Source of the DNA: a virus
Taxonomy: Duplodnaviria > Caudoviricetes
DNA: 64,000 nt
Reading direction: 5' to 3' (one strand)
Virus record (IMG/VR): IMGVR_UViG_3300029288_000085
Coordinates: 32,001 to 96,000 of that record
The position numbers and the translations under genes are program-made. Positions 1 through 64,000 of this stretch are shown here, piece after piece. Below the pieces are notes generated by a model that saw only the letters and a program-made list of their open reading frames with translations, ran no database searches and had not been told where the DNA came from. Position 1 is the stretch's first letter. Every line of letters starts with the position of its first letter.

Positions 1-13
1 TTTTACTCATGTA

Positions 14-847
14 ATGTTTGAAGGAGATACTGGTAGTGGCAAGACTACTTTTGCCTATATTCTTGCAAAAGAATTTTCAGGAATAGAAGAAAACATTTTT
101 AATATAAACTGTATGTTTTCTTCTGGTGTTGAAGAAATGCGTAATAAATTAGAAGAATTACGCAAGACTTCTTTATTTGGTATAAATAAGGTTTTAATCT
201 TAGATGAAATTCATGGTCTTTCTAATCAAGCGCAGAATGTTTTTCTAAAACCTCTAGAGGATGGTTTACCTTCTTATGTATTAATAATTGCTTGTACTAC
301 TAGTGTAGAGAAATTAAGTCCTATGCTTCTTGACCGATTTAAGAGGTTAAGGGTTAAACCTCTTGTTGATAGTGAAGCAATTCAATTGATTGATAGGATA
401 AGTTCCCTAGAAAATATAACTACAGAGAAATGGAAAAAAGCACTTATTTTAGAAAAAAGTGCTGGAATACCTAGACGTATTTTGTCGGGGTTAGAAAAAG
501 TTAAAAGCATTACAGATAAAAGTGAAGTTGAGTTATTGTTGGATATCTCCTCTCTTGAGGAGGAAGACCCTGATATCCTTAAGTTATTCAAATGGATATT
601 ATCCAAGGCAGATTGGAATATCATTAAGCATCAATTAGATATCCTATTAAAGACTGGTAAGTCACCGGAGAGTATTAGAATAGGGATAGTAAATTTGATT
701 GCATCAAGATTAACTTCTAATTATAGTAATGAGATTGAAAGGTCTAGATTATCAAAGTTATACTTTAACTATCTTAGACAAATGTTAGGAGTTCCTGACA
801 AAGCTAACCTTATTAACTTAATTTATCTGATGACGAAAGGAGATTAA
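14..847 (+). CDS. Clamp-loader / DnaX-like AAA+ ATPase (probably 5'-truncated by the window)
   Basis: Walker A GDTGSGKTT, Walker B ILDEIH, AQNVFLKPLED; the frame is open to the window start. Confidence 0.8.
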   Translation: MFEGDTGSGKTTFAYILAKEFSGIEENIFNINCMFSSGVEEMRNKLEELRKTSLFGINKVLILDEIHGLSNQAQNVFLKPLEDGLPSYVLIIACTTSVEKLSPMLLDRFKRLRVKPLVDSEAIQLIDRISSLENITTEKWKKALILEKSAGIPRRILSGLEKVKSITDKSEVELLLDISSLEEEDPDILKLFKWILSKADWNIIKHQLDILLKTGKSPESIRIGIVNLIASRLTSNYSNEIERSRLSKLYFNYLRQMLGVPDKANLINLIYLMTKGD

Positions 848-1884
848 TGGTTGATTTATCTAAGGTTGTCAAGAACTTAAAGTCTGAATTTTCAACAATA
901 TCAGTTGCAGAGGAAAAGGAAGATCCTCAAGATTTTATAAGTTCTGGCAATCTTGCTCTAGATCTTGTATTAGATGGTGGTTTTCCTTATGGTAGTGTAA
1001 TTGAGTTATTAGGTTTGTCACAGTCAGGTAAGAGCCTGCTAATACAAAAAGCAATAGCAAATTCTATGAAGAAATATCCTACTGTTGGAGTGTTGGCAAA
1101 CAGGGAAAATGCTTATACAAAAAAAAGAGGAGAACAGTTAGGAATAGATAATAATAGTTTACTTGTGGCTTATCCTTCTGATATTCCTGATGTTCAAAGC
1201 TGTTTCCTTTTTATATTCAACTCAATAGCAGAAATAAGAAAGCAGGATAAGGATTGCTATATTGCAGTAGGAATTGATAGCATCTCAGCTTTCGGTAAAG
1301 ATGTGGCATTTGAAAAATCTGATTCAGGTAGAAAAGCGAAAGCGACTCATGAAGGATTGAGAGAAGTTCTTAAATTAATGGATGACAAGATAATTTTACT
1401 TGTGGCAAATCAAGTGACTTATAAGATCGGAGTGATGTACGGAGATCCACGTACTACTACTGCTGGTGAATCAATGAAGTATTACAGTAATGTTAGATTA
1501 GCATTACAAGATGCTCATAAAGTAGTAGATAAAAGTAAAGGAAATGAAATACTTGGTAATTGGATTGAAATAGAAGTAATTAAAACTAGATTTGGGCCTT
1601 GCTTCCGATCATGTTATCTTCAGCACTTATATAAGGAGGGTATAAGTACTGACTCTGGTTATGTTAGATTATTAGTTAATAGAGGATATTTAAAACCTAA
1701 GAACAAAGAAGAATTCAGAAAGTTTAGTCAAGAAACTGTAATATGGACAGATGGAACAGTAAAAGAGCAATATAGTGAATTCGGTTTAGGTCTGCTTTTT
1801 GAAAAGCATCCAGAATTAAACTTTACAAGTTATCCAGAATATAATTCTAAAGAAATTCAAGTAGGATTAGATGAAACAGAATGA
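847..1884 (+). CDS. recA: RecA/UvsX-like recombinase
   Basis: SSGNLALDLVLDGGFP, GLSQSGKS, IDSIS, NQV, GDPRTTTAGESMKYYSNVRL. Confidence 0.9.
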   Translation: MVDLSKVVKNLKSEFSTISVAEEKEDPQDFISSGNLALDLVLDGGFPYGSVIELLGLSQSGKSLLIQKAIANSMKKYPTVGVLANRENAYTKKRGEQLGIDNNSLLVAYPSDIPDVQSCFLFIFNSIAEIRKQDKDCYIAVGIDSISAFGKDVAFEKSDSGRKAKATHEGLREVLKLMDDKIILLVANQVTYKIGVMYGDPRTTTAGESMKYYSNVRLALQDAHKVVDKSKGNEILGNWIEIEVIKTRFGPCFRSCYLQHLYKEGISTDSGYVRLLVNRGYLKPKNKEEFRKFSQETVIWTDGTVKEQYSEFGLGLLFEKHPELNFTSYPEYNSKEIQVGLDETE

Positions 1885-1988
1885 ATATGATAATTTTATA
1901 AGGGGGTTAGGAAGCAAAATTCTAGTGTTAGGGGATAATTTGATTCTTATTAGATTTAAAGATGTGGTGGATGGTCTAAAAAATTTCA

Positions 1989-2396
1989 TTGAAATGGAGG
2001 AAAGAGACGATGTCAAGCAAATCAAAGAAACACAGATGGATGAAAGGGTTGAGTCGGAAGTTAGTTGATTCAGTAATGAAATATGAACCTAGAGAGGTAA
2101 AATTTGTAATTGAGTATCCAGATTACATCAAGTGTGTCATCATTACTACTAATAAAGAGATAGGAGTAGGTTATGCCATTTGTTCATTTATTGATTGCTT
2201 TGACGAGAAAACTGGTAAAAATAGAGCTTGTGGTAGAGCAGTAAAGGCTTTATCTAAGAAAGAAAATACAGAGTTAGTACGACAAGTTAGTGAATGTCCT
2301 AATACGTGGTTGCTTGCACAAGCAAGACATTTGAATGATGTTGGTAATAGAATAGCTTGGATGAAATCTAGATATGATATGCTTGAATATCAGTAA
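1989..2396 (+). CDS. Hypothetical phage protein (start likely MSSK near 2010)
   Basis: ORF in operon; GYAICSFIDCFDEKTGKNRA motif. Confidence 0.6.
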   Translation: MKWRKETMSSKSKKHRWMKGLSRKLVDSVMKYEPREVKFVIEYPDYIKCVIITTNKEIGVGYAICSFIDCFDEKTGKNRACGRAVKALSKKENTELVRQVSECPNTWLLAQARHLNDVGNRIAWMKSRYDMLEYQ

Positions 2397-2405
2397 GGAG
2401 TTTTA

Positions 2406-3035
2406 TTGAAAAAGTTAATTTTAGCAATCACATTGATTGCAAGTTTATTTCTTATGTCAAATGCAAATGCGATGAATGTTACTCTTACGTGCGATCCTAA
2501 TACTGAAGTTGACCTTGCTGGATATAAAATATATACAGCAACGATAAGTGGTGGTCCATATACTCTTCATCCACAAGGAACATTTCCATATGGGCCAAAT
2601 GTAGCTCCAACAATGTTGATTAGTAATCTTCCTGATGTAACTACTTATATTGTGGCTACTGCTTATGATACTGGTGGATTAGAGAGTGGTTATTCAAATC
2701 AAGTAAGTATAGTTCCTTTAAGTGGTCCTTCTATAACAACTCAACCTGCTAATATTACAAGAAATGTAGGCCAAACTGCTACATTCTCAGTAGTTGCTAG
2801 TGGGGATAGCCCATTGACATATCAATGGCAGATGCGAACTAGTTCAACAGGAACGTGGGGAAATGTTACTGGTGCAACAAGTGCAAGTTATACTACTGCT
2901 GTTTTAGTTGCAACAGATAGTGGAAAACAATTTAGATGTGTGGTAACAAATAGTGTAGGTTCAGTAACAAGTAATGCAGCAACATTAACTGTTAATGTAG
3001 CTCCTGTTAAACCTACAAATCTAAGGAAGCTATAA
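2406..3035 (+). CDS. Secreted FN3 + Ig-like domain protein
   Basis: Signal peptide ending in ANA; VTLTCDPNTEVDLAGYKIY...TAYDTGGLESGYSN (FN3); PSITTQP...YQWQ...DSGKQFRCVVTNSVG (Ig); TTG start after AAGGAG. Confidence 0.8.
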   Translation: MKKLILAITLIASLFLMSNANAMNVTLTCDPNTEVDLAGYKIYTATISGGPYTLHPQGTFPYGPNVAPTMLISNLPDVTTYIVATAYDTGGLESGYSNQVSIVPLSGPSITTQPANITRNVGQTATFSVVASGDSPLTYQWQMRTSSTGTWGNVTGATSASYTTAVLVATDSGKQFRCVVTNSVGSVTSNAATLTVNVAPVKPTNLRKL

Positions 3036-3067
3036 TAAGCATCTAATAAACAGGAGGTGAGTTCTCT

Positions 3068-3715
3068 CTGGAAGAGAACTATAAGACCAATTGTATTGGT
3101 CAAGAAACAAATAAGGGTTGTGATTTTTTAATGACTGAATTAAGTGCAGTAGATGTATCTGCAATAGCAAAAGAGGTTGCAGCACAAATTGCTCCTCAAG
3201 TAGCACAACAGATAGCATCACAAATTGACCAAGCAGTATCTCAAGTTGCTCAGAAGTTTACTCAAACTACTGGTACTGTCTCTAGTCGTGTGGAAAATGC
3301 GGATATCGGTGGGGCAGAACGACTTGAAAAAGATCAGATGGCTGATAGTGGGATTCTTTTCAGTAATCTGAAACGTACCTATGATGAATATCAACAAGAA
3401 AGTCTTGAATCTATTAAACGGAATCGAACTTATGTAGACAAGGTGTTGAGTGATGCTCTGCAATTTGATAATCAAAGGCAGATTATTGCAAATCAAGCTT
3501 TAGCTAATTTGGTTGAAACCGGAAATATGGTTGGAAAACAAGCTGTTCGACATAGTGATGTGGCAATTGATCGTCAATGGAATGTAGACGAGCAAGGTTA
3601 CACGGTTGCTGATGTTGTGAAAGCACAAGGGGCAGCTACAACTACTCAAGTATCCCTTTACGATTTAATTGTAAAAGCAGTTGGGGATGCTTTATCAGAA
3701 AAAAAGACTGCGTAA
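3068..3715 (+). CDS. Helical Gln/Ala-rich hypothetical protein (ATG at 3131, or CTG at 3068)
   Basis: ORF 3131..3715; in-frame CTG at 3068 preceded by GGAGGTGA. Confidence 0.6.
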   Translation: MEENYKTNCIGQETNKGCDFLMTELSAVDVSAIAKEVAAQIAPQVAQQIASQIDQAVSQVAQKFTQTTGTVSSRVENADIGGAERLEKDQMADSGILFSNLKRTYDEYQQESLESIKRNRTYVDKVLSDALQFDNQRQIIANQALANLVETGNMVGKQAVRHSDVAIDRQWNVDEQGYTVADVVKAQGAATTTQVSLYDLIVKAVGDALSEKKTA

Positions 3716-3722
3716 TTGAAAA

Positions 3723-3752
3723 TGGTAGTCTAGTGTAAAAGCTAGACTACCA
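3723..3752. terminator. Intergenic 11-bp hairpin
   Basis: TGGTAGTCTAG-8nt-CTAGACTACCA; no T-tract on the + strand. Confidence 0.5.
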
Positions 3753-3771
3753 AAATTAAGGAGAAAATAGT

Positions 3772-4095
3772 ATGGCAAAAATAGTAACAAGGACGGTAAA
3801 ATGGGACGCAGTTCCACCAGAAGTTCAGGTTACTGGTTATAGGGTTTATGTAGCTAAAGCAGGAGTTCCTCATTCTTATGATTTGCCTCATGCTGATGTA
3901 GCTGCAAATCTTACACAGTTAGTTCTTCCCTGTGAACAGTTACCTCAATCACTTTTTGTGCCTGATGGTGATTATTCTGTGTGGATTACCACTTTAGAAC
4001 AAGGTGGCAATGAGAGCGACCCTTTGGCCCTATCGGGCCGTTTCGACTTTACCCCCCCGCCTGCCCCGACCAATGGCCGTATAGAAATATCATAA
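3772..4095 (+). CDS. Single FN3-like domain protein
   Basis: VKWD...VTGYRVY...DGDYSVWITTLEQGGNESD. Confidence 0.65.
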   Translation: MAKIVTRTVKWDAVPPEVQVTGYRVYVAKAGVPHSYDLPHADVAANLTQLVLPCEQLPQSLFVPDGDYSVWITTLEQGGNESDPLALSGRFDFTPPPAPTNGRIEIS

Positions 4096-4183
4096 TTTGG
4101 TGGAGAAGGCATAGAAGACGGAAACGGCAGAGGCCAGTAATTAATCTTCATTTGCATGTTGAGGCTAATGGAGGTGAAATACT

Positions 4184-4549
4184 CTGAAAAAAATATTAAC
4201 TAGTATTTGTACTCTCATATTTGCTATAATATTATGGCAACAAGCAACTTATTATTCAACTGAATCTGTACCTATTGCTTGGGATTCTCCTTCTGGAGTT
4301 CAATGGGATTTAAAAGCTGTTTGGGTGAGTACAATTATAAAACAAGAATTTAACTTAGGAACTATTTCTACATCTCAATTTATACTTCAAAGACCACGAG
4401 TAGGATGGTTTGAATTTTGGTTGAAGGATCATTCGGATTCTGTTTGGAGTAAGTCTACTGATCCTCTAGTAGCTACAGTAAATGGTGTACCAATGGGGTG
4501 GAGAATATTTTTTGATGTTCCTGCTCCTGGTGGTGGTGGAATAGAATAA
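4184..4549 (+). CDS. Exported FN3-like protein with CTG start (extends ORF 4325..4549)
   Basis: GGAGGTG-7nt-CTG AAA AAA gives MKKILTSICTLIFAIILWQQ...IAWD, in frame with 4325. Confidence 0.6.
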   Translation: MKKILTSICTLIFAIILWQQATYYSTESVPIAWDSPSGVQWDLKAVWVSTIIKQEFNLGTISTSQFILQRPRVGWFEFWLKDHSDSVWSKSTDPLVATVNGVPMGWRIFFDVPAPGGGGIE

Positions 4550-4580
4550 TAAAATTTCTGAATGGTAATGGTTGTAAGTA

Positions 4581-5588
4581 TTGAAATTATTAATTTTTTC
4601 TGATGCACAATATACTCTTAACCTTAATAAATCAGAAGTTCTACCAAATGGTCTTACATCATGGCTTAATGAACAGATCACAATCACAAAGGATATCTTT
4701 TCATGTGCTTATGAAAAGAAAGTTGATAAGGTAATCTTTAATGGGGATTTATTTGAAGATAGATCAAGAATAAGTTCTCTACTTTACAACGTAATATGGA
4801 GTTCATATTATAGAAGTCCTTTTTGTGGTCTGTTCATTTTTAATGTGGGAAATCATGATATCTACTCCCACAATACTGATTTATCACTTGCTCCTTTTTC
4901 TTCATTGGGGCAAGTGATAAATAAACCTTTTGATTTTGAAAAAGAGAATACGCTTATACGTATTTTACCATATGGATTTCTAAATGAACAGACTTGTCAA
5001 ATATCTTCTACTGAGCATAAATACAGATTGCTTTTTACACACGAAATCATCTCTAATTTGGAATTAGATAATAACTTTACATTAAAAAATAGTTTTGATG
5101 CTTCTCTATTAAAAGATTGGACTTATGTTTTTAATGGTCATATACATAAACCACAAGAATATATGAATATTATAAATATAGGTTCTATTATGCCTAATGA
5201 TTGGGGTGAAGAAGGAGATCAGAAAAGATTTCTCATATATGAAAATGGTATTATTGAGTCTATTGATATAGACCACCCAAGATTTCTAACATTAGAAGAT
5301 CCTTCTAAAGAGAAGTTAGATAAAATATCTAAAGACAACAGGAATTATTATAGATTATCTTGTAAATCAGATGATTTGACACATAAAGCCTTTTTGAATT
5401 TTAATGTAAGCATCAAAGAGATAAAAAGTGAACGAAGAAAATTGAGGTTAAAGAAAACTGATACTATTAATGATGAATTAATAGAATATTTGAATCTGAA
5501 TAATACAGATTTGGGTAAGGACAAACTTTTCCTTGTAGGTATGGAGTTGATAAATGATATGGCAAGACTTGGTGATAGCAGCATGTAA
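4581..5588 (+). CDS. SbcD/Mre11-like nuclease
   Basis: FSD, NGDLF, GNHD, THE, GHIH phosphoesterase motifs; SbcC lies downstream. Confidence 0.85.
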   Translation: MKLLIFSDAQYTLNLNKSEVLPNGLTSWLNEQITITKDIFSCAYEKKVDKVIFNGDLFEDRSRISSLLYNVIWSSYYRSPFCGLFIFNVGNHDIYSHNTDLSLAPFSSLGQVINKPFDFEKENTLIRILPYGFLNEQTCQISSTEHKYRLLFTHEIISNLELDNNFTLKNSFDASLLKDWTYVFNGHIHKPQEYMNIINIGSIMPNDWGEEGDQKRFLIYENGIIESIDIDHPRFLTLEDPSKEKLDKISKDNRNYYRLSCKSDDLTHKAFLNFNVSIKEIKSERRKLRLKKTDTINDELIEYLNLNNTDLGKDKLFLVGMELINDMARLGDSSM

Positions 5589-5820
5589 CATCATTTTCTT
5601 AGGTGCTCTAATTGCTAACATATTCAACGGTTCTAAACCAGCATTGATAACTAGTATATCTACTGCAATTGCATTATCTATAGTAGCATTTTGTTTACTT
5701 ACATTAAGTCTTACAGTTAGTGGGGTTGTAGCAAGTCTATCAGCTATTTGCTGGTTTATTCTTTTCTACCAGAGAAAGTATCAAATAGGAAAGTGTAGAG
5801 GAAAATATATCAATCTGTAG
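5554..5820 (+). CDS. Small membrane protein (3 TM)
   Basis: Three hydrophobic segments. Confidence 0.6.
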   Translation: MIWQDLVIAACNIIFLGALIANIFNGSKPALITSISTAIALSIVAFCLLTLSLTVSGVVASLSAICWFILFYQRKYQIGKCRGKYINL

Positions 5821-5829
5821 GAGTATGTT

Positions 5830-6192
5830 ATGACCAAGGATGAGATAAACCGAGCGCTCGGAGAGAGGGTGATGGAGTGGCACTTTGATAAAGTTCAGTG
5901 GTTAGATAAAGATGGTAACTTTCAAGGTTACTGTTGGAACCCCTATGAACGATGGGACCACGCAGGGATGGTGGCGGAGAAGTTTTACGGTTATATAATT
6001 GAGAAAATCGGAAGCACATATAGGGCAAAATTACTTATTGACCCGAGAAAAGAGTGGTTCACTGGCCCAAATGGAGCCACTGCCACTATTGCGATCTGTC
6101 TAGCTGCTATTGGGGTGAAGGAGGAGCACTCGAATACTTACGACAATGAAACATCCAAGGCTATTTGGCTAGGGCAGGAGGATAAGTCATGA
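5830..6192 (+). CDS. Phage protein, ABA-sandwich/BC1872-like
   Basis: INRALGERVMEW...WNPYERWDHA...AICLAAI pattern. Confidence 0.55.
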   Translation: MTKDEINRALGERVMEWHFDKVQWLDKDGNFQGYCWNPYERWDHAGMVAEKFYGYIIEKIGSTYRAKLLIDPRKEWFTGPNGATATIAICLAAIGVKEEHSNTYDNETSKAIWLGQEDKS

Positions 6193-6347
6193 GTCAAAGA
6201 GTTCTGCTTACTATATGGTTTATCTGCACATTAGGAATTGTCATACTAGCTATCTCCGCAGCTATGAATAATGAATACGGATTAACCCTAACTTGTGGTG
6301 GCATAATATTTCTTAGCACCTGGTTAATAGTTAGGAGGAAGGCATGA
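6189..6347 (+). CDS. 52-aa two-TM protein (below ORF-track cutoff)
   Basis: MSQRVLLTIWFICTLGIVILAISAA...; ATGA overlaps at both ends. Confidence 0.55.
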   Translation: MSQRVLLTIWFICTLGIVILAISAAMNNEYGLTLTCGGIIFLSTWLIVRRKA

Positions 6348-6433
6348 TTGAAGCTACCGTATTTGGCATCTCAGCAACAGTGGCGTTGTTGCTTCCAATT
6401 ATACTTTGTCTAATATTGGATATGAAAGAATAG
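6344..6433 (+). CDS. 29-aa single-TM peptide
   Basis: MIEATVFGISATVALLLPIILCLILDMKE; AGGAGG Shine-Dalgarno. Confidence 0.45.
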   Translation: MIEATVFGISATVALLLPIILCLILDMKE

Positions 6434-6457
6434 TACAGAATCAAAGGAGGAGGAGGC

Positions 6458-6673
6458 ATGAGCGAATACAGTAAAGAAATTGAAGTTCTAAATAAAATAG
6501 AAATAGCCGTGAAAAACGATGCAAAAGAATTTGATGGTAAGCCATTTAACGGTCAGACTGTTGCTCAATATCTCGGATATCAAGGTGCTGCTATAGCTGC
6601 ATTAGCAAATATTTTAAGGTCTATTCTGGACAGAAATGGACCGTGGATAGAAAGAAGTAATTATGAACCTTGA
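6458..6673 (+). CDS. Hypothetical protein
   Basis: Strong SD GGAGGAGG. Confidence 0.6.
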   Translation: MSEYSKEIEVLNKIEIAVKNDAKEFDGKPFNGQTVAQYLGYQGAAIAALANILRSILDRNGPWIERSNYEP

Positions 6674-6896
6674 AATGTATTTCGATAATGATATGAACGG
6701 ACAATTCGTTGGGTGTGCAGGAATTGAAGTGGAACTTGGCATGTTTTCAGGATGTTCCGGTGGGGATGATTGCCCTGTCTGCCAAGGGACAGGAAGGGTG
6801 ATAAATTGTCCGAGATGTAGTGAGCCTACTATAGTGATTTCAAATGGTTCGATAGGTTGTCTATCCTGTGGTATGGACTATGAACTGGAAGCCTGA
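6663..6896 (+). CDS. Small Cys-rich zinc-finger protein
   Basis: CPVCQGTG, CPRC, CLSC. Confidence 0.55.
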   Translation: MNLEMYFDNDMNGQFVGCAGIEVELGMFSGCSGGDDCPVCQGTGRVINCPRCSEPTIVISNGSIGCLSCGMDYELEA

Positions 6897-6926
6897 ACTG
6901 GGAAGGGAAGTGGGAGGAGAGGAGAA

Positions 6927-7199
6927 ATGAGTTTTACAAACCAACAACCACAAATAGCAACTGAAAAAGATTGTCAAGGAAATTGGGGAGGAGGTAAGAA
7001 AGGTTCACGTTTCAGGTGTTATCTTTGCGGTCATAGATTTATAGTAGGTGACACTTGGCGATGGATTTATGCTGTTAAGAATCATGTAATAAACTTTTTG
7101 GTATGTACTTCGTGTGATGGAGAAGATGTACAAGAAAAATGGCTTAAACATGTTGAAAAAGGTGAACGGGAATTTTGGTGGATGATAAGAGATGATTAA
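6927..7199 (+). CDS. Small zinc-finger protein
   Basis: CYLC...CTSC; strong SD. Confidence 0.6.
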   Translation: MSFTNQQPQIATEKDCQGNWGGGKKGSRFRCYLCGHRFIVGDTWRWIYAVKNHVINFLVCTSCDGEDVQEKWLKHVEKGEREFWWMIRDD

Positions 7200-7210
7200 G
7201 GAGAATAAGT

Positions 7211-7465
7211 ATGAAAACTGAAAAAGAGCATACTGTTGAATTTATTTGTATAAATGATGATAGTTTAATTCTATTTGATTTATTTGACCCACCTTATATT
7301 TATAAGGTTGGAGATAAGATTACTATTGATAATTCTTTTGATAGCCAAGGATTTATAGAATTAGAGGTAACAGACGTTAAACATATCATAAGAAATGTAA
7401 TAGTAGCTGATCAAATAACTAAGATCTTTGTGAAGAAGCTGGAATCAAGTCCTACTCTTAATTAA
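7211..7465 (+). CDS. Hypothetical protein
   Basis: SD AAGGAG; coupled to the SbcC start. Confidence 0.55.
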   Translation: MKTEKEHTVEFICINDDSLILFDLFDPPYIYKVGDKITIDNSFDSQGFIELEVTDVKHIIRNVIVADQITKIFVKKLESSPTLN

Positions 7466-9192
7466 TGATAAGATTTAAAGAACTCCATCTGCAAAACTTT
7501 AGAGCATGGAAAGAACTACATCTAGTAGATTTGAATAAAAGAGGTTTATGTAGTATTGAAGGGGAGAATGGATCTGGGAAAAGTGCAATACGTCAAGCTA
7601 TTGAGTATCTTCTTACTGATGATACAAGTGATGCTATTGATGTAGATGAACTTCCTTTCAATAAGGACAAAGACTGTATTATAACTGGAATTCTTGATAA
7701 AGACGGTCATGAAGTAAACATTACAAAGTATAGGAATCATTATAGAGAACTTAACAAGATAATAGTTTCAATTGATGATGATAAAAGCTTATCATGTCCT
7801 GTAAGAAAGGATACTCAAAGAAATATAGAAGGATTGCTAGGAATAACAAGTGATTATATCTATCTATCAACTATATTTTCTCAGAATAGTACATCGTTTC
7901 CTTCTTCTAAAGATAGTGAGAGGAAGCAGTTTCTATATTCATGTCTAGATTTATCTAAGTATGATGGGTATCAATCTAGTGCATTATCAAAGGTTTCTCT
8001 TATTGAAAAAGAGATTGAGTCACTGAATAATGATTTTCTATTCTCTAATAGAGTAATTAAAGATCTTCAGAAGAGTATAGGAAAGTTAAAGATAGATGAG
8101 GAAAACTTTGAAACAAACTTGAGTAAAGAAATTGATGTACTCAAAGAACAAAGAGACGCTTTATTGTTTACTGTATCAATAGATATTGAAGATGCTGAAC
8201 CTTTAGAAGAAGAGTATAATTCTCTCTTAGAAAGAGAGAAGGAACTTTTAGAACAAAAGACATCTTTAACTAAAGATCTTATTTCTATAAAAAACAAGAT
8301 AAAAAATATTGGTACTGGCACTTGTTCTATATTAGATATCTTTTGTGAAAAGCTATCTGTAAAGGTTGAATCAATTACTAGTGTTTTAAAGCAAGATCTT
8401 GATGAAGTAAAGATTAAATTAGAGGGAGTCACAGTAGATCTTTCTAAAGTAAAAGATAGTGCAATTAAGTTAAAATCTTTTATTGATGTTAATAATAAAC
8501 ATAAAATTGAGCAAGCTAGAGAGAACTCAGAACTTGAGCAATTAGAACAAAGGATAGATAAACTATCAAAAAACAGAGACAATCCTTATACACAGGTTCT
8601 GAAAGATCAGATTCAAAGGGTTGATGAAGAAATAAAAAAGAAAGCTGATATTGAACAGAAGCTTGCAAAGTTAAAAATAGATATTTTATATCCTAAGTTC
8701 TGGATAGTTGGATTTGGAAAAAGTGGTATTCCCAATCTCAAAATTGAAGGAATATTAGATGATTTAGAATCTCTTACTAATAAATATTTATCGTATATGA
8801 CTAAGAGTATGTTAGTAAAAATAGATGCACAGAAGGAATTGAAGTCAACTAAAGATATAAGAGAGGAGATATCATATAAGATTATATCTAATAGACCAAT
8901 AACTAACTACAAGTCATATAGTGGTGGAGAAAAGCAACGAATACGTATAGCGGATATCCTAGCATTTAATGAACTACTTGGTAAATTTGATATAATGATA
9001 TTGGATGAGGTTCTTGAATTATCTTTAGATGATAAAGGCAAAAGTTCTGTTCTAGACATTTTAAGAGAAAAAGCTAATACTCTCGGTAGTATATTTGTAA
9101 TTTCACATAGTGGAATAATAAAAGATAAAATTGATACAACCATAAAAGTGAAGAATGTAAATGGGATAGCTAAGCTAATAGAGGAGAATTAA
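7465..9192 (+). CDS. SbcC/Rad50-like ATPase
   Basis: GENGSGKS, coiled coil, SGGE signature, ILDE, ISH. Confidence 0.9.
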   Translation: MIRFKELHLQNFRAWKELHLVDLNKRGLCSIEGENGSGKSAIRQAIEYLLTDDTSDAIDVDELPFNKDKDCIITGILDKDGHEVNITKYRNHYRELNKIIVSIDDDKSLSCPVRKDTQRNIEGLLGITSDYIYLSTIFSQNSTSFPSSKDSERKQFLYSCLDLSKYDGYQSSALSKVSLIEKEIESLNNDFLFSNRVIKDLQKSIGKLKIDEENFETNLSKEIDVLKEQRDALLFTVSIDIEDAEPLEEEYNSLLEREKELLEQKTSLTKDLISIKNKIKNIGTGTCSILDIFCEKLSVKVESITSVLKQDLDEVKIKLEGVTVDLSKVKDSAIKLKSFIDVNNKHKIEQARENSELEQLEQRIDKLSKNRDNPYTQVLKDQIQRVDEEIKKKADIEQKLAKLKIDILYPKFWIVGFGKSGIPNLKIEGILDDLESLTNKYLSYMTKSMLVKIDAQKELKSTKDIREEISYKIISNRPITNYKSYSGGEKQRIRIADILAFNELLGKFDIMILDEVLELSLDDKGKSSVLDILREKANTLGSIFVISHSGIIKDKIDTTIKVKNVNGIAKLIEEN

Positions 9193-9193
9193 T

Positions 9194-9574
9194 ATGTGCT
9201 TAAGTAAATTAGATTCAACTGTTAAAGAAAAGTTTAAAGGTAAAAAATTTGGGTGGAAAGTATTTATCAAAAATTATGATAGTGACTTGTGTGGTATTTA
9301 TAAAGGTATAGATGCTCCTAGACCACTAGAAAAATGGATAGATGAAAAAGATTTTAATGGGGGGTTTAATGATGCTATTAGAACTCCATATGGTGGTTCA
9401 TACCCTACTGGTTGGCACATTTTTCTTTCTAGACGAGAAGCAAGACATGATCGGTGTGAGGGTGAAGTTGTAAAGAAAGTTTATTTCAAAGAACCTCTTG
9501 CATGGGGATATGATACGGGTCATGCTGCTGTAGTAGTAACTAGAAAGATTTTTATATCTAAGGATAAAACATAA
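9194..9574 (+). CDS. Hypothetical protein
   Basis: ORF with SD; MCL...GWKVF...YPTGWHIF. Confidence 0.6.
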   Translation: MCLSKLDSTVKEKFKGKKFGWKVFIKNYDSDLCGIYKGIDAPRPLEKWIDEKDFNGGFNDAIRTPYGGSYPTGWHIFLSRREARHDRCEGEVVKKVYFKEPLAWGYDTGHAAVVVTRKIFISKDKT

Positions 9575-10039
9575 ATGGAAATAGATAAAGAACGAATTGA
9601 TAAAAGATCAAAAGCACCTAATATTATTAGTTGTGGAATAACTCATGTTGATGGAAGATTAATTTTCAAACTAGGTAAGAAATGGAGAAATGTCTATTAT
9701 AGTATCTGTCATTTCTCTGAACATATATTTGCTATTTCACCAATAGATTATCAGTATCCAACAATGGTGACTACTATATATGTTTCACCAGTTGACGGTT
9801 TTTGTGAAAAGGCAAATAGCTGTTTGCATTTCAAATGTTTCTTGAATAAGTTCAATAAAGATGCTTTTATAAGGGAATTTAAAGGGTGTGGAGTATTTTC
9901 TTTAGGTCTTCCATTAAGTTTAGGTACAAAATCATTATGGTTTAACGATGAAAATGAAAAATGGTCTAGGGTTTGGAAGGATTTTATTATTCTAAGGGAT
10001 GGTGGTATATTGAAATTTAATGAAGGGAAAGGAGAATAG
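9575..10039 (+). CDS. Hypothetical protein
   Basis: ORF in operon. Confidence 0.5.
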   Translation: MEIDKERIDKRSKAPNIISCGITHVDGRLIFKLGKKWRNVYYSICHFSEHIFAISPIDYQYPTMVTTIYVSPVDGFCEKANSCLHFKCFLNKFNKDAFIREFKGCGVFSLGLPLSLGTKSLWFNDENEKWSRVWKDFIILRDGGILKFNEGKGE

Positions 10040-10041
10040 TT

Positions 10042-12183
10042 ATGCGTTATTTGAAGATTAGAGATGATTTGTATTTGAAACAAGAAGAAGTAAATGTAAA
10101 AGAGGAAATTGCTACACCTAAACCAACAAATCATGTTTGGATCTATGATAGATCGGGTAGTATGTATTATACTCTCCCCGGTTTAATAGAAGATCTAGTT
10201 CACAGAGTAAAACAACTACCTAAAAATGACACTATTACACTAGGATGGTTTTCTACAGAAGGAATGTTCAATTTCATAGTCAAAGGGTTTAGAATCTCTG
10301 ATAATGCCGACTATGTTTCCCTTGAAACTATGATCAGAAAGAACAATACGTCATTGTATCTCACTTGCTTTTCTGAAATATTAACGGAAACAAAAACTGT
10401 TATAGAAGATCTGAAACCTATATCTGAAAGATTCTCATTGTGCTTCTTTTCAGATGGCTATCCAGTTGTTTCTAATTATCAGAAGGAGATTTCCAATATC
10501 TTTTCAGCCATTAACCATATTAGCTATGAGATTTCTTCTGTCCTTCTAGTTGGATATGGTTCTTTCTACAATAAAGAACTTATGTCTATGATGGCAGAAA
10601 AGTTTGGTGGATCTTTGATCCATGCTAGTAATTTGAATAACTTTGCTGTAGCTCTAACCGAATTAGTTGAAAGAAGCAAGGATGCAGTAGGCCGCATATA
10701 TGTTCCTTTAATTCCCAACAAAGATGAAATCATTTTCAGTGTAAATGGTGGTATAAATGTATACAAGTCAGATCCTGTTGAGGGAGGTATTTGGTATACT
10801 CCTTGCACAAAAGGAAAGAACTGGCTGTTTACATTAACAAAAATTAAACCCTCCAGTAAGGATTATGAGGAAATAACTCTTACTGAATCTAATGTTAAAG
10901 AAACAACTTCTAAGATCAATCATTTCATTAAAGGTATCTATGCTGCTGCATATGTTCTTTCTCAAAGATGCCAGAATGATTTAGCAATGGATGTTCTAGG
11001 TATTCTTGGTGATAGGTATCTGCTTGATAGATTAAATAATGCTTTTACGGTTGATGAGTATGGGGTTGCAGAAGAAGATATAAAGAATGCAGTGACTAAT
11101 CCAAATAGAAGATTTGTTAAAGGTAGAAATACCAACTATAAAGCTCAAGATGATGCTCCTTGCGTTCTTGATCTTCTTGAATACCTTTCATCTAGGGGTG
11201 ATGTGTATCTTCTACCTCAATTTATGAATTATAAAAAGGTTGGTGTGCCTTCTGTATTCAAAGAGGGGTATCCAAAGTTTGAACCTGAAAGTGGAGTAAA
11301 ATGTAAGTTGGCTGATCTTGTATGGAACAAGAGTCAACTTAATTTGTCAATTCTATCTAGAGTTCCTGGTACTATCAAACTGAAAGATAACTATAAAAAG
11401 TTTGGATTTAAAAGCAATATCTTTAAAACTTTTGTGTGGAGAAATTATACAATTATTAAAAGTGGGATGCTTAATGTAGAAAAGTTGCCTATTGAGGCAG
11501 TTTTAGATACTATGCCTGCCTTTATTACTCCTCTTCTCCTTTTAAAGGAGGAAGAAGTATATATAGATCTAACCAAACTTCCTATTATGAATAGGAAGAT
11601 TGCAAAGGAGAATACTTCAGCTACCTCATTATTCAAAAACGCTATTTTCGAGTTGAAACTTCAAGCAGCACTTAAGTTCTTAAAATATAGAAGAAATCTA
11701 GTAGTACCTGAAGTAGAGATTCCTTCAGGATTTGAAGGATTTACTGAAGAACAAGTTACATATCTGATGGATCTTGGCGTGACTAAGAATGGGTATTCCC
11801 CACCGACTGATAAATTAGAATCTACTGATTATTATATGGCAAAGAAGTTTGAAATTAAGATTAAAGGATTTTCTTCTTTACCTAGCATAGAAACAGTTCT
11901 TAACAAAGAAAAAGCAGGAAAGAAACTTACTCCTTCTGAACAACTTATTAATCAACAGATAAAGTTCTTTGATAGTACATCAAAACTTGAAACAATTGAC
12001 TTGCAAATTGCACAATTTAAGAAAGAATTAAATGAAGTACGATATGCTATTCAGAAAGCTAAGTTTGCAGTATGTTTGGCAAAAGTGTGGTTTAATGAAT
12101 TTCCGTCTAGAGAAAATTGTATGTTAGATATTAATGGGTATAACTTGACTATTGAACTTGGTGAACAAAAAGTTGAATATTAG
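10042..12183 (+). CDS. vWA (MIDAS) domain protein
   Basis: YDRSGSM (DxSxS) and FFSDGY. Confidence 0.75.
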   Translation: MRYLKIRDDLYLKQEEVNVKEEIATPKPTNHVWIYDRSGSMYYTLPGLIEDLVHRVKQLPKNDTITLGWFSTEGMFNFIVKGFRISDNADYVSLETMIRKNNTSLYLTCFSEILTETKTVIEDLKPISERFSLCFFSDGYPVVSNYQKEISNIFSAINHISYEISSVLLVGYGSFYNKELMSMMAEKFGGSLIHASNLNNFAVALTELVERSKDAVGRIYVPLIPNKDEIIFSVNGGINVYKSDPVEGGIWYTPCTKGKNWLFTLTKIKPSSKDYEEITLTESNVKETTSKINHFIKGIYAAAYVLSQRCQNDLAMDVLGILGDRYLLDRLNNAFTVDEYGVAEEDIKNAVTNPNRRFVKGRNTNYKAQDDAPCVLDLLEYLSSRGDVYLLPQFMNYKKVGVPSVFKEGYPKFEPESGVKCKLADLVWNKSQLNLSILSRVPGTIKLKDNYKKFGFKSNIFKTFVWRNYTIIKSGMLNVEKLPIEAVLDTMPAFITPLLLLKEEEVYIDLTKLPIMNRKIAKENTSATSLFKNAIFELKLQAALKFLKYRRNLVVPEVEIPSGFEGFTEEQVTYLMDLGVTKNGYSPPTDKLESTDYYMAKKFEIKIKGFSSLPSIETVLNKEKAGKKLTPSEQLINQQIKFFDSTSKLETIDLQIAQFKKELNEVRYAIQKAKFAVCLAKVWFNEFPSRENCMLDINGYNLTIELGEQKVEY

Positions 12184-12200
12184 AAAAGGAGAAAAGAAAT

Positions 12201-12647
12201 ATGAAAAAAGAAAATAAAGTAGAAGAGATGAAAACTTATTTAATAGAGCATGATAACGGCGAGGAAAGAAAAATAACAGTTCCAGCTAATTGGAAAGTTA
12301 CTTTTGGACCAGCAGCATCAGGATCTTATAAAAGTGATACTACGGGTCGTTATAAAATGCCTTTAGCCTTGAGATTTTATGAGGGTAAAGATAAGCAGAG
12401 AGCTATTTTTACGGATGTGAAGAGTTTTAGAGACCTTAGTATAAAAGTAGAGATCAGAAAGATTAGTGTACAAGAAAAACAAGGTTATATGGAATGTGAT
12501 GGTGAACGTAAAGCAACAACATTCCGTGCTGAAGTAGCAACTTGGGTTAATCCAGATGAAGTGGTTATAAAGAAACTTCCTAGCCCATCAAAGGTTAAAG
12601 ATTTTGATGTTTCATTTAATGAAATTAAACCTGTAGAAGAAGATTAA
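12201..12647 (+). CDS. Hypothetical protein
   Basis: SD AAAGGAG. Confidence 0.6.
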   Translation: MKKENKVEEMKTYLIEHDNGEERKITVPANWKVTFGPAASGSYKSDTTGRYKMPLALRFYEGKDKQRAIFTDVKSFRDLSIKVEIRKISVQEKQGYMECDGERKATTFRAEVATWVNPDEVVIKKLPSPSKVKDFDVSFNEIKPVEED

Positions 12648-13162
12648 AGGTTTATTATAGATTGTGTTGTGGGTATAAATAAACCATTATCCATCTCCCA
12701 ATGACAATTTGGGCATAATGCAATTAAATTTGATAAATCATTTATCACTGTAATACTTGTGTCTAAGTCAAATAAATGAATTGCTTTTATATGACATATT
12801 TCATAGTGAAATTTATACCCACAACGTTCACAACATTTAGGTCTGGTGGATCTTTTGTATATTATTTTAGCTTGTGCTCGTATTCTTGAATATCTGTTGG
12901 AAGGACCATGTTTTTCAATGTCAGTTAAAATAGTTCTTAATGTTATTTGATTCCAATTAATAACTTGTGGATTATGTATGTCACATAATGTTTTTCTTCT
13001 TTGAATTTCAATGTCACAAATTTTGCAACGATAAGTTTTTCTTTTACGTTTTTTATGGATTTTATTGTTGAAAATTGCTGCACAAGTCATAGAACAAAAT
13101 TTAGGGTTTGTAGTGTACTTTTCACAAAGTGGGTTTGAGCATTTATGTTTTTTATCATTCAT
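12644..13162 (-). CDS. HNH endonuclease, free-standing and antisense to its neighbours
   Basis: CERCG...ICHIKAI...NDLSNLIALCPNCHWEMD; N-terminal FCSMTC zinc motif; likely start MNDKK. Confidence 0.8.
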   Translation of the reverse strand: MNDKKHKCSNPLCEKYTTNPKFCSMTCAAIFNNKIHKKRKRKTYRCKICDIEIQRRKTLCDIHNPQVINWNQITLRTILTDIEKHGPSNRYSRIRAQAKIIYKRSTRPKCCERCGYKFHYEICHIKAIHLFDLDTSITVINDLSNLIALCPNCHWEMDNGLFIPTTQSIINL

Positions 13163-13240
13163 ATATAAATGAATATAGATGACTTGAATTTGCAATGTTT
13201 ATTCAAGTCATGTTGGGGCGATTAAAAAGAGAATACATCA

Positions 13241-13615
13241 ATGTTATATATTAAATTAATGTGTTTACTTATATTACTTTCTTCCTGTTCTATTGGTTAT
13301 AGAGTAATACCTAACTATTATCTTAATAAAGATGTAATAACACAGATGAATTTTCTTTATGATCCATGGATGGAAAAAGGATTTTGTGTTTCTTCATATG
13401 AAGTTCATAATATTTTAGATGGTGGGTGGATGAGTTACCCTTTACCTATCTGTAATTTTACTGAAATAGTATTTCATACCCATCCAATATGGGCTGAAAA
13501 TGGAGCTAATATTTTAGATGGGTTAATTTGGGATGAGTATAATCGAAGATTTGGAAATAAGAAATATGGTGTTATGTTAGGGATAGATGAATTTAAGGTA
13601 TATATAAAAGAATAA
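13241..13615 (+). CDS. Putative lipoprotein with HxH motif
   Basis: Hydrophobic leader ending LLSSC; FHTHP. Confidence 0.5.
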   Translation: MLYIKLMCLLILLSSCSIGYRVIPNYYLNKDVITQMNFLYDPWMEKGFCVSSYEVHNILDGGWMSYPLPICNFTEIVFHTHPIWAENGANILDGLIWDEYNRRFGNKKYGVMLGIDEFKVYIKE

Positions 13616-13625
13616 AGGAGTCTAT

Positions 13626-13901
13626 ATGAAAAGACTAATTTGTTTATTGTGTGCAATAGCATTGTTAATATGTGCTTGTGGTGATACGAAAGTCATCAAC
13701 GGAACAGAATATGATACTTATGGTTTATTGAATTCTGATAGTAAAAAGAATTCTAATATTGAGTATGAAGTAATTTGGGGTAATATTGTTTGGGGTATTG
13801 TATTGTTTGAGACTATTGTAGCTCCTGTATATTTCTTTGGATTTTCATTGTTTGAACCAGTAGGACCAAAACCTTTAATAAAAGGAGAAGTCGTGAAGTA
13901 A
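13626..13901 (+). CDS. Phage lipoprotein / membrane protein
   Basis: Lipobox ICAC; YDTYGL...WGNIVWGIVLFETI. Confidence 0.65.
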   Translation: MKRLICLLCAIALLICACGDTKVINGTEYDTYGLLNSDSKKNSNIEYEVIWGNIVWGIVLFETIVAPVYFFGFSLFEPVGPKPLIKGEVVK

Positions 13902-14428
13902 TGAAAAAATTAGATTGGGATCAATACTTTATGAATCTTGTTTATCTTATTGCTATGAGATCTCATGATCCCAAGACTCATGTAGGTGCAGTAATAGTTA
14001 AACCAGACAACAGTATTGTGAGTACAGGTTATAATGCATTTCCTTATGGTGTAATAGATTGTTGGAGAGAAGAATGTAAGGACAAATTGTGTGAAAAATG
14101 TAGAACAGAAAGACCATACAAATATTTCTTCTTTTCTCATGGAGAATCTAATGCTGTACTTTTAGCTGCTAGAAATGGACATTCAACAACAGGCTGTAGA
14201 ATGTACACTAATGGTATTCCTTGTACTAACTGTGCTAAAGCTGTCATCCAAGCTGGAATAATAGAAGTAATAACAGATAAGCAATGGACAACAGATGCTA
14301 ACTCTAAGTGGAAGGAAGAAGCTGAGATAAGTAAACAAATGTTTTTTGAGGCTAGTGTAAAACTTAGAGAGATAGATGTGAATTTGGTGAAAGTAGTTAA
14401 ATTTGTCAATGGGCAAATATTTGACTAA
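13901..14428 (+). CDS. dCMP deaminase
   Basis: RSHDP..HVGAVIV, STGYN, HGESNA, PCTNCAKAVIQAGI. Confidence 0.9.
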   Translation: MKKLDWDQYFMNLVYLIAMRSHDPKTHVGAVIVKPDNSIVSTGYNAFPYGVIDCWREECKDKLCEKCRTERPYKYFFFSHGESNAVLLAARNGHSTTGCRMYTNGIPCTNCAKAVIQAGIIEVITDKQWTTDANSKWKEEAEISKQMFFEASVKLREIDVNLVKVVKFVNGQIFD

Positions 14429-14434
14429 AAGTAG

Positions 14435-15079
14435 GTGGTTTATGTGTACTTTATTTCTGATTTACATTTGGGAGTGAGGGATAAAAAAGATGATTTTCAA
14501 GAGAGTGTGCTAGAATGTCTAAGATTTTTAGTTTCTATCCCTAATAAAAGTTTAGTTCTTGTGGGCGATATTTATGATTTGTGGGAGAATGATTATAGTG
14601 AGATTTATGATAAGTATGAGAATCTTATTGATATTTTAGAGGCAAAAAAATATGCTTATATTATAGGGAACCATGATTCTAAGATTAGTAAATCTTTTAG
14701 TGAAAAACTAATCATAAATGATACATTAGTAATGCATGGACATCAATTTGATTTTGCAAATAAAGGAAAGGGTTTTATTGGTAGATGGATGACTAAGATG
14801 GTATCTTGGATGGAAAAACGAATTTGGTCTGACATAGATATACCATTTTTTAAATTTGAAATGTGGATTAAACGTCATGGAAAGTATGCCAATGCAAAAA
14901 CATTTCAAGATGTAGCTTTTGATTATATTAATGATTATAATGTGGATGATAGAAAGATAAAGCGGATTATAACAGGGCATACTCATCAGTTAGATCATGC
15001 TGTTAGAGGTGAACTTGAATATTATAACTGTGGAACATGGACTAATGGGCATAAGGATGTGTGGGAGATTAACATATGA
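14435..15079 (+). CDS. Calcineurin-like metallophosphoesterase (LpxH-like)
   Basis: SDLHLG, VGDIYD, GNHD, HGHQFD, GHTH. Confidence 0.8.
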   Translation: MVYVYFISDLHLGVRDKKDDFQESVLECLRFLVSIPNKSLVLVGDIYDLWENDYSEIYDKYENLIDILEAKKYAYIIGNHDSKISKSFSEKLIINDTLVMHGHQFDFANKGKGFIGRWMTKMVSWMEKRIWSDIDIPFFKFEMWIKRHGKYANAKTFQDVAFDYINDYNVDDRKIKRIITGHTHQLDHAVRGELEYYNCGTWTNGHKDVWEINI

Positions 15080-15711
15080 CTGAATATCCTAAAATTAATA
15101 CTGTCTTCAAACGTGATATATCTACTAAATTTAAGACTATTATTGATGGTGGGTGGTCTCAATCTGAATTTGAATATCTAGCTAATAATATGTGGATTTT
15201 CACTGAAAAGGTAGATGGTACAAATATTAGAGTGATGTGGAATAATGAAAATAAAATACTTACTTTTGGTGGTAAGACAGATAATGCCCAAATACCTGCA
15301 TTTTTAGTAAATAAGCTTCAACAGATGTTTAAACTTGAAGTGTTTGATTCCATGTTTGATGCTTCGGTTTGTCTTTATGGTGAGGGTTATGGTGCAAAGA
15401 TTCAAAAAGGTGGGGGAAACTATAGACAGGATCAGAGTTTTGTTTTATTTGATGTGAAGATAGAAAATTGGTGGTTACAAAGGAAGGATGTAGTAGATCT
15501 AGCTTCAAAATTAGGAATTGAAGTTGTTCCTATTATTGGATTAGGTACTCTTTTTAATATGGTTGAACTAGTTAAAAAAGGATTTCAGTCTACTTGGGGA
15601 AGTTTTGAAGCTGAAGGTGTTGTGGCTAGACCTGAAGTAGAACTTCAAACAAGAAGTGGTAATAGAATAATAACTAAGTTGAAGTGTAAGGATTTTAGAA
15701 ATAATGAGTAA
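15076..15711 (+). CDS. ATP-dependent RNA ligase (Rnl2-like)
   Basis: YPKI, TEKVDGTN (motif I), LYGE, FVLFD, EGVV, KLK. Confidence 0.85.
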   Translation: MTEYPKINTVFKRDISTKFKTIIDGGWSQSEFEYLANNMWIFTEKVDGTNIRVMWNNENKILTFGGKTDNAQIPAFLVNKLQQMFKLEVFDSMFDASVCLYGEGYGAKIQKGGGNYRQDQSFVLFDVKIENWWLQRKDVVDLASKLGIEVVPIIGLGTLFNMVELVKKGFQSTWGSFEAEGVVARPEVELQTRSGNRIITKLKCKDFRNNE

Positions 15712-16105
15712 AAAAGGTATTAAAATTTCTAGTAGGAAAGCTAAAGGAAGAAATTTACAGAAGTATATAGCGACTAAGATATCAGAGTTATTAGGTATTC
15801 CTTGGGGAAAAGATGAACTAATAAGATCTCGTGAGATGGGACAATCAGGAACAGATATTGTTCTTATTGGAGAGGCTGGAAAGAGATTTCCATATAGTAT
15901 AGAATGTAAAAATCAAGAAAAATGGGATCTCGCTGCTTATGTTGAACAAGCTAAGTCTAACCAGAAGAAAGGTACTGATTGGTTATTATTTATAAAACGA
16001 AATCGAGAAAAACCCATTGTTGTAATGGATGTCGAAGTATTGTTTAATCTATTTAAGCAGATAGAGGAAAGCAAATATGTGGGGAAAGAAGAAAATAGAA
16101 ATTAA
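15704..16105 (+). CDS. Holliday junction resolvase, PD-(D/E)XK type
   Basis: KAKGRNLQ, GQSGTDI, SIECKNQE. Confidence 0.75.
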   Translation: MSKKGIKISSRKAKGRNLQKYIATKISELLGIPWGKDELIRSREMGQSGTDIVLIGEAGKRFPYSIECKNQEKWDLAAYVEQAKSNQKKGTDWLLFIKRNREKPIVVMDVEVLFNLFKQIEESKYVGKEENRN

Positions 16106-16361
16106 AGAAGAAGTTGGCACAAAAGAAAATAGATTAGATATTCTCTTTTCTGATGGTAGAATTTTACGGTGGTCTGTTCCTTATGATCAACATAAAATTC
16201 GACCTTGGCGAAACTTTTATAAATGGTTTTTTGGGAGAGATAATAGTGGGGTATTTGTAATGCGCCACAAAGATGGGGAGACAACATTTAGGAAACAAGA
16301 TATTAGACGAATTGAGATAACAATTGCTTTAAAAAGTGAAAGAGATAAGTTTGATTTATAA
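16077..16361 (+). CDS. Hypothetical protein
   Basis: ORF in operon. Confidence 0.5.
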   Translation: MWGKKKIEIKEEVGTKENRLDILFSDGRILRWSVPYDQHKIRPWRNFYKWFFGRDNSGVFVMRHKDGETTFRKQDIRRIEITIALKSERDKFDL

Positions 16362-16384
16362 ATGATAATTCAGAGGAGTAATCT

Positions 16385-16705
16385 ATGGACTTTTGTATTT
16401 CTGGTGAAGAATTAAAAAAGGCATTAAAAGATATTAGAATTGCTGAAAAGAATGGATTCAAATGTTGCTTATCTGTTTTCAAGTTAATTCAATGTGGTTG
16501 GAGTATTACAGAATGTAGAGCAGCATATAGTGATATAGTTGAACAAGCATCATGGGATGATGGAAGTTTACAGTGGGGTCGCCATCAAGGAGTAACAAAA
16601 AGATTTAAATTCAAGAATAATAAACTTGTACTGATTAAGGAGAAAAATATTAAGGTTAATGCTAAAAAAGGTGATGTCTGTAAAAGACAGACAAGAAGAG
16701 TTTAA
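16385..16705 (+). CDS. Hypothetical protein
   Basis: SD GAGGAG. Confidence 0.5.
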   Translation: MDFCISGEELKKALKDIRIAEKNGFKCCLSVFKLIQCGWSITECRAAYSDIVEQASWDDGSLQWGRHQGVTKRFKFKNNKLVLIKEKNIKVNAKKGDVCKRQTRRV

Positions 16706-17030
16706 AAAGTTCACTGAAGAACAGTCAAAAGTTTTACTAGGAAAAGGACATGATTATACTGCTGGTAAAGCAGAAAGCGATGCCTATGCAAATTTTCGTA
16801 TCATTGCAATGTTGTTAGAAGGAGCACCTATAACTCCATATACAATTGCTATGATCTATAAACTGAAACATCTCTTTTCATTACTGACTTTCATTAAGAC
16901 AGGTAAACAAGAATCAGGTGAAGGTTTGTTAGGTAGACATATAGACGACAGCAATTATACTTTTATTTTATCACAACTTGTGGAGGATCATTTAGAATAT
17001 TTTGATGAACACAATAAATCAAATAGCTGA
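16659..17030 (+). CDS. Nucleotide-modification-associated (Nmad1/DUF1599-like) helical protein
   Basis: KGHDYT...DAYANFR...KH...ESGEGL.GR..D..NY pattern. Confidence 0.55.
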   Translation: MLKKVMSVKDRQEEFKKFTEEQSKVLLGKGHDYTAGKAESDAYANFRIIAMLLEGAPITPYTIAMIYKLKHLFSLLTFIKTGKQESGEGLLGRHIDDSNYTFILSQLVEDHLEYFDEHNKSNS

Positions 17031-17367
17031 TGAAGTATATCAGCTTGCTTGGGAAAAAGGTTGGCATTCAGATGAAGAAAAGGAAGATGCTTTTATTGAA
17101 AGGACATGTAATAATTTACACGATGAAATAAGTGAACTTCATGAAGCATGGCGAAATAATAGACTACATACTCCTTGTGATAAATCATCAGATATGTTCT
17201 TGATAGATATTATACCTCTTTCCTGTATAGAAGAAGAAATGGCTGATATTATCATTAGAACACTTGATAGCTGTAGAAAATTACACATTGATATACAATC
17301 AGCTATAGAACGTAAACATGCTTATAATAAAACTAGACCTTTCAGACACGGTGGTAAGAAGAGTTGA
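17002..17367 (+). CDS. MazG-like nucleoside triphosphate pyrophosphohydrolase
   Basis: HDEISELHEA...EEMADIIIR...KHAYNKTRPFRHGGK. Confidence 0.8.
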   Translation: MMNTINQIADEVYQLAWEKGWHSDEEKEDAFIERTCNNLHDEISELHEAWRNNRLHTPCDKSSDMFLIDIIPLSCIEEEMADIIIRTLDSCRKLHIDIQSAIERKHAYNKTRPFRHGGKKS

Positions 17368-17918
17368 ATATAATAACAGATTTGGATGATTGTGTTATAG
17401 ACACATCTCATGAAATAATAAAAAGATTAGAAAAGATTTACAATAGAAAATTTGATTGGAATTATATAAGTGAACATAATGTGGAGAAATGTTATAATCT
17501 TGATAGGGAGATAGTAAGAGACTGTATAAATAAGACTTTAGCTTCTCCCATTGTTCCAATAATTGAAGATTCAGTTTCTACTATTTTGAAACTTTTGGAA
17601 AAGAATGATGTTTATATATTATCCCACCGACCTTTATATTTATATGATCATACAAGAAATATGTTAAATAAGATAGGGTTAGATAAAGTCCTTCTTATTT
17701 TAGAATATGATGATAGTAAATCAGAGATTGCTAAGTCCTTAGACGCTAACATTGTAATAGATGATAAAGCAGAAACTTTAATAGATTACTATAATAAGAC
17801 AGATTGTGTATGCTTTATAATGAATAAACCATGGAATCAAAACTTAGATGAAGATTGGAGAATGGTAAGAGCAGATTCATGGAAGTTTATATGTGACTGT
17901 ATAGGAGAGATGAAGTGA
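17364..17918 (+). CDS. HAD-family 5'(3')-deoxyribonucleotidase
   Basis: DLDDCVID, LSHR, IDD, KPWN. Confidence 0.8.
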   Translation: MNIITDLDDCVIDTSHEIIKRLEKIYNRKFDWNYISEHNVEKCYNLDREIVRDCINKTLASPIVPIIEDSVSTILKLLEKNDVYILSHRPLYLYDHTRNMLNKIGLDKVLLILEYDDSKSEIAKSLDANIVIDDKAETLIDYYNKTDCVCFIMNKPWNQNLDEDWRMVRADSWKFICDCIGEMK

Positions 17919-18178
17919 AACTAAAAGAATTACAGAATATCACTCTTCCATTGAAAATTCGATATGAATATATCACAATGGGAGAAACGGCATATGCTAA
18001 TGCATCCCTTCATATGGTGGGGGTAAATACAATAGAAGTTTTGTCAATAATCGGTAGTTTGATCTTTTACAAAAGTCATCGTGATGATTATGGAAGTTCT
18101 CACGCTTTTTGTACAGTTTCTGATTTTTACCAATGGTATGGTGACTATGAGGTGCTAGATGAAATTAAAAAATTGTAA
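17915..18178 (+). CDS. Hypothetical protein
   Basis: Overlapping ORF in operon. Confidence 0.5.
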   Translation: MKLKELQNITLPLKIRYEYITMGETAYANASLHMVGVNTIEVLSIIGSLIFYKSHRDDYGSSHAFCTVSDFYQWYGDYEVLDEIKKL

Positions 18179-18596
18179 ACATGTTTCTGCATTAATGAAA
18201 TTGTTTGGTGTGCGTGAAAGTGGTATTGGAATTGAAGTATATGTAGTCGGTATCTTATCATCCACTGCTGATCTCATAGGAGGGTACTCAGGGGAGAATG
18301 TAGTCATATATAAGTATACAGAAATATCTAAAGATGATAAACAAGAGACCTATTACCATTTATGCTCCCAAAGAGATTTCTTCAGTTCTTTCAATGATTT
18401 TGACATAATTGATAGTAGAGAAGTAGATTTAAGTAAAAATACGAAAATAAAATTAAAGAATGCAGATAAGTTTTATTATGTAATAAAAACATTAGATAAC
18501 GGATTTCTTTTTTGTACAGCAGTTCAGCCTTCTGCTTTGGAAAAAGCAAGTAATATAACATATTATATTAAGGCTGAAGATACGGTGGAGGTGTAA
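18159..18596 (+). CDS. Hypothetical protein
   Basis: ORF in operon. Confidence 0.5.
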   Translation: MKLKNCKHVSALMKLFGVRESGIGIEVYVVGILSSTADLIGGYSGENVVIYKYTEISKDDKQETYYHLCSQRDFFSSFNDFDIIDSREVDLSKNTKIKLKNADKFYYVIKTLDNGFLFCTAVQPSALEKASNITYYIKAEDTVEV

Positions 18597-18602
18597 TGAT
18601 TT

Positions 18603-20324
18603 TTGCAACTATCTGATAATGCTAGAGAGATAGCAGAGAAAAGATATTTTCATGAAAATGAGGATTGGGAAAAATTATCAAGACGAGTGGGTAAATATAT
18701 TTCTTTACAAGAGAAAGAGTCAACTAAATGGGAAAATATATTTGCAGAAGAAATATTTAATATGTTATTTATCCCTGGGGGAAGAATATTAAGAAACTCA
18801 GGATTACCAAAACAATCAATGCTTAATTGCGTATGTCTTTCTATTAATGATTCAATAGAAGCTATTGGGGATACAATTAAAAATGCATTAATAATGTGGT
18901 CTTATGGTGCTGGAATTGGTATTGATTTCTCTCCATTAAGAGAAAAAGGTAGACCACTTAAAAGTAAGGGTGGACATTCATCTGGAATGATGTCATTTAT
19001 AACTGCTATTGATGCAGTAGCTAGAACTATTGAAACAGGGGGTCAAAGAAGAAGTGGTCTTTTAGCAATGGTTAAGGTAGACCACCCAGAAATATTTGAA
19101 TTTATAGATGCAAAGAAGATTGATAAAAAATTACCTTATGTGAATCTATCAGTAGCAGTTGATGAGAATTTTCTACATGCAGTAGAGAATGATATGGATT
19201 GGAATTTACAATTCTCCGGTCAAGTAGTAAGAACAGTAAAAGCCAGAGAAATATGGGATAAAATATTAGAAAGTATGCTTAACTATGGAGATCCTGGTAT
19301 TATAAATACTCATAATCTTTATAGAAATAATACATTCTATTTTCAGAGAATATCATCTACTAACTTATGTGGTGAGATACCTTTACCGGCATCAGGGGCA
19401 TGTTGTTTAGGTAGTATAGTACTACCTAACTTTTTATATCCTAATTCTAAAAATACTAATTGGAAAAAGTTAGAAACATCAATAAGACATGGAGTTAGAT
19501 TTCTTGATAATGTTTTAGATGTCAATTTTTATCCAATTAAGGAAGTTGAGTTAACCGCAAAAGATAGCAGAAGATTAGGTTTAGGTGTAATGGGCCTTCA
19601 CGATTATCTTATGATGAAAGAAATAAGATACGGTAGTGAGGTATCATTATTAGAAGTAGAACGATTATTTAGATTTATACGAAATATCGCATATCAAGAA
19701 TCAATAAAAATAGCAGATGAGAAAGGTACTTTTCCAAAGTTTTCTAAAAATGAGTATTGTAATGCATCTTTCATTAGAAAACTACCTCCTAAAATAAGGA
19801 TTGATATTAAGAAGTTTGGTATTAGAAACAGTTGTATAATTGCTGCTCCACCTACAGGTACATCATCTTTATTATGTGACGTATCTTCAGGTATAGAACC
19901 TGTTTTTTCACTCTCTTATATGAGAAAGGATAGAGTTTCAGAAAGATTATATGTACACCCTAAATTGAAAGAATTGATTTTGTCTGGTCAATCAGAAAAA
20001 CCAGATTGGCTAATAGATACTTATGATTTAACTCCTACAGATCATTTGGAAATACAGACAACAATACAGAAATATTTAGACAATGCAATTTCTAAGACAG
20101 TAAATTGTCCCAAAGATATGAATAAGAATGATCTTAATGATTTGCTACTTGAGTTTTTATATGATGTAAAAGGTATTACAATTTATAGAGATGGAAGTAA
20201 GGAAGATCAAGTTCTAAATAATGTATCTTTTGACAAAATAAAGAAATATGTATTAGATGATAAATCTACCCAGAATATGTCTACTGAAGATACTAAGTGT
20301 AGTACTGGAAGTTGTGAATATTAA
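18603..20324 (+). CDS. nrdJ: Class II (B12-dependent) ribonucleotide reductase
   Basis: PGGRIL, NC, GGQRRSG, TNLCGEIPL, CCLGS, RRLGLGVMG, PPTGTSS, ISKTVN, C-terminal CxxGxC; no small-subunit gene nearby. Confidence 0.85.
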   Translation: MQLSDNAREIAEKRYFHENEDWEKLSRRVGKYISLQEKESTKWENIFAEEIFNMLFIPGGRILRNSGLPKQSMLNCVCLSINDSIEAIGDTIKNALIMWSYGAGIGIDFSPLREKGRPLKSKGGHSSGMMSFITAIDAVARTIETGGQRRSGLLAMVKVDHPEIFEFIDAKKIDKKLPYVNLSVAVDENFLHAVENDMDWNLQFSGQVVRTVKAREIWDKILESMLNYGDPGIINTHNLYRNNTFYFQRISSTNLCGEIPLPASGACCLGSIVLPNFLYPNSKNTNWKKLETSIRHGVRFLDNVLDVNFYPIKEVELTAKDSRRLGLGVMGLHDYLMMKEIRYGSEVSLLEVERLFRFIRNIAYQESIKIADEKGTFPKFSKNEYCNASFIRKLPPKIRIDIKKFGIRNSCIIAAPPTGTSSLLCDVSSGIEPVFSLSYMRKDRVSERLYVHPKLKELILSGQSEKPDWLIDTYDLTPTDHLEIQTTIQKYLDNAISKTVNCPKDMNKNDLNDLLLEFLYDVKGITIYRDGSKEDQVLNNVSFDKIKKYVLDDKSTQNMSTEDTKCSTGSCEY

Positions 20325-20354
20325 AGGAATAACTATTTAAGCGGGGTTAAAATA

Positions 20355-20756
20355 ATGAAAAAGCATTTTGTAGTTTTTTGTAGCCCTGGTACTTTTTTTG
20401 ATGAAATAACAGAAAAACCAATAGAATCATGGAATGTTAAAGAAGCTATTAAAATGTCTACAGCAATAAAAGAACGTCATGGAGCAACTCCTTTTGGATT
20501 TTATTTTATAACTAGAGAACGTGGTAAAAATGATTTAGATAGTCACATTTCTAAAACTAGTGGAACCTATTTTTTAGGTGGACAAATTCTTACTTTGAAT
20601 GAAGTAAAAGCATTAAATAATAAGGATTATAGAATCCTTATATCAAATATGGAAGGTAATGAAATAGATAGAATAATTATTAACACAAATTCATGGAAAG
20701 TTCATAAGCCTTTTATGAAAGGCGACACGTTGTTAAATGTAAATATGGAGGAGTGA
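20355..20756 (+). CDS. Hypothetical phage protein
   Basis: SPGTFF...ERHGATPFGF. Confidence 0.6.
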   Translation: MKKHFVVFCSPGTFFDEITEKPIESWNVKEAIKMSTAIKERHGATPFGFYFITRERGKNDLDSHISKTSGTYFLGGQILTLNEVKALNNKDYRILISNMEGNEIDRIIINTNSWKVHKPFMKGDTLLNVNMEE

Positions 20757-20766
20757 TAATATCAAT

Positions 20767-20946
20767 TTGTCTAAAACAGAAAGAATTGAAAGAGATCCCT
20801 ATGCACATATTCGTAGGGAAATTCCAAAGCCAGGATTTCCTTTTGGAACTAGAAAATATTTACGGCTAAAAGAAAGATTATCAGAAAAGCAATTAATATT
20901 TGAAGGACTAGGAGATTATATAGAAGAAACGGATGAAAATACTTAA
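20767..20946 (+). CDS. 59-aa hypothetical protein (TTG start)
   Basis: MSKTERIERDPYAHIRREIPKPG... fills the intergenic gap. Confidence 0.45.
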   Translation: MSKTERIERDPYAHIRREIPKPGFPFGTRKYLRLKERLSEKQLIFEGLGDYIEETDENT

Positions 20947-21304
20947 ACAGCCTACTAATTATACTTGTGGGCAGACATGTGTTGCAATGTTAGCTGGAAT
21001 CACAGTTGAAAAGGCTATTGAAGTAGTAGATAAAAAGGGAGACACTAGTGGTAACGATTTAATAAAAGCATTAAATAAACTGAACATTAAATGTTCAGAT
21101 AGATTAGAGAGATCAAAGGGAAAACTTCCAAAATTAGCTATTATAAAATATACTTGGAAGAATAGAATCAAAGAGGGTAGTCATTGGATTTTATGTAATA
21201 ATGGTAAATTCTATAATCCTTATTATGGAGTCTTGGATTCACCATTTACAAATGACTCTTATAATTGGCAAAAGATAGTTTCTTATATTGAGATATACAA
21301 ATGA
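20933..21304 (+). CDS. Peptidase C39-like protein
   Basis: QPTNYTCGQTCVAM, SHWI, YNP. Confidence 0.7.
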   Translation: MKILKQPTNYTCGQTCVAMLAGITVEKAIEVVDKKGDTSGNDLIKALNKLNIKCSDRLERSKGKLPKLAIIKYTWKNRIKEGSHWILCNNGKFYNPYYGVLDSPFTNDSYNWQKIVSYIEIYK

Positions 21305-22044
21305 TAATAACAACTATAGAAGCAACTACAATCCCAGATTCTTGGTTCCAATGTGTGAGTAAAGTTCAGGAAGTAGGTTTTCGATATGTGATCCAACAAG
21401 GTTCTTTTGTTGGGCAAACCAGACTTGAATTTGATTGGATAACTATTTGCATTAGTCATCCATATTCGGAACCTTATGACACTATGCTTCCAGAAATTCC
21501 TCAACATCTTGGTATTCCTAACCCAGTAGCGAAGGGATATATAGAACAGTATCTTCCATATATTATGACAGATCTAAAAAAGAAAAGTGAAGATTATACC
21601 TATGGAGAAAGATTAACAAGAGCACCTATGTCTACAAAGATAATTGCTGGCTCAAGTATAACAAAGATATCTTCTCATGAAGAATTATGGAGACTTACTA
21701 GAGTTGATCAGATTGAACATTTTATTGAAGTTTTGAAGAATACACCAAATACAAATCAAGCTATTCTCCAAATTGGGCAACCATCAGATTGTGGATTAGA
21801 TGATCCTCCATGTCTTAGACATATTGATATGAGAGTAAAGGATAAAATGCTCATTTTCTATCCTTACTTCCGTTCATGGGATTTATGGTCAGGGATGGCT
21901 CCAAATTTAGCAGCTATTGCTATTCTTCAGAAATATATGGCAGATGAAATCGGAGTTGCAAGTGGGGAAATAATTGCTAGTAGCAAAGGTCTTCATTTGT
22001 ATGGTTATGTAGAACAATTAGCAAAGTTGAGATGTGGGAAATGA
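21301..22044 (+). CDS. thyA: Thymidylate synthase family (archaeal-like ThyA)
   Basis: YTYGER, DPPCLR, FRSWD...N, LHLY. Confidence 0.8.
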   Translation: MIITTIEATTIPDSWFQCVSKVQEVGFRYVIQQGSFVGQTRLEFDWITICISHPYSEPYDTMLPEIPQHLGIPNPVAKGYIEQYLPYIMTDLKKKSEDYTYGERLTRAPMSTKIIAGSSITKISSHEELWRLTRVDQIEHFIEVLKNTPNTNQAILQIGQPSDCGLDDPPCLRHIDMRVKDKMLIFYPYFRSWDLWSGMAPNLAAIAILQKYMADEIGVASGEIIASSKGLHLYGYVEQLAKLRCGK

Positions 22045-22211
22045 AAATGGTAGAAATACAGTTTGAGGGAAAAAATGAAGATAAAGCTACACAGGAATTC
22101 CTCAATTGGTTGAAAATAGAAGATAGTATTTTAGAGTATTTTGCAAGTAAAAACTTACATGTAGACTACATACATTATTGTAATAGTAATATAATCTTTT
22201 ATTTAAGATAG
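22041..22211 (+). CDS. 56-aa hypothetical protein
   Basis: ATGA overlap with the thyA stop; MKMVEIQFEGKN... Confidence 0.45.
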   Translation: MKMVEIQFEGKNEDKATQEFLNWLKIEDSILEYFASKNLHVDYIHYCNSNIIFYLR

Positions 22212-22234
22212 TATAAATAGGATGTGAATTATGA

Positions 22235-22969
22235 ATGTATAAAATTCTTATTTTCTTGGTTTCATTTTTATTTATTTTTGGTGCATGTGCAACCTTTAAC
22301 ACCCAAAAAGGAATTCCTGGTACAACACACAATGTTAAAATAACAGTTGAGTCAGCTAATGATAGTAATGTAAATATTGAAAAAGATAAGATAGTTAAGA
22401 CACAACAAATTCCATATAGTGAACCTGAGTTTAAACCACCTACATTCCAGTTAGGTGATACTGTTTATATTCCAATTTGGAGTGGAATTGATACAAATGA
22501 TACATTATCTTTATGGAATACAATTAACATAGCAAAGTATAAGAAATTAACAAAATTGTATATTTATATAAATTCAGGTGGTGGATCAGTATTTGCCGGA
22601 TTAGGACTTTCGGATGTATTACTTGCAGCAAAGAAAGATGGATTTGAAATTACAACAGAGGCAAACGGTATAGTAGCAAGTGCAGCAGTTACAGTATTTA
22701 TAGTAGGAGATAAAGGAAAAAGAATTGCAACAAAAGGTACAGTATTTATGCTTCATAGAGGAAAGATGTTTAAACTCTTTTCTGAAGAAACAAAAGATGA
22801 TCTTAGAGCACAGCAAGAAATGTTTGCAATTGTTGATGCTAGATATAATAAACTAATTTCAGATAGTTCCAATCTTTCAGAACAAGAAGTAGAAAATAAA
22901 TGTAATTATACAACATGGTTCACAGCAGATGAAGCTCTTGAATGGGGATTAGTTGACATAGTAAAATAA
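22235..22969 (+). CDS. ClpP/S14-like protease with lipoprotein leader
   Basis: INSGGGSV, ASAA, FMLH, WFTADEALEWGLVD; N-terminal FGAC lipobox. Confidence 0.8.
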   Translation: MYKILIFLVSFLFIFGACATFNTQKGIPGTTHNVKITVESANDSNVNIEKDKIVKTQQIPYSEPEFKPPTFQLGDTVYIPIWSGIDTNDTLSLWNTINIAKYKKLTKLYIYINSGGGSVFAGLGLSDVLLAAKKDGFEITTEANGIVASAAVTVFIVGDKGKRIATKGTVFMLHRGKMFKLFSEETKDDLRAQQEMFAIVDARYNKLISDSSNLSEQEVENKCNYTTWFTADEALEWGLVDIVK

Positions 22970-23072
22970 CTAGAAAGGAGGTAATGTGAAGATTATGGGA
23001 AAGAAAGACAAGGGAAAAGATACTAAGAAACAAACCAAGCAAACAAAGAAAGGTAAGTAATTAGTGTAAATA

Positions 23073-23100
23073 GCCCCACTAACAAGTGGGGCAATATTTT
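23073..23100 (+). terminator. GC-rich hairpin, probable terminator
   Basis: GCCCCACT-AACA-AGTGGGGC followed by AATATTTT. Confidence 0.55.
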
Positions 23101-23112
23101 ACGAGGTAAAAA

Positions 23113-23961
23113 ATGCTTTGTATTTATCATAATGATCTAGATGGAAAATGTGCTGCTGCAATAGTAAACTATAAATATCCTGACTGCAAAATGTTAGAAA
23201 TGGATTACAAGAATGATTATAATCTAGAGGAAATTGCTAAGGAAGATAAGATTTTTATTCTTGACTTTGCTTTACAGCCACTTAATCAAATGCTTAAGTT
23301 ATGGGAAATAAATAAGAATGTTGTTTGGATAGATCATCATAAATCAAATATAGACTTTTGCACGATTAACACTATCGTTAATAATATTAATGGAATACGT
23401 GAGATTGGCAAATCAGGTTGTGAATTAACGTGGGAGTATCTCTTCCCAGAACGGAAAATTCCTCTAACTGTTAAATTACTAGGAAGGTATGATGTATATG
23501 ATTTTACTGATGATAGAACTTTGCCATTCCAATATGGAATGAGATTACTTGACACAAAACCAAATAGTGAAGAGTGGAAAGTTCATTTTCATAAGTATAT
23601 AGATCTTACTGTAGAAAAATATATTGAGTATATTCAGAGTATAGTTGATGAAGGTAATATAGTACTAAAATACATATCTGAAGAAGATGAACTATATTGT
23701 AAACAATATGCCTTTCCTATGACATTTGAAGGATATAATTGTGTCGTTCTTAATAGAGGATTATCAAATGTTAAGGTATTTGACTCAAGGTCAAAAGATT
23801 ATCAGATAATGATTGCATATGTATTTGATGGTAGAAAATATGCTGTTTCTTTGTATACAATTGATACTACAATTGATGTGTCAGCAATAGCAAAGAAGTA
23901 TAAGGGTGGTGGTCATAAGTCGGCTGCGGGATTTGTGACAGAAAAGTTGCCTTGGGGATAA
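23113..23961 (+). CDS. DHH/DHHA1 phosphoesterase
   Basis: HNDLDG, ILDF, IDHH, GGGHKSAAGF. Confidence 0.9.
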   Translation: MLCIYHNDLDGKCAAAIVNYKYPDCKMLEMDYKNDYNLEEIAKEDKIFILDFALQPLNQMLKLWEINKNVVWIDHHKSNIDFCTINTIVNNINGIREIGKSGCELTWEYLFPERKIPLTVKLLGRYDVYDFTDDRTLPFQYGMRLLDTKPNSEEWKVHFHKYIDLTVEKYIEYIQSIVDEGNIVLKYISEEDELYCKQYAFPMTFEGYNCVVLNRGLSNVKVFDSRSKDYQIMIAYVFDGRKYAVSLYTIDTTIDVSAIAKKYKGGGHKSAAGFVTEKLPWG

Positions 23962-23966
23962 AATAT

Positions 23967-24038
23967 GCGGGGATAGACTTAACGTAAAGGACTTGCTTTC
24001 CAAGCAGGAGGTTGATAGCTCGTTGCTATCTCCCCGCT
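23967..24038 (+). tRNA. tRNA-Gly(TCC), atypical
   Basis: Acceptor GCGGGGA/TCCCCGC + T73; anticodon arm CTTGC-TTTCCAA-GCAGG; T stem GATAG/CTATC with loop CTCGTTG; no encoded CCA. Confidence 0.7.
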
Positions 24039-24054
24039 TACAATATTAAAAAAT

Positions 24055-24444
24055 ATGGTTACTTTAAATAAAAAAGACACAAAATTATTCTTAAAGAAAG
24101 TTGAGGAAGGTCTTAAGCATCCTACAGCACCAGTCCCAACTCCAAAATTAGATGGTATATTGAAGAAAATTAAAGAAGATTATTCTAATAAATTAACAGA
24201 CAAACTTGTAAACAAACTAATAAAAAATTTAACTATCACTTCTAATTTTCTAAAGGAACATGTTACATTAGAGAATTATAGATATTCTTTTGAGAAAGCA
24301 GAGATAATTGATATGATTATAGAAGCACTTAAGAAATCTTTAAAAGAAGCTGAGGAGGAAAATAGGGAGGATGATAATATAATTGTCAGGAGCACCAGTA
24401 CATCGACTAAACAAGAAAGAGATTATATGGCTTGCAAATCATAA
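24055..24444 (+). CDS. Hypothetical protein
   Basis: ORF. Confidence 0.5.
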   Translation: MVTLNKKDTKLFLKKVEEGLKHPTAPVPTPKLDGILKKIKEDYSNKLTDKLVNKLIKNLTITSNFLKEHVTLENYRYSFEKAEIIDMIIEALKKSLKEAEEENREDDNIIVRSTSTSTKQERDYMACKS

Positions 24445-25087
24445 ATGCAAACATTCAATGTCTTATTTAGAACACTTTCGATGTTACGAAACAGAAGTAT
24501 TAAAAGGAAGAAAATATGAAGCAGGTAAGGATAAATTACCAATTGATCAGAAAGTCGGTTATTTTGATATAGAGGCATCTAATTTAACCAGTTCATTCGG
24601 AATAATTTTATGCTATTGCATCAAAGATGCAGATAGTGATATTATTTATAGTGATTGTGTTACAAAAGAGGATTTACAAACTGATTTGGATAAAAATGTA
24701 GTAAAATCATGTATAGAAGATCTAAAACGGTTTGATCGAGTTATAGGGTATTATAGTACTAAATTTGACATTCCGTATACTCGAAGTAGGGCAGTAGTCC
24801 ATAATTTACCTTTTGGGGTATTTGGTTCATTATTACATACAGATTGTTATTATATTGTTAAGCACAAATTCAAACTGCATTCTAATCGCTTAGAAACGGC
24901 ATATGAAACATTAGTAGGACCAAGCTATAAGACTCCTATTAAACCTGCAATATGGATAAAAGCATTACAAGGTGATAAAGACAGTTTAAATTTTATAGTT
25001 GATCATTGTCAAAGAGATGTTCACATGCTTCAAGAACTTTATGAGAAGATCTCTGATTTTTCAAGAAGGAAAGATACAAGTATTTAG
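24383..25087 (+). CDS. RNase H-fold DEDD 3'-5' exonuclease
   Basis: FDIE, YYSTKFDIPY, HTD, HCQRDV. Confidence 0.8.
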   Translation: MSGAPVHRLNKKEIIWLANHKCKHSMSYLEHFRCYETEVLKGRKYEAGKDKLPIDQKVGYFDIEASNLTSSFGIILCYCIKDADSDIIYSDCVTKEDLQTDLDKNVVKSCIEDLKRFDRVIGYYSTKFDIPYTRSRAVVHNLPFGVFGSLLHTDCYYIVKHKFKLHSNRLETAYETLVGPSYKTPIKPAIWIKALQGDKDSLNFIVDHCQRDVHMLQELYEKISDFSRRKDTSI

Positions 25088-25963
25088 ATGAAATTATGTT
25101 GGGATAATCTTGCGAAGTTGAGATTCAATAATAAAACTGGTTGTTGGTATAACGAGCATAGGAATAAATATGAATTGGTAGATTCCTGCAAAACTTGTGG
25201 TGAGGAATTTTTAGCTTCATCGTATGGTTTTAAACTTTTCTGTGAGAGAAAGTGCCAACCAAGTAATCAAAAAGGTAGACACCACTCTGAAGAAACTAAA
25301 AATAGATTACGAAAAGTCTTAAAGGATAGAATATTTTCTGAGGAAACACGTAGAAAACTTAGTGAAGCTAATAAAGGAAAAAAGCATTCTGCATTTACAA
25401 AAGCAAAATTACGAGAAATAAATTTAGGTTCCAACTCTCCAGCTTGGAAGGGTGGAGTAAATGAAAAAGATGTTCCAATTTATGATACTTATTCTCATAA
25501 AATAAGTTGGTGTGAAGAAGTAAAGAGAGATTCAAAAGATGAAAGATTACTACAAGTTAAATGCACTTACTGTGGAAAATGGTATACACCCACTAGAACA
25601 AGTGTAAGATCTAGAATAAGAGCAATAAATGGAGATTTAAGTGGTGAACATCATTTTTATTGTTCAAGTGAATGCAAGAATCTCTGTCCAATCTATAGAC
25701 AGAGAGATTATTATAAATTTCAAACAGAAGATCTTACTAGAGAAGTTCAAGCAGAACTAAGACAGTTAGTTTTTGCCAGAGATAATTGGACTTGTACTAA
25801 ATGTAGTAGGAAAGATTCTTTACATTGTCATCATATTGAAGGAATAAAATGGGAACCATTAGAAAGTGCAGATATAGATAAATGTAAAACTGTGTGTGAA
25901 GAATGCCATATTCAAATTCATAAAATTGAAGGGTGCACATATTATGATATGAGGTGTAATTAA
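25088..25963 (+). CDS. Zn-finger/NUMOD3 HNH endonuclease (family copy 1)
   Basis: HSEETK NUMOD3 repeats, WKGG, RDNWTCTKC...LHCHHIEG...CEECH. Confidence 0.8.
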   Translation: MKLCWDNLAKLRFNNKTGCWYNEHRNKYELVDSCKTCGEEFLASSYGFKLFCERKCQPSNQKGRHHSEETKNRLRKVLKDRIFSEETRRKLSEANKGKKHSAFTKAKLREINLGSNSPAWKGGVNEKDVPIYDTYSHKISWCEEVKRDSKDERLLQVKCTYCGKWYTPTRTSVRSRIRAINGDLSGEHHFYCSSECKNLCPIYRQRDYYKFQTEDLTREVQAELRQLVFARDNWTCTKCSRKDSLHCHHIEGIKWEPLESADIDKCKTVCEECHIQIHKIEGCTYYDMRCN

Positions 25964-25964
25964 T

Positions 25965-26279
25965 TTGGTCCAACTTATTCCAGATAGTACATATAAAGTT
26001 AACGAATGTATTTTTTATAAGGCAAAAAGATGCTTACTTACTCATGGGGTTATCTTTGGGAACAAAAAAATGAGATCAACTTGCAAACCTATAGCTACTT
26101 GTTCTTATGGAGTAGATATAAACAACTTTTTTAATAGTATAAAAACAAGTTTTCAAATTGATCCAAATGAAGAGTTTATGGCAAATCCTCCATCAAAAAA
26201 AGACATGGAGGAGTTCATTTATACGATTGCTGAATCAAGTATGAAAAACCAAGAAAAAGAGAGTAATGAGCAAAAATGA
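25965..26279 (+). CDS. Hypothetical protein
   Basis: ORF in operon. Confidence 0.5.
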   Translation: MVQLIPDSTYKVNECIFYKAKRCLLTHGVIFGNKKMRSTCKPIATCSYGVDINNFFNSIKTSFQIDPNEEFMANPPSKKDMEEFIYTIAESSMKNQEKESNEQK

Positions 26280-26584
26280 CCGATGTAATGATTTTCAAGA
26301 CATCTAATTCTAGGCATATTGGTTCTTATAAAAGTTTTCAACATGCAATCGAGATATTGGGAGTTAAGAAAGATCCAGTCAACCTATTAATAGATACCAT
26401 TCAAGTAATGAAAAGTAATCTAGTACTTTCTCCTAACATTACTTTGCTATTTATATCAGAGGGTGCAATTGATGGTAATGGATATATACTTTATCTAGAT
26501 TCACCAAATCAAATAGTAAAACCTGAAGATAAAGAAGTATTTATTGGTAATATAGGGGTAATATACAATGAAAGAGAAGACTAA
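26276..26584 (+). CDS. Hypothetical protein
   Basis: ORF in operon. Confidence 0.5.
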   Translation: MTDVMIFKTSNSRHIGSYKSFQHAIEILGVKKDPVNLLIDTIQVMKSNLVLSPNITLLFISEGAIDGNGYILYLDSPNQIVKPEDKEVFIGNIGVIYNERED

Positions 26585-26795
26585 GATTGGAAAAGTTGAA
26601 GTAACTGTTCAAACTGAAGACAGATTGAAGGCAATAACTAATTTAGCTATTGCTGTTCGTTGCCTAGCAGAAGCATTGAATAATCCAGTTCATATTGAAG
26701 TTAAGGATTGCACACTAAAGGCTAATGACATTGCTATGTTAATAAAAACAAATCCTAATATTTCCAGAACAGAAATAAAGGAAATTATTGGATAA
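26568..26795 (+). CDS. Hypothetical protein
   Basis: Last ORF of the + arm. Confidence 0.5.
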   Translation: MKEKTKIGKVEVTVQTEDRLKAITNLAIAVRCLAEALNNPVHIEVKDCTLKANDIAMLIKTNPNISRTEIKEIIG

Positions 26796-26797
26796 AG

Positions 26798-26827
26798 AAA
26801 CTAGCTAGGAGAAATCCTAGCTAGTTT
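26798..26827. terminator. Bidirectional terminator between the convergent arms
   Basis: AAACTAGCTAGGA-GAAA-TCCTAGCTAGTTT, with A/T tails on both sides. Confidence 0.75.
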
Positions 26828-27404
26828 TATTTGACTTTTTGTTATTTTCCGTTGCTAGAAGTTGTGACTTTATTGCACTCCCCCTAGAACTTCCGAAGAA
26901 ATAACCTAATACTGTAGAGAAACCAGATACTAAACCACCAAAAAGCATAAATACCACTTCATTCTGACCAAGAGGAATTGCATGAAAAATTAATGTTCCT
27001 GTTAAAGCAAAGAATCCTGTTACTATAACCCATGCAAGCACATATAGGTTTGTATCTTTTTGCCCTGTTGCCTTTACTACTTCAGTTTCTCTCTGTCTCG
27101 CATTAGCAGTATCTTGTAATTCAGCAGACTCTATCTGTATCTCTAATTTCTGTTGCTCAAGTATTATCTTCTGTAATTCTATTTTATAATTTGCATCTAT
27201 TTCAGCAAGTTTGACAGCAGCATTAGGGTCTGTCATTAATAGTGAATTTATCTTATCTGGCGTAGTCTCTTCTGGAGTTAGTCCAAACTGACTAGCGAGA
27301 ATTGAGACTAGACCTCCTATTGCACCACCTAAAGGGCCTGCTAGCGCCGTACCAAGGATGGGGGCAGCTTTTGCTACTGAACTTGCTACATCTTGCCATT
27401 GCAT
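26817..27404 (-). CDS. Holin-like membrane protein
   Basis: APILGTALAGP, DTANARQRE, C-terminal TMs ending GYFFGSS; adjacent to the endolysin. Confidence 0.7.
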   Translation of the reverse strand: MQWQDVASSVAKAAPILGTALAGPLGGAIGGLVSILASQFGLTPEETTPDKINSLLMTDPNAAVKLAEIDANYKIELQKIILEQQKLEIQIESAELQDTANARQRETEVVKATGQKDTNLYVLAWVIVTGFFALTGTLIFHAIPLGQNEVVFMLFGGLVSGFSTVLGYFFGSSRGSAIKSQLLATENNKKSNKTS

Positions 27405-27407
27405 GTT

Positions 27408-27914
27408 TTATACTCTCCTTAACCAACCCCTATAGAATACTTCTTGTGAAGTATCTTCGTGAAGACGTTTATGGTAATGCTCACCTTGGCATACATTCAA
27501 ATGCTTCACTATTGCGTCTGGGTATGGATGACTGTTTACTGCTTTTATAGTCTTTGGTCCAATAAGACCATCAACCTTAAGCTGATCTTCTTTTTCCTTA
27601 TCTAAATGATTTATTGCATCTTGAAGAAACATTCCTGCTCTAGTCCAATGCATATTCACAGCAATATCAAGCATTTCCTCTGCAATTTGTTGATTGTCAA
27701 TTAAGTCACCTTGAAACTTATTCCAATAATCTCTTTTATATATTTCTAATGCACGTTCTTTTGTCACGTTAGGTATATCTTCTTCTGGGTAATATTTTTT
27801 AGCAATCCCCCATTTAGTTTCTCCACCATAATCATTTGAATCATTAGAATATTTACCTTCTATATCTAATACTTTTTCTGCTGCTTGAATGAAATTTGCC
27901 ATTATTTTTACCAC
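27408..27914 (-). CDS. Endolysin, glycoside hydrolase family 108 + PG-binding domain
   Basis: EGKYSND..DYGGETKWGI, IYKRDYW, VDGLIGPKT, FYRGWLRRV. Confidence 0.9.
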   Translation of the reverse strand: MVKIMANFIQAAEKVLDIEGKYSNDSNDYGGETKWGIAKKYYPEEDIPNVTKERALEIYKRDYWNKFQGDLIDNQQIAEEMLDIAVNMHWTRAGMFLQDAINHLDKEKEDQLKVDGLIGPKTIKAVNSHPYPDAIVKHLNVCQGEHYHKRLHEDTSQEVFYRGWLRRV

Positions 27915-27981
27915 TTTCTAAATAAAATAACACTTCCTTTTATAAAATTTTTTGCTGAGTAATACGTATATATAATATCTA

Positions 27982-29844
27982 CTAATTTACGACTCTTTCT
28001 GCTCTCCATAAAATATAGTCTTCATCTGCCCCACCTGGAGCTGCATTAATATTTATGGTAAATGTAGTAGCACCAATAGATGTCACGAAGATAGAAGTTG
28101 CATTTGTCGGGGCTGTCTGGAATGTACATTGGATATCAGTAGGAGTGACATTCATTCCATGTGTAACTACTACAGAAGTATTTGCTCCTGCTATTGTAGC
28201 TAATCCTCTTGCTTTTGTTATGAATCCGTTGTTAGCTTCAACAATATTTGTTGTATGTGAGATGACTATTGGTACACCTGTTCCTCTTATAGTGAGAATA
28301 TCATTTCCTCTAACAGTCACTTCTCCTACAGTTGTATCAACTCCATTAGCTGTATTTCCTGCATCTGCCCCTATATTTCTTATTTTGGAATTTACTAAAG
28401 AAGAATAGTTATCAGAAATTTGAACACCTCCCACATCATTATTAGTATCCATTATAGTAGCAGATGAAACTGTAATGTCTTCCTGGGCTATCTTGAGAGC
28501 ATGAGTTTCGGTAGTGTCTAAATTATACAACATTATATTTGAGGCATTTATATATAGACCACTCAGAACCATGTTGCCTCCATTGACTACATTTATGTCG
28601 TTTAGTTGGCTGTACCCCCCTGAAACTGTGATCTGTGTTCCTATATTACTAGATGCCCCCCTTAAAACTAAGTTAGAAAGAGTTCCATAGACACCTGACC
28701 ACGTTATTCTCCCATTTGTATTATCCCCACTAAATGAACAATTATCAAGTTGATTCCCATTACCCGATATATTCAGATGTAAAGCACCATTTTTGTTGAA
28801 GTGACACCCTATCATCTTTGTCTCATTTCCATCAGAATCAATATAGATTTGACAAGATGCATTTGCAGGATCAGTATTTCCTGATTCAAAACCAATAGCA
28901 AGTATCTTAATGCGCTCACAATCAGCATCTATAGCTAGATAATCATCATTAAAACAGTGTTCAATTTTACCTAACTCAATTACCATTGATTGTGGAATAT
29001 TAGATGAACTTTGTGGATTTAACCACAAAGAAGGTTGTGATGTATCTCCACAATATTCAATAGCAAAATCTTTTATATTTCCTTTTACTGCTCTGTCAAC
29101 TTTGATAGCACTACCTTTGATATAATGGAATCCACAATTCTCTACTCTTCCATGATCAAAATCTGTCAACTTTAAAGCAGCTTCAACAGCTACAACTCTT
29201 CTACTTTCAATAGTTGCATTAGCTAAATCGGAATCATCTAGAAACAGAAGACCTCTTATTAGACCAGCCCCATGACGATATCTATTAGCGACATCAGGAG
29301 CAACATATTCTATAAGAGATCCTCCAGCAATTCCCGTTCTTGGTCTTATATATCCTTGAGTGTAAGCAGTTCCTAACCAAGTAGGAACTTTTATTTGCAT
29401 ATTAGAAATTAGGTTGATTGGGTAATTACAAGATACTGTAATGGCCTTGTCTGCATCGTAAACGGTTGGCTGTACTAACACAGTCCCCCCTTTACTAGCT
29501 TCTAAAGCTGAAACAGCTTTATCTAGTGAATCCCATGGATCTGCATCAAACCACAAACTTGAAATTTCGCCAGGGTTAGTAAAACTTACTGTTCCGGTCC
29601 CTGTAAATATTTGCTGATTTGGAGAAGCAATTATGTGAGCAGGAGAGGATATTGTTAATGTATTACCATTGGTATTTATCTTTCCTGATTCTCTAAATGC
29701 TAGATAACACGTTGAAGGGAAAGCTAAATCAGCAGAAAGGATTTGTTCTGTATCTATAATTAGATATGTTGGATCAGACCCTAAAGCACCTAATACTGTA
29801 TTAATATTATTTACTTTTCTTCCACCAATCATTGTGTCAGACAT
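27982..29844 (-). CDS. Tailspike-like beta-helix protein 1
   Basis: Pectin-lyase-like N/G/I-rich repeats; C-terminal VVVTHGMNVTP; located in the tail module. Confidence 0.7.
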   Translation of the reverse strand: MSDTMIGGRKVNNINTVLGALGSDPTYLIIDTEQILSADLAFPSTCYLAFRESGKINTNGNTLTISSPAHIIASPNQQIFTGTGTVSFTNPGEISSLWFDADPWDSLDKAVSALEASKGGTVLVQPTVYDADKAITVSCNYPINLISNMQIKVPTWLGTAYTQGYIRPRTGIAGGSLIEYVAPDVANRYRHGAGLIRGLLFLDDSDLANATIESRRVVAVEAALKLTDFDHGRVENCGFHYIKGSAIKVDRAVKGNIKDFAIEYCGDTSQPSLWLNPQSSSNIPQSMVIELGKIEHCFNDDYLAIDADCERIKILAIGFESGNTDPANASCQIYIDSDGNETKMIGCHFNKNGALHLNISGNGNQLDNCSFSGDNTNGRITWSGVYGTLSNLVLRGASSNIGTQITVSGGYSQLNDINVVNGGNMVLSGLYINASNIMLYNLDTTETHALKIAQEDITVSSATIMDTNNDVGGVQISDNYSSLVNSKIRNIGADAGNTANGVDTTVGEVTVRGNDILTIRGTGVPIVISHTTNIVEANNGFITKARGLATIAGANTSVVVTHGMNVTPTDIQCTFQTAPTNATSIFVTSIGATTFTININAAPGGADEDYILWRAERVVN

Positions 29845-29847
29845 AAA

Positions 29848-30810
29848 CTATATAACCACCCAAAGACCTGATTTAACACATCTTAATGTCGCAGCATCAT
29901 ATTGACCTGTTAGTTTTACACTTCTAGCTCCTTCTACTGAGTCACCTACTACCTTACAAGTAGCAGTTACGTCATAAGTAGCTGAAGTGTTAACTACAAC
30001 TATTTCTCTTCCTATATTCTTTGCACCTGTAGTAAATAACGTCAATTTCTTATTTGCTGGTATCAAATTGAAAACTACTGTACTATCAAGATGAGTAGCA
30101 CTATAATTTGTTGCAACAGTTACTATTTGAGATTTATATCCTCTATGTGTAAGATCTTGTATAGAAGCGTTTGTAATGGAAGCTGTTCTTACTTTTACAC
30201 TAGCCACTGTGATAGCATGAATAGCTTGGTCTATCATTCTCATTGACTTAGTATAAATATAAGATAGATTCTGATCAGTAGGAGCGGCTTCTGGAAATCT
30301 ATAATAGGGGGTATAATCTCTAAATATCTGATAAGACTGCCCAGTTAAGGTATCGCCTGAAAAATAAGAAGCAGATAAGTTATATCCATCAGTAAGAACT
30401 TTGCCTAAAGTAATTGAGAATAATCCACTATCATAATCTATAGTACCAGTTCCACCTTGAGTACCAGTAAGTGTACCTGCACCATCATCAGCAAATCTTT
30501 CACTTGCATTGATGACAGCTTTAGTTTGAATGACTGGTCTGTAAGATAATGTACCTGAATAAATATTAGTAGCAGCATTAGCACTTGCCACATTTTCTGT
30601 TCTGGCAGTCTGATAACTTGTATTTGCATATCGTGAGGATAAGACTAATTTAGTTGCAGAATAAACTGCTGCAATAGTATAAAATACTCCCTCATTAGTC
30701 AACTTGAATACATAGTTTGCACTAACATAAGTAGTAAATTGTGTATTACTACCTATTACAATTGCTGATCCGATTTTGATTTTGGCCGACCCGCTCGAAT
30801 AACTTGCCAA
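29848..30810 (-). CDS. Tail fibre/appendage protein
   Basis: YSSGSAKI..GSAIVIGSNTQF-type N-terminus; DDGAG...GTIDYDSG. Confidence 0.6.
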   Translation of the reverse strand: MASYSSGSAKIKIGSAIVIGSNTQFTTYVSANYVFKLTNEGVFYTIAAVYSATKLVLSSRYANTSYQTARTENVASANAATNIYSGTLSYRPVIQTKAVINASERFADDGAGTLTGTQGGTGTIDYDSGLFSITLGKVLTDGYNLSASYFSGDTLTGQSYQIFRDYTPYYRFPEAAPTDQNLSYIYTKSMRMIDQAIHAITVASVKVRTASITNASIQDLTHRGYKSQIVTVATNYSATHLDSTVVFNLIPANKKLTLFTTGAKNIGREIVVVNTSATYDVTATCKVVGDSVEGARSVKLTGQYDAATLRCVKSGLWVVI

Positions 30811-30821
30811 GCTGTTACCTC

Positions 30822-32828
30822 CTAATCTGCATAAAAATAATTTGCCACTAATTTATATCTGTCACCAAGGGCAGATGCATTTCTTATTCTCACAAAAGTT
30901 CCTTTGTCTAAAACATTGATATGTCTTAATTTAGAACTATTTAGGCATGAACCTATTGTTGAATGTATATTGACTACAGATGATTTTGTGATTGTAAAAA
31001 TGCCTGATATATCTGGATTAGCATCTGTTGCTGCTAATGAAATTTCTAATATTCCACGACTGTTCGATGGTAGATCAATTCTATCAAAAGGATCAAATGT
31101 GTCATCTCTAATTGTTAAGACCTTTATCTTCTTAGTCGTATTATCTATGTAAGTTGCTGAACTGTCATCCCATTTTCTATAGTTGTAAATTTGGCTATAT
31201 GAACCATTCCCAATTACTGTGAATCGTTGCTTCTTCTTGTAAAATGATCTGAAAACAGGCGAAGCAATATTTACTGATGCATTTAGAGTAAGTTGACCAT
31301 TTCTATTCAATCGTACTGGTGTTCCTACTTTATCTGTCTTAAAACAAGTACTACCAGACTTCTCAATATATAGTCTAAGAGCATTATTAATATAAGAAGA
31401 GAAGTTTAAAGATGCTTCCGTTCTTACAATATTGCTATGGATTGGCTTCTTTAGATTGACATAACTTTTAGTGAATGTGGTGATACTTGTACCATCAATT
31501 TTAGATTCTATTAATCTTGATGCTTCTAAATTTAAAGTTCTAGTTCTATAATTAGTTGCTACTGCTCCTAAACTGAGAAGACTATTTCTTGTTGCAACTA
31601 AACTTGCTGATGGACCTATTGCTAACTTATGTAGAGCTTTAGATTTAACTATTCTCCAATACTTATTAGGTTTAGCATTATTTATAAATCTAATTTCGCT
31701 AGGTGTGATATCATTACCATCATATAGATAAATAATAGACTTATTTCCAGCAGTACCAGCTTCAAGAGTAATATCCCCACCTTGTCTGATTGTTAATCCT
31801 GCACTTGCTGTAATAATCAGACCTTGCAATGAGTCAATAATCAAACCACTTGCTGTGTTAATTGTAATTTCAGGTCCGGTTGAATATAATTTTCCACCTT
31901 TAGTGACTCTGAATAATGCACTGGCAGGATTACTATGCCCTATCCATTCTCTATAAGTAGCATCTTGAGAATCTAATACAACAGTATCATTTCCAGCACC
32001 AACTTTTACTTTACCAGCATTTGAAAGTATTACTGCATTCTTACTTAATTGTGAAGATGTAACATCCCATCCTGCTATTAACCCCTGATCTGCTCGTATA
32101 CTACCAGTTTTAGTTACACTGAATGGAGCACTAGCAGGATTATCATGCCCTGACCATATTCTATATGTTGTATTCTGTGAATCAAGTCTTATTATATTAT
32201 TTCCAGAACCTAGTTTTATCTTACCAGAACTACATATAATTGCATTATTTTTAGTCAGTTGTGTAGCAGTTAAATCCCATCCAGCAATTTGGTTTCTTGT
32301 GTTGGAAAGTTCAAATATAGTAGCTGAATTGGCATCAAATCCTGACAGACCATATGTAGTTCCATAAAGATTGCCTATTTTTATTCTATCAATGCTTGAT
32401 TTTGTAACTCTGATTAGAGGAGCATCAGAAAGTTGATCTGTGATATGAAGTTCACCAGTGATAATCTCATGAGCAGAAAATAGTGTAGATGGTCTCCATT
32501 CATAAATTTTTACATTAGCACCAGTTTCAACATATAATCTTACATACTTAGCTTGAAAGATACCAGGTAGAATTCCTAATACTTTACCATTAGAATCTCT
32601 AGTTGTTGTTAGGTAGTTAGTTTGAGCAGATATTTCACTTGTGCCATAATAAGACAATAGTTGTCCTGTAGCTAATGCATGACTTGCATTACCTGCCCAA
32701 TAACTCCATTCATCATTAATATTTACCTTCATTCCAAAGTAGACATTACAATTCGTACTTATCCATAATATCTGTTTATGGAAGAAATGCGCTACTTGAA
32801 ATTCGTAATCTATATGTGCATAGGCCAT
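30822..32828 (-). CDS. Tail fibre-like protein with a ~70-aa tandem duplication
   Basis: IAGWD...GH.NPASA.F.VTK.G occurs twice. Confidence 0.6.
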   Translation of the reverse strand: MAYAHIDYEFQVAHFFHKQILWISTNCNVYFGMKVNINDEWSYWAGNASHALATGQLLSYYGTSEISAQTNYLTTTRDSNGKVLGILPGIFQAKYVRLYVETGANVKIYEWRPSTLFSAHEIITGELHITDQLSDAPLIRVTKSSIDRIKIGNLYGTTYGLSGFDANSATIFELSNTRNQIAGWDLTATQLTKNNAIICSSGKIKLGSGNNIIRLDSQNTTYRIWSGHDNPASAPFSVTKTGSIRADQGLIAGWDVTSSQLSKNAVILSNAGKVKVGAGNDTVVLDSQDATYREWIGHSNPASALFRVTKGGKLYSTGPEITINTASGLIIDSLQGLIITASAGLTIRQGGDITLEAGTAGNKSIIYLYDGNDITPSEIRFINNAKPNKYWRIVKSKALHKLAIGPSASLVATRNSLLSLGAVATNYRTRTLNLEASRLIESKIDGTSITTFTKSYVNLKKPIHSNIVRTEASLNFSSYINNALRLYIEKSGSTCFKTDKVGTPVRLNRNGQLTLNASVNIASPVFRSFYKKKQRFTVIGNGSYSQIYNYRKWDDSSATYIDNTTKKIKVLTIRDDTFDPFDRIDLPSNSRGILEISLAATDANPDISGIFTITKSSVVNIHSTIGSCLNSSKLRHINVLDKGTFVRIRNASALGDRYKLVANYFYAD

Positions 32829-32853
32829 TTATGGTAATTTACTTCCTTTTCAT

Positions 32854-35034
32854 TTATCTCACATCTTGAGTTCTAGATATTTCTACCCATTTACCAACAC
32901 TAGAATTATATATAAAGGTAATAACATCAACAGAACTGGCGGTTCCCGTCATGGTAAATGCATCTCCAGCAAGGAGATAATTATTACCAAATGCTACGGT
33001 GAATGGGCCACCAGCCGCAGCTTGCTGGATGATAAAACGTAGTTCTGTTCCAACTGCACTCCTGTTTGGATTTTTGATAGTCGTGTTTTCCGTTAAGAGG
33101 TGGTATATATTCCAACCACTTTCAACGGTGACGATAACTTGATTACTGACACTTAATGCAGCTTGTGTATAGTTGGCAATACCGGCATTGACACGCAATG
33201 CACCAACACCCATGCGATCAAATTCTACATCTGTTGCTGCTGCCCCAGATCCAAAAAGCTGAGTGCCATCCACTTTAAGAACAAAGCCATCATAAGAATC
33301 CAGTACGCCAGATGTACTTACTCTTGTTTGTAGAACATTTAATGCTGTCGAACTTCTAACAAGAAATAGAATCTTATTTTGATACATCCTTATATAGTCA
33401 TCTAATCCACCAACAAATTTAAAGTAGTCCATCCTATCGTCAATCCAAAGAGTCGTGGTACTACTGTCAGTAATGTTGGATGTAGAAATATTTCTGAAGT
33501 CATTTATGTAAGTTCCAGCAGTGATCTTCGTATAGAGGGTATTGGCATTTATTATGCCACCTCGCAGGCCACTATCTTGGCATGTGATAAACTCAACTGC
33601 ACTACATCTATCTAAATTGAATATTGCCCGCCTAACATCTACGTATCCATCCGCTTTAGAGTCAGGGTCAGCCCCGTCCGATAGTCTAACATAGACTGTG
33701 CTGTATCCAAGTGTATCATTATCCCCATAATCCCATTCACTGGCTGCAAGAGATCCCATAGTGCCAACAGTCATTTTTACGGCATTTTCGTAAACCATTG
33801 AAGGCTCAACTAGACTCGGGTCACCTCCTGCGGCCAGTTCTACATAATATTCATTCGTTCCAGATCCAGAGGCTGTCCATTTGTAGGTTCCAGCCAATAC
33901 GATATCTTTTGCATCGGTTGAAAAAACGCAATGGTCAAAAACAACATTTCTAGGATTCTCCCCGCCTTCGTTGTCAATTTTCACGGCATATGGCATGACA
34001 GTCGGGGTTATATACCCATCGTATCCTATTGATTCGAAGTGTGACCTGATAAATGAGTATCTCCCTCCAGCAGTTAGATGTATTCCGTAATGGCTACTAG
34101 CTTCAAAAACTCCTCCTAACACAAGTACGTCATATGGGCCACTGTTGACATCATCAAGTGCTTCTGTCAAATTCCCATCACAGTGAAATGCCGTTTTGCC
34201 AAAACGATAACTACCACCAACAATAGTAAGGGTTGTCCCATCACAGATATAGAGTTGATATTCTGTGTTGGAGTAACTATAGATGTTATTAAGCTCTGTC
34301 TCAAGGCATCGAGACAGTAATATTCCTGCATTAGTGAAACCCGTTACAACACAATCCTCTATCTTTCCATTGAGCGCAATCCCATGAAGATTGAATCCAT
34401 TTACACCTGTAGAATTTCCATCAAGATATAGATTTTTGAATGTGACTCCAAATGTCCAATATGTCGGTGTTTGGTCTAATGAGTAAGTGTTGAAAATGTC
34501 AACAGCAGCAGTTGCGATCAGCTTGCCTTTCCCGCCCATTCCCTCAAATGTCCAATCCAATCTTGTACTAGCGATCAATGTTGGAAGAGTTAATGCTGTT
34601 CCTATGCCATAACCAGATGAATTAGCATTAAATAAAAATCTACATGGTAATATTGGAGCAGAATTAATCATCTTCTGTAATGATGTTGAAACATCGGTTC
34701 CATCAGCAGTAGCGAACCATCCTGCACATATATCCCCACCAATAGTAAATGCAACACTACCAGTACCAGTGAAAATAACTTGGTTTGGTGATGCTATAAT
34801 ATGCCCTGGTGAATTTATTGTAAGAGTATTACCATTAGTATCAATCATTCCATCATAAACAAATATTAGGAATACATTAGCAGGACATGCTAAATCTGCT
34901 GATAAAGTTTGTAGTGTGTCTATAACTAGATGACTTTTATTTACTCCTACTTTAGTGATTGCTGTTTCTAATCCGCCACCTAAATAAGTTACATTCTTAC
35001 TTCCTGCATGTGCATATATCAACTTGTCAGTCAT
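32854..35034 (-). CDS. Tailspike-like beta-helix protein 2
   Basis: N-terminus homologous to 27982..29844; beta-helix repeats; C-terminal fibre-tip domain. Confidence 0.7.
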   Translation of the reverse strand: MTDKLIYAHAGSKNVTYLGGGLETAITKVGVNKSHLVIDTLQTLSADLACPANVFLIFVYDGMIDTNGNTLTINSPGHIIASPNQVIFTGTGSVAFTIGGDICAGWFATADGTDVSTSLQKMINSAPILPCRFLFNANSSGYGIGTALTLPTLIASTRLDWTFEGMGGKGKLIATAAVDIFNTYSLDQTPTYWTFGVTFKNLYLDGNSTGVNGFNLHGIALNGKIEDCVVTGFTNAGILLSRCLETELNNIYSYSNTEYQLYICDGTTLTIVGGSYRFGKTAFHCDGNLTEALDDVNSGPYDVLVLGGVFEASSHYGIHLTAGGRYSFIRSHFESIGYDGYITPTVMPYAVKIDNEGGENPRNVVFDHCVFSTDAKDIVLAGTYKWTASGSGTNEYYVELAAGGDPSLVEPSMVYENAVKMTVGTMGSLAASEWDYGDNDTLGYSTVYVRLSDGADPDSKADGYVDVRRAIFNLDRCSAVEFITCQDSGLRGGIINANTLYTKITAGTYINDFRNISTSNITDSSTTTLWIDDRMDYFKFVGGLDDYIRMYQNKILFLVRSSTALNVLQTRVSTSGVLDSYDGFVLKVDGTQLFGSGAAATDVEFDRMGVGALRVNAGIANYTQAALSVSNQVIVTVESGWNIYHLLTENTTIKNPNRSAVGTELRFIIQQAAAGGPFTVAFGNNYLLAGDAFTMTGTASSVDVITFIYNSSVGKWVEISRTQDVR

Positions 35035-38000
35035 TAAGTTATTGTGATACCCCCACTACTAATATTACTATCATAGATACTGGCTGTATACCCACTTCCA
35101 CCAGATTGATATACTGCCATTTGGAATAGATCATCCACTATCTTATTTGAACTCGCTACTGCTTGTACATAAGTAGCTGATGATTGTTGATACCAATCAT
35201 AATCTCTTACTGCAATTTTAACACTAGGATTATTACCATAGGACATAACTTCAGAACTTGTAAGAATTCTAGTAAAATTATTCTCTCCTATATATGTAGG
35301 TGTTGACCACCCACCACTACCAATTTTAATCTTATATTCATAAGATTTATGATCTTTCTCTTCACTCTTATCCCAACTAAAATTAACTCCACCAACTACG
35401 CCAACAGCAACAACCCCCATAAGTTTTTCTGGAACTGAATTGTATGCATCAAATCTGAGATTTCCAACTGATGTCTGACCTTGTGTATTTTTAGAATAAA
35501 CTATAAAAATCAACGGGTTAGCTACAGTTCCATACATACTATTCTTTGCATCATCCATCATATTTTCAAATGTATATGTGAATGTTTCTCCACTTATAAA
35601 TTGAGTTCTTAGAAGATTGGAACCGGAGACTGATGTATGATATATTTCAATTACATACCCTTTTAATATCATTGGATTATTGGGTGGATTCCAAGCAATT
35701 GTAACGTCTTTACCATCATATGTGTGAGTACAGGGATATCCAACAAGATATATTCCGGTAGGTGGGTCAATAATATAAGCCATAGAGGAAAGATAACAAG
35801 ATAAATCTACAGGATCACTTACTTTATGTATAGTTCTAGACATAAATCTAAAATCATACGTCTTATCTAAGATGAGTGAGTTGTTAATATATTTTGCCCA
35901 TCTTCTATCAATTGGGATTGTAGCAATTGGTTGATACAGTGAAGAGTCTTGCCCATATTCTTTCATCTGAACTAAAATCTCTATCACATTAGGACTATCC
36001 AAAGGTGGATCAGCTTTTAAAATAAACCCTATCCCCTCTTGTGCGGGTAAAGGATTTACTTGTGCATTTATTGGTGGTTTAGGTTTTAATAGTGGGTTAG
36101 GTAATTGTGATGGTCTATCCTCTACTACACTAATTACAGGTTCTGTAGTATATAATTCAGATAGATGTTCTACTCCAGCAAGTTCTACTTCATTCTCTTC
36201 TGTTCTACTAACATTTATTAATCTAAATTTCTTAGAAAATGATCCTGTCTTCCCAAACACAAATACTGAATTACTTGTTGGGTATGCTGCTCCTGGAAAT
36301 CCATTCACTTTGATAGTTTGTGTCTTTTCATTATTTGAATGACTTGCAGTATTAACAGTAGCTACTACAAATGAATTCTCATTATTTTGATATCTAACAA
36401 TGTATGTAGCTGAAACTGTAGCAACTGTAACTGAGGCATTCAGAACTATTTTATTAGTTGTAGAATTGTAAGATAATACTCTTCCACCCTCACCCCATTG
36501 AGGAAGATCATCTTGGAGATATATAATATCTCCAGCAGTAGCATGAATATAATCCAACCCACATTTTACTGAGACAGTATGTGAGCAATTCGTTACTTTA
36601 TTCAGTTTCCACTTTAGTTCACGCTCTGCCTTTTTTCTATTAGTAATACCTTTTAGACCAACAGTATTTTCATTGAGTTTAGTTAATGTTGTAGATGTAG
36701 ATCTTGCTGCCAACGATCTCATATCATAATCTTCATCTTCATCAGTATATTGACCAATTAGTTTATGAGGTATTTCTGAAAGTGGGGCAAAAGATTGTGA
36801 AAATGAAGTTGTGTTACCTTTAGAAAGTGTATGTACGGGTGTATCATCAGTATCTGCAACGAAATTGATTTTACCATCATACCAAATAGGCCACGTTCTA
36901 AATGAATCACACATTTCAAGTAAAGCCGCAAGAGCGGATTGACCAGTTTCTAACACTCCATCCCAAGTATGATAATGCATCTTAGATACTGAACCAACAG
37001 ATGGTGCAGTTGCACTTCTATCTAATGATACATCTGAAATTGTCATTGTGAGGGTTGCCAACGAATCTGCATTATTTATCATTAGTCCTAACTTTGAGAA
37101 TCCACTATTTTTAGCTATAAAAGAATTAGTAACGTGTGTTCCACTACTCTTATTAGTAAGATCAGTAACAACCCCACTATTCCAACCGCTAACATTATCC
37201 CATAACCAAAATTTCAGATTGCAACTTGCATTAACACTTGCTAAAGTAACTCTTGCTCTATATGTTTCTCCTCTACTTAATGGACAATTAAAATCAAATG
37301 CTGCACCATAAAGATAGGCATTAGATAGATTAATTTTGCGAGCAGTACTATTAATACTTAATGTTTGATTCGTGAAGAATAATGGTGATATATGATTTCC
37401 AAATGTATCTTGAGGTCCATTGTCCCACCAATATAGTCTATCAATAGACGTTGGATAATATACTTTATGACATTCTTTTATAATTGTTGTAGTAGGATAA
37501 AGATCTGTAGTTTTAAAATAATCACCAATACCATATCGTGTGTTGAGTACCATATCTCTTACACATACCATAGCATTATTTGACCATTCAGTTCTCCAAC
37601 TAGCAGCATTATTCCAATACACTACACTATCGTCTATATTTTCCCATCTGTTGTCCCCATTATCCCAATAACAATTATCAAATCGTACATTAGTTCCAGC
37701 AGAGACCGCACTCTTTATAGCTGGAACCTGAACCTTTTCTCCCTTAATAACTGTTGTAACTTGTGGAGGAGCACCTGATATTTGTCCTGATGCTCTTATT
37801 CTAAATCCTAATAATGCTGTATCTGGATAGATGAACTTTCCTTGTACGATTTCTAAGACAGAATGCAACTCAATTGTATCGGCTATGCTTAATTGATTTG
37901 AAGCATCACCATAAGGACGGAATAATCTTATTTGATATACATCATTTCCACTACCATTAAGAATATTATTAAAATCTAAAGTTACGGAACTCCATACACC

Positions 38001-39527
38001 AGTCTTGGTTTTTCCTGATACATAATTATCATATGCAGAAGTTGGAATAGCAGATGTTATAGTATAAATATTATTTGTTGATATTAAGTTAGTTAACCCA
38101 ATGGTGTATTCTTTAAATGTAATATACCCAGGTACAAAATAAGTGGGGCCAGGATAGTATCCAACACTTTGATCGGGATAATAAATAGGATAGAAATCTC
38201 TTTGTATTAAGATATTTACATATCCAATTGTTGTAACACCACCAGCAGTTAAAGCTACTGTCACTGTATACCATTTAGTAGCAGTAAAATTATCTCCTAC
38301 TTCAAATTCAAATGTCGTATCTGGAGAAATTTGTAGAATCTGCATTGTGACATCACTTGGTTTTGTTGCAGTATGTATATTTTCTGGGTGAGTGTAAGAT
38401 ACATATATATGAGAAGACGGTGTGGTTATCACCGTTGGGGTAAATCCCCAAACTCCTGAAAGTGAAATAACCCAATCCCATCTAAATACATCATACCAAG
38501 TACTAGTACCGTTAACTCTAAATTGAATTCTATAATATGCTGTTTTATCTAATAAAGTACCAGAGCTGGAATCATAAAGTGCAGGAGCAAAAATTTGAAG
38601 TGTTACCATATCTACTTCTTTAGTTGTAGTATATGTTATCCCCGCTGCTGTTATTTCTCTCTCATCATCATATTGTACTTTAGCCCCATCAAAATATGGA
38701 ATCTTATTCTGATATCTAGGATCGTATATAGATTTAGTATAATTAGATGCATTTGCACCATTTCTATACCACCATTGTACATCTGAATAATCAGACAAAG
38801 GTTGTCCATCTAATTCTATAGCCGGTCTTGTATACGATGCTGACATTTGATTAGACGTAATACAAATTGAGGAATGATTGTTTTCTCTACAAACACCTTC
38901 TATTTCACCTTCACACAAAGCTAATAGCATATAGAGATAATCACTTTCACCGGATCTTTCAGTAAATAAAGAAATAACATTTCCACCAATTTTATGAGTT
39001 CCATAGACAACAGGGATAGGCATATCTTCTGATGCCATTGTCTTTACACCTGACCAATTATATGTCTGTGAATTTCCACCACCACCATAATTTAGGTTAG
39101 GAAGATCTGGCTTGAATAGAAAATAGGAAATGCCCCCTAGAGCCATTGCTGCTCCCATCATTGCAAGGGATACACCTGTCATTAGCTGTACACCACCTAT
39201 AGAAATGTACCCTTGTCCTGTGATAGCTCCTACTACAACAAGTGCAGCACCAACGACTATCTGAAAAATAGCTCCTACTTTTCCTCCTTCAAGTGGGGGA
39301 GTAATAACTACTTCATCATCTTTTTCTAATTTAGTAATAATCCAATCGTCAGGATGTATATATTTACTATTTATATGAACTACTACTTTTTCCTTAAGAG
39401 TATATTCATATAGTTCATCACTGGAGGTTCTAGCAAATTCATATACAGCAGGAATAAGATATTCTCTATCTATACTCCTAAATTCTGAATCTTCATCTAA
39501 AATATTTCTAAATGTTACTTTAGCCAT
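35034..39527 (-). CDS. Tail tip / host-specificity protein (lambda gpJ-like, with gpI-like N-terminus)
   Basis: PIPVVYGTHKIGG, LALCEGEI, YPDTALLG, WSNN, GDII. Confidence 0.85.
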   Translation of the reverse strand: MAKVTFRNILDEDSEFRSIDREYLIPAVYEFARTSSDELYEYTLKEKVVVHINSKYIHPDDWIITKLEKDDEVVITPPLEGGKVGAIFQIVVGAALVVVGAITGQGYISIGGVQLMTGVSLAMMGAAMALGGISYFLFKPDLPNLNYGGGGNSQTYNWSGVKTMASEDMPIPVVYGTHKIGGNVISLFTERSGESDYLYMLLALCEGEIEGVCRENNHSSICITSNQMSASYTRPAIELDGQPLSDYSDVQWWYRNGANASNYTKSIYDPRYQNKIPYFDGAKVQYDDEREITAAGITYTTTKEVDMVTLQIFAPALYDSSSGTLLDKTAYYRIQFRVNGTSTWYDVFRWDWVISLSGVWGFTPTVITTPSSHIYVSYTHPENIHTATKPSDVTMQILQISPDTTFEFEVGDNFTATKWYTVTVALTAGGVTTIGYVNILIQRDFYPIYYPDQSVGYYPGPTYFVPGYITFKEYTIGLTNLISTNNIYTITSAIPTSAYDNYVSGKTKTGVWSSVTLDFNNILNGSGNDVYQIRLFRPYGDASNQLSIADTIELHSVLEIVQGKFIYPDTALLGFRIRASGQISGAPPQVTTVIKGEKVQVPAIKSAVSAGTNVRFDNCYWDNGDNRWENIDDSVVYWNNAASWRTEWSNNAMVCVRDMVLNTRYGIGDYFKTTDLYPTTTIIKECHKVYYPTSIDRLYWWDNGPQDTFGNHISPLFFTNQTLSINSTARKINLSNAYLYGAAFDFNCPLSRGETYRARVTLASVNASCNLKFWLWDNVSGWNSGVVTDLTNKSSGTHVTNSFIAKNSGFSKLGLMINNADSLATLTMTISDVSLDRSATAPSVGSVSKMHYHTWDGVLETGQSALAALLEMCDSFRTWPIWYDGKINFVADTDDTPVHTLSKGNTTSFSQSFAPLSEIPHKLIGQYTDEDEDYDMRSLAARSTSTTLTKLNENTVGLKGITNRKKAERELKWKLNKVTNCSHTVSVKCGLDYIHATAGDIIYLQDDLPQWGEGGRVLSYNSTTNKIVLNASVTVATVSATYIVRYQNNENSFVVATVNTASHSNNEKTQTIKVNGFPGAAYPTSNSVFVFGKTGSFSKKFRLINVSRTEENEVELAGVEHLSELYTTEPVISVVEDRPSQLPNPLLKPKPPINAQVNPLPAQEGIGFILKADPPLDSPNVIEILVQMKEYGQDSSLYQPIATIPIDRRWAKYINNSLILDKTYDFRFMSRTIHKVSDPVDLSCYLSSMAYIIDPPTGIYLVGYPCTHTYDGKDVTIAWNPPNNPMILKGYVIEIYHTSVSGSNLLRTQFISGETFTYTFENMMDDAKNSMYGTVANPLIFIVYSKNTQGQTSVGNLRFDAYNSVPEKLMGVVAVGVVGGVNFSWDKSEEKDHKSYEYKIKIGSGGWSTPTYIGENNFTRILTSSEVMSYGNNPSVKIAVRDYDWYQQSSATYVQAVASSNKIVDDLFQMAVYQSGGSGYTASIYDSNISSGGITIT

Positions 39528-39936
39528 TTATACCATCCTGCTTGTAGCGTAAAGCAGCATAAAATCTGCTTTGCCAATGAGGATTTAACCTCTCTATATG
39601 TGATGCCCATCCTTCTTTTGTATGAAGAAACTTCTCATCATATGTATACAACCCTATATGATTAGCGATTTTGCTTGTTGGTGATAAGTAGAAAATAATT
39701 AAATCAAATGGTTCCGATGGATATTTTAATCTAACCCATGTTTTCATATTTGGTAATTCGTTCTGAATAATAGTTTGATCTTTCTCATACCAATTTTCTT
39801 CATAGTTGTAGTCTGGTAGTACAATCCCTTTTTCATTCTTATATATAAGTTTTATAAGTCCATAACAATCTACACCATCAAAATCTCTTCCTAAATGCTT
39901 ATATTTTATATTGATATACTTAGAAAAATTATACAT
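39520..39936 (-). CDS. NlpC/P60 tail assembly protein (gpK-like)
   Basis: GRDFDGVDCYGL, NHIGLY, FLH; likely start MYNF at 39936. Confidence 0.85.
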   Translation of the reverse strand: MYNFSKYINIKYKHLGRDFDGVDCYGLIKLIYKNEKGIVLPDYNYEENWYEKDQTIIQNELPNMKTWVRLKYPSEPFDLIIFYLSPTSKIANHIGLYTYDEKFLHTKEGWASHIERLNPHWQSRFYAALRYKQDGING

Positions 39937-39937
39937 A

Positions 39938-40648
39938 TTATAATATGATGTAAGCATTACGAGGAATACTAGTAAATCCCCCATATCTAGCATCATTTCC
40001 CCTCTTCCTACAATTTTCCAATGTCCCATCACATGTAGGATAACTAGCTGTGTTTACTATGTTTTGTGGATCACATTCTGTAGCTGCATATTTATCATCT
40101 AATGCCCAAAAACATTCTCTCATATATTTCCTTCTAGGAATCACTATCTTCTTAATTGTAAACTTAGATTTGCAACTAAACGTTACTGCTTGTTCATTAG
40201 AACTAACTGCATCAATATACATCTTCTCTTTCATTATAGCATTTTTGTCAGGTTCTGTACCTAGATGTTTTTCAGTTGCCCCTGATGGCAGATTATATGC
40301 AAATAATGACATTGCATATATTTCTCTGCCACGAAGATATTGCTTATTTTGTATAATTGACTCAATCAATCTATCAGTATTAGGAATAGAAAGTGTAAGT
40401 TCACCTATTTCACCAGTATTATTACTACCTATTTCTCCCCTTTTAATTGGCAACCCTGTATAAATAGTTGCATTACTTGTAATTTCACCAGTAGCATTTA
40501 CCGAGAATCCATAAATATCTTGGTTGATATTGGCATAATATAAAGGTTCATAGCCAGATAGAGAAGCATTCACGCAATATAAATCTATTGGGTGATTTCC
40601 TTCTATTAGTACTTGTCTTTTGTGAAATGTTGCTGATACATCATACAT
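39938..40648 (-). CDS. Minor tail protein (gpL-like)
   Basis: PRRKY..ECFW...EC...CDGTLENC...N..RYGGF Cys pattern. Confidence 0.8.
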   Translation of the reverse strand: MYDVSATFHKRQVLIEGNHPIDLYCVNASLSGYEPLYYANINQDIYGFSVNATGEITSNATIYTGLPIKRGEIGSNNTGEIGELTLSIPNTDRLIESIIQNKQYLRGREIYAMSLFAYNLPSGATEKHLGTEPDKNAIMKEKMYIDAVSSNEQAVTFSCKSKFTIKKIVIPRRKYMRECFWALDDKYAATECDPQNIVNTASYPTCDGTLENCRKRGNDARYGGFTSIPRNAYIIL

Positions 40649-40659
40649 AGTTATAATCC

Positions 40660-41346
40660 CTACACTGAATATTTAGATATAAATGAGACAATCCCACTTC
40701 TCATATATCCACCATTTTCAGTAACTCCCATATCTTCTCTCCAATATTCTGTAGGCTTAAATCCTGAGAGAACATTTGGTGATAAGTATGCTTCGTATAC
40801 AGGATATGCTACTACATCTATTGAAGTAGCTCTTGAATACTTTAGCCCACCTCTATGATAATTTGCCAAGCTAATTGTAATAGTAGCATTTGTAACAATA
40901 GTGCTAACATCCCCTAATTTCCAATGTGTAGTTCCATCCCAAACAAATATCTTATTTGCTTTTTGATTAGCAATCGTCGTATATAGTCTAGTATTATCAG
41001 TGCCTAAACTCCAAGCATTTGCAGCAGAAGCTATAGTATCCGGTGTGAATCCTTTACTGAAATCAACAATATAAAAAGAAGTCAGTGCTTCATCTACATA
41101 ATCAATAAAGTGTTCTATTTGTTGATACTCACGATGGAAAATATTATCATAGGTATAACTTATAATAAGATGTGGTAAAGCCTTCTTTCTAGTCTGCATC
41201 GTCTGATCTTGAAAAGGAGTGACTAAGACACTATAGCTAGGATAACTATGACAACCAGAATTAGGTTCATTCATACTATATGAAATACTATCTATAATTC
41301 CCGTCGAGAGTTTACTTGCTACTTTTCCTATAGGAAATAGATTCAT
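40660..41346 (-). CDS. Distal tail protein (putative)
   Basis: Position between the tape measure and gpL-like genes. Confidence 0.55.
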   Translation of the reverse strand: MNLFPIGKVASKLSTGIIDSISYSMNEPNSGCHSYPSYSVLVTPFQDQTMQTRKKALPHLIISYTYDNIFHREYQQIEHFIDYVDEALTSFYIVDFSKGFTPDTIASAANAWSLGTDNTRLYTTIANQKANKIFVWDGTTHWKLGDVSTIVTNATITISLANYHRGGLKYSRATSIDVVAYPVYEAYLSPNVLSGFKPTEYWREDMGVTENGGYMRSGIVSFISKYSV

Positions 41347-41358
41347 TACTGCACATCC

Positions 41359-44300
41359 TTATACATTATAACTTCTAAAGGTAGATCCTTTATTCTGCAT
41401 ATCTCTACCAATCGTATTTACAATAACTCTTTTACCCATTGAAGTAGTCATTGCCCCTGCAATATCATCAGGAGTTACTATATTAAGAACTTGAATAGGA
41501 GTTTGTGAATCTCTCATATATCCAGACACACTATCTTCTCTTATATTCTCTTGGGGGATTACTAGTTCTCTACCGGACTTGTTATCACCTAATAATGCAA
41601 GAGTATTACCCCTTGTCAATCCACCTCTAGAGAATTTCTTAAAAGATTCTATGTGGGGTAGAATACCGCCTTGACCTTTTACTGTTTGTAAATATGGATT
41701 AATACCTTCAGCAGTCATCCCTGTTGATACAGTGTCACCGCCAAAATAACTTAATCCAGCCATTACAGCTTTCATTGCCAACCACTGAAGTATTGCTTTC
41801 CTTGTTGCATCTACTAAATCTTTAAAGAATACTCTAAACATTTCACCAATTTGAGTTATAGGATTTTTAAGATCGGATATTTCCTCATTTAATCTAGACA
41901 TCTCATTAGTAATATTCTTGACTTTTATAGCATCACCTTCTGCTATAGCTGCATCATAGTCAACTCTTAATTGTTGTAGTTCACCCTCAAGATTTATAAT
42001 TTCTTGTTCTTGTTCTTGAAATCCTCCAGTTATATCAAATGTTACTCCGGCTATTCCTTCAGCAAATTGTGTTGATGTCTCTGAAATTAACTTTGATAGA
42101 AACTGATTAGTACTTAATACTTGTTCTTTTATATTTTTATAAGCATCATAAACTGGGTCATTAGCACGTTTTATTCTTTCAGTTAATCCTAATTGTTCTA
42201 ATAAGATATTATTCATTTCTTTTAATGCATTAAGACGTTCATTATCATCTTTCATTTCATCTACTGCCACTTTATAAACCATTTCCCGTCTTAAATCCAA
42301 CATTTCCTGTTCAATAGCTAATCTTTCTGTTGGAGGAGCAACAGCCTGTTCTGCCTTTAATTGTTTAATTCTTAAATCAAGAGATACATTTTCTTCCTCA
42401 TAATTTTTATTGGTTATTTTTACTTCTCTTCCAATTTCTCTTTCTGCAACGAATCTTTTATTTCTCAATTGTTGTAAATCATTCTCAAGTTGTTCCTTTT
42501 CTTTCGTTTTCTTTTCATCTAAGCTGATAAATTTTAATGCCTCTTCTTTACCTGCTATCTGTGCATCAATAGTTTTCAATTCCATATTCAATCTATCTTC
42601 AAGAGTAGTATCTCCTACATACATACGTATACGTTGTGATTCTATGTCAAGAGTATCTTGTTCTGTCTTTCTTGCTATCTCCTGTAGTTTTGTACCTTCC
42701 CATTTTACTTGTACTCCTCTTTTTTGTTGATCATAACTTTCCTTTAGACCTTTTAGCTCATTCTTATATTTCCAATTATTTAATCTTGTCAACTCAGTAA
42801 TATCCTTTTTACCAGCATCGTCTTGTTGTCTAATGCTAAGATTAAGTGTAGCCAACTTTTTTTCCTTTTTGTAAATAGCTTCAATATTTTCTAGTTCACT
42901 TCTATAATTTTCATCTGTCATCTCTTCCTTTTTTTCCCTCTGAGATGCTAATTTAAGACTTTGTATTTCTTCTTTGGCTATCTCCGCTTCTGTTTTTAAT
43001 CTTTCCATACGTTCTTGCTGAGTTAATTCAATACCCTCTTTAAGTTTTTTGGGTGGTCTAATTTTGTCAAGATTTTCTTGTATTCCTTTTCTAAGTGTTG
43101 TGCCTGGAGTTACCTTTGGTTCTTTTAGTAGTAATTCTTCAATAGCAGGTGCATTCCTCTGTAATTGTTCCTTTTCCTCTTTTGTAAATGTATCCCATGA
43201 ATCTAGTATTCTTTTTTGAAACCCTGGATAAGCACTTACTATTTTCTTAAGTTCGTCCTTATTTATTACCCCCGCTAATTTAGCTATATCCATCATATCT
43301 TTAAATGAAATACTTAAATTCTCATTGGTCTCTTCTGTTATTATACCAAGAGCATTTACAGTCGTTTCTAGTTCACGTGAGGATTTACTGAGAGTATCAT
43401 AACCTTGTCCTAGTTCTTTCATTTTTTCAGTTGATTTATCATATACTGTGGCATAGGTGCTATTTATCATACTTATGAGTCTGTCATGTGCTTTAGTAGC
43501 ATCTATTGTAGCCTTTTGAATTGTGGCAAGTTGACCTTTAATCTTTTCTTCATGACGACCTTGAATAATTTTCTGTATAATTTCATCTTGCCCTTTATAT
43601 AATTCTAACTCTTCTTCAGTAATCTCTTCAGACTGCTTTGCTAAATTATATGCGTTTTTAAGAGCGGCCTCTGCTTCTTTGCCCTTCAATGTCTTACTAT
43701 ATAAAATAGCTTGTTCATACTCACGAAAACTATCCCTTAACCTATAATATCCTTCCTCTACTGTTTTTATATCATCTCTTAACTTCTTAAATACTAAAGC
43801 ATCATTACCAATTTTTTCAATTACATTATCCCCTTTATCAAGCCATCGTATTAACTCACCCCACCCACCAATAATTTGTGCAATTGGGGATAGTATCGCA
43901 CTAAGTACACTTGAAAGTGTTCTTACACCAGCCACCAATGCAATTAATGCTGGTTCTACGTCCCTCAATAATACATAAGTTCCTGATACTAAATCACTTG
44001 TAAATTGCTGCCATGCCGTACTTAATGTTTCAGTTTGTATTGCAGCAGTAGCTGATGCTCTATTGTGTTCATACATTGCATCAGCAGATTTACGTAAACC
44101 GTCAGAGGTTTGTACTAGAATAGTCATACCAGCAGCAGCACGCCTATCAAACGCTCTAAAAGAGTTTTCAACCCCCCAACCAGCTTTTTTCAATGTTTCA
44201 AGTATTGAAATGAAGTCATATACTTGTGGATCAACATCTCTTAGATTTAAACCCAGATTTGCTACTTCTCGTCTAAAAGCATCAGTAGGTTTTAACAGTT

Positions 44301-46662
44301 CAGACATTACTGCTCTAAGTGATGTACCAGCAATAGAAGCATCAACACCTCTGTCAACCATTGTTGCCAACAATGCTGTGGTTTCCTGCAAATTTACGTT
44401 CAATTGTGGTGCAACACCTGTTACATATTCTAATGATGTAGCTAATCCTGTCATATTGAGCTTAGACACATTTATACTTGTTGCTAAGATATCTGTTATT
44501 TTCTTTGTATCAGTAGCACTAAGATTCCATGCCTTCAAAATGGAAGTTACTAACTCAGAAGTTTTTGCAAAGTCAAATAACGTGGCTGTTGCTAATTTAG
44601 CAGTGTCTGTAATAACACTTAGAGTTTCATTTACGGTAAGACCAGCTTGTGCAAATACACCCATTCCTTTTGCTATTTCTAGTGAAGAAAATTTAGTAGT
44701 ACTACCTAATTCCATTGCAGTCTTAGCCAATCTAACTAAGTCTTGATCACTTGCTTGAGAAACAGCTTGTACATTCTTTAATTCTTGACTTAACTGAACA
44801 GCACCCTGTAAGGCATCCGAAAAACCACGATATAATGCCCATGCACCACGAAGTTGCAAGAACCATCTTCCTCTATTTACTAACCATTCTGGGCTTAAGA
44901 ATTTTTCTACTCCACCTCTTTGTGTTGCAGCATATTCTTTAGTCAATTTTCTCAATTCAATTTGCTGTCTTTGATCTAATTGGATACCCAAAGCTTTACG
45001 AGCATTTAATTGTTCCATTACAATTTGATTGTTCTTAAGAACATTGATTCCTAGTTCTCTTTCTGCTCTAGCTCTAGCTTCAACAACAATTGATTCACGG
45101 TATAACTTTGCTCTATTTCCAAGTATCAACGTCTCGTCTTTAGCAATTTTTAGTCTTTCATTCCATTCTTTATTTCCTACAGACACACTCTCTTTTTTTT
45201 GTTGCTCACTAAGTTGAATGCCCAAAGCCATCTTAGCATTTAAACTATCTCGAATAACAGCAGAATTCTTTTCTACATTAATACCAAGTTCTCTTTCTTT
45301 TCTAGCTCTTGCTTCTTTTAAAGTTAAGTCTTCCAGTAATTTATCTCTATCTTGTAATATCTTATTATCTTGAGTAGAATATGTTAATTTGTCTTGAAAA
45401 CTAAGACTAGATAATTTACCATACTCCATTGCTAACTTTCTTACTTCATCTGCTTCTTGTTGAGTAAGTTTTGCTCCCATCTTCATTCTTTCTTCTAATT
45501 CTTTAAGAATGAGGTTAGCATTCTTCTCTACATTAATACCTAATTCACGTTCTTTTCTTAATCCATCTAATCTGATTTCTTGTTCTGCAATGGCGGCATT
45601 ATATTTCTCAGTAGCTACAACTTCATCTGTTGCTACTTCTGTTCTTTTCTTGACTTCACCTGTAGAAACTCTAAATGCACTTTGCTTATCTATTGTTGTA
45701 GGTGGAAGTATTTTACCTTGTCTTATACCAGTTAAACTCACACCTTCCTGCAAAGCTTTATTATACTGTTGCCTGATAAGGATAGCATTTTTCTCTACAT
45801 TAATACCTAATTGCATTTCTTTCCTAGCTTGGGCTTCTTTTATTGCCATTTCTTGCAGTCTAGTATTACGTAGTTCTAGTATTCGTTCTTGGTTTCCAGC
45901 TTGAGATAGTTCTTCTTTAAATTCTAGTTGCTTTTGAGTTTCAAACGCAAGTCTTAACTTTTCACCTAGTGCTTCGTAGCTAACAATAGATTTTGGTCCT
46001 ACCCTGTCATAAAAGGTAGTTAAGATAGTGTTTAGTTTTGCTAATTTTTGTGCTGCTATATCACTTGACATTGCAACATTATTTCGAAGATCCTCTGATA
46101 GGCCAGTTAGAAATTTCTTATTTTTGGTATCAACTTGTGCTAATTTAGTTAATTCGCCTGAGAGATCAAATTGGGATAATTCTTGACGAGCTTTTCCAAT
46201 AGCCTTTCGTTCTACAGACATATCATCTGTTGGTTTAAAGTTTCTATCAAGTTCTTGTTGTTCCGATGAGGTAGTTAGTCTGTATTGTGATACCTGTTGT
46301 AGCATAGGTATCTTAGAAGCTAGACCTTTTAGAACTGACAGTTGTTGTGCTAATCGTTTATAATCTTCTGCTAGTTTATTAGCACTCCTGCCTGATTGTG
46401 CTGCAAACTTACTCATTGTACTATCAACTTCAGTTATATCATGTTTCCAACTATCAAATACTGAGTTGAGTTTGTTACGGGCACTATCCATATACTTCAA
46501 GGTTTTCTCGAATGGATCACCTTGAATAAGAGAGGCTAACTTAAGATTTTTGATGCCAACTTGAAAGGATTTTAGTGTCTGTTCAGCATTCTTTATACCA
46601 GCGTCAAGTTTGGATAAGTCTACACCAACAAAAATATTTACACCTGGACCAACAGTTGTCAT
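41359..46662 (-). CDS. Tape measure protein
   Basis: 1767 aa, helical; TP901-type core (ELGSTTKFSSLEIAKGM...AGTSLR). Confidence 0.9.
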   Translation of the reverse strand: MTTVGPGVNIFVGVDLSKLDAGIKNAEQTLKSFQVGIKNLKLASLIQGDPFEKTLKYMDSARNKLNSVFDSWKHDITEVDSTMSKFAAQSGRSANKLAEDYKRLAQQLSVLKGLASKIPMLQQVSQYRLTTSSEQQELDRNFKPTDDMSVERKAIGKARQELSQFDLSGELTKLAQVDTKNKKFLTGLSEDLRNNVAMSSDIAAQKLAKLNTILTTFYDRVGPKSIVSYEALGEKLRLAFETQKQLEFKEELSQAGNQERILELRNTRLQEMAIKEAQARKEMQLGINVEKNAILIRQQYNKALQEGVSLTGIRQGKILPPTTIDKQSAFRVSTGEVKKRTEVATDEVVATEKYNAAIAEQEIRLDGLRKERELGINVEKNANLILKELEERMKMGAKLTQQEADEVRKLAMEYGKLSSLSFQDKLTYSTQDNKILQDRDKLLEDLTLKEARARKERELGINVEKNSAVIRDSLNAKMALGIQLSEQQKKESVSVGNKEWNERLKIAKDETLILGNRAKLYRESIVVEARARAERELGINVLKNNQIVMEQLNARKALGIQLDQRQQIELRKLTKEYAATQRGGVEKFLSPEWLVNRGRWFLQLRGAWALYRGFSDALQGAVQLSQELKNVQAVSQASDQDLVRLAKTAMELGSTTKFSSLEIAKGMGVFAQAGLTVNETLSVITDTAKLATATLFDFAKTSELVTSILKAWNLSATDTKKITDILATSINVSKLNMTGLATSLEYVTGVAPQLNVNLQETTALLATMVDRGVDASIAGTSLRAVMSELLKPTDAFRREVANLGLNLRDVDPQVYDFISILETLKKAGWGVENSFRAFDRRAAAGMTILVQTSDGLRKSADAMYEHNRASATAAIQTETLSTAWQQFTSDLVSGTYVLLRDVEPALIALVAGVRTLSSVLSAILSPIAQIIGGWGELIRWLDKGDNVIEKIGNDALVFKKLRDDIKTVEEGYYRLRDSFREYEQAILYSKTLKGKEAEAALKNAYNLAKQSEEITEEELELYKGQDEIIQKIIQGRHEEKIKGQLATIQKATIDATKAHDRLISMINSTYATVYDKSTEKMKELGQGYDTLSKSSRELETTVNALGIITEETNENLSISFKDMMDIAKLAGVINKDELKKIVSAYPGFQKRILDSWDTFTKEEKEQLQRNAPAIEELLLKEPKVTPGTTLRKGIQENLDKIRPPKKLKEGIELTQQERMERLKTEAEIAKEEIQSLKLASQREKKEEMTDENYRSELENIEAIYKKEKKLATLNLSIRQQDDAGKKDITELTRLNNWKYKNELKGLKESYDQQKRGVQVKWEGTKLQEIARKTEQDTLDIESQRIRMYVGDTTLEDRLNMELKTIDAQIAGKEEALKFISLDEKKTKEKEQLENDLQQLRNKRFVAEREIGREVKITNKNYEEENVSLDLRIKQLKAEQAVAPPTERLAIEQEMLDLRREMVYKVAVDEMKDDNERLNALKEMNNILLEQLGLTERIKRANDPVYDAYKNIKEQVLSTNQFLSKLISETSTQFAEGIAGVTFDITGGFQEQEQEIINLEGELQQLRVDYDAAIAEGDAIKVKNITNEMSRLNEEISDLKNPITQIGEMFRVFFKDLVDATRKAILQWLAMKAVMAGLSYFGGDTVSTGMTAEGINPYLQTVKGQGGILPHIESFKKFSRGGLTRGNTLALLGDNKSGRELVIPQENIREDSVSGYMRDSQTPIQVLNIVTPDDIAGAMTTSMGKRVIVNTIGRDMQNKGSTFRSYNV

Positions 46663-47461
46663 TTCTTCTTATCATCATCCTTTTTACGTTTCACTGGTAC
46701 ACCAAGTGCGCCAAACATTTTCAGTAAGCCATCGGCAGTTTGTGTTGGATTATTTATTATTTTATCCCACTCAAATGAATTTATAAATCTCTTCCATGCT
46801 TGATTTTTTCTATTAGCTTCAGATCTATTTGAAGCTGGTGTAGCATAACTAAATGCTTGAGCAGATATGATAGCAAGCATTTTTTGGTCTTCTAATTCTT
46901 TCTTTACCTGTTTTTCATAAAAGAGATTCACTTGCTCTATTGTATAATTGTATTTCAAGTCATTGAATGAATGCCCACTTTTTAAAAGATTGTGAAATAC
47001 TTCTCCTAGTGATATTGGTTCAGATGCCCCCCTTTTCTTTTTCTTGTTTACTTTTTCGAGGGGCTGAGTGCGTTTTTTATTGAATTAGTTATTGTTATCT
47101 TATTCTGCTTATAAATTATAAATGCTACTTTAAGTCCAGTTTCCATATCAAACGCCTTTACATCTTTTTCTTCTTTACCTAACGTTACAGCTATAACTTT
47201 TAAAACTTCAGAACTAGCAATCGTAAATAATCTTGCTAGCGTACTATAGGATAGGAAATTAGTATTTTTTTCAAACTCTTGAATCAATCCTTGCTTTTCC
47301 ATCTTGTTAAGAATAGACTCAAGAGAAGAAGAAATATCAAATAAAATACCAAAACTCCAAGGTTTGATTGTCACTTCCCCAACTTTTACTTCTGGAAAAA
47401 GGATTTCTTCTTCTGAAACTTTTACTTCTTCTACTTCTTCTTGCTTAACTTCATCCACCAT
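46659..47461 (-). CDS. Tail assembly chaperones gpG (47048..47461) and gpGT via -1 frameshift
   Basis: A AAA AAC at 47078-47072; the -1 frame is open into ORF 46659..46958; lies between the major tail and tape measure genes. Confidence 0.8.
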
Positions 47462-47478
47462 AAAAAATCTCCATTTTT

Positions 47479-47506
47479 AAAAAGGGGTGAGGTTGCCCCC
47501 ACCCCT
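47479..47506 (-). terminator. Intrinsic terminator after the major tail gene
   Basis: AGGGGTGGGG-GCAA-CCTCACCCCT-TTTT on the - strand. Confidence 0.8.
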
Positions 47507-47520
47507 GCTAAGAATCTTAT

Positions 47521-48096
47521 TTAAGGATTCATTGTTATTAAGCCGTATGGCTTAGAAGCCCACTCTCCAGTGTCATAGTAGAGCACTTCTAATACCATTG
47601 GTGCTGTCCACCAATCTTCTACGTTCAATGCCATTGCCCCATCAGGTCTGATGACTGCTTTAGGACAAGTATATGCAAATGTCCTACCAATCGCAGTTCT
47701 AAAGAGCAGAGATACAGAACCAGTTCTCAATGCTTCTTGCATGATAGCAATTTTAGTCTTGTTACCAGCTTGAATATTTGAACCTAAGAAAAATCGTTTA
47801 AGGTTTGTACCGTTAATTTCATCAAATGTAAAAGGAATGGTGATAGCTTTGTTATTTACCTGTGTCAAGTCCTTAGATCTTGACCCATTTTTTGAAATAT
47901 AGTGCTCAATATACGTAACGTCTGGTGAGAACTCCTGTGTAACTATATTACCCATATTCCTTTTTGCAACACGAAATGGAGAGCCAACAGTTTGTTGAGC
48001 TGTATTCGTAGCTAACAAAGAAGCATGTGCAACAGAAGTGTCAAAATAAATATCACATCCACCAATACGGTAGTTATTAGTCGTAATTGTAGCCAT
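47521..48096 (-). CDS. Major tail (tube) protein
   Basis: Position; NYRIGGCDIYF...MGN...EHY...FTFDEIN. Confidence 0.7.
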   Translation of the reverse strand: MATITTNNYRIGGCDIYFDTSVAHASLLATNTAQQTVGSPFRVAKRNMGNIVTQEFSPDVTYIEHYISKNGSRSKDLTQVNNKAITIPFTFDEINGTNLKRFFLGSNIQAGNKTKIAIMQEALRTGSVSLLFRTAIGRTFAYTCPKAVIRPDGAMALNVEDWWTAPMVLEVLYYDTGEWASKPYGLITMNP

Positions 48097-48167
48097 ATAT
48101 CAACTTCACCACCTATTTATTAAATAAGATCACAATAATCTTATATGAAAACTCCTCATGGTTATTT

Positions 48168-49352
48168 TTATGCTATATTATCTAGAATATCTTCCTCTCC
48201 ATACTCAAAGACATGTAATTTCTTAATATCTTCAGGCATAGACTTTCTAACAGGAAGATCAAGAACTTTAGCATACAGATTTTCCACTCTACAAATGAAA
48301 TTTTCCATCACAAGTTCTTTTCTTTTTTTATCTAAGTTATCCATAATTTCAAGGTATTTGCTTTCTAATTGAGTGCAATTTCCAATTTCCTCAAGATTAG
48401 TGAAAGTAAAACCTATATTATGTTTATTTATATATTTTTCAGTTTCTTTACACCAACAAGCTAAGGAAGGCAATCCTGCCTGGGCATACTCCATCATTTT
48501 ATTTGATAGAGTTAAATCAACTTGTTGATTCTTACCACTTTGATTATTCCAAATACATAAACCATATTTATATTGTTTTAAAGCCTTCATCATCTCATCA
48601 TAATGTGTAGGAGGAAACAAAACTGCTCCAGTACCATGATAAGTATCAAAAGCGGAAAGATTTCCACAGTACATTGCTGTTTCATTTCCCATTTCTACTA
48701 ACTTCTTGATGATTCCATAAAGATTACGATATGCATACATCTCACTTAATTCTTCATCGTCTGGTGGATTTGCTCCACCTTCGTAGACTAATCCTCTTCG
48801 TTTAAAGATATCGTTGCGGTCGTAATCATATTGCTTATTACTACTACAATAACTATAGATTACAACATTAGGTATATTTACCTTGTGTAATTCGTTAGTT
48901 ATCTTCTGTATAGGTTGAGAAGCATATATTAACCCATCTGCTGCATTAAACATCTTCTGTTCATCTAGTGGGATAAACTGTCTCCTAATTGAGTCAAGAT
49001 CGTGTAGGTCAGCAATGATAGGAACATTTGATCCCATATCAGTTACAACGTTTCTTGCCCAAATAACAGGAAAGTCAGGTTCATTAGAATAATCAATAAT
49101 ATCAATACCCTGACTTATGAATGTTCGTAAGGAGTTCTTAAATTGTTTTTCCCCCTTAAACAAAGCAAACATATCTAGTTCATTTGTACCATAACTATTC
49201 ATTTCTCCTAAACCAATAGTTGTATATCCTACTTTTCTTAATGCTTTTGCACGTTTATGAACTCGTATACACCAATGACATCCTGCCATCAATATTGTTA
49301 AAGGTTTTCCATTTTTATTAGTTAAAGGTTTATCAAAATCTATATAATCCAT
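48168..49352 (-). CDS. GT-B (GT4-like) glycosyltransferase inside the tail module
   Basis: DLHD, LVYEGG, SNKMMEYAQAGLP. Confidence 0.75.
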   Translation of the reverse strand: MDYIDFDKPLTNKNGKPLTILMAGCHWCIRVHKRAKALRKVGYTTIGLGEMNSYGTNELDMFALFKGEKQFKNSLRTFISQGIDIIDYSNEPDFPVIWARNVVTDMGSNVPIIADLHDLDSIRRQFIPLDEQKMFNAADGLIYASQPIQKITNELHKVNIPNVVIYSYCSSNKQYDYDRNDIFKRRGLVYEGGANPPDDEELSEMYAYRNLYGIIKKLVEMGNETAMYCGNLSAFDTYHGTGAVLFPPTHYDEMMKALKQYKYGLCIWNNQSGKNQQVDLTLSNKMMEYAQAGLPSLACWCKETEKYINKHNIGFTFTNLEEIGNCTQLESKYLEIMDNLDKKRKELVMENFICRVENLYAKVLDLPVRKSMPEDIKKLHVFEYGEEDILDNIA

Positions 49353-49380
49353 AATCTCCTCATTAAAGTTTTATATAAAA

Positions 49381-50319
49381 TCATTTACATTGCATATCAG
49401 ATAGTTTACATCCTTCTATGCTATGTACTTTTCTCTCACATTCTTTGCATAATGTTATTCCCATATCTACATCAGCACTTTCTATAGGATTCCATCTTAT
49501 GCCTTCTTTGTGATGAGCTATAAGATTTTCTGTTGAACCACATTTAGTACATTTATAACCATCACGCTCTTTTACCATTTCAGACCAGTCATGTTGATCT
49601 GGTCTTTCATTTTCATTCAGCCTAAACCCTTTAGGATATTTCTTTTGGTTAAATATAGAACAACTTTTCTTGCACTTGACAGAACAATAAAAATGGTTTT
49701 CACTAGTCGTAGTTCCATTAATTGATCTTAATCTATTTTCTACTGAGGTTCTAGTTGGTGTATACCATTTTTTGCAATTAGCACATCTTACTTGTAATAT
49801 ATTTTTTTCTTTTGGGTTTTCCCTAATTTCTTCACAAAAAGAAATTTGACTAGAATATGTATTAAACCATGCTAAATTTCTTTTAGATACACCATTTTTC
49901 CAATTAGGATGATTTTCTTCTCTGAATTTACCTATCATAATTTCACTTAATTTTTTTCGGGTTTCTCTAGATACAAACTTTCCCTTTTGGGCAATACTCA
50001 TCTTTACTTTGGTTTCTTTAGATGTTGGTTTAGTTCTAATTTTCTTTAGCCCTTTTTGTGCTAATCCCATCCGAATCTTAGTTTCCTCAGATCTGATTTT
50101 ACCTTTATTACCATAACTAATTTTTGCTTTAGATTCATCACTAAACCTTTTACATTTCAAGCTACAAAATCTTCCACAACTATTTCTTGGAGCTAAAAAC
50201 GGTTCTCTACAAGTTTCACAAGAATCAATATATGTATATCGGTTATTAGTAATTAAATCCTTCCAATATCCTTTTCTATAATATCTTAAATTTTCTATAT
50301 TTTCCCAAGTAATTTTCAT
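49381..50319 (-). CDS. Zn-finger/NUMOD3 HNH endonuclease (family copy 2)
   Basis: SEETK repeats, NHPNWKNG, RDGYKCTKCG...AHHKEG...ITLCKEC. Confidence 0.8.
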   Translation of the reverse strand: MKITWENIENLRYYRKGYWKDLITNNRYTYIDSCETCREPFLAPRNSCGRFCSLKCKRFSDESKAKISYGNKGKIRSEETKIRMGLAQKGLKKIRTKPTSKETKVKMSIAQKGKFVSRETRKKLSEIMIGKFREENHPNWKNGVSKRNLAWFNTYSSQISFCEEIRENPKEKNILQVRCANCKKWYTPTRTSVENRLRSINGTTTSENHFYCSVKCKKSCSIFNQKKYPKGFRLNENERPDQHDWSEMVKERDGYKCTKCGSTENLIAHHKEGIRWNPIESADVDMGITLCKECERKVHSIEGCKLSDMQCK

Positions 50320-50328
50320 TATTTACCT

Positions 50329-50748
50329 TTATAATTTAATATGACGGCAACCAAAATTTGCTACAAAGATAAATATTTCCCCTCCTTCTTGGGTTTCTAA
50401 TAAAATAGGGGAACTCTGTACTGCATGAATAACACCATTTGCACTAGCCAAAATATTGTCATTATTGTCAAGTCTGTTAATAATTGATTGCGTTGTTCTG
50501 AATCCTTTTTCAGCATCTTTTATCTTTAATCTTATCTGAAAAGCTGATTCCTGCCTTTCACCTTTGTCATATGGTTTTCCTCCTGGATATGGCAATATGG
50601 TCAAACATTTAGTTGAAGTAGCATCCTCTATACCAATAAATAGGTTTGTCCCACCAGTAAATGCTACTCCAAACTGAGTAACTATTTCATGAGTTGCTGA
50701 CAAGTCATCAAAGTACTTTTTTATTTCATTTCCCAAGAAGTTAGCCAT
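50329..50748 (-). CDS. Tail terminator / minor structural protein
   Basis: GTNLFIG...YPGG...FQIRL...QSSPI; position. Confidence 0.65.
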   Translation of the reverse strand: MANFLGNEIKKYFDDLSATHEIVTQFGVAFTGGTNLFIGIEDATSTKCLTILPYPGGKPYDKGERQESAFQIRLKIKDAEKGFRTTQSIINRLDNNDNILASANGVIHAVQSSPILLETQEGGEIFIFVANFGCRHIKL

Positions 50749-50752
50749 ATTA

Positions 50753-51520
50753 TTATACCTCAGCGGTTAGCCCGCCCCAATGCCCTTTGCTTCTAACATC
50801 CTCAAAACGGATATCTACAGTATCAACTTCGTAATGTGTTTTACTTTGTTTCTTAACCTTTATACCTTTAGCTATATCTTTTTCTACTGCTTTAATTGAA
50901 TTACGTATATAGCTGACTACTTCAGCTTTATGCTGCAACCAAGGTAATTCCAAGTATTTAGGACCAGTCCCTGGACTTCTAGCATACCATCCACTTCTTA
51001 TACCTTTAAATCTATCTTCATAAGGTTGTAAAGCCTCATGAGTCCACAAAGCAATATCAAGACCCGTTTCTTCACTTATTCTTTGATATGAAATATCCCC
51101 AGAAACTGTTTTATAATTTCTATCTGCAAATCGTGATGGAATCATTTTAGATAAATTTACTGAAACAGAGCCATCCTTATTACCAGTAGCAATTGTAATA
51201 TAATTGGTTTTATTCATATCTCCTAGATATATCCTAGCCGTGCCACTCTCTCTTAACTTTCCAGTAGATGGTTTTTGTAGTTTGCCGTCTACGTAACCAC
51301 CAGGAAAATATGGTACAATTGGTTGTACATACCCCATTATATACGCTAACCCTTCAGCAACAGCCCTAGCAGCATAATAAGTTACAATTGGCCCAATCTG
51401 TTTTATATTCTTGATAGCCTTATCAAATTCCACATCAGAAGTAGCAAAACTCACACCACCAGAATCAACTAGTGGTTTTGGTCCTTTTCCTAATTCTGGT
51501 ACTTTGATTTCCATTTTCAT
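50753..51520 (-). CDS. Tail completion / neck protein (HK97 gp10-like)
   Basis: VP...TGKLRESG...HE...GTGPKYLE. Confidence 0.65.
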   Translation of the reverse strand: MKMEIKVPELGKGPKPLVDSGGVSFATSDVEFDKAIKNIKQIGPIVTYYAARAVAEGLAYIMGYVQPIVPYFPGGYVDGKLQKPSTGKLRESGTARIYLGDMNKTNYITIATGNKDGSVSVNLSKMIPSRFADRNYKTVSGDISYQRISEETGLDIALWTHEALQPYEDRFKGIRSGWYARSPGTGPKYLELPWLQHKAEVVSYIRNSIKAVEKDIAKGIKVKKQSKTHYEVDTVDIRFEDVRSKGHWGGLTAEV

Positions 51521-51550
51521 ATAGTTATATCACTAACTTACTAATGATGA

Positions 51551-51868
51551 CTACTTTAAATATAAGACCACATGATCTATTTCACCTGCTAGATCTCTCG
51601 GTTTTCTTATTTTTACTATCTTATATTTCAGACTATCTTTCTCTATAACATAAGACTCTAGAATAGTATTGTATTCTGGAGAAAGATATACTCTTATATC
51701 ATAATCTAATGCTTCAGCTACATTTGAGAGATCTTTTAGTGTGCCTTCTTCCCACCGACATTGTACATCGTGATATACGGTGGTTGTAACTAATTTTCCA
51801 TATGCATTCTTAGTAGTTGAATATATATAGTCAATGCTATTATTCAATAAACCTGCTGTAATTGACAT
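51551..51868 (-). CDS. Head closure / head-tail joining protein
   Basis: NAYG...VQCRWE...DLAGEIDHVVLYL; position. Confidence 0.65.
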   Translation of the reverse strand: MSITAGLLNNSIDYIYSTTKNAYGKLVTTTVYHDVQCRWEEGTLKDLSNVAEALDYDIRVYLSPEYNTILESYVIEKDSLKYKIVKIRKPRDLAGEIDHVVLYLK

Positions 51869-52057
51869 TTATTTACCTTTCTTTTTTCGCTTAAAGCCCT
51901 TGAGCGTCTTAGCAAGTGCTCACCTACGTTTGCTTGTAGATGAGAGGCTAGACTGAGCACAATATTCAGAAATTGACATCCCTCTACGATCTGCGGAGGC
52001 TATCAAACTTCCTTTTTTAGAAATAGCACTGGCGATCCAATTCTTTTTCTTAGCCAT
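51869..52057 (-). CDS. 62-aa basic protein with an in-frame TGA at codon 46
   Basis: MAKKKNWIASAISKKGSL...EYCAQSSLSSTSKRR(TGA)ALAKTLKGFKRKKKGK; its TAA abuts the next ATG. Confidence 0.6.
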
Positions 52058-52313
52058 CTAACTCATCACTTCCAATATCAGAATTCACAGTGTCTAAAAC
52101 TATGTCTGATTTACTTATCACTTTTCGTTTTATCTTAACTGGAGTCCATCTCATACGTTTTGATCTCTTCCGTGAAAAGGTATCACCGTTTGTCGATCTT
52201 AGAAGAACTCTGCCATTATTCAAAAACTTAACAAATTCAATCTTGTACCATTTATATCTTAATGAGTGTATTTCAACATACACCTTCTTTTGTTTTTTGA
52301 ATTGTTTTTTCAT
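52050..52313 (-). CDS. Basic hypothetical protein
   Basis: ORF coupled to both neighbours. Confidence 0.55.
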   Translation of the reverse strand: MKKQFKKQKKVYVEIHSLRYKWYKIEFVKFLNNGRVLLRSTNGDTFSRKRSKRMRWTPVKIKRKVISKSDIVLDTVNSDIGSDELDG

Positions 52314-52477
52314 TATTTTCTTTTCCGTTTATTTCTCCTTGTTATTGGAGATTTTGATTTTCTTCTTTTTCTTTTATTCCACCCTTTTGCATGTCCATGT
52401 TCACTGACCCACTTTTTCCAAATATCTGGGTGGTTTATCATTAAAAAATACTCTTGGTCTATAGAGGCAAAAGGCAT
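52313..52477 (-). CDS. 54-aa basic phage protein (MPFxS..Q type)
   Basis: MPFASIDQEYFLMINHPDIWKKWVSEHG + Arg/Lys tail; TAATG overlaps. Confidence 0.6.
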   Translation of the reverse strand: MPFASIDQEYFLMINHPDIWKKWVSEHGHAKGWNKRKRRKSKSPITRRNKRKRK

Positions 52478-52560
52478 TATTTAGGACACCTCATCTCATA
52501 ATATCTACATCCTTTTTGTTGGTGTACTTCTTTACACTCTTTACAAAAAGTAATTCTCAT
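52477..52560 (-). pseudogene. C-terminal relic of the Zn-finger HNH family
   Basis: MRITFCKECKEVHQQKGCRYYEMRCPK matches the C-termini of 49381..50319 and 25088..25963. Confidence 0.65.
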
Positions 52561-53586
52561 TTAACATCTTCCGATCCGAATATTCTTGCGTATATATCTA
52601 GACAATAATTTTTTGGCTAATGAACATATTGAAGTCTTTTCAGATGAAGATCCATCACCAAAACTTACAGCTACATCTCCTATTGCTACACTTCTAGCTC
52701 CTAAATCTTTGTATGTTGAAAGTGTTTCAATCTGTTGGTTTTCTGCAATGAAAAGAGTCTGTTCACTCTGTGCATCTTTTATATCTTTAGATAGTGGAAA
52801 AAATAACTTGAATTGAGAGTTAATTGTAGGAGACGCTGAAAACGATGATTCAAGTGTTATAGATCCGGTGGTTACATTTGATTTACTGATATTTCTTATT
52901 TCATAAAGTGGAGTACCAGTAGTTATATGTATAGTACCTTTTGCAAAAAAATTGGTTGGATATTCATTATAAGTAGATGATTTCAATGTGGAATTTCTAA
53001 AGGAACTAGTTGTAAATGGGGTTCCACAGTTACCAGTTTTTACTTCATGATCATCTCGTGGAAATTGTAATGCTTGTGAATCATAATATTTCTGACCAAT
53101 AAAACTAAATGAATCTATTTCTTTTGCTGATTCAATTAGTAGTCTTTTTTTACCTTCAACATCCAAAGTATCCCACTTATTATCATGCCCATACTTATTT
53201 CTGATATAATCATTTGCTTCCTTTAAAGTGATATATGAATTTGCACTCATATCACCTAAATTCGTATTTAATGTAACATTTCCAAACACTTCACAAGTTA
53301 TATATTTTATATATCTATCTCCAGTGCTAGTCTTTGCACGAATTTTAATCGAATAAGTTTCACCAGTTACTCCTCTATTGAGTCTAAATTTACCTGTTCT
53401 TGGAGAACTTGCAGAAACATTAGACATCATACTGGCATTTTTAGACACATTGTTGTTATCATAAATAGATGCCCAACAACTAGCAATAGTATCACCAGAG
53501 GGAAATTCGTTTGTAAAGTCGTACTTTACATTGAATATTTCTGCTGGATACTTATATAACCAAGAATTTTCATAGGTAAATTTCAT
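52561..53586 (-). CDS. Head-tail connector with extra N-terminal (fibre-adaptor-like) and inserted domains
   Basis: ANSYITLKEANDY...LIESAKEID..FIGQK...QALQFPR...DIKDAQSE...AKKLLSRY; N-terminal KYPAE...YDF....GDTIAS. Confidence 0.7.
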   Translation of the reverse strand: MKFTYENSWLYKYPAEIFNVKYDFTNEFPSGDTIASCWASIYDNNNVSKNASMMSNVSASSPRTGKFRLNRGVTGETYSIKIRAKTSTGDRYIKYITCEVFGNVTLNTNLGDMSANSYITLKEANDYIRNKYGHDNKWDTLDVEGKKRLLIESAKEIDSFSFIGQKYYDSQALQFPRDDHEVKTGNCGTPFTTSSFRNSTLKSSTYNEYPTNFFAKGTIHITTGTPLYEIRNISKSNVTTGSITLESSFSASPTINSQFKLFFPLSKDIKDAQSEQTLFIAENQQIETLSTYKDLGARSVAIGDVAVSFGDGSSSEKTSICSLAKKLLSRYIRKNIRIGRC

Positions 53587-53599
53587 TTGACATACTTCC

Positions 53600-55810
53600 T
53601 TATTTAAATGTTGTTTTCCTTTTATTGGATATAAAGCTTCTAGATCTCGTTATAATTAGACTAGATGACTTTCTTATTTCTGCAAAATTTCTTGTTCTTT
53701 CTAAATCATTAAATTCATATCTGAATACATCATATGATGAACTTTGTGAACTAGAGCTAGAAGACTTTGAGCTAGATGATTTAGAACTAGAAGACTTAGA
53801 GCTAGAAGACTTTGAGCTAGACGACTTAGAACTACTGACAGAGCTAGAACTTTGTGAACTAGAGCTAGAAGACTTAGAACTAGACGACTTAGAACTACTA
53901 ACAGAACTAGAACTTTGTGAACTAGAACTAGAAGACTTAGAACTACTAACCGAACTAGAGCTAGAAGACTTAGAACTACTTTGTGAGCTAGAACTAGATG
54001 ATTTAGAACTAGACGACTTAGAACTACTAACCGAACTAGAGCTAGAAGACTTTGAGCTAGAAGACTTAGAACTACTTTGTGAGCTAGAACTAGATGATTT
54101 AGAACTACTTTGTGAGCTAGAACTAGAAGACTTAGAACTACTTTGTGAGCTAGAACTAGAAGACTTAGAACTACTTTGTGAGCTAGAACTAGATGATTTA
54201 GAACTACTTTGTGAGCTAGAACTAGATGATTTAGAACTACTAACCGAACTAGAGCTAGAAGACTTAGAACTACTAACAGAACTAGAACTTTGTGAACTAG
54301 AACTAGAAGACTTAGAACTACTAACCGAACTAGAGCTAGAAGACTTAGAGCTACTAACCGAACTAGAACTAGATGACTTAGAGCTACTAACCGAACTAGA
54401 ACTAGATGACTTAGAGCTACTTTGTGAGCTAGAACTCTGTGAACTAGAACTAGAAGACTTAGAACTAGATGATTTAGAACTACTAACAGAACTAGAGCTA
54501 GAAGACTTAGAACTACTAACAGAGCTAGAACTCTGTGAACTAGAACTAGAAGACTTAGAACTAGATGATTTAGAACTACTAACAGAACTAGAGCTAGAAG
54601 ACTTAGAACTACTTTGTGAACTAGAACTAGAAGACTTAGAACTAGATGATTTAGAACTACTAACCGAACTAGAACTTTGTGAACTAGAGCTAGAAGACTT
54701 AGAACTACTAACAGAACTAGAACTTTGTGAACTAGAACTAGATGATTTAGAACTACTCTGTGAACTAGAGCTAGAAGACTTAGAACTACTTTGTGAACTA
54801 GAACTAGAAGACTTAGAACTAGACGACTTAGAACTCGACGACTTAGAACTACTAACAGAACTAGAACTCTGTGAACTAGAACTAGAAGACTTAGAACTAG
54901 ATGATTTAGAACTACTGACAGAGCTAGAACTCTGTGAACTAGAACTAGACGACTTAGAACTACTAACCGAACTAGAGCTAGAAGACTTTGAGCTAGAAGA
55001 CTTAGAACTACTTTGTGAGCTAGAACTAGATGATTTAGAACTACTTTGTGAGCTAGAACTAGAAGACTTAGAACTACTAACCGAACTAGAGCTAGAAGAC
55101 TTAGAACTACTTTGTGAGCTAGAACTAGATGATTTAGAACTAGATCTACTTGAACTTATACTTGAAGAACTTTTACTAGAAGATGATTTACTTGAACTAG
55201 ACTTAGAACTAGATGATTTAGAACTACTTTGTGAGCTAGAACTAGAACTAACAAAAGTACCCCCGCCAAAATCATCAATTCTAAGATTAGTTCCATAACA
55301 ACATAGTCCGATATATCCAGCAGACCCATAAGTTGAATCTGTTGTGGATAATTTTTCAGTCCATGCTCCTCCTGTGTAATAATAAGCTTTTAAGGCTGTA
55401 CCTATCGCCGAAAGTCCAATTTTCTCCCCACTGGCTACATTCTGAGTCGTAGTTGCTAAGGTTGTCCATCCACCATTAAGCATCTCGTTGATGTCCCATG
55501 TGTCAGGAGAATCATTCAGATTTATATCTAAAATATATCCATCGCAAGTACCAATGTTTAAGGTTGTAGTTCTAATTGCAAGAGATACTTCATCATTAGT
55601 TACAGTGGATATAGTTGCAAAGACTTCGGAAGCAGCCCCAAATGTTGCAGTGTCCCAAGCTCCAACATTAAGGGCACCAGCAGTTCCTCCTGTACACGCA
55701 TTACTCTGAATCTTAAGTGTATTGAGCATATTCGTCCAATTCGCATTGGGCGGGGTGGTATTATTCGCACCCGTGAATGTTTCAATTACACCAGTAGTAG
55801 GAAATGCCAT
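53600..55810 (-). CDS. Serine-rich repeat protein: ~185-aa globular domain, ~500-aa Ser stalk, short basic C-terminus
   Basis: Translation; TAATG-type coupling to the upstream gene; flanked by - strand structural genes. Confidence 0.85.
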   Translation of the reverse strand: MAFPTTGVIETFTGANNTTPPNANWTNMLNTLKIQSNACTGGTAGALNVGAWDTATFGAASEVFATISTVTNDEVSLAIRTTTLNIGTCDGYILDINLNDSPDTWDINEMLNGGWTTLATTTQNVASGEKIGLSAIGTALKAYYYTGGAWTEKLSTTDSTYGSAGYIGLCCYGTNLRIDDFGGGTFVSSSSSSQSSSKSSSSKSSSSKSSSSKSSSSISSSRSSSKSSSSSSQSSSKSSSSSSVSSSKSSSSSSQSSSKSSSSSSQSSSKSSSSKSSSSSSVSSSKSSSSSSQSSSSVSSSKSSSSKSSSSSSQSSSSVSSSKSSSSKSSSSKSSSSSSQSSSKSSSSSSQSSSKSSSSSSQSSSSVSSSKSSSSSSQSSSSVSSSKSSSSKSSSSSSQSSSKSSSSSSVSSSKSSSSKSSSSSSQSSSSVSSSKSSSSSSVSSSKSSSSKSSSSSSQSSSSQSSSKSSSSSSVSSSKSSSSSSVSSSKSSSSSSVSSSKSSSSSSQSSSSVSSSKSSSSSSVSSSKSSSSSSQSSSKSSSSSSQSSSKSSSSSSQSSSKSSSSSSQSSSKSSSSSSQSSSKSSSSKSSSSSSVSSSKSSSSKSSSSSSQSSSKSSSSSSVSSSKSSSSSSQSSSSVSSSKSSSSKSSSSSSQSSSSVSSSKSSSSKSSSSKSSSSKSSSSKSSSSSSQSSSYDVFRYEFNDLERTRNFAEIRKSSSLIITRSRSFISNKRKTTFK
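53735..55249 (-). repeat. Mosaic coding tandem repeat (SSSK / SSSSSSQ / SSSSSSV units)
   Basis: Units such as GAAGACTTAGAACTA, CTTTGTGAGCTAGAACTA and CTAACCGAACTAGAGCTA recur across ~1.5 kb. Confidence 0.95.
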
Positions 55811-56319
55811 TAGCTGTTCGCTACCTCATCATCAGTTGCATCAATACTTTTTGTTGGTCGTGTATCACCATCAACTACTAATTCTCCACTTGTAGTATCT
55901 AATCTAGGAGTTAGTCTTCTTCTAGCAGCAAATCTTAAGACATCACCTAAAGTTTTTTCTCCAATATCACTTCCAATATTATCTCTAATCTCTTGTAGAG
56001 GATACCCCATATTTCTAAGTTTATTTACAATCGTACTTTTCTGTTGTGATGTGAGATCAGATAATGAATGTGACAACATATTCTTAGGTAATCGTATAAC
56101 TCCTGTTAATGCAGCTATAGCATTCAAAGTCTGATCAGATGCCCGTATTTTAGCAATTATTACATTTCCAAGAGCTTCAGATCCCGCCCAAGCTCCACCA
56201 TCTCCAAAAATCTGACTTGATAATTCTAAGAATTTTGGTCTTCTAGTCCATTTTGGAAATCCGTTTGGATCAGGATTAACCCATATAGTATAAGGTGCTA
56301 TAAACCATGCTACAGACAT
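55810..56319 (-). CDS. Hypothetical protein coupled to the Ser-rich gene
   Basis: SD GGGGAA; stop overlaps the next start. Confidence 0.6.
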   Translation of the reverse strand: MSVAWFIAPYTIWVNPDPNGFPKWTRRPKFLELSSQIFGDGGAWAGSEALGNVIIAKIRASDQTLNAIAALTGVIRLPKNMLSHSLSDLTSQQKSTIVNKLRNMGYPLQEIRDNIGSDIGEKTLGDVLRFAARRRLTPRLDTTSGELVVDGDTRPTKSIDATDDEVANS

Positions 56320-56345
56320 TGTAGAATTCCCCCTTTTAAATATTA

Positions 56346-57047
56346 CTATGCTAAAATATAATATTTTCTCAACAAACTGTCGAGACGTTCTGATACTGAA
56401 ACAATACCAGTATTCTTTCTATTCAACCTATGAATTTCCCAAGCAATCCTACTAAGCGGATTCATATGAGAAACTAAGATAGGCTTTTCAGCTCTTTGTC
56501 CTCTTTCTTTATAACCAGAACATCCTACATTATAGGTAGAATTGATTATAGTTACTCTATCTCTAACTGTGGATGACTTTAGAATTTTATTAAGGGTTGG
56601 TTCTTCTTTATTCTCACCCTTTGAAATAATAGTTGTTATAATGTTTATTATATCTTTTGCTGCTGGATATCTCCAAAATACACTTCCACCATTTAATTTA
56701 GGATTACTGTATGTTGCAATTCCTACATCTTTTATTTCTGGTGGATCGAACTTATAATTTTGCCAACAATCTAGGTCTTGACTCCATATGATGTTATCAT
56801 TAATAAGATTTTCAAAAATCCACAGTAATGCAAACATCTTTGACCCAGTTAAACAATGTTTATTCAATTCTATATTATTTGCACTTACTCCCATAAATTC
56901 AAAATCAAAATTACTCACTAAGATAATATCCTTCTTATTCCATTCTAATTCAATCATGTTATCTATCTGTGCTTTTAAATTAGTGATTATATTTTCTTTT
57001 GAATAACGACCTTTTGATTGCACGTTTGCAACCATTAATCTTTTCAT
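56346..57047 (-). CDS. GT-A fold glycosyltransferase-like protein
   Basis: SKMF, QDLD (DxD), NGGSVF, EEPTLN, YNVG. Confidence 0.6.
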   Translation of the reverse strand: MKRLMVANVQSKGRYSKENIITNLKAQIDNMIELEWNKKDIILVSNFDFEFMGVSANNIELNKHCLTGSKMFALLWIFENLINDNIIWSQDLDCWQNYKFDPPEIKDVGIATYSNPKLNGGSVFWRYPAAKDIINIITTIISKGENKEEPTLNKILKSSTVRDRVTIINSTYNVGCSGYKERGQRAEKPILVSHMNPLSRIAWEIHRLNRKNTGIVSVSERLDSLLRKYYILA

Positions 57048-57895
57048 ATATCTATCTCTTGCTCAAAATTCTTAATAAGATGTGCCTTACCCCAATGTTG
57101 ATTCATATTTGCTTTAAATTTTTTACAAGCAATATTACAAAGTGAAATTAAAGCATTTCTTCTCTGGGTATACTTCCAATCTTTATCAGGATAGTTATCA
57201 ATAAAATGACGTTTATGATGTTCTACTACTTGACAGAAATCACCAGTGAACTTTGTTATTGTAAATCCCAAATGGTATGCTCTACACAGAATATCCTCAT
57301 CATCAAATCCATAAGCAGAACCGAAGGATTCATCGTAGCCTCCTAAATCATCAATAAATCTACTTTTGAAAAATCCTAATCTTCCTCTATTTGTTTGCTT
57401 ACTCTTAATAAAGACTAGTTTGTCAGTATCAAACTGATTAGCTATTTCATTTATTCTTTTCGAAAATCCAAAAAGGGTTAAATGATCTGCATCAACATTA
57501 TTGACTATATCTCCTGATGCAATTTTGAAAGCTATGTTTCGTGAGTGTGTCATACTATAGAACTTTGGTTCTATTGTTTTATAGTAATTCAAATAACCTT
57601 CTTTAATATATTCTGACAACTCATGCTTAACAAAGTCATCCATATCATCATTACTGTTATAGTTCAATAATACAAACTCCGTATTTGGGTACGTTTCAAT
57701 ATTATCAATTAAATTAGTAACATATGTTTTTTTAAGATCATAAGTTCTTCCCATACACGTAGTGCAAATTGAAATCTTATATTCTTTTCTTATTGGATTT
57801 ATAAATTCTGGTAAAACATACTCAAGGTTGAAATACTTTTCCCACACGTCTTCATTAGTCAAACCTAATAAGAAATCATCTCTCATCCTCATCAT
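57044..57895 (-). CDS. GT2-family glycosyltransferase
   Basis: ISICTTCMGR, SRNIAF..ASGD, VDAD, GGYDE...YGFDDED. Confidence 0.85.
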   Translation of the reverse strand: MMRMRDDFLLGLTNEDVWEKYFNLEYVLPEFINPIRKEYKISICTTCMGRTYDLKKTYVTNLIDNIETYPNTEFVLLNYNSNDDMDDFVKHELSEYIKEGYLNYYKTIEPKFYSMTHSRNIAFKIASGDIVNNVDADHLTLFGFSKRINEIANQFDTDKLVFIKSKQTNRGRLGFFKSRFIDDLGGYDESFGSAYGFDDEDILCRAYHLGFTITKFTGDFCQVVEHHKRHFIDNYPDKDWKYTQRRNALISLCNIACKKFKANMNQHWGKAHLIKNFEQEIDI

Positions 57896-58410
57896 AGTTT
57901 AGTTGCCCACACACAATCCTCTAACAGTGTAATATTGTTACCAAATAATCTATCTATCACTACAGCTACATCCTTATGTCTTCGAGAATTATAGTCATGC
58001 CCAGACAATATACCATCTTTTCTGATATGAGGAATCCAAGCAATGATATCCCGTTCTAATGCTGCCATGGAATGATCTGCGTCTATATAAACCATGTCAA
58101 AATATTCTAGTGGAAATATACTTGCTGCTTCAACAGATTCCATCCTTAAAACTTTCAAAGCAGAAAAATATCTCATTAAAGTACAGGCATATTTATATAG
58201 ACTATTCCAATCGTTTGGAGTAAGTCTAGACATACGACCTTTATCACTTCCAAAGAAGCACCACGAATCAATTGCCCAATATTCCTTCACTTGTTTAGTA
58301 TTCTTAAGTACATGTTTTACGGTTTTACTTTTCCATATTCCTACTTCTGCAATCCTTTTACACTTATTATCTAGTATAAGTTTTAATACTGATTCACTAT
58401 GAATTGGCAT
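57892..58410 (-). CDS. Class I SAM-dependent methyltransferase (Methyltransf_24-like)
   Basis: AEVGIW, AIDSW, FDMVYIDADH, GILSGHDY. Confidence 0.85.
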   Translation of the reverse strand: MPIHSESVLKLILDNKCKRIAEVGIWKSKTVKHVLKNTKQVKEYWAIDSWCFFGSDKGRMSRLTPNDWNSLYKYACTLMRYFSALKVLRMESVEAASIFPLEYFDMVYIDADHSMAALERDIIAWIPHIRKDGILSGHDYNSRRHKDVAVVIDRLFGNNITLLEDCVWATKL

Positions 58411-60925
58411 AAATATCTATAATTACCTCATTCCACTTTGCGGGGTCTAAATTAGCTTTTGCCCAATCTTTAGCATTTTGACCCAATGCTTGTCGAAATT
58501 TTTCTTTTCTTATTAATGTACTGAGATGAACTAAACATTCATCATAATGAGTAAAATAGTATCCTGTATCACCATGAATTATTCTATCTTTTGTACCATC
58601 TCTAGGTTCTGAGAGAATTGGCAATCCGGTAGCTAAAGCTTCTGCAATACAACGAGGATAGTTATCTCTCCACATATTACTTGTTCGATATAAATATATA
58701 TGTCCTTTGCTTAAAAATTCTTCTACTGGGATTTCATCCCATTTAAAGAACTTCATCCGTGGTTCATCCTTAAAGAATTCTGCAAGTTCTTTATGAGCTT
58801 CCATAAACCAAAATTGTGTATTCTTAGTATCTTTGAGAAGTCTCTGATAAAATTTAGTATCTAATTCCTTATCAAGATGTTTCTGCCATATATGTATTTT
58901 GCTTCCATTCTTCACAGATTCATTAGTAGTATATTTTCTATAATCTGGAGTACAATGTTTAAGTACTATGAGAGGTTCATCTTTTTCTCTTGGTTTTGTA
59001 CATACCTCGTAGAATTTATTCATATCTATAGCTCCAAATAATACTATCTTCTTCGTATTATCAAATCCAATAACTTGTCTTTCCCATTCCTGTTTCTTCT
59101 CTTCATTTTGAAATATAACTGCCTTCAACTTATTTGATTTGATAAGCCATTCTGAAATATCAGGATTCTTGAGATGACCAAACATATAATTAATGCCTAT
59201 TATAAGTATAGAACATTTATCAACTAATTTCTTACCAGCTTGTAAAAAATCATTTATATTATCGTTACCATAGAATAGTAACGGGGTATTTTCAATACAT
59301 TCAGATATACATCTTCCACCATCGGGCTTGAAACTATAGTTTGATAGGTGTACATTCTTAGATTTTATATCTTTATAATTTTCATGTACACTATCCCAAG
59401 GAAATAATTGGACATCCCACCCTGCATCACCTAATACATCAGCAATCTTAATCAGACTTTGTTCCCCACCACCATGACTACTGAGACTACCTAACAGATT
59501 TATAGATTTAGTTTTTTCAACAATTTCAAAGCTATTAGAAATTTTAATTGCATCATCAGTATTTACTTTATCGCATGCAACACACGTTGTACAATCATCA
59601 CTATCAGAAGCTATGCAATCTCTTCTGTTCATATATGTATAAATATCTCCTTCATAATATCGTTTTATTGCTCTTATGACATCGTCCGAAGTAATCACAT
59701 CCATACACTCTTGGATAGTTCTACCATCAGAAGAAGTTGTACTTTTACATAAATTCTTATTTTGCTTTGGATCTTTAGGTATAGGTATAATCCTAGATTT
59801 CCAACATCCACCATTATCACAACATGTAAATACTCCATTTGTATGAAGAATCTGATGATTACAGTATTCTGTCCACGCTTTTGACTCTCTACCACCTTCT
59901 ATAACTACACAGGGCTTTCTCCCTTTTTCAGTATACTTAGATGGAATTGCTGCTGCAAGATGCATTAACATACTGATACCGCTAATGCAACCATCAGCAT
60001 GATAGACTAGGGAAACTAGTGGTCTCATATTATCATTGAATTTATCAGTCAAATCAATGATATTATTCAACTTTTCTACTAAATGATCACTTCGTCCTAT
60101 AACTACAAATTTTATCTTTCCTTCAAAATGGTCTATGACTTCTTGGAATCTTCTCCAATCCCAAATCTTTGTAGTGGCATCCCGTTTTCCTCCAGGAGCT
60201 ATTAGCCAATACTTATTATATCCATATACCTTTTGTATAAGATCATGTTTCTTTTCATCTTCACTTAAATGAATATCCCCACGTTGTCTAGCAAATGACT
60301 TTCCAAAGTTCTTATATTGATTTACTAATGAGATGAATGGTTCATGAGAATTAGCATTCTTGTCTGGTTTACCAAGACAAGGATCTCCTACTTCACCATT
60401 TGCAAAAGCACTACAGAATTCTCCTAATGACACAGGAAGACTTTTATGTAAATCAGTGATAGCAATCATATCTAATAGAAATGCCATCGTGAAGTGTACG
60501 TATGTATTATTTGCCGACGCAATTGCTGGATATCCAACATCATAATATTCAACATCTTTGTCTTCTTTTTTCAAAGACCTATCTATATATGGATTATTTT
60601 CCCAAATCCAAGGTTGACTACTATCTACATTTATTCTTATATCTGGAAAGAGAAGTTTGAAATCTCTAACCCCTGCACTAAACATTAAGGCATCTCCTAC
60701 TGCTCGTTTATGTGCAAAGATTATTTTTCTATCATTATTATCTGATTCTGTTAAATTCTGAGCCACTTCTTTTTTGAATATTGTATCATCAGGAGTATGA
60801 AGATGTAGATGACCGTCATCAAACTTCAACCCGATCAATACTTGGCTTAAACTTTTATCACCAATTTCTTTTGTTTTGAGTATATCTTCTGCCTCATCTA
60901 GAAGTCTCTGTTTTATCTTATTCAC
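58397..60925 (-). CDS. Two-domain glycosyltransferase (GT9-like + GT4-like)
   Basis: AVGDALM, WENNPYI, KIWDWRRFQ, MHLAAA; GGGEQS, DNYPRCIAEALATGLP. Confidence 0.85.
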   Translation of the reverse strand: MNKIKQRLLDEAEDILKTKEIGDKSLSQVLIGLKFDDGHLHLHTPDDTIFKKEVAQNLTESDNNDRKIIFAHKRAVGDALMFSAGVRDFKLLFPDIRINVDSSQPWIWENNPYIDRSLKKEDKDVEYYDVGYPAIASANNTYVHFTMAFLLDMIAITDLHKSLPVSLGEFCSAFANGEVGDPCLGKPDKNANSHEPFISLVNQYKNFGKSFARQRGDIHLSEDEKKHDLIQKVYGYNKYWLIAPGGKRDATTKIWDWRRFQEVIDHFEGKIKFVVIGRSDHLVEKLNNIIDLTDKFNDNMRPLVSLVYHADGCISGISMLMHLAAAIPSKYTEKGRKPCVVIEGGRESKAWTEYCNHQILHTNGVFTCCDNGGCWKSRIIPIPKDPKQNKNLCKSTTSSDGRTIQECMDVITSDDVIRAIKRYYEGDIYTYMNRRDCIASDSDDCTTCVACDKVNTDDAIKISNSFEIVEKTKSINLLGSLSSHGGGEQSLIKIADVLGDAGWDVQLFPWDSVHENYKDIKSKNVHLSNYSFKPDGGRCISECIENTPLLFYGNDNINDFLQAGKKLVDKCSILIIGINYMFGHLKNPDISEWLIKSNKLKAVIFQNEEKKQEWERQVIGFDNTKKIVLFGAIDMNKFYEVCTKPREKDEPLIVLKHCTPDYRKYTTNESVKNGSKIHIWQKHLDKELDTKFYQRLLKDTKNTQFWFMEAHKELAEFFKDEPRMKFFKWDEIPVEEFLSKGHIYLYRTSNMWRDNYPRCIAEALATGLPILSEPRDGTKDRIIHGDTGYYFTHYDECLVHLSTLIRKEKFRQALGQNAKDWAKANLDPAKWNEVIIDIYANS

Positions 60926-61482
60926 TTCTTAACCTTATAAAAAAGTTCACGCCAAGTATCTAGAGGTAAATCCATAATCCCATTAACCCCAACCATTTGT
61001 TTACGCAATTCTGCTTTTCTGAATATGTTTTCTTCAGTCAAAACTACAGTCAATGAAATATTAAATTTAGAATAATCTGTAACACCATAAAGTAAATGTT
61101 CTACTTTTGTCTGATTACAAATTTTAGATAGGATAATGTTAAGCCAACCTACATCCATACTTAATACTCTTGAAATTCCACCTGTCAATAAATATAAAGA
61201 TAACTGCGTAGTCAACCTAACAATATCAACACTATCTCTCTCATATCCTAAATTGATAATCTTTTTAATATTTAGTTCTTTACCAATACGGAATAAATCA
61301 TCTGACCTTTGTTCATATACAGCAGATTTACAAATATCATCTCTACAAAAAAATATTGGTCTATCATCATCTTTATTTATAACTACTATATCATAAACAT
61401 CTTTAGGAACAGATAGGATAAGACCAGAACAATGTTTAACCCAATCATAAGAATTATTACTAACTATAAGCGACTTGGACAT
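60922..61482 (-). CDS. Divergent PIG-L/LmbE-like protein
   Basis: CSGLI and QRSDDL...ELNI....LGY pattern, but no HPDD motif. Confidence 0.4.
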   Translation of the reverse strand: MSKSLIVSNNSYDWVKHCSGLILSVPKDVYDIVVINKDDDRPIFFCRDDICKSAVYEQRSDDLFRIGKELNIKKIINLGYERDSVDIVRLTTQLSLYLLTGGISRVLSMDVGWLNIILSKICNQTKVEHLLYGVTDYSKFNISLTVVLTEENIFRKAELRKQMVGVNGIMDLPLDTWRELFYKVKK

Positions 61483-61485
61483 AAT

Positions 61486-62496
61486 TTACCTCAAATAGTT
61501 TTTATTATCTGTATAAATATTGCTTGAAATATCAACTTCTGACCACCAATTAGGGTTTTCTTTGTACCATTTGATAGTTTTCTGAATACTCCCTTTTAAG
61601 TTAGTTATTGGGGCAAAGTCTAACTCCTCTTTTATTTTAGAACTATTTATAGCATATTGTCTATCATTTCCTGGACGATTAAATACTTGTTCTATATAAC
61701 TACTCCATAACTCTATGTTATCCTCACCAGTTAATTCCTTCAGCAGTAGCATCAACATATACTTATTAGTACAACGGATTCCACTACCAACATTATAGAT
61801 TTGTCCTACTATCCCCCCATTGAGAACTTTCATAATCCCATTACAACAATCTTGTACATATATCCATTCTCTTTTCTCATTGCCTTCTCCATGTAAGAAC
61901 ATTTTTTCTCCTCGAAGAAATCTAAGTATATTAAAAGGAACTAATTTCTCTGGATATTGTCTTTCCCCCATATTATTTGAAGGGCGTACAATAATTAATG
62001 GAAGATTATATGTTTTATAATAAGACAACAATAAAAGATCAGCAGCAGCTTTACTAGCAGCATAAGGGCTATTTGGAATCATAGGAAATGATTCATCTGC
62101 TTCACCACTATAACTATCACCATATACCTCATCTGTTGAAATATGAATGAATCTTTCTATCCCAAGTTTAAGTGAACAATATGCTAAATTGAATACACCA
62201 AGTACGTCTGTCTTAACAAAATCCATAGGATTAGTAATAGATCTGTCAACGTGAGTCTGAGCAGCAAAATTAACTACAGTATCAATTTTGTGATATTTCA
62301 TAATATCTATTATAGTTGGATCTTCTATTCCAACATATAAAATCTTCTCAAAGTCTACATTCCTGACATTTTTTATATTACCAGCATAAGTCATTTTATC
62401 TAAGATTACCACATTAAACTTGTAGTTATTATATAACTGCTCAACAAAATGACTGCCCATAAAACCACAAGATCCGGTAACAAGTATATTTTTCAC
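61486..62496 (-). CDS. rmlB: dTDP-glucose 4,6-dehydratase
   Basis: GSCGFMG, DKMTYAGN, FAAQTHVDRSI, STDEVYG, YAASK, RPGNDRQY. Confidence 0.92.
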   Translation of the reverse strand: MKNILVTGSCGFMGSHFVEQLYNNYKFNVVILDKMTYAGNIKNVRNVDFEKILYVGIEDPTIIDIMKYHKIDTVVNFAAQTHVDRSITNPMDFVKTDVLGVFNLAYCSLKLGIERFIHISTDEVYGDSYSGEADESFPMIPNSPYAASKAAADLLLLSYYKTYNLPLIIVRPSNNMGERQYPEKLVPFNILRFLRGEKMFLHGEGNEKREWIYVQDCCNGIMKVLNGGIVGQIYNVGSGIRCTNKYMLMLLLKELTGEDNIELWSSYIEQVFNRPGNDRQYAINSSKIKEELDFAPITNLKGSIQKTIKWYKENPNWWSEVDISSNIYTDNKNYLR

Positions 62497-63339
62497 CTAT
62501 TCAATACTTTCTCCTTCCTTTATAAATTGATGATATAATTCATAAAGTTGTTCTTTGGTAAAAAGACATCTACTACTTTTAATTAAGTTTTTTTCTGCTA
62601 ATATTAATCGTAAGTTTATTGGGGAAGCTATAATTTCGGATGGTATATTATTTTCAAAACCTTTGGCAACTGAATATATGTGATCTAAGACATATCCAGT
62701 ACTACCATTTCTAGATCTTTTTAAATTTTGTGAATTTATTAAATAGTAGTACTTTGAAAAATTTATATTAGATAATTTTCTTACTTCAGTTTGGTATACA
62801 CTTGCTTTTTCTAACTCTTCTTTTGAATATTTTTTTTGATTAAATATTGGACACTCATCCTTACATCTTTGAGAGCAGTAAAATCTTCTATCTCCCCTAC
62901 TTTTACCATTTATAACTGCAATTCTTCCTTGAACACTATACCAACTTGGTGTAAACCATTGTTTACATTTTAGACATTTGACTTGTAGTATATTATGATC
63001 TTCTGGATTTCTACGTGTTTCTTCACAGAAAGAAATTTGTGAAGCATATGTATCATACAACGGTAATTTTTTACTACGTACTCCCCCCTTCCAATTTCTA
63101 TTTTTATTTCCTAAAGAATCAATACTTCTTTTTTTTCTATCTTCTTTAGATATATCTTTTCTAGCACAGGAGTTTGAACAATATAAACCAAACGAATGAC
63201 CAGTTGATAAAAATGGTTCCCCACAAATTTTACAAAAGTCAACATACTTATATCTTTCTGACTTGTTTGATTTAGAATACCAATGCCCACTTTTACAGCT
63301 ATATCTCAAATTTTCTAGATTATCCCAACAAATTTTCAT
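62497..63339 (-). CDS. Zn-finger HNH endonuclease (family copy 3, different nuclease domain)
   Basis: MKICWDNL...YDTYASQISFCEE...LQVKC..C...FYCS; C-terminal LDHIYSV..GF...NLRLI...N. Confidence 0.75.
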   Translation of the reverse strand: MKICWDNLENLRYSCKSGHWYSKSNKSERYKYVDFCKICGEPFLSTGHSFGLYCSNSCARKDISKEDRKKRSIDSLGNKNRNWKGGVRSKKLPLYDTYASQISFCEETRRNPEDHNILQVKCLKCKQWFTPSWYSVQGRIAVINGKSRGDRRFYCSQRCKDECPIFNQKKYSKEELEKASVYQTEVRKLSNINFSKYYYLINSQNLKRSRNGSTGYVLDHIYSVAKGFENNIPSEIIASPINLRLILAEKNLIKSSRCLFTKEQLYELYHQFIKEGESIE

Positions 63340-64000
63340 CTATCTCTCATCCTTATAATTATAAACCTTCAACAGAGAAGAAAGTTTTTCAAATAAGTCA
63401 TTAATAGAAAAATCACACACATTAGTAAAGAACCCATTATATATAGTCTCCCAATTCTTGTATAAATCTATCTGAGAGGTATCCAAACCTCTAGGGTATC
63501 TTTCTTTTTGCCCTTCATGTCTAATTCTTTCCCAAGGTTTTAACATAATATCTTCAAAAGGTAATCCTAAAAACTTACACATTTTGTCAGTTTCTAATTT
63601 TATGTTAGTAATTACATCTTCAACCTTTATAGTTAATATATTTCCTGGAAAATTTTTATATAGTTCACAATATATAAAGGCAGCCCAAAACATATCTTTT
63701 ATGTTACCTTTAAAACTTGCATCATCTGCTCTTTTCCATCCTCTGAAGATTTTACTTGCTGCTTGATCAAATGGATGACGAGTAGTCCAAATAATCTTAC
63801 TATCAGGGTTATTTATAAAAAACCTACATACAACATTAAAATTAGGTATGTAGTTAGTATCACACTTTGTTAAATAGTTATGGATATATAATGTATCTCT
63901 CAAAAATAATTGTTTATCTTCGGGATAAGATGAGGGGATCAAAAAAGATGAACCCGAAATAATTTCAAGTATCAAATTTGTCCCAGAACGTCCATTACTT
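63340..64000 (-). CDS. Sulfotransferase (5'-truncated by the window)
   Basis: The frame continues to the window end as SNGRSGTNLILEI (PAPS-binding RSGT); also RHPFDQAASK and KVED...MCKFLGLPF. Confidence 0.8.
   Translation of the reverse strand, partial: SNGRSGTNLILEIISGSSFLIPSSYPEDKQLFLRDTLYIHNYLTKCDTNYIPNFNVVCRFFINNPDSKIIWTTRHPFDQAASKIFRGWKRADDASFKGNIKDMFWAAFIYCELYKNFPGNILTIKVEDVITNIKLETDKMCKFLGLPFEDIMLKPWERIRHEGQKERYPRGLDTSQIDLYKNWETIYNGFFTNVCDFSINDLFEKLSSLLKVYNYKDER

Follow-up and report, generated by a model that had tools for sequence, protein, structure and literature searches.

In a tailed phage, a small gene on the reverse strand of the 64,000-nucleotide stretch of DNA analysed here (the window, taken from bases 32001-96000 of an IMG/VR virus record that is complete at 144,334 bp and has direct terminal repeats) is formed by a 62-codon frame containing a single in-frame TGA. 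Comparison with homologous genes argues, with a probability of about 0.65, that this UGA is decoded as selenocysteine (Sec), with a SECIS-like hairpin located downstream and a Cys33-Sec46 pair in the product. At the level of the protein family to which the gene belongs, site-specific recoding of UGA at a conserved Cys codon followed by a SECIS-like hairpin appears highly probable. The estimate is lower for the window gene on account of a marginal hairpin and of closest relatives that carry the Cys form.

The putatively recoded frame and its protein family

The locus is organised as follows (window coordinates).

51869..52057 (-): recoded ORF; 45 codons, UGA, 16 codons and TAA, for a 62-residue, very basic helical protein
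51920..51922 (-): in-frame UGA (read 51922-51920) that falls on the second invariant Cys column; proposed to encode Sec as residue 46
51959..51961 (-): Cys33 codon TGT, which precedes the TGA by 13 residues and would encode the partner of residue 46 (C-x12-C/U pair)
51872..51919 (-): coding tail after the UGA, with an ALAKTL motif and a basic end, homologous to the C-terminal helix of the family
51551..51868 (-): downstream head-tail adaptor gene, 105 aa (phrog_793, E = 4e-5)
52050..52313 (-): upstream 87-aa gene, the stop of which overlaps the small-gene ATG

The ATG of the small gene (52057-52055) shares bases with the stop of the upstream gene (ATGGCTAA), an overlap that suggests translational coupling with the 87-aa gene. 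The TAA of the small gene (51871-51869) is followed without a gap by the ATG of the adaptor gene (51868-51866). The frame, its TGA and the abutting TAA lie where the original prediction had placed them, and so does the Cys announced 13 residues upstream (TGT, 51961-51959). The description as a neck-region gene holds for the clade of the window phage and does not extend to the family, members of which follow the terminase gene in L086, close a tail-fibre block in L158 and adjoin an SNF2 helicase gene in L157. In the late operon of the window phage, a 312-aa Cys-rich gene (49381-50319, (-)) with a faint NUMOD3 match lies between the tail-terminator gene and a 394-aa gene, the counterparts of which adjoin each other in the syntenic relative L092; it looks like an inserted homing-endonuclease-type gene.

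Sixteen open codons in DNA of 33% GC would be unremarkable taken alone. What raises them above chance is that the residues encoded after the TGA match the conserved C-terminal motif of the family. The read-through product matches 17 proteins of 56-69 aa (E 1e-15 to 2.5e-7, 49-73% identity), all of which span the post-TGA part, with Cys in the TGA column as well as at residue 33. Cys also occupies the TGA column in every IMG/VR locus fetched, these being the best 80 of 81 confirmed (57 TGC and 20 TGT by motif scan, 3 by eye). The original prediction had likened WIxxAI...LAKTL to a family of small basic phage proteins. Such a family exists: a profile search retrieved 1,519 clusters at 90% identity of phage-only, basic helical proteins of about 60 aa (51 clusters at 50% identity in an exhaustive representative search). 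The likeness covers the full length, from a W-I start through a G-[MK]-S-I..[YF]-C core to the L-A-K-T-L tail.

The two Cys columns co-vary. In a 49-member alignment of diverse clusters, both Cys are present in 45 members, neither in 4 (M/A, A/A, M/I and I/I) and one only in 0; the first Cys is retained by all TGA forms. As neither Cys occurs without the other, the two residues would act as a pair, most simply by contact or through a disulfide joining helices 3 and 4 in the AlphaFold2 model, which is predicted to have four helices (mean pLDDT 72.5).

Searches with the small protein gave no Pfam family above threshold (sub-threshold NikA-like and HTH-type matches only), no PDB fold match and no family match in the 50,697 cultured-phage records of INPHARED. 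The ESM Atlas neighbours of a natural Cys homologue are clusters of viral hypothetical proteins only. In PHROGs, residues 6-33 match positions 2-29 of phrog_20603 (E = 5e-5), a profile of 59 positions of unannotated function; its length is similar to that of the small protein, only the N-terminal half matches and nothing is recorded on TGA forms. Two matches, both Cys-type, were obtained in bacterial genomes, on candidate-phyla-radiation MAG contigs that are possibly mis-binned phage; apart from these, no cellular homologue of this phage-specific family was found. Four long proteins (P0019, P0024, P0051 and P0056; 377-1,535 aa) each match query residues 18-47 4 to 14 times, and two of them show many weak HTH-type Pfam matches. 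These matches suggest that the core of the family resembles a helix-turn-helix unit; the four proteins may themselves be repetitive or eukaryotic sequences. That the small basic protein would be an HTH-like DNA binder carrying a Cys-Cys/Sec staple or redox switch is only a guess.

TGA at a single codon in divergent lineages

At least thirteen further divergent lineages carry TGA at exactly the same codon, followed by a conserved in-frame tail. The 14 lineages verified at the DNA level are those of the window, L083, L084, L085, L086, L090, L092, L157, L158, L160, L162, L164, L165 and L166. The loci are grouped as L083; L084/88, L085, L086/89/91, L087/90 and L092; L157, L158/159, L160/161 and L162/163; L164, L165 and L166. 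Locus GC varies from 33 to 54% across the TGA lineages, and pairwise identity is 46-77% among the 11 of them that were compared.

Several searches converge on this codon. In the representative search, the sole shortened member, P0065 (43 aa), stops just before the Cys column, and its contig (L083, GC 53%) shows TGA, then the family tail in frame, then a true stop. A DNA pattern with a sensitivity of about 75% for known Cys forms found TGA at the column in 3 loci of IMG/VR, 6 loci of the JGI metagenome contigs and 0 loci of 185,579 species genomes; all IMG/VR and JGI matches do belong to the family and keep its conserved tail intact. An earlier pattern, imposing M-S-I with a TCN codon, was discarded as too strict, having recovered 3/80 Cys-type loci, so that its zero matches in IMG/VR and metagenomes are meaningless. 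With a profile of the N-terminal 45 residues, ORF end points were taken from the best 120 of the 1,519 clusters; 13 ORFs of 41-47 aa were obtained, and all 13 stop directly before the Cys column. The DNA of seven more shortened forms was retrieved, and in each (7/7) a TGA is followed by the conserved tail and by a real stop 10-18 codons later. No shortened form with another end point was found in the representative search or among the best 120 profile matches. As a control, IMG/VR was searched for the two Cys columns in other combinations: TGY at both columns occurs at 65 loci, TGY at the first with TGA at the second at 3 loci (the window's own record possibly lying outside this count), and TGA at the first with TGY at the second at 0 loci. 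The original prediction had asked whether some homologues have Cys at this column and whether independent genomes have TGA; both are found, the former in the 17/17 matched proteins and 80/80 loci, the latter in the 13 other lineages. As to gene starts, the near-identical UGA-type genes L087:2880-2941 and L090:681-742 come from sister samples; in L090 a short duplication supplies the ATG, and in L087 a stop stands just upstream of the W-I motif, with no obvious start codon.

The codons that follow the TGA were compared over seven TGA lineages. The pN/pS ratio is 0.15 over 6 codons after the TGA (pS 0.87, pN 0.13) and 0.24 over 9 codons (pS 0.82, pN 0.20), with pS saturated; both values are below that of the part upstream of the TGA (0.43). 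Taken with the motif match to Cys forms, these ratios argue that the tail is translated and under purifying selection, in keeping with the initial impression that it looked coding.

The distribution of the two forms can be followed in the clade of the window phage. L092 (Ga0180007_10001732; a contig of 28 kb and 33% GC) has the gene order of the window phage and carries TGA. Collinearity links L092:1-14909 with window 48168-70000, at 23-57% protein identity, sugar-nucleotide enzymes included; identity is 33-57% for the genes neighbouring the small gene, among them the upstream Ad1 adaptor and the downstream 105-aa adaptor. An extra 223-aa gene is inserted in L092 between the small gene and the adaptor gene and has a homologue at about window coordinate 81665. 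L156, which is syntenic and as distant as L092, and P0002, the closest relative, are Cys forms, and the small-gene/adaptor junction of P0002 is laid out as in the window phage. Judging from these alignments, Cys and UGA forms would alternate within one phage clade, as they do in cellular Sec/Cys families. The window tail keeps the K-G-F-K of Cys forms and not the Arg-rich wording of most TGA lineages, and the nearest relatives of the window gene (P0002, P0003 and L001) are Cys forms; hence, the window TGA could be younger than the others. A maximum-likelihood tree needs about 5 Cys/Sec changes, in a protein too short for switches to be counted, and is compatible with a single origin. In L001/P0020 (IMGVR_UViG_3300044941_000276), the closest IMG/VR relative, the Cys-type protein makes up the last 55 residues of a called protein of 494 aa; this may be a genuine fusion or result from read-through gene calling.

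The same comparison brings in the main rival explanation for the window gene, a nonsense mutation specific to its lineage. In such a model, a plain Cys-to-stop change would have left a 45-residue protein, functional or dispensable, with a tail that has not yet decayed, and the other lineages might still be true selenoproteins. The Cys-type wording of the tail and the Cys-form closest relatives agree with this model, as does the window hairpin, the weakest of the TGA lineages; moreover, the lone second assembly available is essentially the same sequence and no witness to the age of the TGA within the lineage. However, the mutation would have hit the one codon at which 13 other lineages keep TGA and at which 13/13 shortened ORFs among the best 120 profile matches end, none ending elsewhere. 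The syntenic relative L092 also has TGA, the tail is intact with its TAA abutting the next ATG as in the Cys-type P0002, and the control with TGA at the first Cys gave 0 loci. A lineage-specific nonsense mutation is considered unlikely, while being the strongest competitor of Sec decoding in the window phage.

The hairpin downstream of the UGA

In the bacterial SECIS model, the apical loop has 3-9 nt and the (upper) stem 4-16 bp, one of the first two loop nucleotides is a G, as a rule with G or U after it, the distance from UGA to loop is 16-37 nt and the minimum free energy (MFE) is -7.5 kcal/mol or lower (PMC13188914). Two structures may be drawn in the window.

51887..51915 (-): MFE hairpin after the UGA, loop CAAG, -7.1 kcal/mol
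51888..51906 (-): alternative hairpin, 20 nt after the UGA, in register with the hairpins of the other TGA lineages

The first is the hairpin of the original prediction. It is indeed the predicted MFE fold, but its stability is no better than that of shuffled sequences (z = +1.04; 176/200 shuffles fold as well). The absence of the usual early G from the CAAG loop had been recognised at once; the alternative fold, with a stem of 4+2 (or 4+3) bp, one C.A mismatch and the apical loop GGGCU (or GGC), agrees with the G rule at only -2.7 to -2.8 kcal/mol. With a loop of 4 or 5 nt at a spacing of 17 or 20 nt, the window lies within the size and distance limits of the model, and its MFE of -7.1 kcal/mol misses the -7.5 threshold. 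In its MFE fold, the window hairpin falls narrowly short of the energy and loop rules of the bacterial SECIS model.

The 13 other TGA lineages all fit the model on every count. Their loops are GGG, GGA (three lineages), GGC (two), AGGU (two), AGUU (two), GGU, GUU and GGUCU, their stems have 6-8 bp (5 bp in L164) and the spacing is 17-22 nt. The MFE over 60 nt ranges from -7.8 to -17.5 kcal/mol, against -7.1 for the window, the hairpin of which is the weakest of the set. An [N]G[G/U] apical loop is present in 11/11 of the TGA lineages tabulated and in 4/41 distinct Cys forms (Fisher p = 2e-8, an optimistic value since the Cys-type set contains close relatives); L164, L165 and L166 show the same G-loop element. 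The four Cys forms having a G[G/U]-type loop display weak hairpins. At the same place, many Cys forms show a small hairpin whose G residues lie in the stem, the loop being of the UUAA type. TGA and Cys forms are not separated by the z-scores of 48-nt and 33-nt MFE values against synonymous recodings (p = 0.12 and 0.11). Raw folding energy does differ (p = 5e-4) and was rejected as evidence, being confounded by GC content. The two forms are told apart by loop identity and position only. A search for the SECIS family of Rfam gave no match.

Many Cys-type loci, such as L008, L015, L023 and L073, contain a small conserved palindrome of the ACCC-UUAA-GGGU type where UGA forms have the G-loop hairpin (codons +5 to +9, counted from the second Cys), and several of them have z below -2 against synonymous recodings. 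RNA structure may be selected in Cys forms as well, for another reason. The coding sequence for L-K-G-F-K, which takes the general form L-K/R-G/R-F/M-K/R after the codon, is intrinsically palindromic (CUY-AAG-GGN-UUU-AAG). It may be imagined that it offers a ready-made hairpin at the right distance, so that the switch recurs at the second Cys and never at the first.

Proposed decoding of the UGA and its meaning

Two simple explanations of the TGA should be considered together, namely a mistake in sequencing or assembly, or the reading of TGA as sense by both phage and host (table 4 or 25). Both deserve attention because the genome is metagenome-assembled and because some phages do recode stops. 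In the ENA assembly ERZ27247363 (143 kb contig), the small-gene sequence is identical, TGA included; with 0 differences over 5 kb outside a serine repeat, this contig probably represents the same sample, or a sister one, assembled anew, and is no independent witness. Within other lineages, however, the same TGA is found in different samples, as in L162/L163 and L086/L091. Sequencing error, which the original prediction had kept as an alternative, is ruled out as far as sequence can show, by the second assembly and by the occurrence of the TGA across lineages and samples. The TGA is not confined to one assembly: ERZ27247363, probably not independent, and the 13 other lineages carry it as well. 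The serine repeat belongs to a poly-serine protein of 736 aa in the window (53600-55810, (-)) and of 359 aa in the ENA assembly (L081:190-1269); its length is either assembly-dependent or truly variable.

As for the genetic code, TGA ends 48/202 ORFs (24%) of the window phage, neighbouring structural genes included, and is a frequent ordinary stop in all TGA-type contigs. Reading TGA as sense brought no gain in coding coverage or ORF length in the window genome and 7 other TGA-type contigs. The sole tRNA of the window phage is Tyr-GTA, and no suppressor tRNA was found in two complete TGA-type phage genomes. Genome-wide reassignment (NCBI table 4 or 25) was rejected on these grounds, and the reading by error or code change, largely refuted, is very improbable. 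No other convincing gene interrupted by TGA came out of a scan of all 144 kb of the genome. The situation can be compared with that of crAss-like and Lak phages, in which TAG or TGA is recoded genome-wide, often with suppressor tRNAs. A stop read as sense in phage late genes is common to both cases. In contrast, recoding concerns here one codon of one gene, TGA is otherwise a normal stop and no suppressor tRNA accompanies it.

A more delicate question is which amino acid is inserted, as the comparative evidence speaks for translation of the codon and not for a particular residue. Cys might be incorporated thanks to a SelB-like factor and a tRNA with a UCA anticodon, or near-cognate reading might insert Trp, Cys or Arg, giving mixed isoforms. 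TGA is the leakiest stop codon, and Cys-charged tRNAs with a UCA anticodon exist in some bacteria. Nevertheless, TGA occurs at a Cys column only, it is followed by a SECIS-like hairpin with a G[G/U] loop at a SelB-type spacing, and two complete phage genomes are devoid of a suppressor tRNA; readthrough with a residue other than Sec is regarded as improbable. The combination of UGA/Cys alignment and a SECIS-like hairpin is the classic Sec/Cys signature used for selenoprotein prediction (PMC13188914). Sec would be by far the most likely residue inserted.

The following scheme may be proposed for Sec decoding. The UGA at residue 46 would be decoded as Sec under the control of the hairpin located within the coding sequence, 17-22 nt downstream, which would act through its G[G/U] apical loop as a bacterial SECIS. 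This hairpin would recruit the SelB of the host together with Sec-tRNA(Sec), the machinery being borrowed from the host; no SelA, SelB, SelD or tRNA-Sec was detected above threshold in the window genome or in the second complete TGA-type phage. The product would carry a Cys33-Sec46 pair, serving as a selenylsulfide staple or as a redox switch, and a 45-residue fragment would be released wherever recoding fails. Possibly, the protein would bind DNA through its helix-turn-helix-like core. The insertion of Sec itself, the dependence on SelB, the Se-S bond and the function of the protein are what we infer in this scheme. Insertion of Sec by host machinery with a C33-U46 pair, the central idea of the original prediction, finds support in the co-variation of the Cys columns and in the recurrence of the TGA.

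The phage gene shares several traits with bacterial selenoprotein genes such as E. coli fdhF: an in-frame UGA aligned with Cys in homologues, and a hairpin within the ORF, at 17-22 nt from the UGA, having an [N]G[G/U] loop of 3-5 nt and a stem of 5-8 bp (PMC13188914). A nearby Sec/Cys partner, typical of redox selenoproteins, is likewise present in the phage family. The loop of L164, GGUCU, resembles that of E. coli fdhF. The differences are that the gene resides in tailed phages and not in cells, the machinery coming from the host, and that the protein, of about 60 aa, is very basic and helical, without an oxidoreductase fold or CxxU motif, the pair being C-x12-U. Among viruses, glutathione peroxidase homologues of molluscum contagiosum and fowlpox viruses are selenoproteins (PMC8310308, PMC1802603). 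A virus-encoded UGA read as Sec by the host machinery is common to these poxviruses and to what is proposed for the phage family. However, the poxvirus enzymes were captured from hosts by eukaryotic viruses and use a eukaryotic-type SECIS, whereas the hairpin of the phage family is of the bacterial type.

In the papers searched, the two captured poxvirus glutathione peroxidases are the only viral selenoproteins named (PMC8310308), a 2026 review of the prokaryotic selenoproteome never mentions phages (PMC13188914), and selenoprotein families contained few viral sequences or none in a marine survey (PMC9402790). No phage selenoprotein is described in the literature searched, an absence that is no proof of novelty. 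The family would probably represent the first selenocysteine-containing proteins seen in bacteriophages. A fuller statement, that it is the first natural bacteriophage selenoprotein family and that its second Cys was repeatedly switched between Cys and Sec, is favoured with somewhat less assurance than Sec decoding in the window phage.

If this is true, phages exploit the Sec-recoding machinery of their hosts. Phages with the UGA form would then be restricted to Sec-competent hosts, and the UGA would become a sequence marker linking uncultured phages to Sec-using hosts. A class of small phage genes that appear to be missing or shortened would also be explained, since gene callers stop at the UGA. 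With 62 codons and a hairpin of about 20 nt, the gene would offer a very small natural system for the study of minimal SECIS needs and of the evolution of Sec from Cys. Finally, a Se-S bond could crosslink a virion or DNA-binding protein under reducing, anoxic conditions, and it is from sediments and groundwater, settings of this kind, that the contigs appear to come.

Follow-up and report, generated by a model that had tools for sequence, protein, structure and literature searches.

The 64,000-nucleotide window analyzed here (positions 32,001 to 96,000 of IMG/VR record IMGVR_UViG_3300029288_000085) comes from an uncultured phage found in one landfill metagenome. The phage genome is 144 kb long, of siphovirus type, and complete with terminal repeats; no tyrosine integrase was found in it, and the phage is probably a lytic siphophage. 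Among GenBank phages, the best TerL match is just 34% identical, and no relative of the lectin domain listed below was detected. The final portion of the window carries the following features, including several glycosyltransferases (GTs).

63340-64014, minus strand: sulfotransferase, 224 aa, running 14 nt beyond the window end (Pfam Sulfotransfer_3, E 3e-10; Sulfotransfer_1, E 4e-6)
62497-63339, minus strand: HNH-like ORF, 280 aa, zinc-ribbon-rich (PHROG 5104, E 1e-11; weak match to HNH PHROG 1271)
61486-62496, minus strand: RmlB-type NDP-hexose 4,6-dehydratase/epimerase, 336 aa (Pfam GDP_Man_Dehyd, E 4e-63; Epimerase, E 5e-54; PHROG 540, E 8e-79)
60922-61482, minus strand: ORF of 186 aa, no family (no Pfam, PHROG or NCBIfam match)
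58397-60925, minus strand: fusion of GT9-like (aa ~79-440) and GT4 (aa ~471-842) domains, 842 aa (Pfam Glyco_transf_9, E 4e-6; Glycos_transf_1, E 2.5e-6; domain limits set by our own HMMs)
57892-58410, minus strand: Methyltransf_24 SAM methyltransferase (Pfam, E 1.8e-10)
57044-57895, minus strand: GT2-family (GT-A) glycosyltransferase, 283 aa (Pfam Glyco_tranf_2_2, E 1e-8)
56346-57047, minus strand: GT-A/GT8-like transferase of a phage-specific family, 233 aa (Atlas model; no Pfam match)
55810-56319, minus strand: p169, 169 aa (synteny and predicted complex with the lectin domain)
53600-55810, minus strand: Ser protein, 736 aa (ORF)
55250-55810, minus strand: its lectin/ConA-like beta-sandwich N-domain, aa 1-187 (AF2 pLDDT 90.6)
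53735-55249, minus strand: its poly-Ser stalk, aa 188-692 (composition; units SSSK, SSSSK, SSSSSSQ and SSSSSSV)
53600-53734, minus strand: its basic C-terminal tail, 44 residues (YDVFRYEF...KRKTTFK), plus stop codon (no family match)
52561-53586, minus strand: head-tail adaptor, Ad1 type, 341 aa (PHROG 477, E 2e-16; Pfam DnaT_2, E 2e-14)

Every ORF that the sequence-only reading had assigned to one co-oriented minus-strand run exists at its place and is tightly packed, the junctions between genes from 52561 to 64000 being overlaps or gaps of 0 to 26 nt. Over the same interval, no terminator-like site was found on the minus strand, and promoter-like sites showed no excess over shuffles. The run is real but truncated by the window edge: it forms the downstream third of a tightly packed minus-strand sugar island of ~28 genes and ~23 kb, which continues for another ~15 kb with ~19 further sugar genes, up to genome position 111,132 (window-equivalent 79,132). 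The MCP (major capsid protein) gene and small head genes flank the island on one side and the adaptor on the other; TerL and portal precede. The sugar genes belong to the late head-neck operon. The adaptor bears an extra N-terminal Gp77-like domain (Pfam Gp77, E 1.4e-7) and is of the Ad1 (SPP1 gp15 / HK97 gp6) type by both profile and position, with more connector and tail genes after it. In a relative whose MCP is 69% identical (L032), the head genes keep the same order and the first island gene, GT9a, occupies the same place (55% identical); in L033, a Methyltransf_24 gene sits between TerL and portal. IMG/VR scans with the GT9-GT4 fusion and with the adaptor as queries returned no relatives, and a literature search for a phage sulfotransferase and GT inside a structural module found no paper.

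The island as a whole encodes nine GT domains, seven methyltransferases (five Methyltransf_24 domains, one Methyltransf_23 and one B12-radical-SAM enzyme), a sulfotransferase with an APS kinase, and a set comprising the RmlB-type dehydratase, a DegT aminotransferase and a hexapeptide acyltransferase. With our own HMMs, whole-genome matches to GT1, GT2, GT4, GT9 and Methyltransf_24 were confined to the island. One of the Methyltransf_24 domains is fused to a GT, which points to sugar as the methylation target. Most labels proposed from the bare sequence (sulfotransferase, RmlB, GT9 and GT4, methyltransferase, GT2, head-tail connector) were recovered by Pfam or PHROG, whereas HNH was recovered only weakly; on the slender evidence of its PHROG matches, the 280-aa ORF is probably a homing-endonuclease intruder and not a pathway member. 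Another HNH-like gene of the same kind lies at 49381-50319. The GT-A label for the 233-aa ORF was upheld by an Atlas structure model (pTM 0.87) that is GT-A/GT8-like, matching bacterial GT8 clusters at TM 0.68-0.72 and a Nucleotid_trans cluster at 0.70; the nearest Atlas clusters are 95-100% viral. The 283-aa GT2 is 27% identical to a GT2 adjoining the lectin gene in phage contig L004. We rejected the label "PIG-L-like" for the 186-aa ORF, which matches no family and whose poor Atlas model (pLDDT 0.50) resembles GT4 N-halves (TM 0.6-0.68); as a lead only, it may be the Rossmann domain from the N-half of a GT-B enzyme. Also rejected was GT9a as an autotransporter O-heptosyltransferase of the Aah/TibC kind: it scored 19.8 bits against model TIGR04414 (cutoff, 200), and in the PDB its 36-sequence profile retrieved the LPS heptosyltransferases WaaF (E 2e-5) and WaaC (E 6e-4), whereas TibC did not appear among the matches up to E 10. 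We could place none of the island GTs in a known family of protein O-glycosyltransferases.

None of the 28 island proteins contains a candidate transmembrane (TM) helix (KD19 below 1.6 throughout, except for a single 1.71 peak in the Methyltransf_23 protein), and none is a flippase, transporter, polymerase, ligase or membrane priming transferase of Wzx/Wzy- or ABC-dependent polysaccharide loci. Because the proteins look soluble and lack a flippase, polymerase and priming transferase, assembly on a cytoplasmic acceptor is the natural reading.

The 736-aa protein had been read as carrying a ~500-residue stalk of almost pure Ser. Its composition agrees: aa 196-692 (497 residues) are 81% Ser, with 404 Ser, 50 Lys, 23 Gln, 18 Val and neither Asp nor Glu. 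The Ser codons are mixed (TCT/AGT/TCA/AGC/TCG), and the DNA consists of imperfect tandem repeats of 15-99 nt. In the sole public run with the region, Logan contigs enter the stalk from its two flanks and stop at 53873 and 55218; the interval between is represented just by unitigs of 58-77 nt at 1.5-4x depth, with no bridging contig. A check for RNA runs containing the stretch turned up none. The repeat is real, but the length of ~500 residues rests on one assembly. Genome-wide, this is the sole strongly Ser/Thr-rich protein. As claimed earlier, it has no signal peptide or wall anchor: the N terminus (MAFPTT) belongs to the lectin domain, the C-terminal tail lacks LPXTG, and no hydrophobic segment was found along the 736 residues (maximum KD19 0.84, in the N-domain). 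The basic tail may be a docking peptide. The N-domain is confidently modeled as a beta-sandwich jelly roll of the ConA-like lectin / CBM66 / DUF7257 fold, at 10-18% identity to solved lectins. Foldseek matched it to CBM66 (4b1m, E 1.5e-7; TM by target 0.73-0.77) and also to legume lectins and VIP36; its BFVD matches include actinophage minor tail proteins and DUF7257 proteins. The fold is thus lectin-like, and sugar binding is putative. In the wider family, the N-domain is constant and the tails are hypervariable, with fibrous repeats, PKD/Ig domains, a glycosidase and Sipho_Gp37 as fusion partners; relatives include P0001 (54% identical, on a 22-kb contig) and P0007, with a Ser-rich tail. The metagenome scan (alignment A2) yielded mostly contigs of 1-5 kb. 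Membership of the Ser protein in a phage structural family is supported.

In nine other loci, p169 is the gene immediately upstream of the lectin gene, and in P0002 it is fused to the lectin domain. Its AF2 model (pLDDT 92.6) matched nothing in the PDB (best Foldseek E 0.06; VIA wide Z below 4), so p169 is assigned no known fold. The predicted p169-lectin complex reached an ipSAE of 0.92 (three runs), against 0.00 for the best of three controls; of 80 solved complexes, 58 attain the ipSAE mark applied, as do 2 of 110 mismatched pairs. The runs share at least 91% of their contacts, and partner pLDDT is 93 or higher. Synteny, a natural fusion and this predicted complex point to p169 as a conserved partner that is predicted to bind the lectin domain.

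Three unrelated phage contigs have clusters of GT and methyltransferase genes a short way upstream of the lectin gene. The gene order in L023 (GC 64%) is capsid, GT4, GT2, MT23, MT24, GT2, a 395-aa ORF and the lectin gene; in L004 (GC 47%), three GT2 genes precede p169 and a lectin-(SxSPS)n-Gp37 gene; and in L012 (GC 52%), the stretch 3-8 kb upstream of the lectin gene encodes DegT and a GT4-GT2-GT2 fusion. The lectin proteins of L012 and L023 are domain-only (208 aa), without a Ser stalk. Compared by pairwise BLAST with the genes that come after the lectin gene in L023 and L003, the adaptor gave no significant match. Above the Pfam cutoff, GT2 was present in 5 of 29 lectin-bearing IMG/VR contigs (1.07 Mb) versus 0 of 33 other IMG/VR contigs (1.22 Mb), the latter being those picked for poly-Ser runs (one-sided Fisher p ~0.02, by our own arithmetic). 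This Pfam-based comparison carries the enrichment claim in place of our own iterated HMMs, which were trained on lectin loci and are therefore biased. Poly-Ser alone, with none of 33 contigs bearing GT2, does not mark GT clusters. The Ser-rich family members L043 and L045 gave no sugar-enzyme match in their short flanks, and the closest p169/lectin relative, L036, has no recognizable GT in the 0.4 kb upstream of p169. A scan for TCN x12 recovered 80 loci, 44 of which have an ORF with a Ser run of at least 10; these ORFs are mostly 65-300 aa long, and none is near 400 Ser. Our sugar-enzyme HMMs matched the poly-Ser scan loci once, in an RmlB-like fragment from a giant-virus bin. In this test of whether long poly-Ser ORFs co-occur with GT clusters, the GT clusters recurred beside the lectin cassette but not with poly-Ser ORFs. 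Given the latter result and the lack of a stalk in two of the three GT-plus-lectin loci, the glycan genes appear linked to the lectin cassette, not to poly-Ser.

About 28 soluble sugar genes in a head-neck operon that ends at a lectin-headed poly-Ser fiber suggest that the phage probably coats its own particle. The lack of an export route, the lectin/p169 cassette and the recurring GT clusters together make glycosylation of the virion by the phage's own complex glycan probably the best reading. In its full form, to which we give a probability of roughly 55%, the head-neck operon would contain a wholly cytoplasmic phage glycan factory whose product is carried on the virion, with the stalk as the likeliest acceptor. 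A phage-glycosylated virion protein had been proposed from the sequence alone; phage origin, late operon, soluble enzymes, structural family and recurring sugar clusters sustain that proposal in general, but not the stalk as the acceptor.

The choice of the stalk is where the nearest competing explanation departs. Poly-Ser spacers connect carbohydrate-binding modules in bacterial glycosidases, and the poly-Ser here could likewise be a bare flexible spacer while other virion proteins (capsid, decoration, tail tube) are glycosylated; the p169-held lectin domain would then bind the glycan of the phage coat, as a docking fiber, or a host or environmental polysaccharide. GT clusters that adjoin stalk-less lectin genes in L012 and L023 fit this account, as do the nearness of the lectin fold to CBM66, a carbohydrate-binding module, the constant N-domain with hypervariable tails, which recalls the anchor domains of phage fibers, and the precedent of capsid glycosylation summarized in PMC11256854. 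We nevertheless consider it unlikely: no further virion protein has a Ser/Thr-rich tract, some 400 clustered hydroxyls would be a strange bystander to find encoded 0.5 kb past the last GT, and L004 has both a tail of Ser-Pro repeats and three GT2 genes beside it.

Two further explanations place the glycan off the particle altogether. Remodeling of the host envelope (LPS core, capsule or teichoic acid), perhaps to block superinfection or to free progeny from debris, would suit the likeness of two GT9 domains to LPS heptosyltransferases and the presence of GT8, GT4 and GT2, typical envelope-glycan families. It is improbable in view of the 28 proteins without a TM helix, flippase, polymerase, ligase or membrane-bound priming transferase, and of the position of the genes within a late structural operon, from capsid to adaptor, a layout that L023 repeats after its capsid gene; with no integrase found, lysogenic conversion would have no obvious basis either. 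More improbable still is that a complex glycan is built on a 5-hydroxymethyl-pyrimidine to hypermodify the phage DNA. Phage GTs related to LPS enzymes do attach mono- to trisaccharides, heptose among them, to 5hmC, and some of their clusters lie near structural genes (10.1101/2023.12.21.572611); PHROGs calls the Methyltransf_24 family "DNA methyltransferase," and a divergent ThyA-like gene at 21301-22044 retains the catalytic Cys and dUMP-type Asn. That gene, however, is ~35 kb away in an early plus-strand module, although such pathways usually cluster, and neither a TET/JBP dioxygenase (PF12851) nor a C5 DNA methylase (PF00145) was found in the complete genome; PF12851 matched no control genome, so the TET/JBP absence weighs little. 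Nine GT domains, seven methyltransferases and sulfation would also go far beyond any known DNA glycan.

Under virion glycosylation, host nucleotide sugars would feed the island pathway, in which the RmlB-type dehydratase, DegT aminotransferase and hexapeptide acyltransferase would yield a 4-acylamino-4,6-dideoxyhexose. The glycan would be built by the nine GT domains, methylated by the five Methyltransf_24 domains, Methyltransf_23 and the B12-radical-SAM enzyme, and sulfated by the APS kinase and sulfotransferase before the finished product is placed on the virion. There, p169 and the lectin-domain fiber, the two-gene cassette ending the operon, would form their predicted complex, and the Lys-punctuated stalk of ~500 Ser, the sole mucin-like sequence in the genome, would be the likeliest O-glycan acceptor. 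The outcome would be a hydrated, sulfated and methylated brush on head or neck that may shield the particle or tether it to surfaces. A bolder version, which we hold only tentatively, is a phage-made mucin: a fiber of ~500 Ser, O-glycosylated by the 28-gene pathway with a methylated, sulfated deoxy-amino-sugar and shown on head or neck, with the p169-lectin cassette serving many phage lineages as a widespread, previously unrecognized glycan-coupling platform.

To our knowledge, tailed phages were thought to be unglycosylated until 2023, and the known cases amount to a couple of GTs acting on capsid proteins. A self-encoded 23-kb pathway with sulfation and heavy methylation would, if the reading is right, mean that phages can build a true glycocalyx; on the bolder version, no sulfated glycoprotein would have been known before from a bacterial virus, and the Mimivirus fibril glycocalyx would have its phage counterpart. 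A phage glycocalyx would have consequences for the stability of particles, their adhesion to mucus or biofilm matrices, their escape from host receptors, decoys and immune recognition, and phage-therapy pharmacology. The island is also an enzyme resource of compact soluble GT-methyltransferase fusions, a candidate sugar methylase of the B12-radical-SAM type and a sulfotransferase that comes with its own APS kinase, and a defined peptide substrate is at hand. The p169-lectin pair, with its confident predicted interface and a fold unmatched in the PDB, offers a tractable metagenome marker for similar systems.

Serine-rich repeat adhesins of Gram-positive cocci (GspB, Fap1, SraP and PsrP), which are made with GtfA/GtfB and an accessory Sec system, had been proposed as an analogy. 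They share with the Ser protein a globular binding-type domain on a very long Ser-rich stalk and a gene beside cytoplasmic GTs, but the analogy is functional only. Neither GtfA/B nor SecA2/Y2-Asp was found among the island proteins scanned (Pfam/NCBIfam), which include no membrane protein, and the signal peptide and LPXTG are absent. The adhesin repeats are SAS[A/E/V] dipeptides, in contrast to SSSK and SSSSSSQ/V in the strongly basic stalk here, and the phage protein is viral and would stay intracellular until lysis.

BclA of the Bacillus anthracis exosporium nap is a collagen-like filament that carries O-linked rhamnose and anthrose, the latter being a 2-O-methyl 4-acylamino-4,6-dideoxyhexose (mentioned in PMC9614988). 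The phage fiber would resemble it as a repeat filament carrying a methylated 4-amino-4,6-dideoxy sugar, made through a dehydratase, aminotransferase and acyltransferase inside the producing cell; BclA, however, is trimeric, has a GXT collagen repeat, sits on a spore and is unrelated in sequence to the phage proteins. Phage DNA glycan clusters likewise combine GT-A and GT-B enzymes derived from envelope-glycan enzymes, some near structural genes, and add one to three sugars (Pyle et al., bioRxiv 10.1101/2023.12.21.572611). Their defining mark is a neighboring 5mYOX/TET or ThyS (plus methylase), whereas here no TET or C5 methylase was found and the ThyA-like gene is distant.

The scale of the predicted self-coating has so far probably been seen only in giant viruses. 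Mimivirus fibrils bear virus-made methylated N-acetyl-viosamine glycans, with gene clusters for UDP-Rha, UDP-Vio4NAc and 2-O-methylation (PMC9614988). Both viruses encode their own 4,6-dehydratase, PLP aminotransferase, N-acetyltransferase, methyltransferases and GTs, on a comparable scale (~ten or more genes); the glycans coat long capsid-borne protein fibrils in Mimivirus and would coat a fiber in the phage. Mimivirus nevertheless belongs to an unrelated eukaryotic giant virus lineage, its enzymes are related at family level only, and no poly-Ser carrier or sulfation is described for it. Closest in kind are the Che8-type (cluster F1) mycobacteriophages, whose own GTs glycosylate capsid proteins (Freeman et al. 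2023, Cell Host Microbe 31:1216, as described in PMC11256854). Phage-encoded cytoplasmic GTs (nine GT domains here) are common to both, and here too they would act on the phage's own structural proteins to form a glycan shield. The Che8-type phages have about two GT genes near the genome end and capsid targets, in contrast to ~28 genes inside a head-neck operon, with nucleotide-sugar tailoring, seven methyltransferases, sulfation, and a mucin-like fiber with its lectin cassette. What would set this phage apart from the known phage cases is thus a predicted pathway of ~28 genes inside a structural operon, beside a putative mucin-like carrier.

The window covers bases 32001-96000 of its source record, a single viral genome of 144,334 bp from a landfill metagenome, with direct terminal repeats according to IMG/VR and 100% completeness according to CheckV. 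The minus strand of the right half of the window encodes a siphovirus late operon, in which an endolysin and the distal and minor tail proteins are also encoded. Genes for the large terminase, portal and Mu-gpT-like major capsid protein lie upstream, off the window. The features of this operon that concern us here are as follows.

35034-39527, minus strand: J-like central fibre
41359-46662, minus strand: tape measure protein
52561-53586, minus strand: head-tail adaptor (Ad1)
53600-55810, minus strand: 736-aa Ser protein
55810-56319, minus strand: 169-aa protein (p169)

Two HNH/zinc-ribbon endonuclease-like genes, both likely homing elements, also lie in the late operon, one among the sugar genes (62497-63339, minus strand) and one among neck and tail genes (49381-50319, minus strand). 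The plus-strand early module includes a ClpP-like protease (22235-22969), RecA (847-1884) and a class I/II ribonucleotide reductase large subunit (18603-20324).

All of the open reading frames (ORFs) named in the sequence-only reading were present in their places. Its labels of sulfotransferase, RmlB-type dehydratase, GT9+GT4 fusion, Methyltransf_24, GT2 and head-tail adaptor stood, but its PIG-L-like label did not: the 186-aa ORF is not recognisable as such, and its model is poor and resembles half of a GT-B enzyme. The 233-aa ORF taken for a GT-A enzyme had no Pfam match but was GT-A/GT8-like by ESM Atlas, as a phage-specific family. When the genome was read past the window edge, the island was found to run beyond base 64000 with about 19 further co-oriented, overlapping genes, among them the following.

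Beyond the window edge: a second GT9
Beyond the window edge: three paralogous Glyco_trans_1_2 GT-B enzymes, one fused to a Methyltransf_24
Beyond the window edge: a GT8-like enzyme
Beyond the window edge: three more Methyltransf_24, free-standing, and one Methyltransf_23
Beyond the window edge: a B12-binding radical-SAM enzyme
Beyond the window edge: a DegT-type aminotransferase
Beyond the window edge: a PglD-like hexapeptide acyltransferase
Beyond the window edge: a FemAB-like protein (weak match)
Beyond the window edge: an APS kinase
Beyond the window edge: four ORFs without any match

The whole island comprises about 28 genes in about 23 kb (genome positions 88,346-111,132), with nine GT domains and seven methyltransferases. 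Genome matches to the GT1, GT2, GT4, GT9 and Methyltransf_24 models, which cover every sugar-enzyme family modelled, were confined to it. The island is flanked by the capsid gene and six small head-proximal ORFs on one side and by the p169, Ser-protein and adaptor genes on the other; adjoining genes overlap or stand a few bases apart, and no minus-strand terminator-like site was found in 52561-64000. A sugar nucleotidyltransferase gene is absent, so the pathway would draw on the nucleotide sugars of the host. The island GTs could not be placed in any known protein-O-GT family; for GT9a, the first GT9 gene of the island, a weak match to Aah/TibC was not upheld by profile search, which returned WaaF and WaaC. 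The nearest GT9a homologues (P0020-P0027; 44-63% identical) are often part of fused proteins of 500-800 aa, a sign that related uncultured phages may have more GT fusions.

Residues 1-187 of the Ser protein are predicted with high confidence to form a concanavalin-like beta-sandwich (pLDDT 90.6). The nearest solved structures are CBM66, legume lectins, VIP36 and a baseplate chain of mycobacteriophage Douge, and the nearest viral models are actinophage minor tail, receptor-binding and DUF7257 proteins. The stalk (residues 188-692) is built of SSSK, SSSSK, SSSSSSQ and SSSSSSV units (404 Ser, 50 Lys, 23 Gln, 18 Val and 0 acidic residues over the 497 counted) and is followed by a basic tail of 44 residues. 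No other protein in the genome is comparably rich in Ser and Thr. Independent Logan contigs from that run extend no further into the repeat than 53873 and 55218, and the stretch 53873-55218 contains only short, over-deep unitigs; the stalk repeat is real, and its exact length is provisional. A 557-aa ORF opposite the stalk ('LELEDLELL...'; 53625-55298, plus strand) was rejected as a mirror artefact of the repeat. Three adjacent ORFs with long Ser-rich tracts (Ser = 161/277, 117/582 and 100/560) were seen on a megaphage-sized, 548-kb IMG/VR contig (L103:12-5628). The Ad1 adaptor has an additional N-terminal domain that matches Pfam Gp77 (E 1.4e-7), the fibre-tail adaptor of podophage GP4, and a neck appendage, for instance the Ser fibre, might dock at this domain.

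The lectin-like domain (consensus MAFPTT...PPNANW...DDFGGGT) is common among viral and metagenomic contigs. It is nearly always N-terminal, either alone (~200 aa) or with a hypervariable tail of unrelated fibrous repeats, PKD/Ig domains, a glycosidase, a second lectin copy or Sipho_Gp37; Ser-rich (SxSPS)n tails occur in at least five members (protein P0007 and contigs L004, L043, L044 and L045). The p169 gene lies immediately upstream of the lectin gene at nine more loci, and p169 and the lectin domain are joined in one fused protein (P0002). The '169-aa hypothetical' gene is thus a conserved partner of the lectin protein. The fold of p169 was predicted confidently (pLDDT 92.6), and no PDB structure matches it. 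A predicted complex, formed by pairing of edge strands (residues 110-117 of the lectin domain and 20-28 of p169), supports binding of p169 to the lectin domain: ipSAE was 0.92 over three runs versus 0.00 for the best of three controls (the mark is attained by 58/80 solved complexes and 2/110 mismatched pairs), with at least 91% contact agreement and partner pLDDT of at least 93. The cassette lies downstream of the capsid gene in several contigs (L003, L009, L025 and L031), and in L004 the lectin domain is fused to a Gp37 domain of tail type. In two high-GC (SxSPS)n members (L043:491-4710 and L045:1661-3135), a 205-208-aa partner (MTVxLYxxPVxHL...) precedes in place of p169; in L043 a second protein follows, of 641 aa and 43% Ser+Thr.

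A close relative, contig L032 (major capsid protein 69% identical), shares the head gene order and carries GT9a in the same position (55% identity) at the contig end. In another relative, contig L033 (TerL 50% and portal 52% identical), a Methyltransf_24 gene lies between the genes for these two proteins (2006-2548, plus strand), and in this lineage sugar-type methyltransferases are scattered across the head module. These two occurrences indicate that the island is not a private, recent insertion. Sugar genes beside a lectin gene recur in three unrelated lineages. In L023 (GC 64%) the order is capsid protein (E 1e-62 to 9lw6), GT4, GT2, Methyltransf_23, a rhamnosyl-O-methyltransferase-like Methyltransf_24, GT2, a 395-aa ORF and the lectin gene; in L004 (GC 47%) it is three GT2, p169 and lectin-(SxSPS)n-Gp37; and in L012 (GC 52%) a DegT and a 1041-aa GT4-GT2-GT2 fusion lie a few kb upstream of the lectin gene. 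In an unbiased comparison, Pfam GT2 scored above cut-off in 5/29 lectin-bearing IMG/VR records (1.07 Mb) versus 0/33 others (1.22 Mb; one-sided Fisher p ~0.02, our own arithmetic). Because the 33 controls had been picked for poly-Ser-coding runs, poly-Ser as such is not GT-associated, and the co-occurrence of poly-Ser ORFs with GT clusters proposed earlier was not borne out; lectin proteins at 2/3 independent GT-lectin loci lack a stalk. Self-made glycans thus appear, on gene neighbourhood, to be tied to the lectin cassette or head module and not specifically to the Ser stalk.

We favour virion glycosylation by the island, at a probability of roughly 0.55. Late in infection, the operon would co-produce capsid parts, a soluble sugar pathway, GTs, modifying enzymes and the p169-lectin fibre. 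The pathway would tailor host nucleotide sugars to a 4-acylamino-4,6-dideoxyhexose, since a dehydratase, an aminotransferase and an acyltransferase are encoded; the GTs would assemble the glycan, and further enzymes would methylate and sulfate it. That the phage O-glycosylates the stalk itself, as was first proposed, is the tentative part: the stalk is the prime candidate acceptor, at somewhat less than even odds. It is unlikely, though favoured by the recurrence of GT clusters beside stalk-less lectin genes, that other virion proteins are glycosylated, that the lectin domain binds glycan and that the stalk is a bare spacer.

Remodelling of the host envelope is improbable. No island protein has a plausible membrane helix, hence a flippase, a polymerase, a ligase and a membrane priming transferase are all missing, and this speaks against lipid-carrier export; moreover, there is little reason for a lytic phage to express a host-surface conversion function late, and no tyrosine integrase was found in the genome. 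Still less probable is DNA hypermodification, for which a divergent thymidylate-synthase-like gene (21301-22044, plus strand; Pfam match limited to the C-terminal half, E 1e-13; catalytic Cys and dUMP-type Asn retained) could speak. Its product may be either an ordinary ThyA or a dUMP hydroxymethylase, the latter implying modified thymidine in this phage. However, the gene lies ~35 kb off in the early module, and genes of DNA-glycosylation pathways are as a rule clustered (10.1101/2023.12.21.572611). The genome yielded no C5 methylase and no TET/JBP dioxygenase; the latter absence is weak, given that the TET model was silent in all control genomes too.

A literature search returned no account of a glycan island within the structural module of a phage that involves sulfation or a poly-Ser carrier. 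The island and its Ser protein are not a system of the serine-rich repeat adhesin kind with which the sequence-only reading compared them, because the signal peptide, anchor, GtfA/B and accessory Sec system are all absent here. Virion glycosylation by the island would functionally resemble that of Che8-type mycobacteriophages, as described in PMC11256854 (citing Freeman 2023), and the BclA/anthrose nap of Bacillus spores. The likeness is stronger than the Che8 type for the fibril glycocalyx of Mimivirus, whose viosamine/methylation pathway is encoded by the virus (PMC9614988). From its gene content, we rate the island as a probable variation on known virus-encoded glycosylation.
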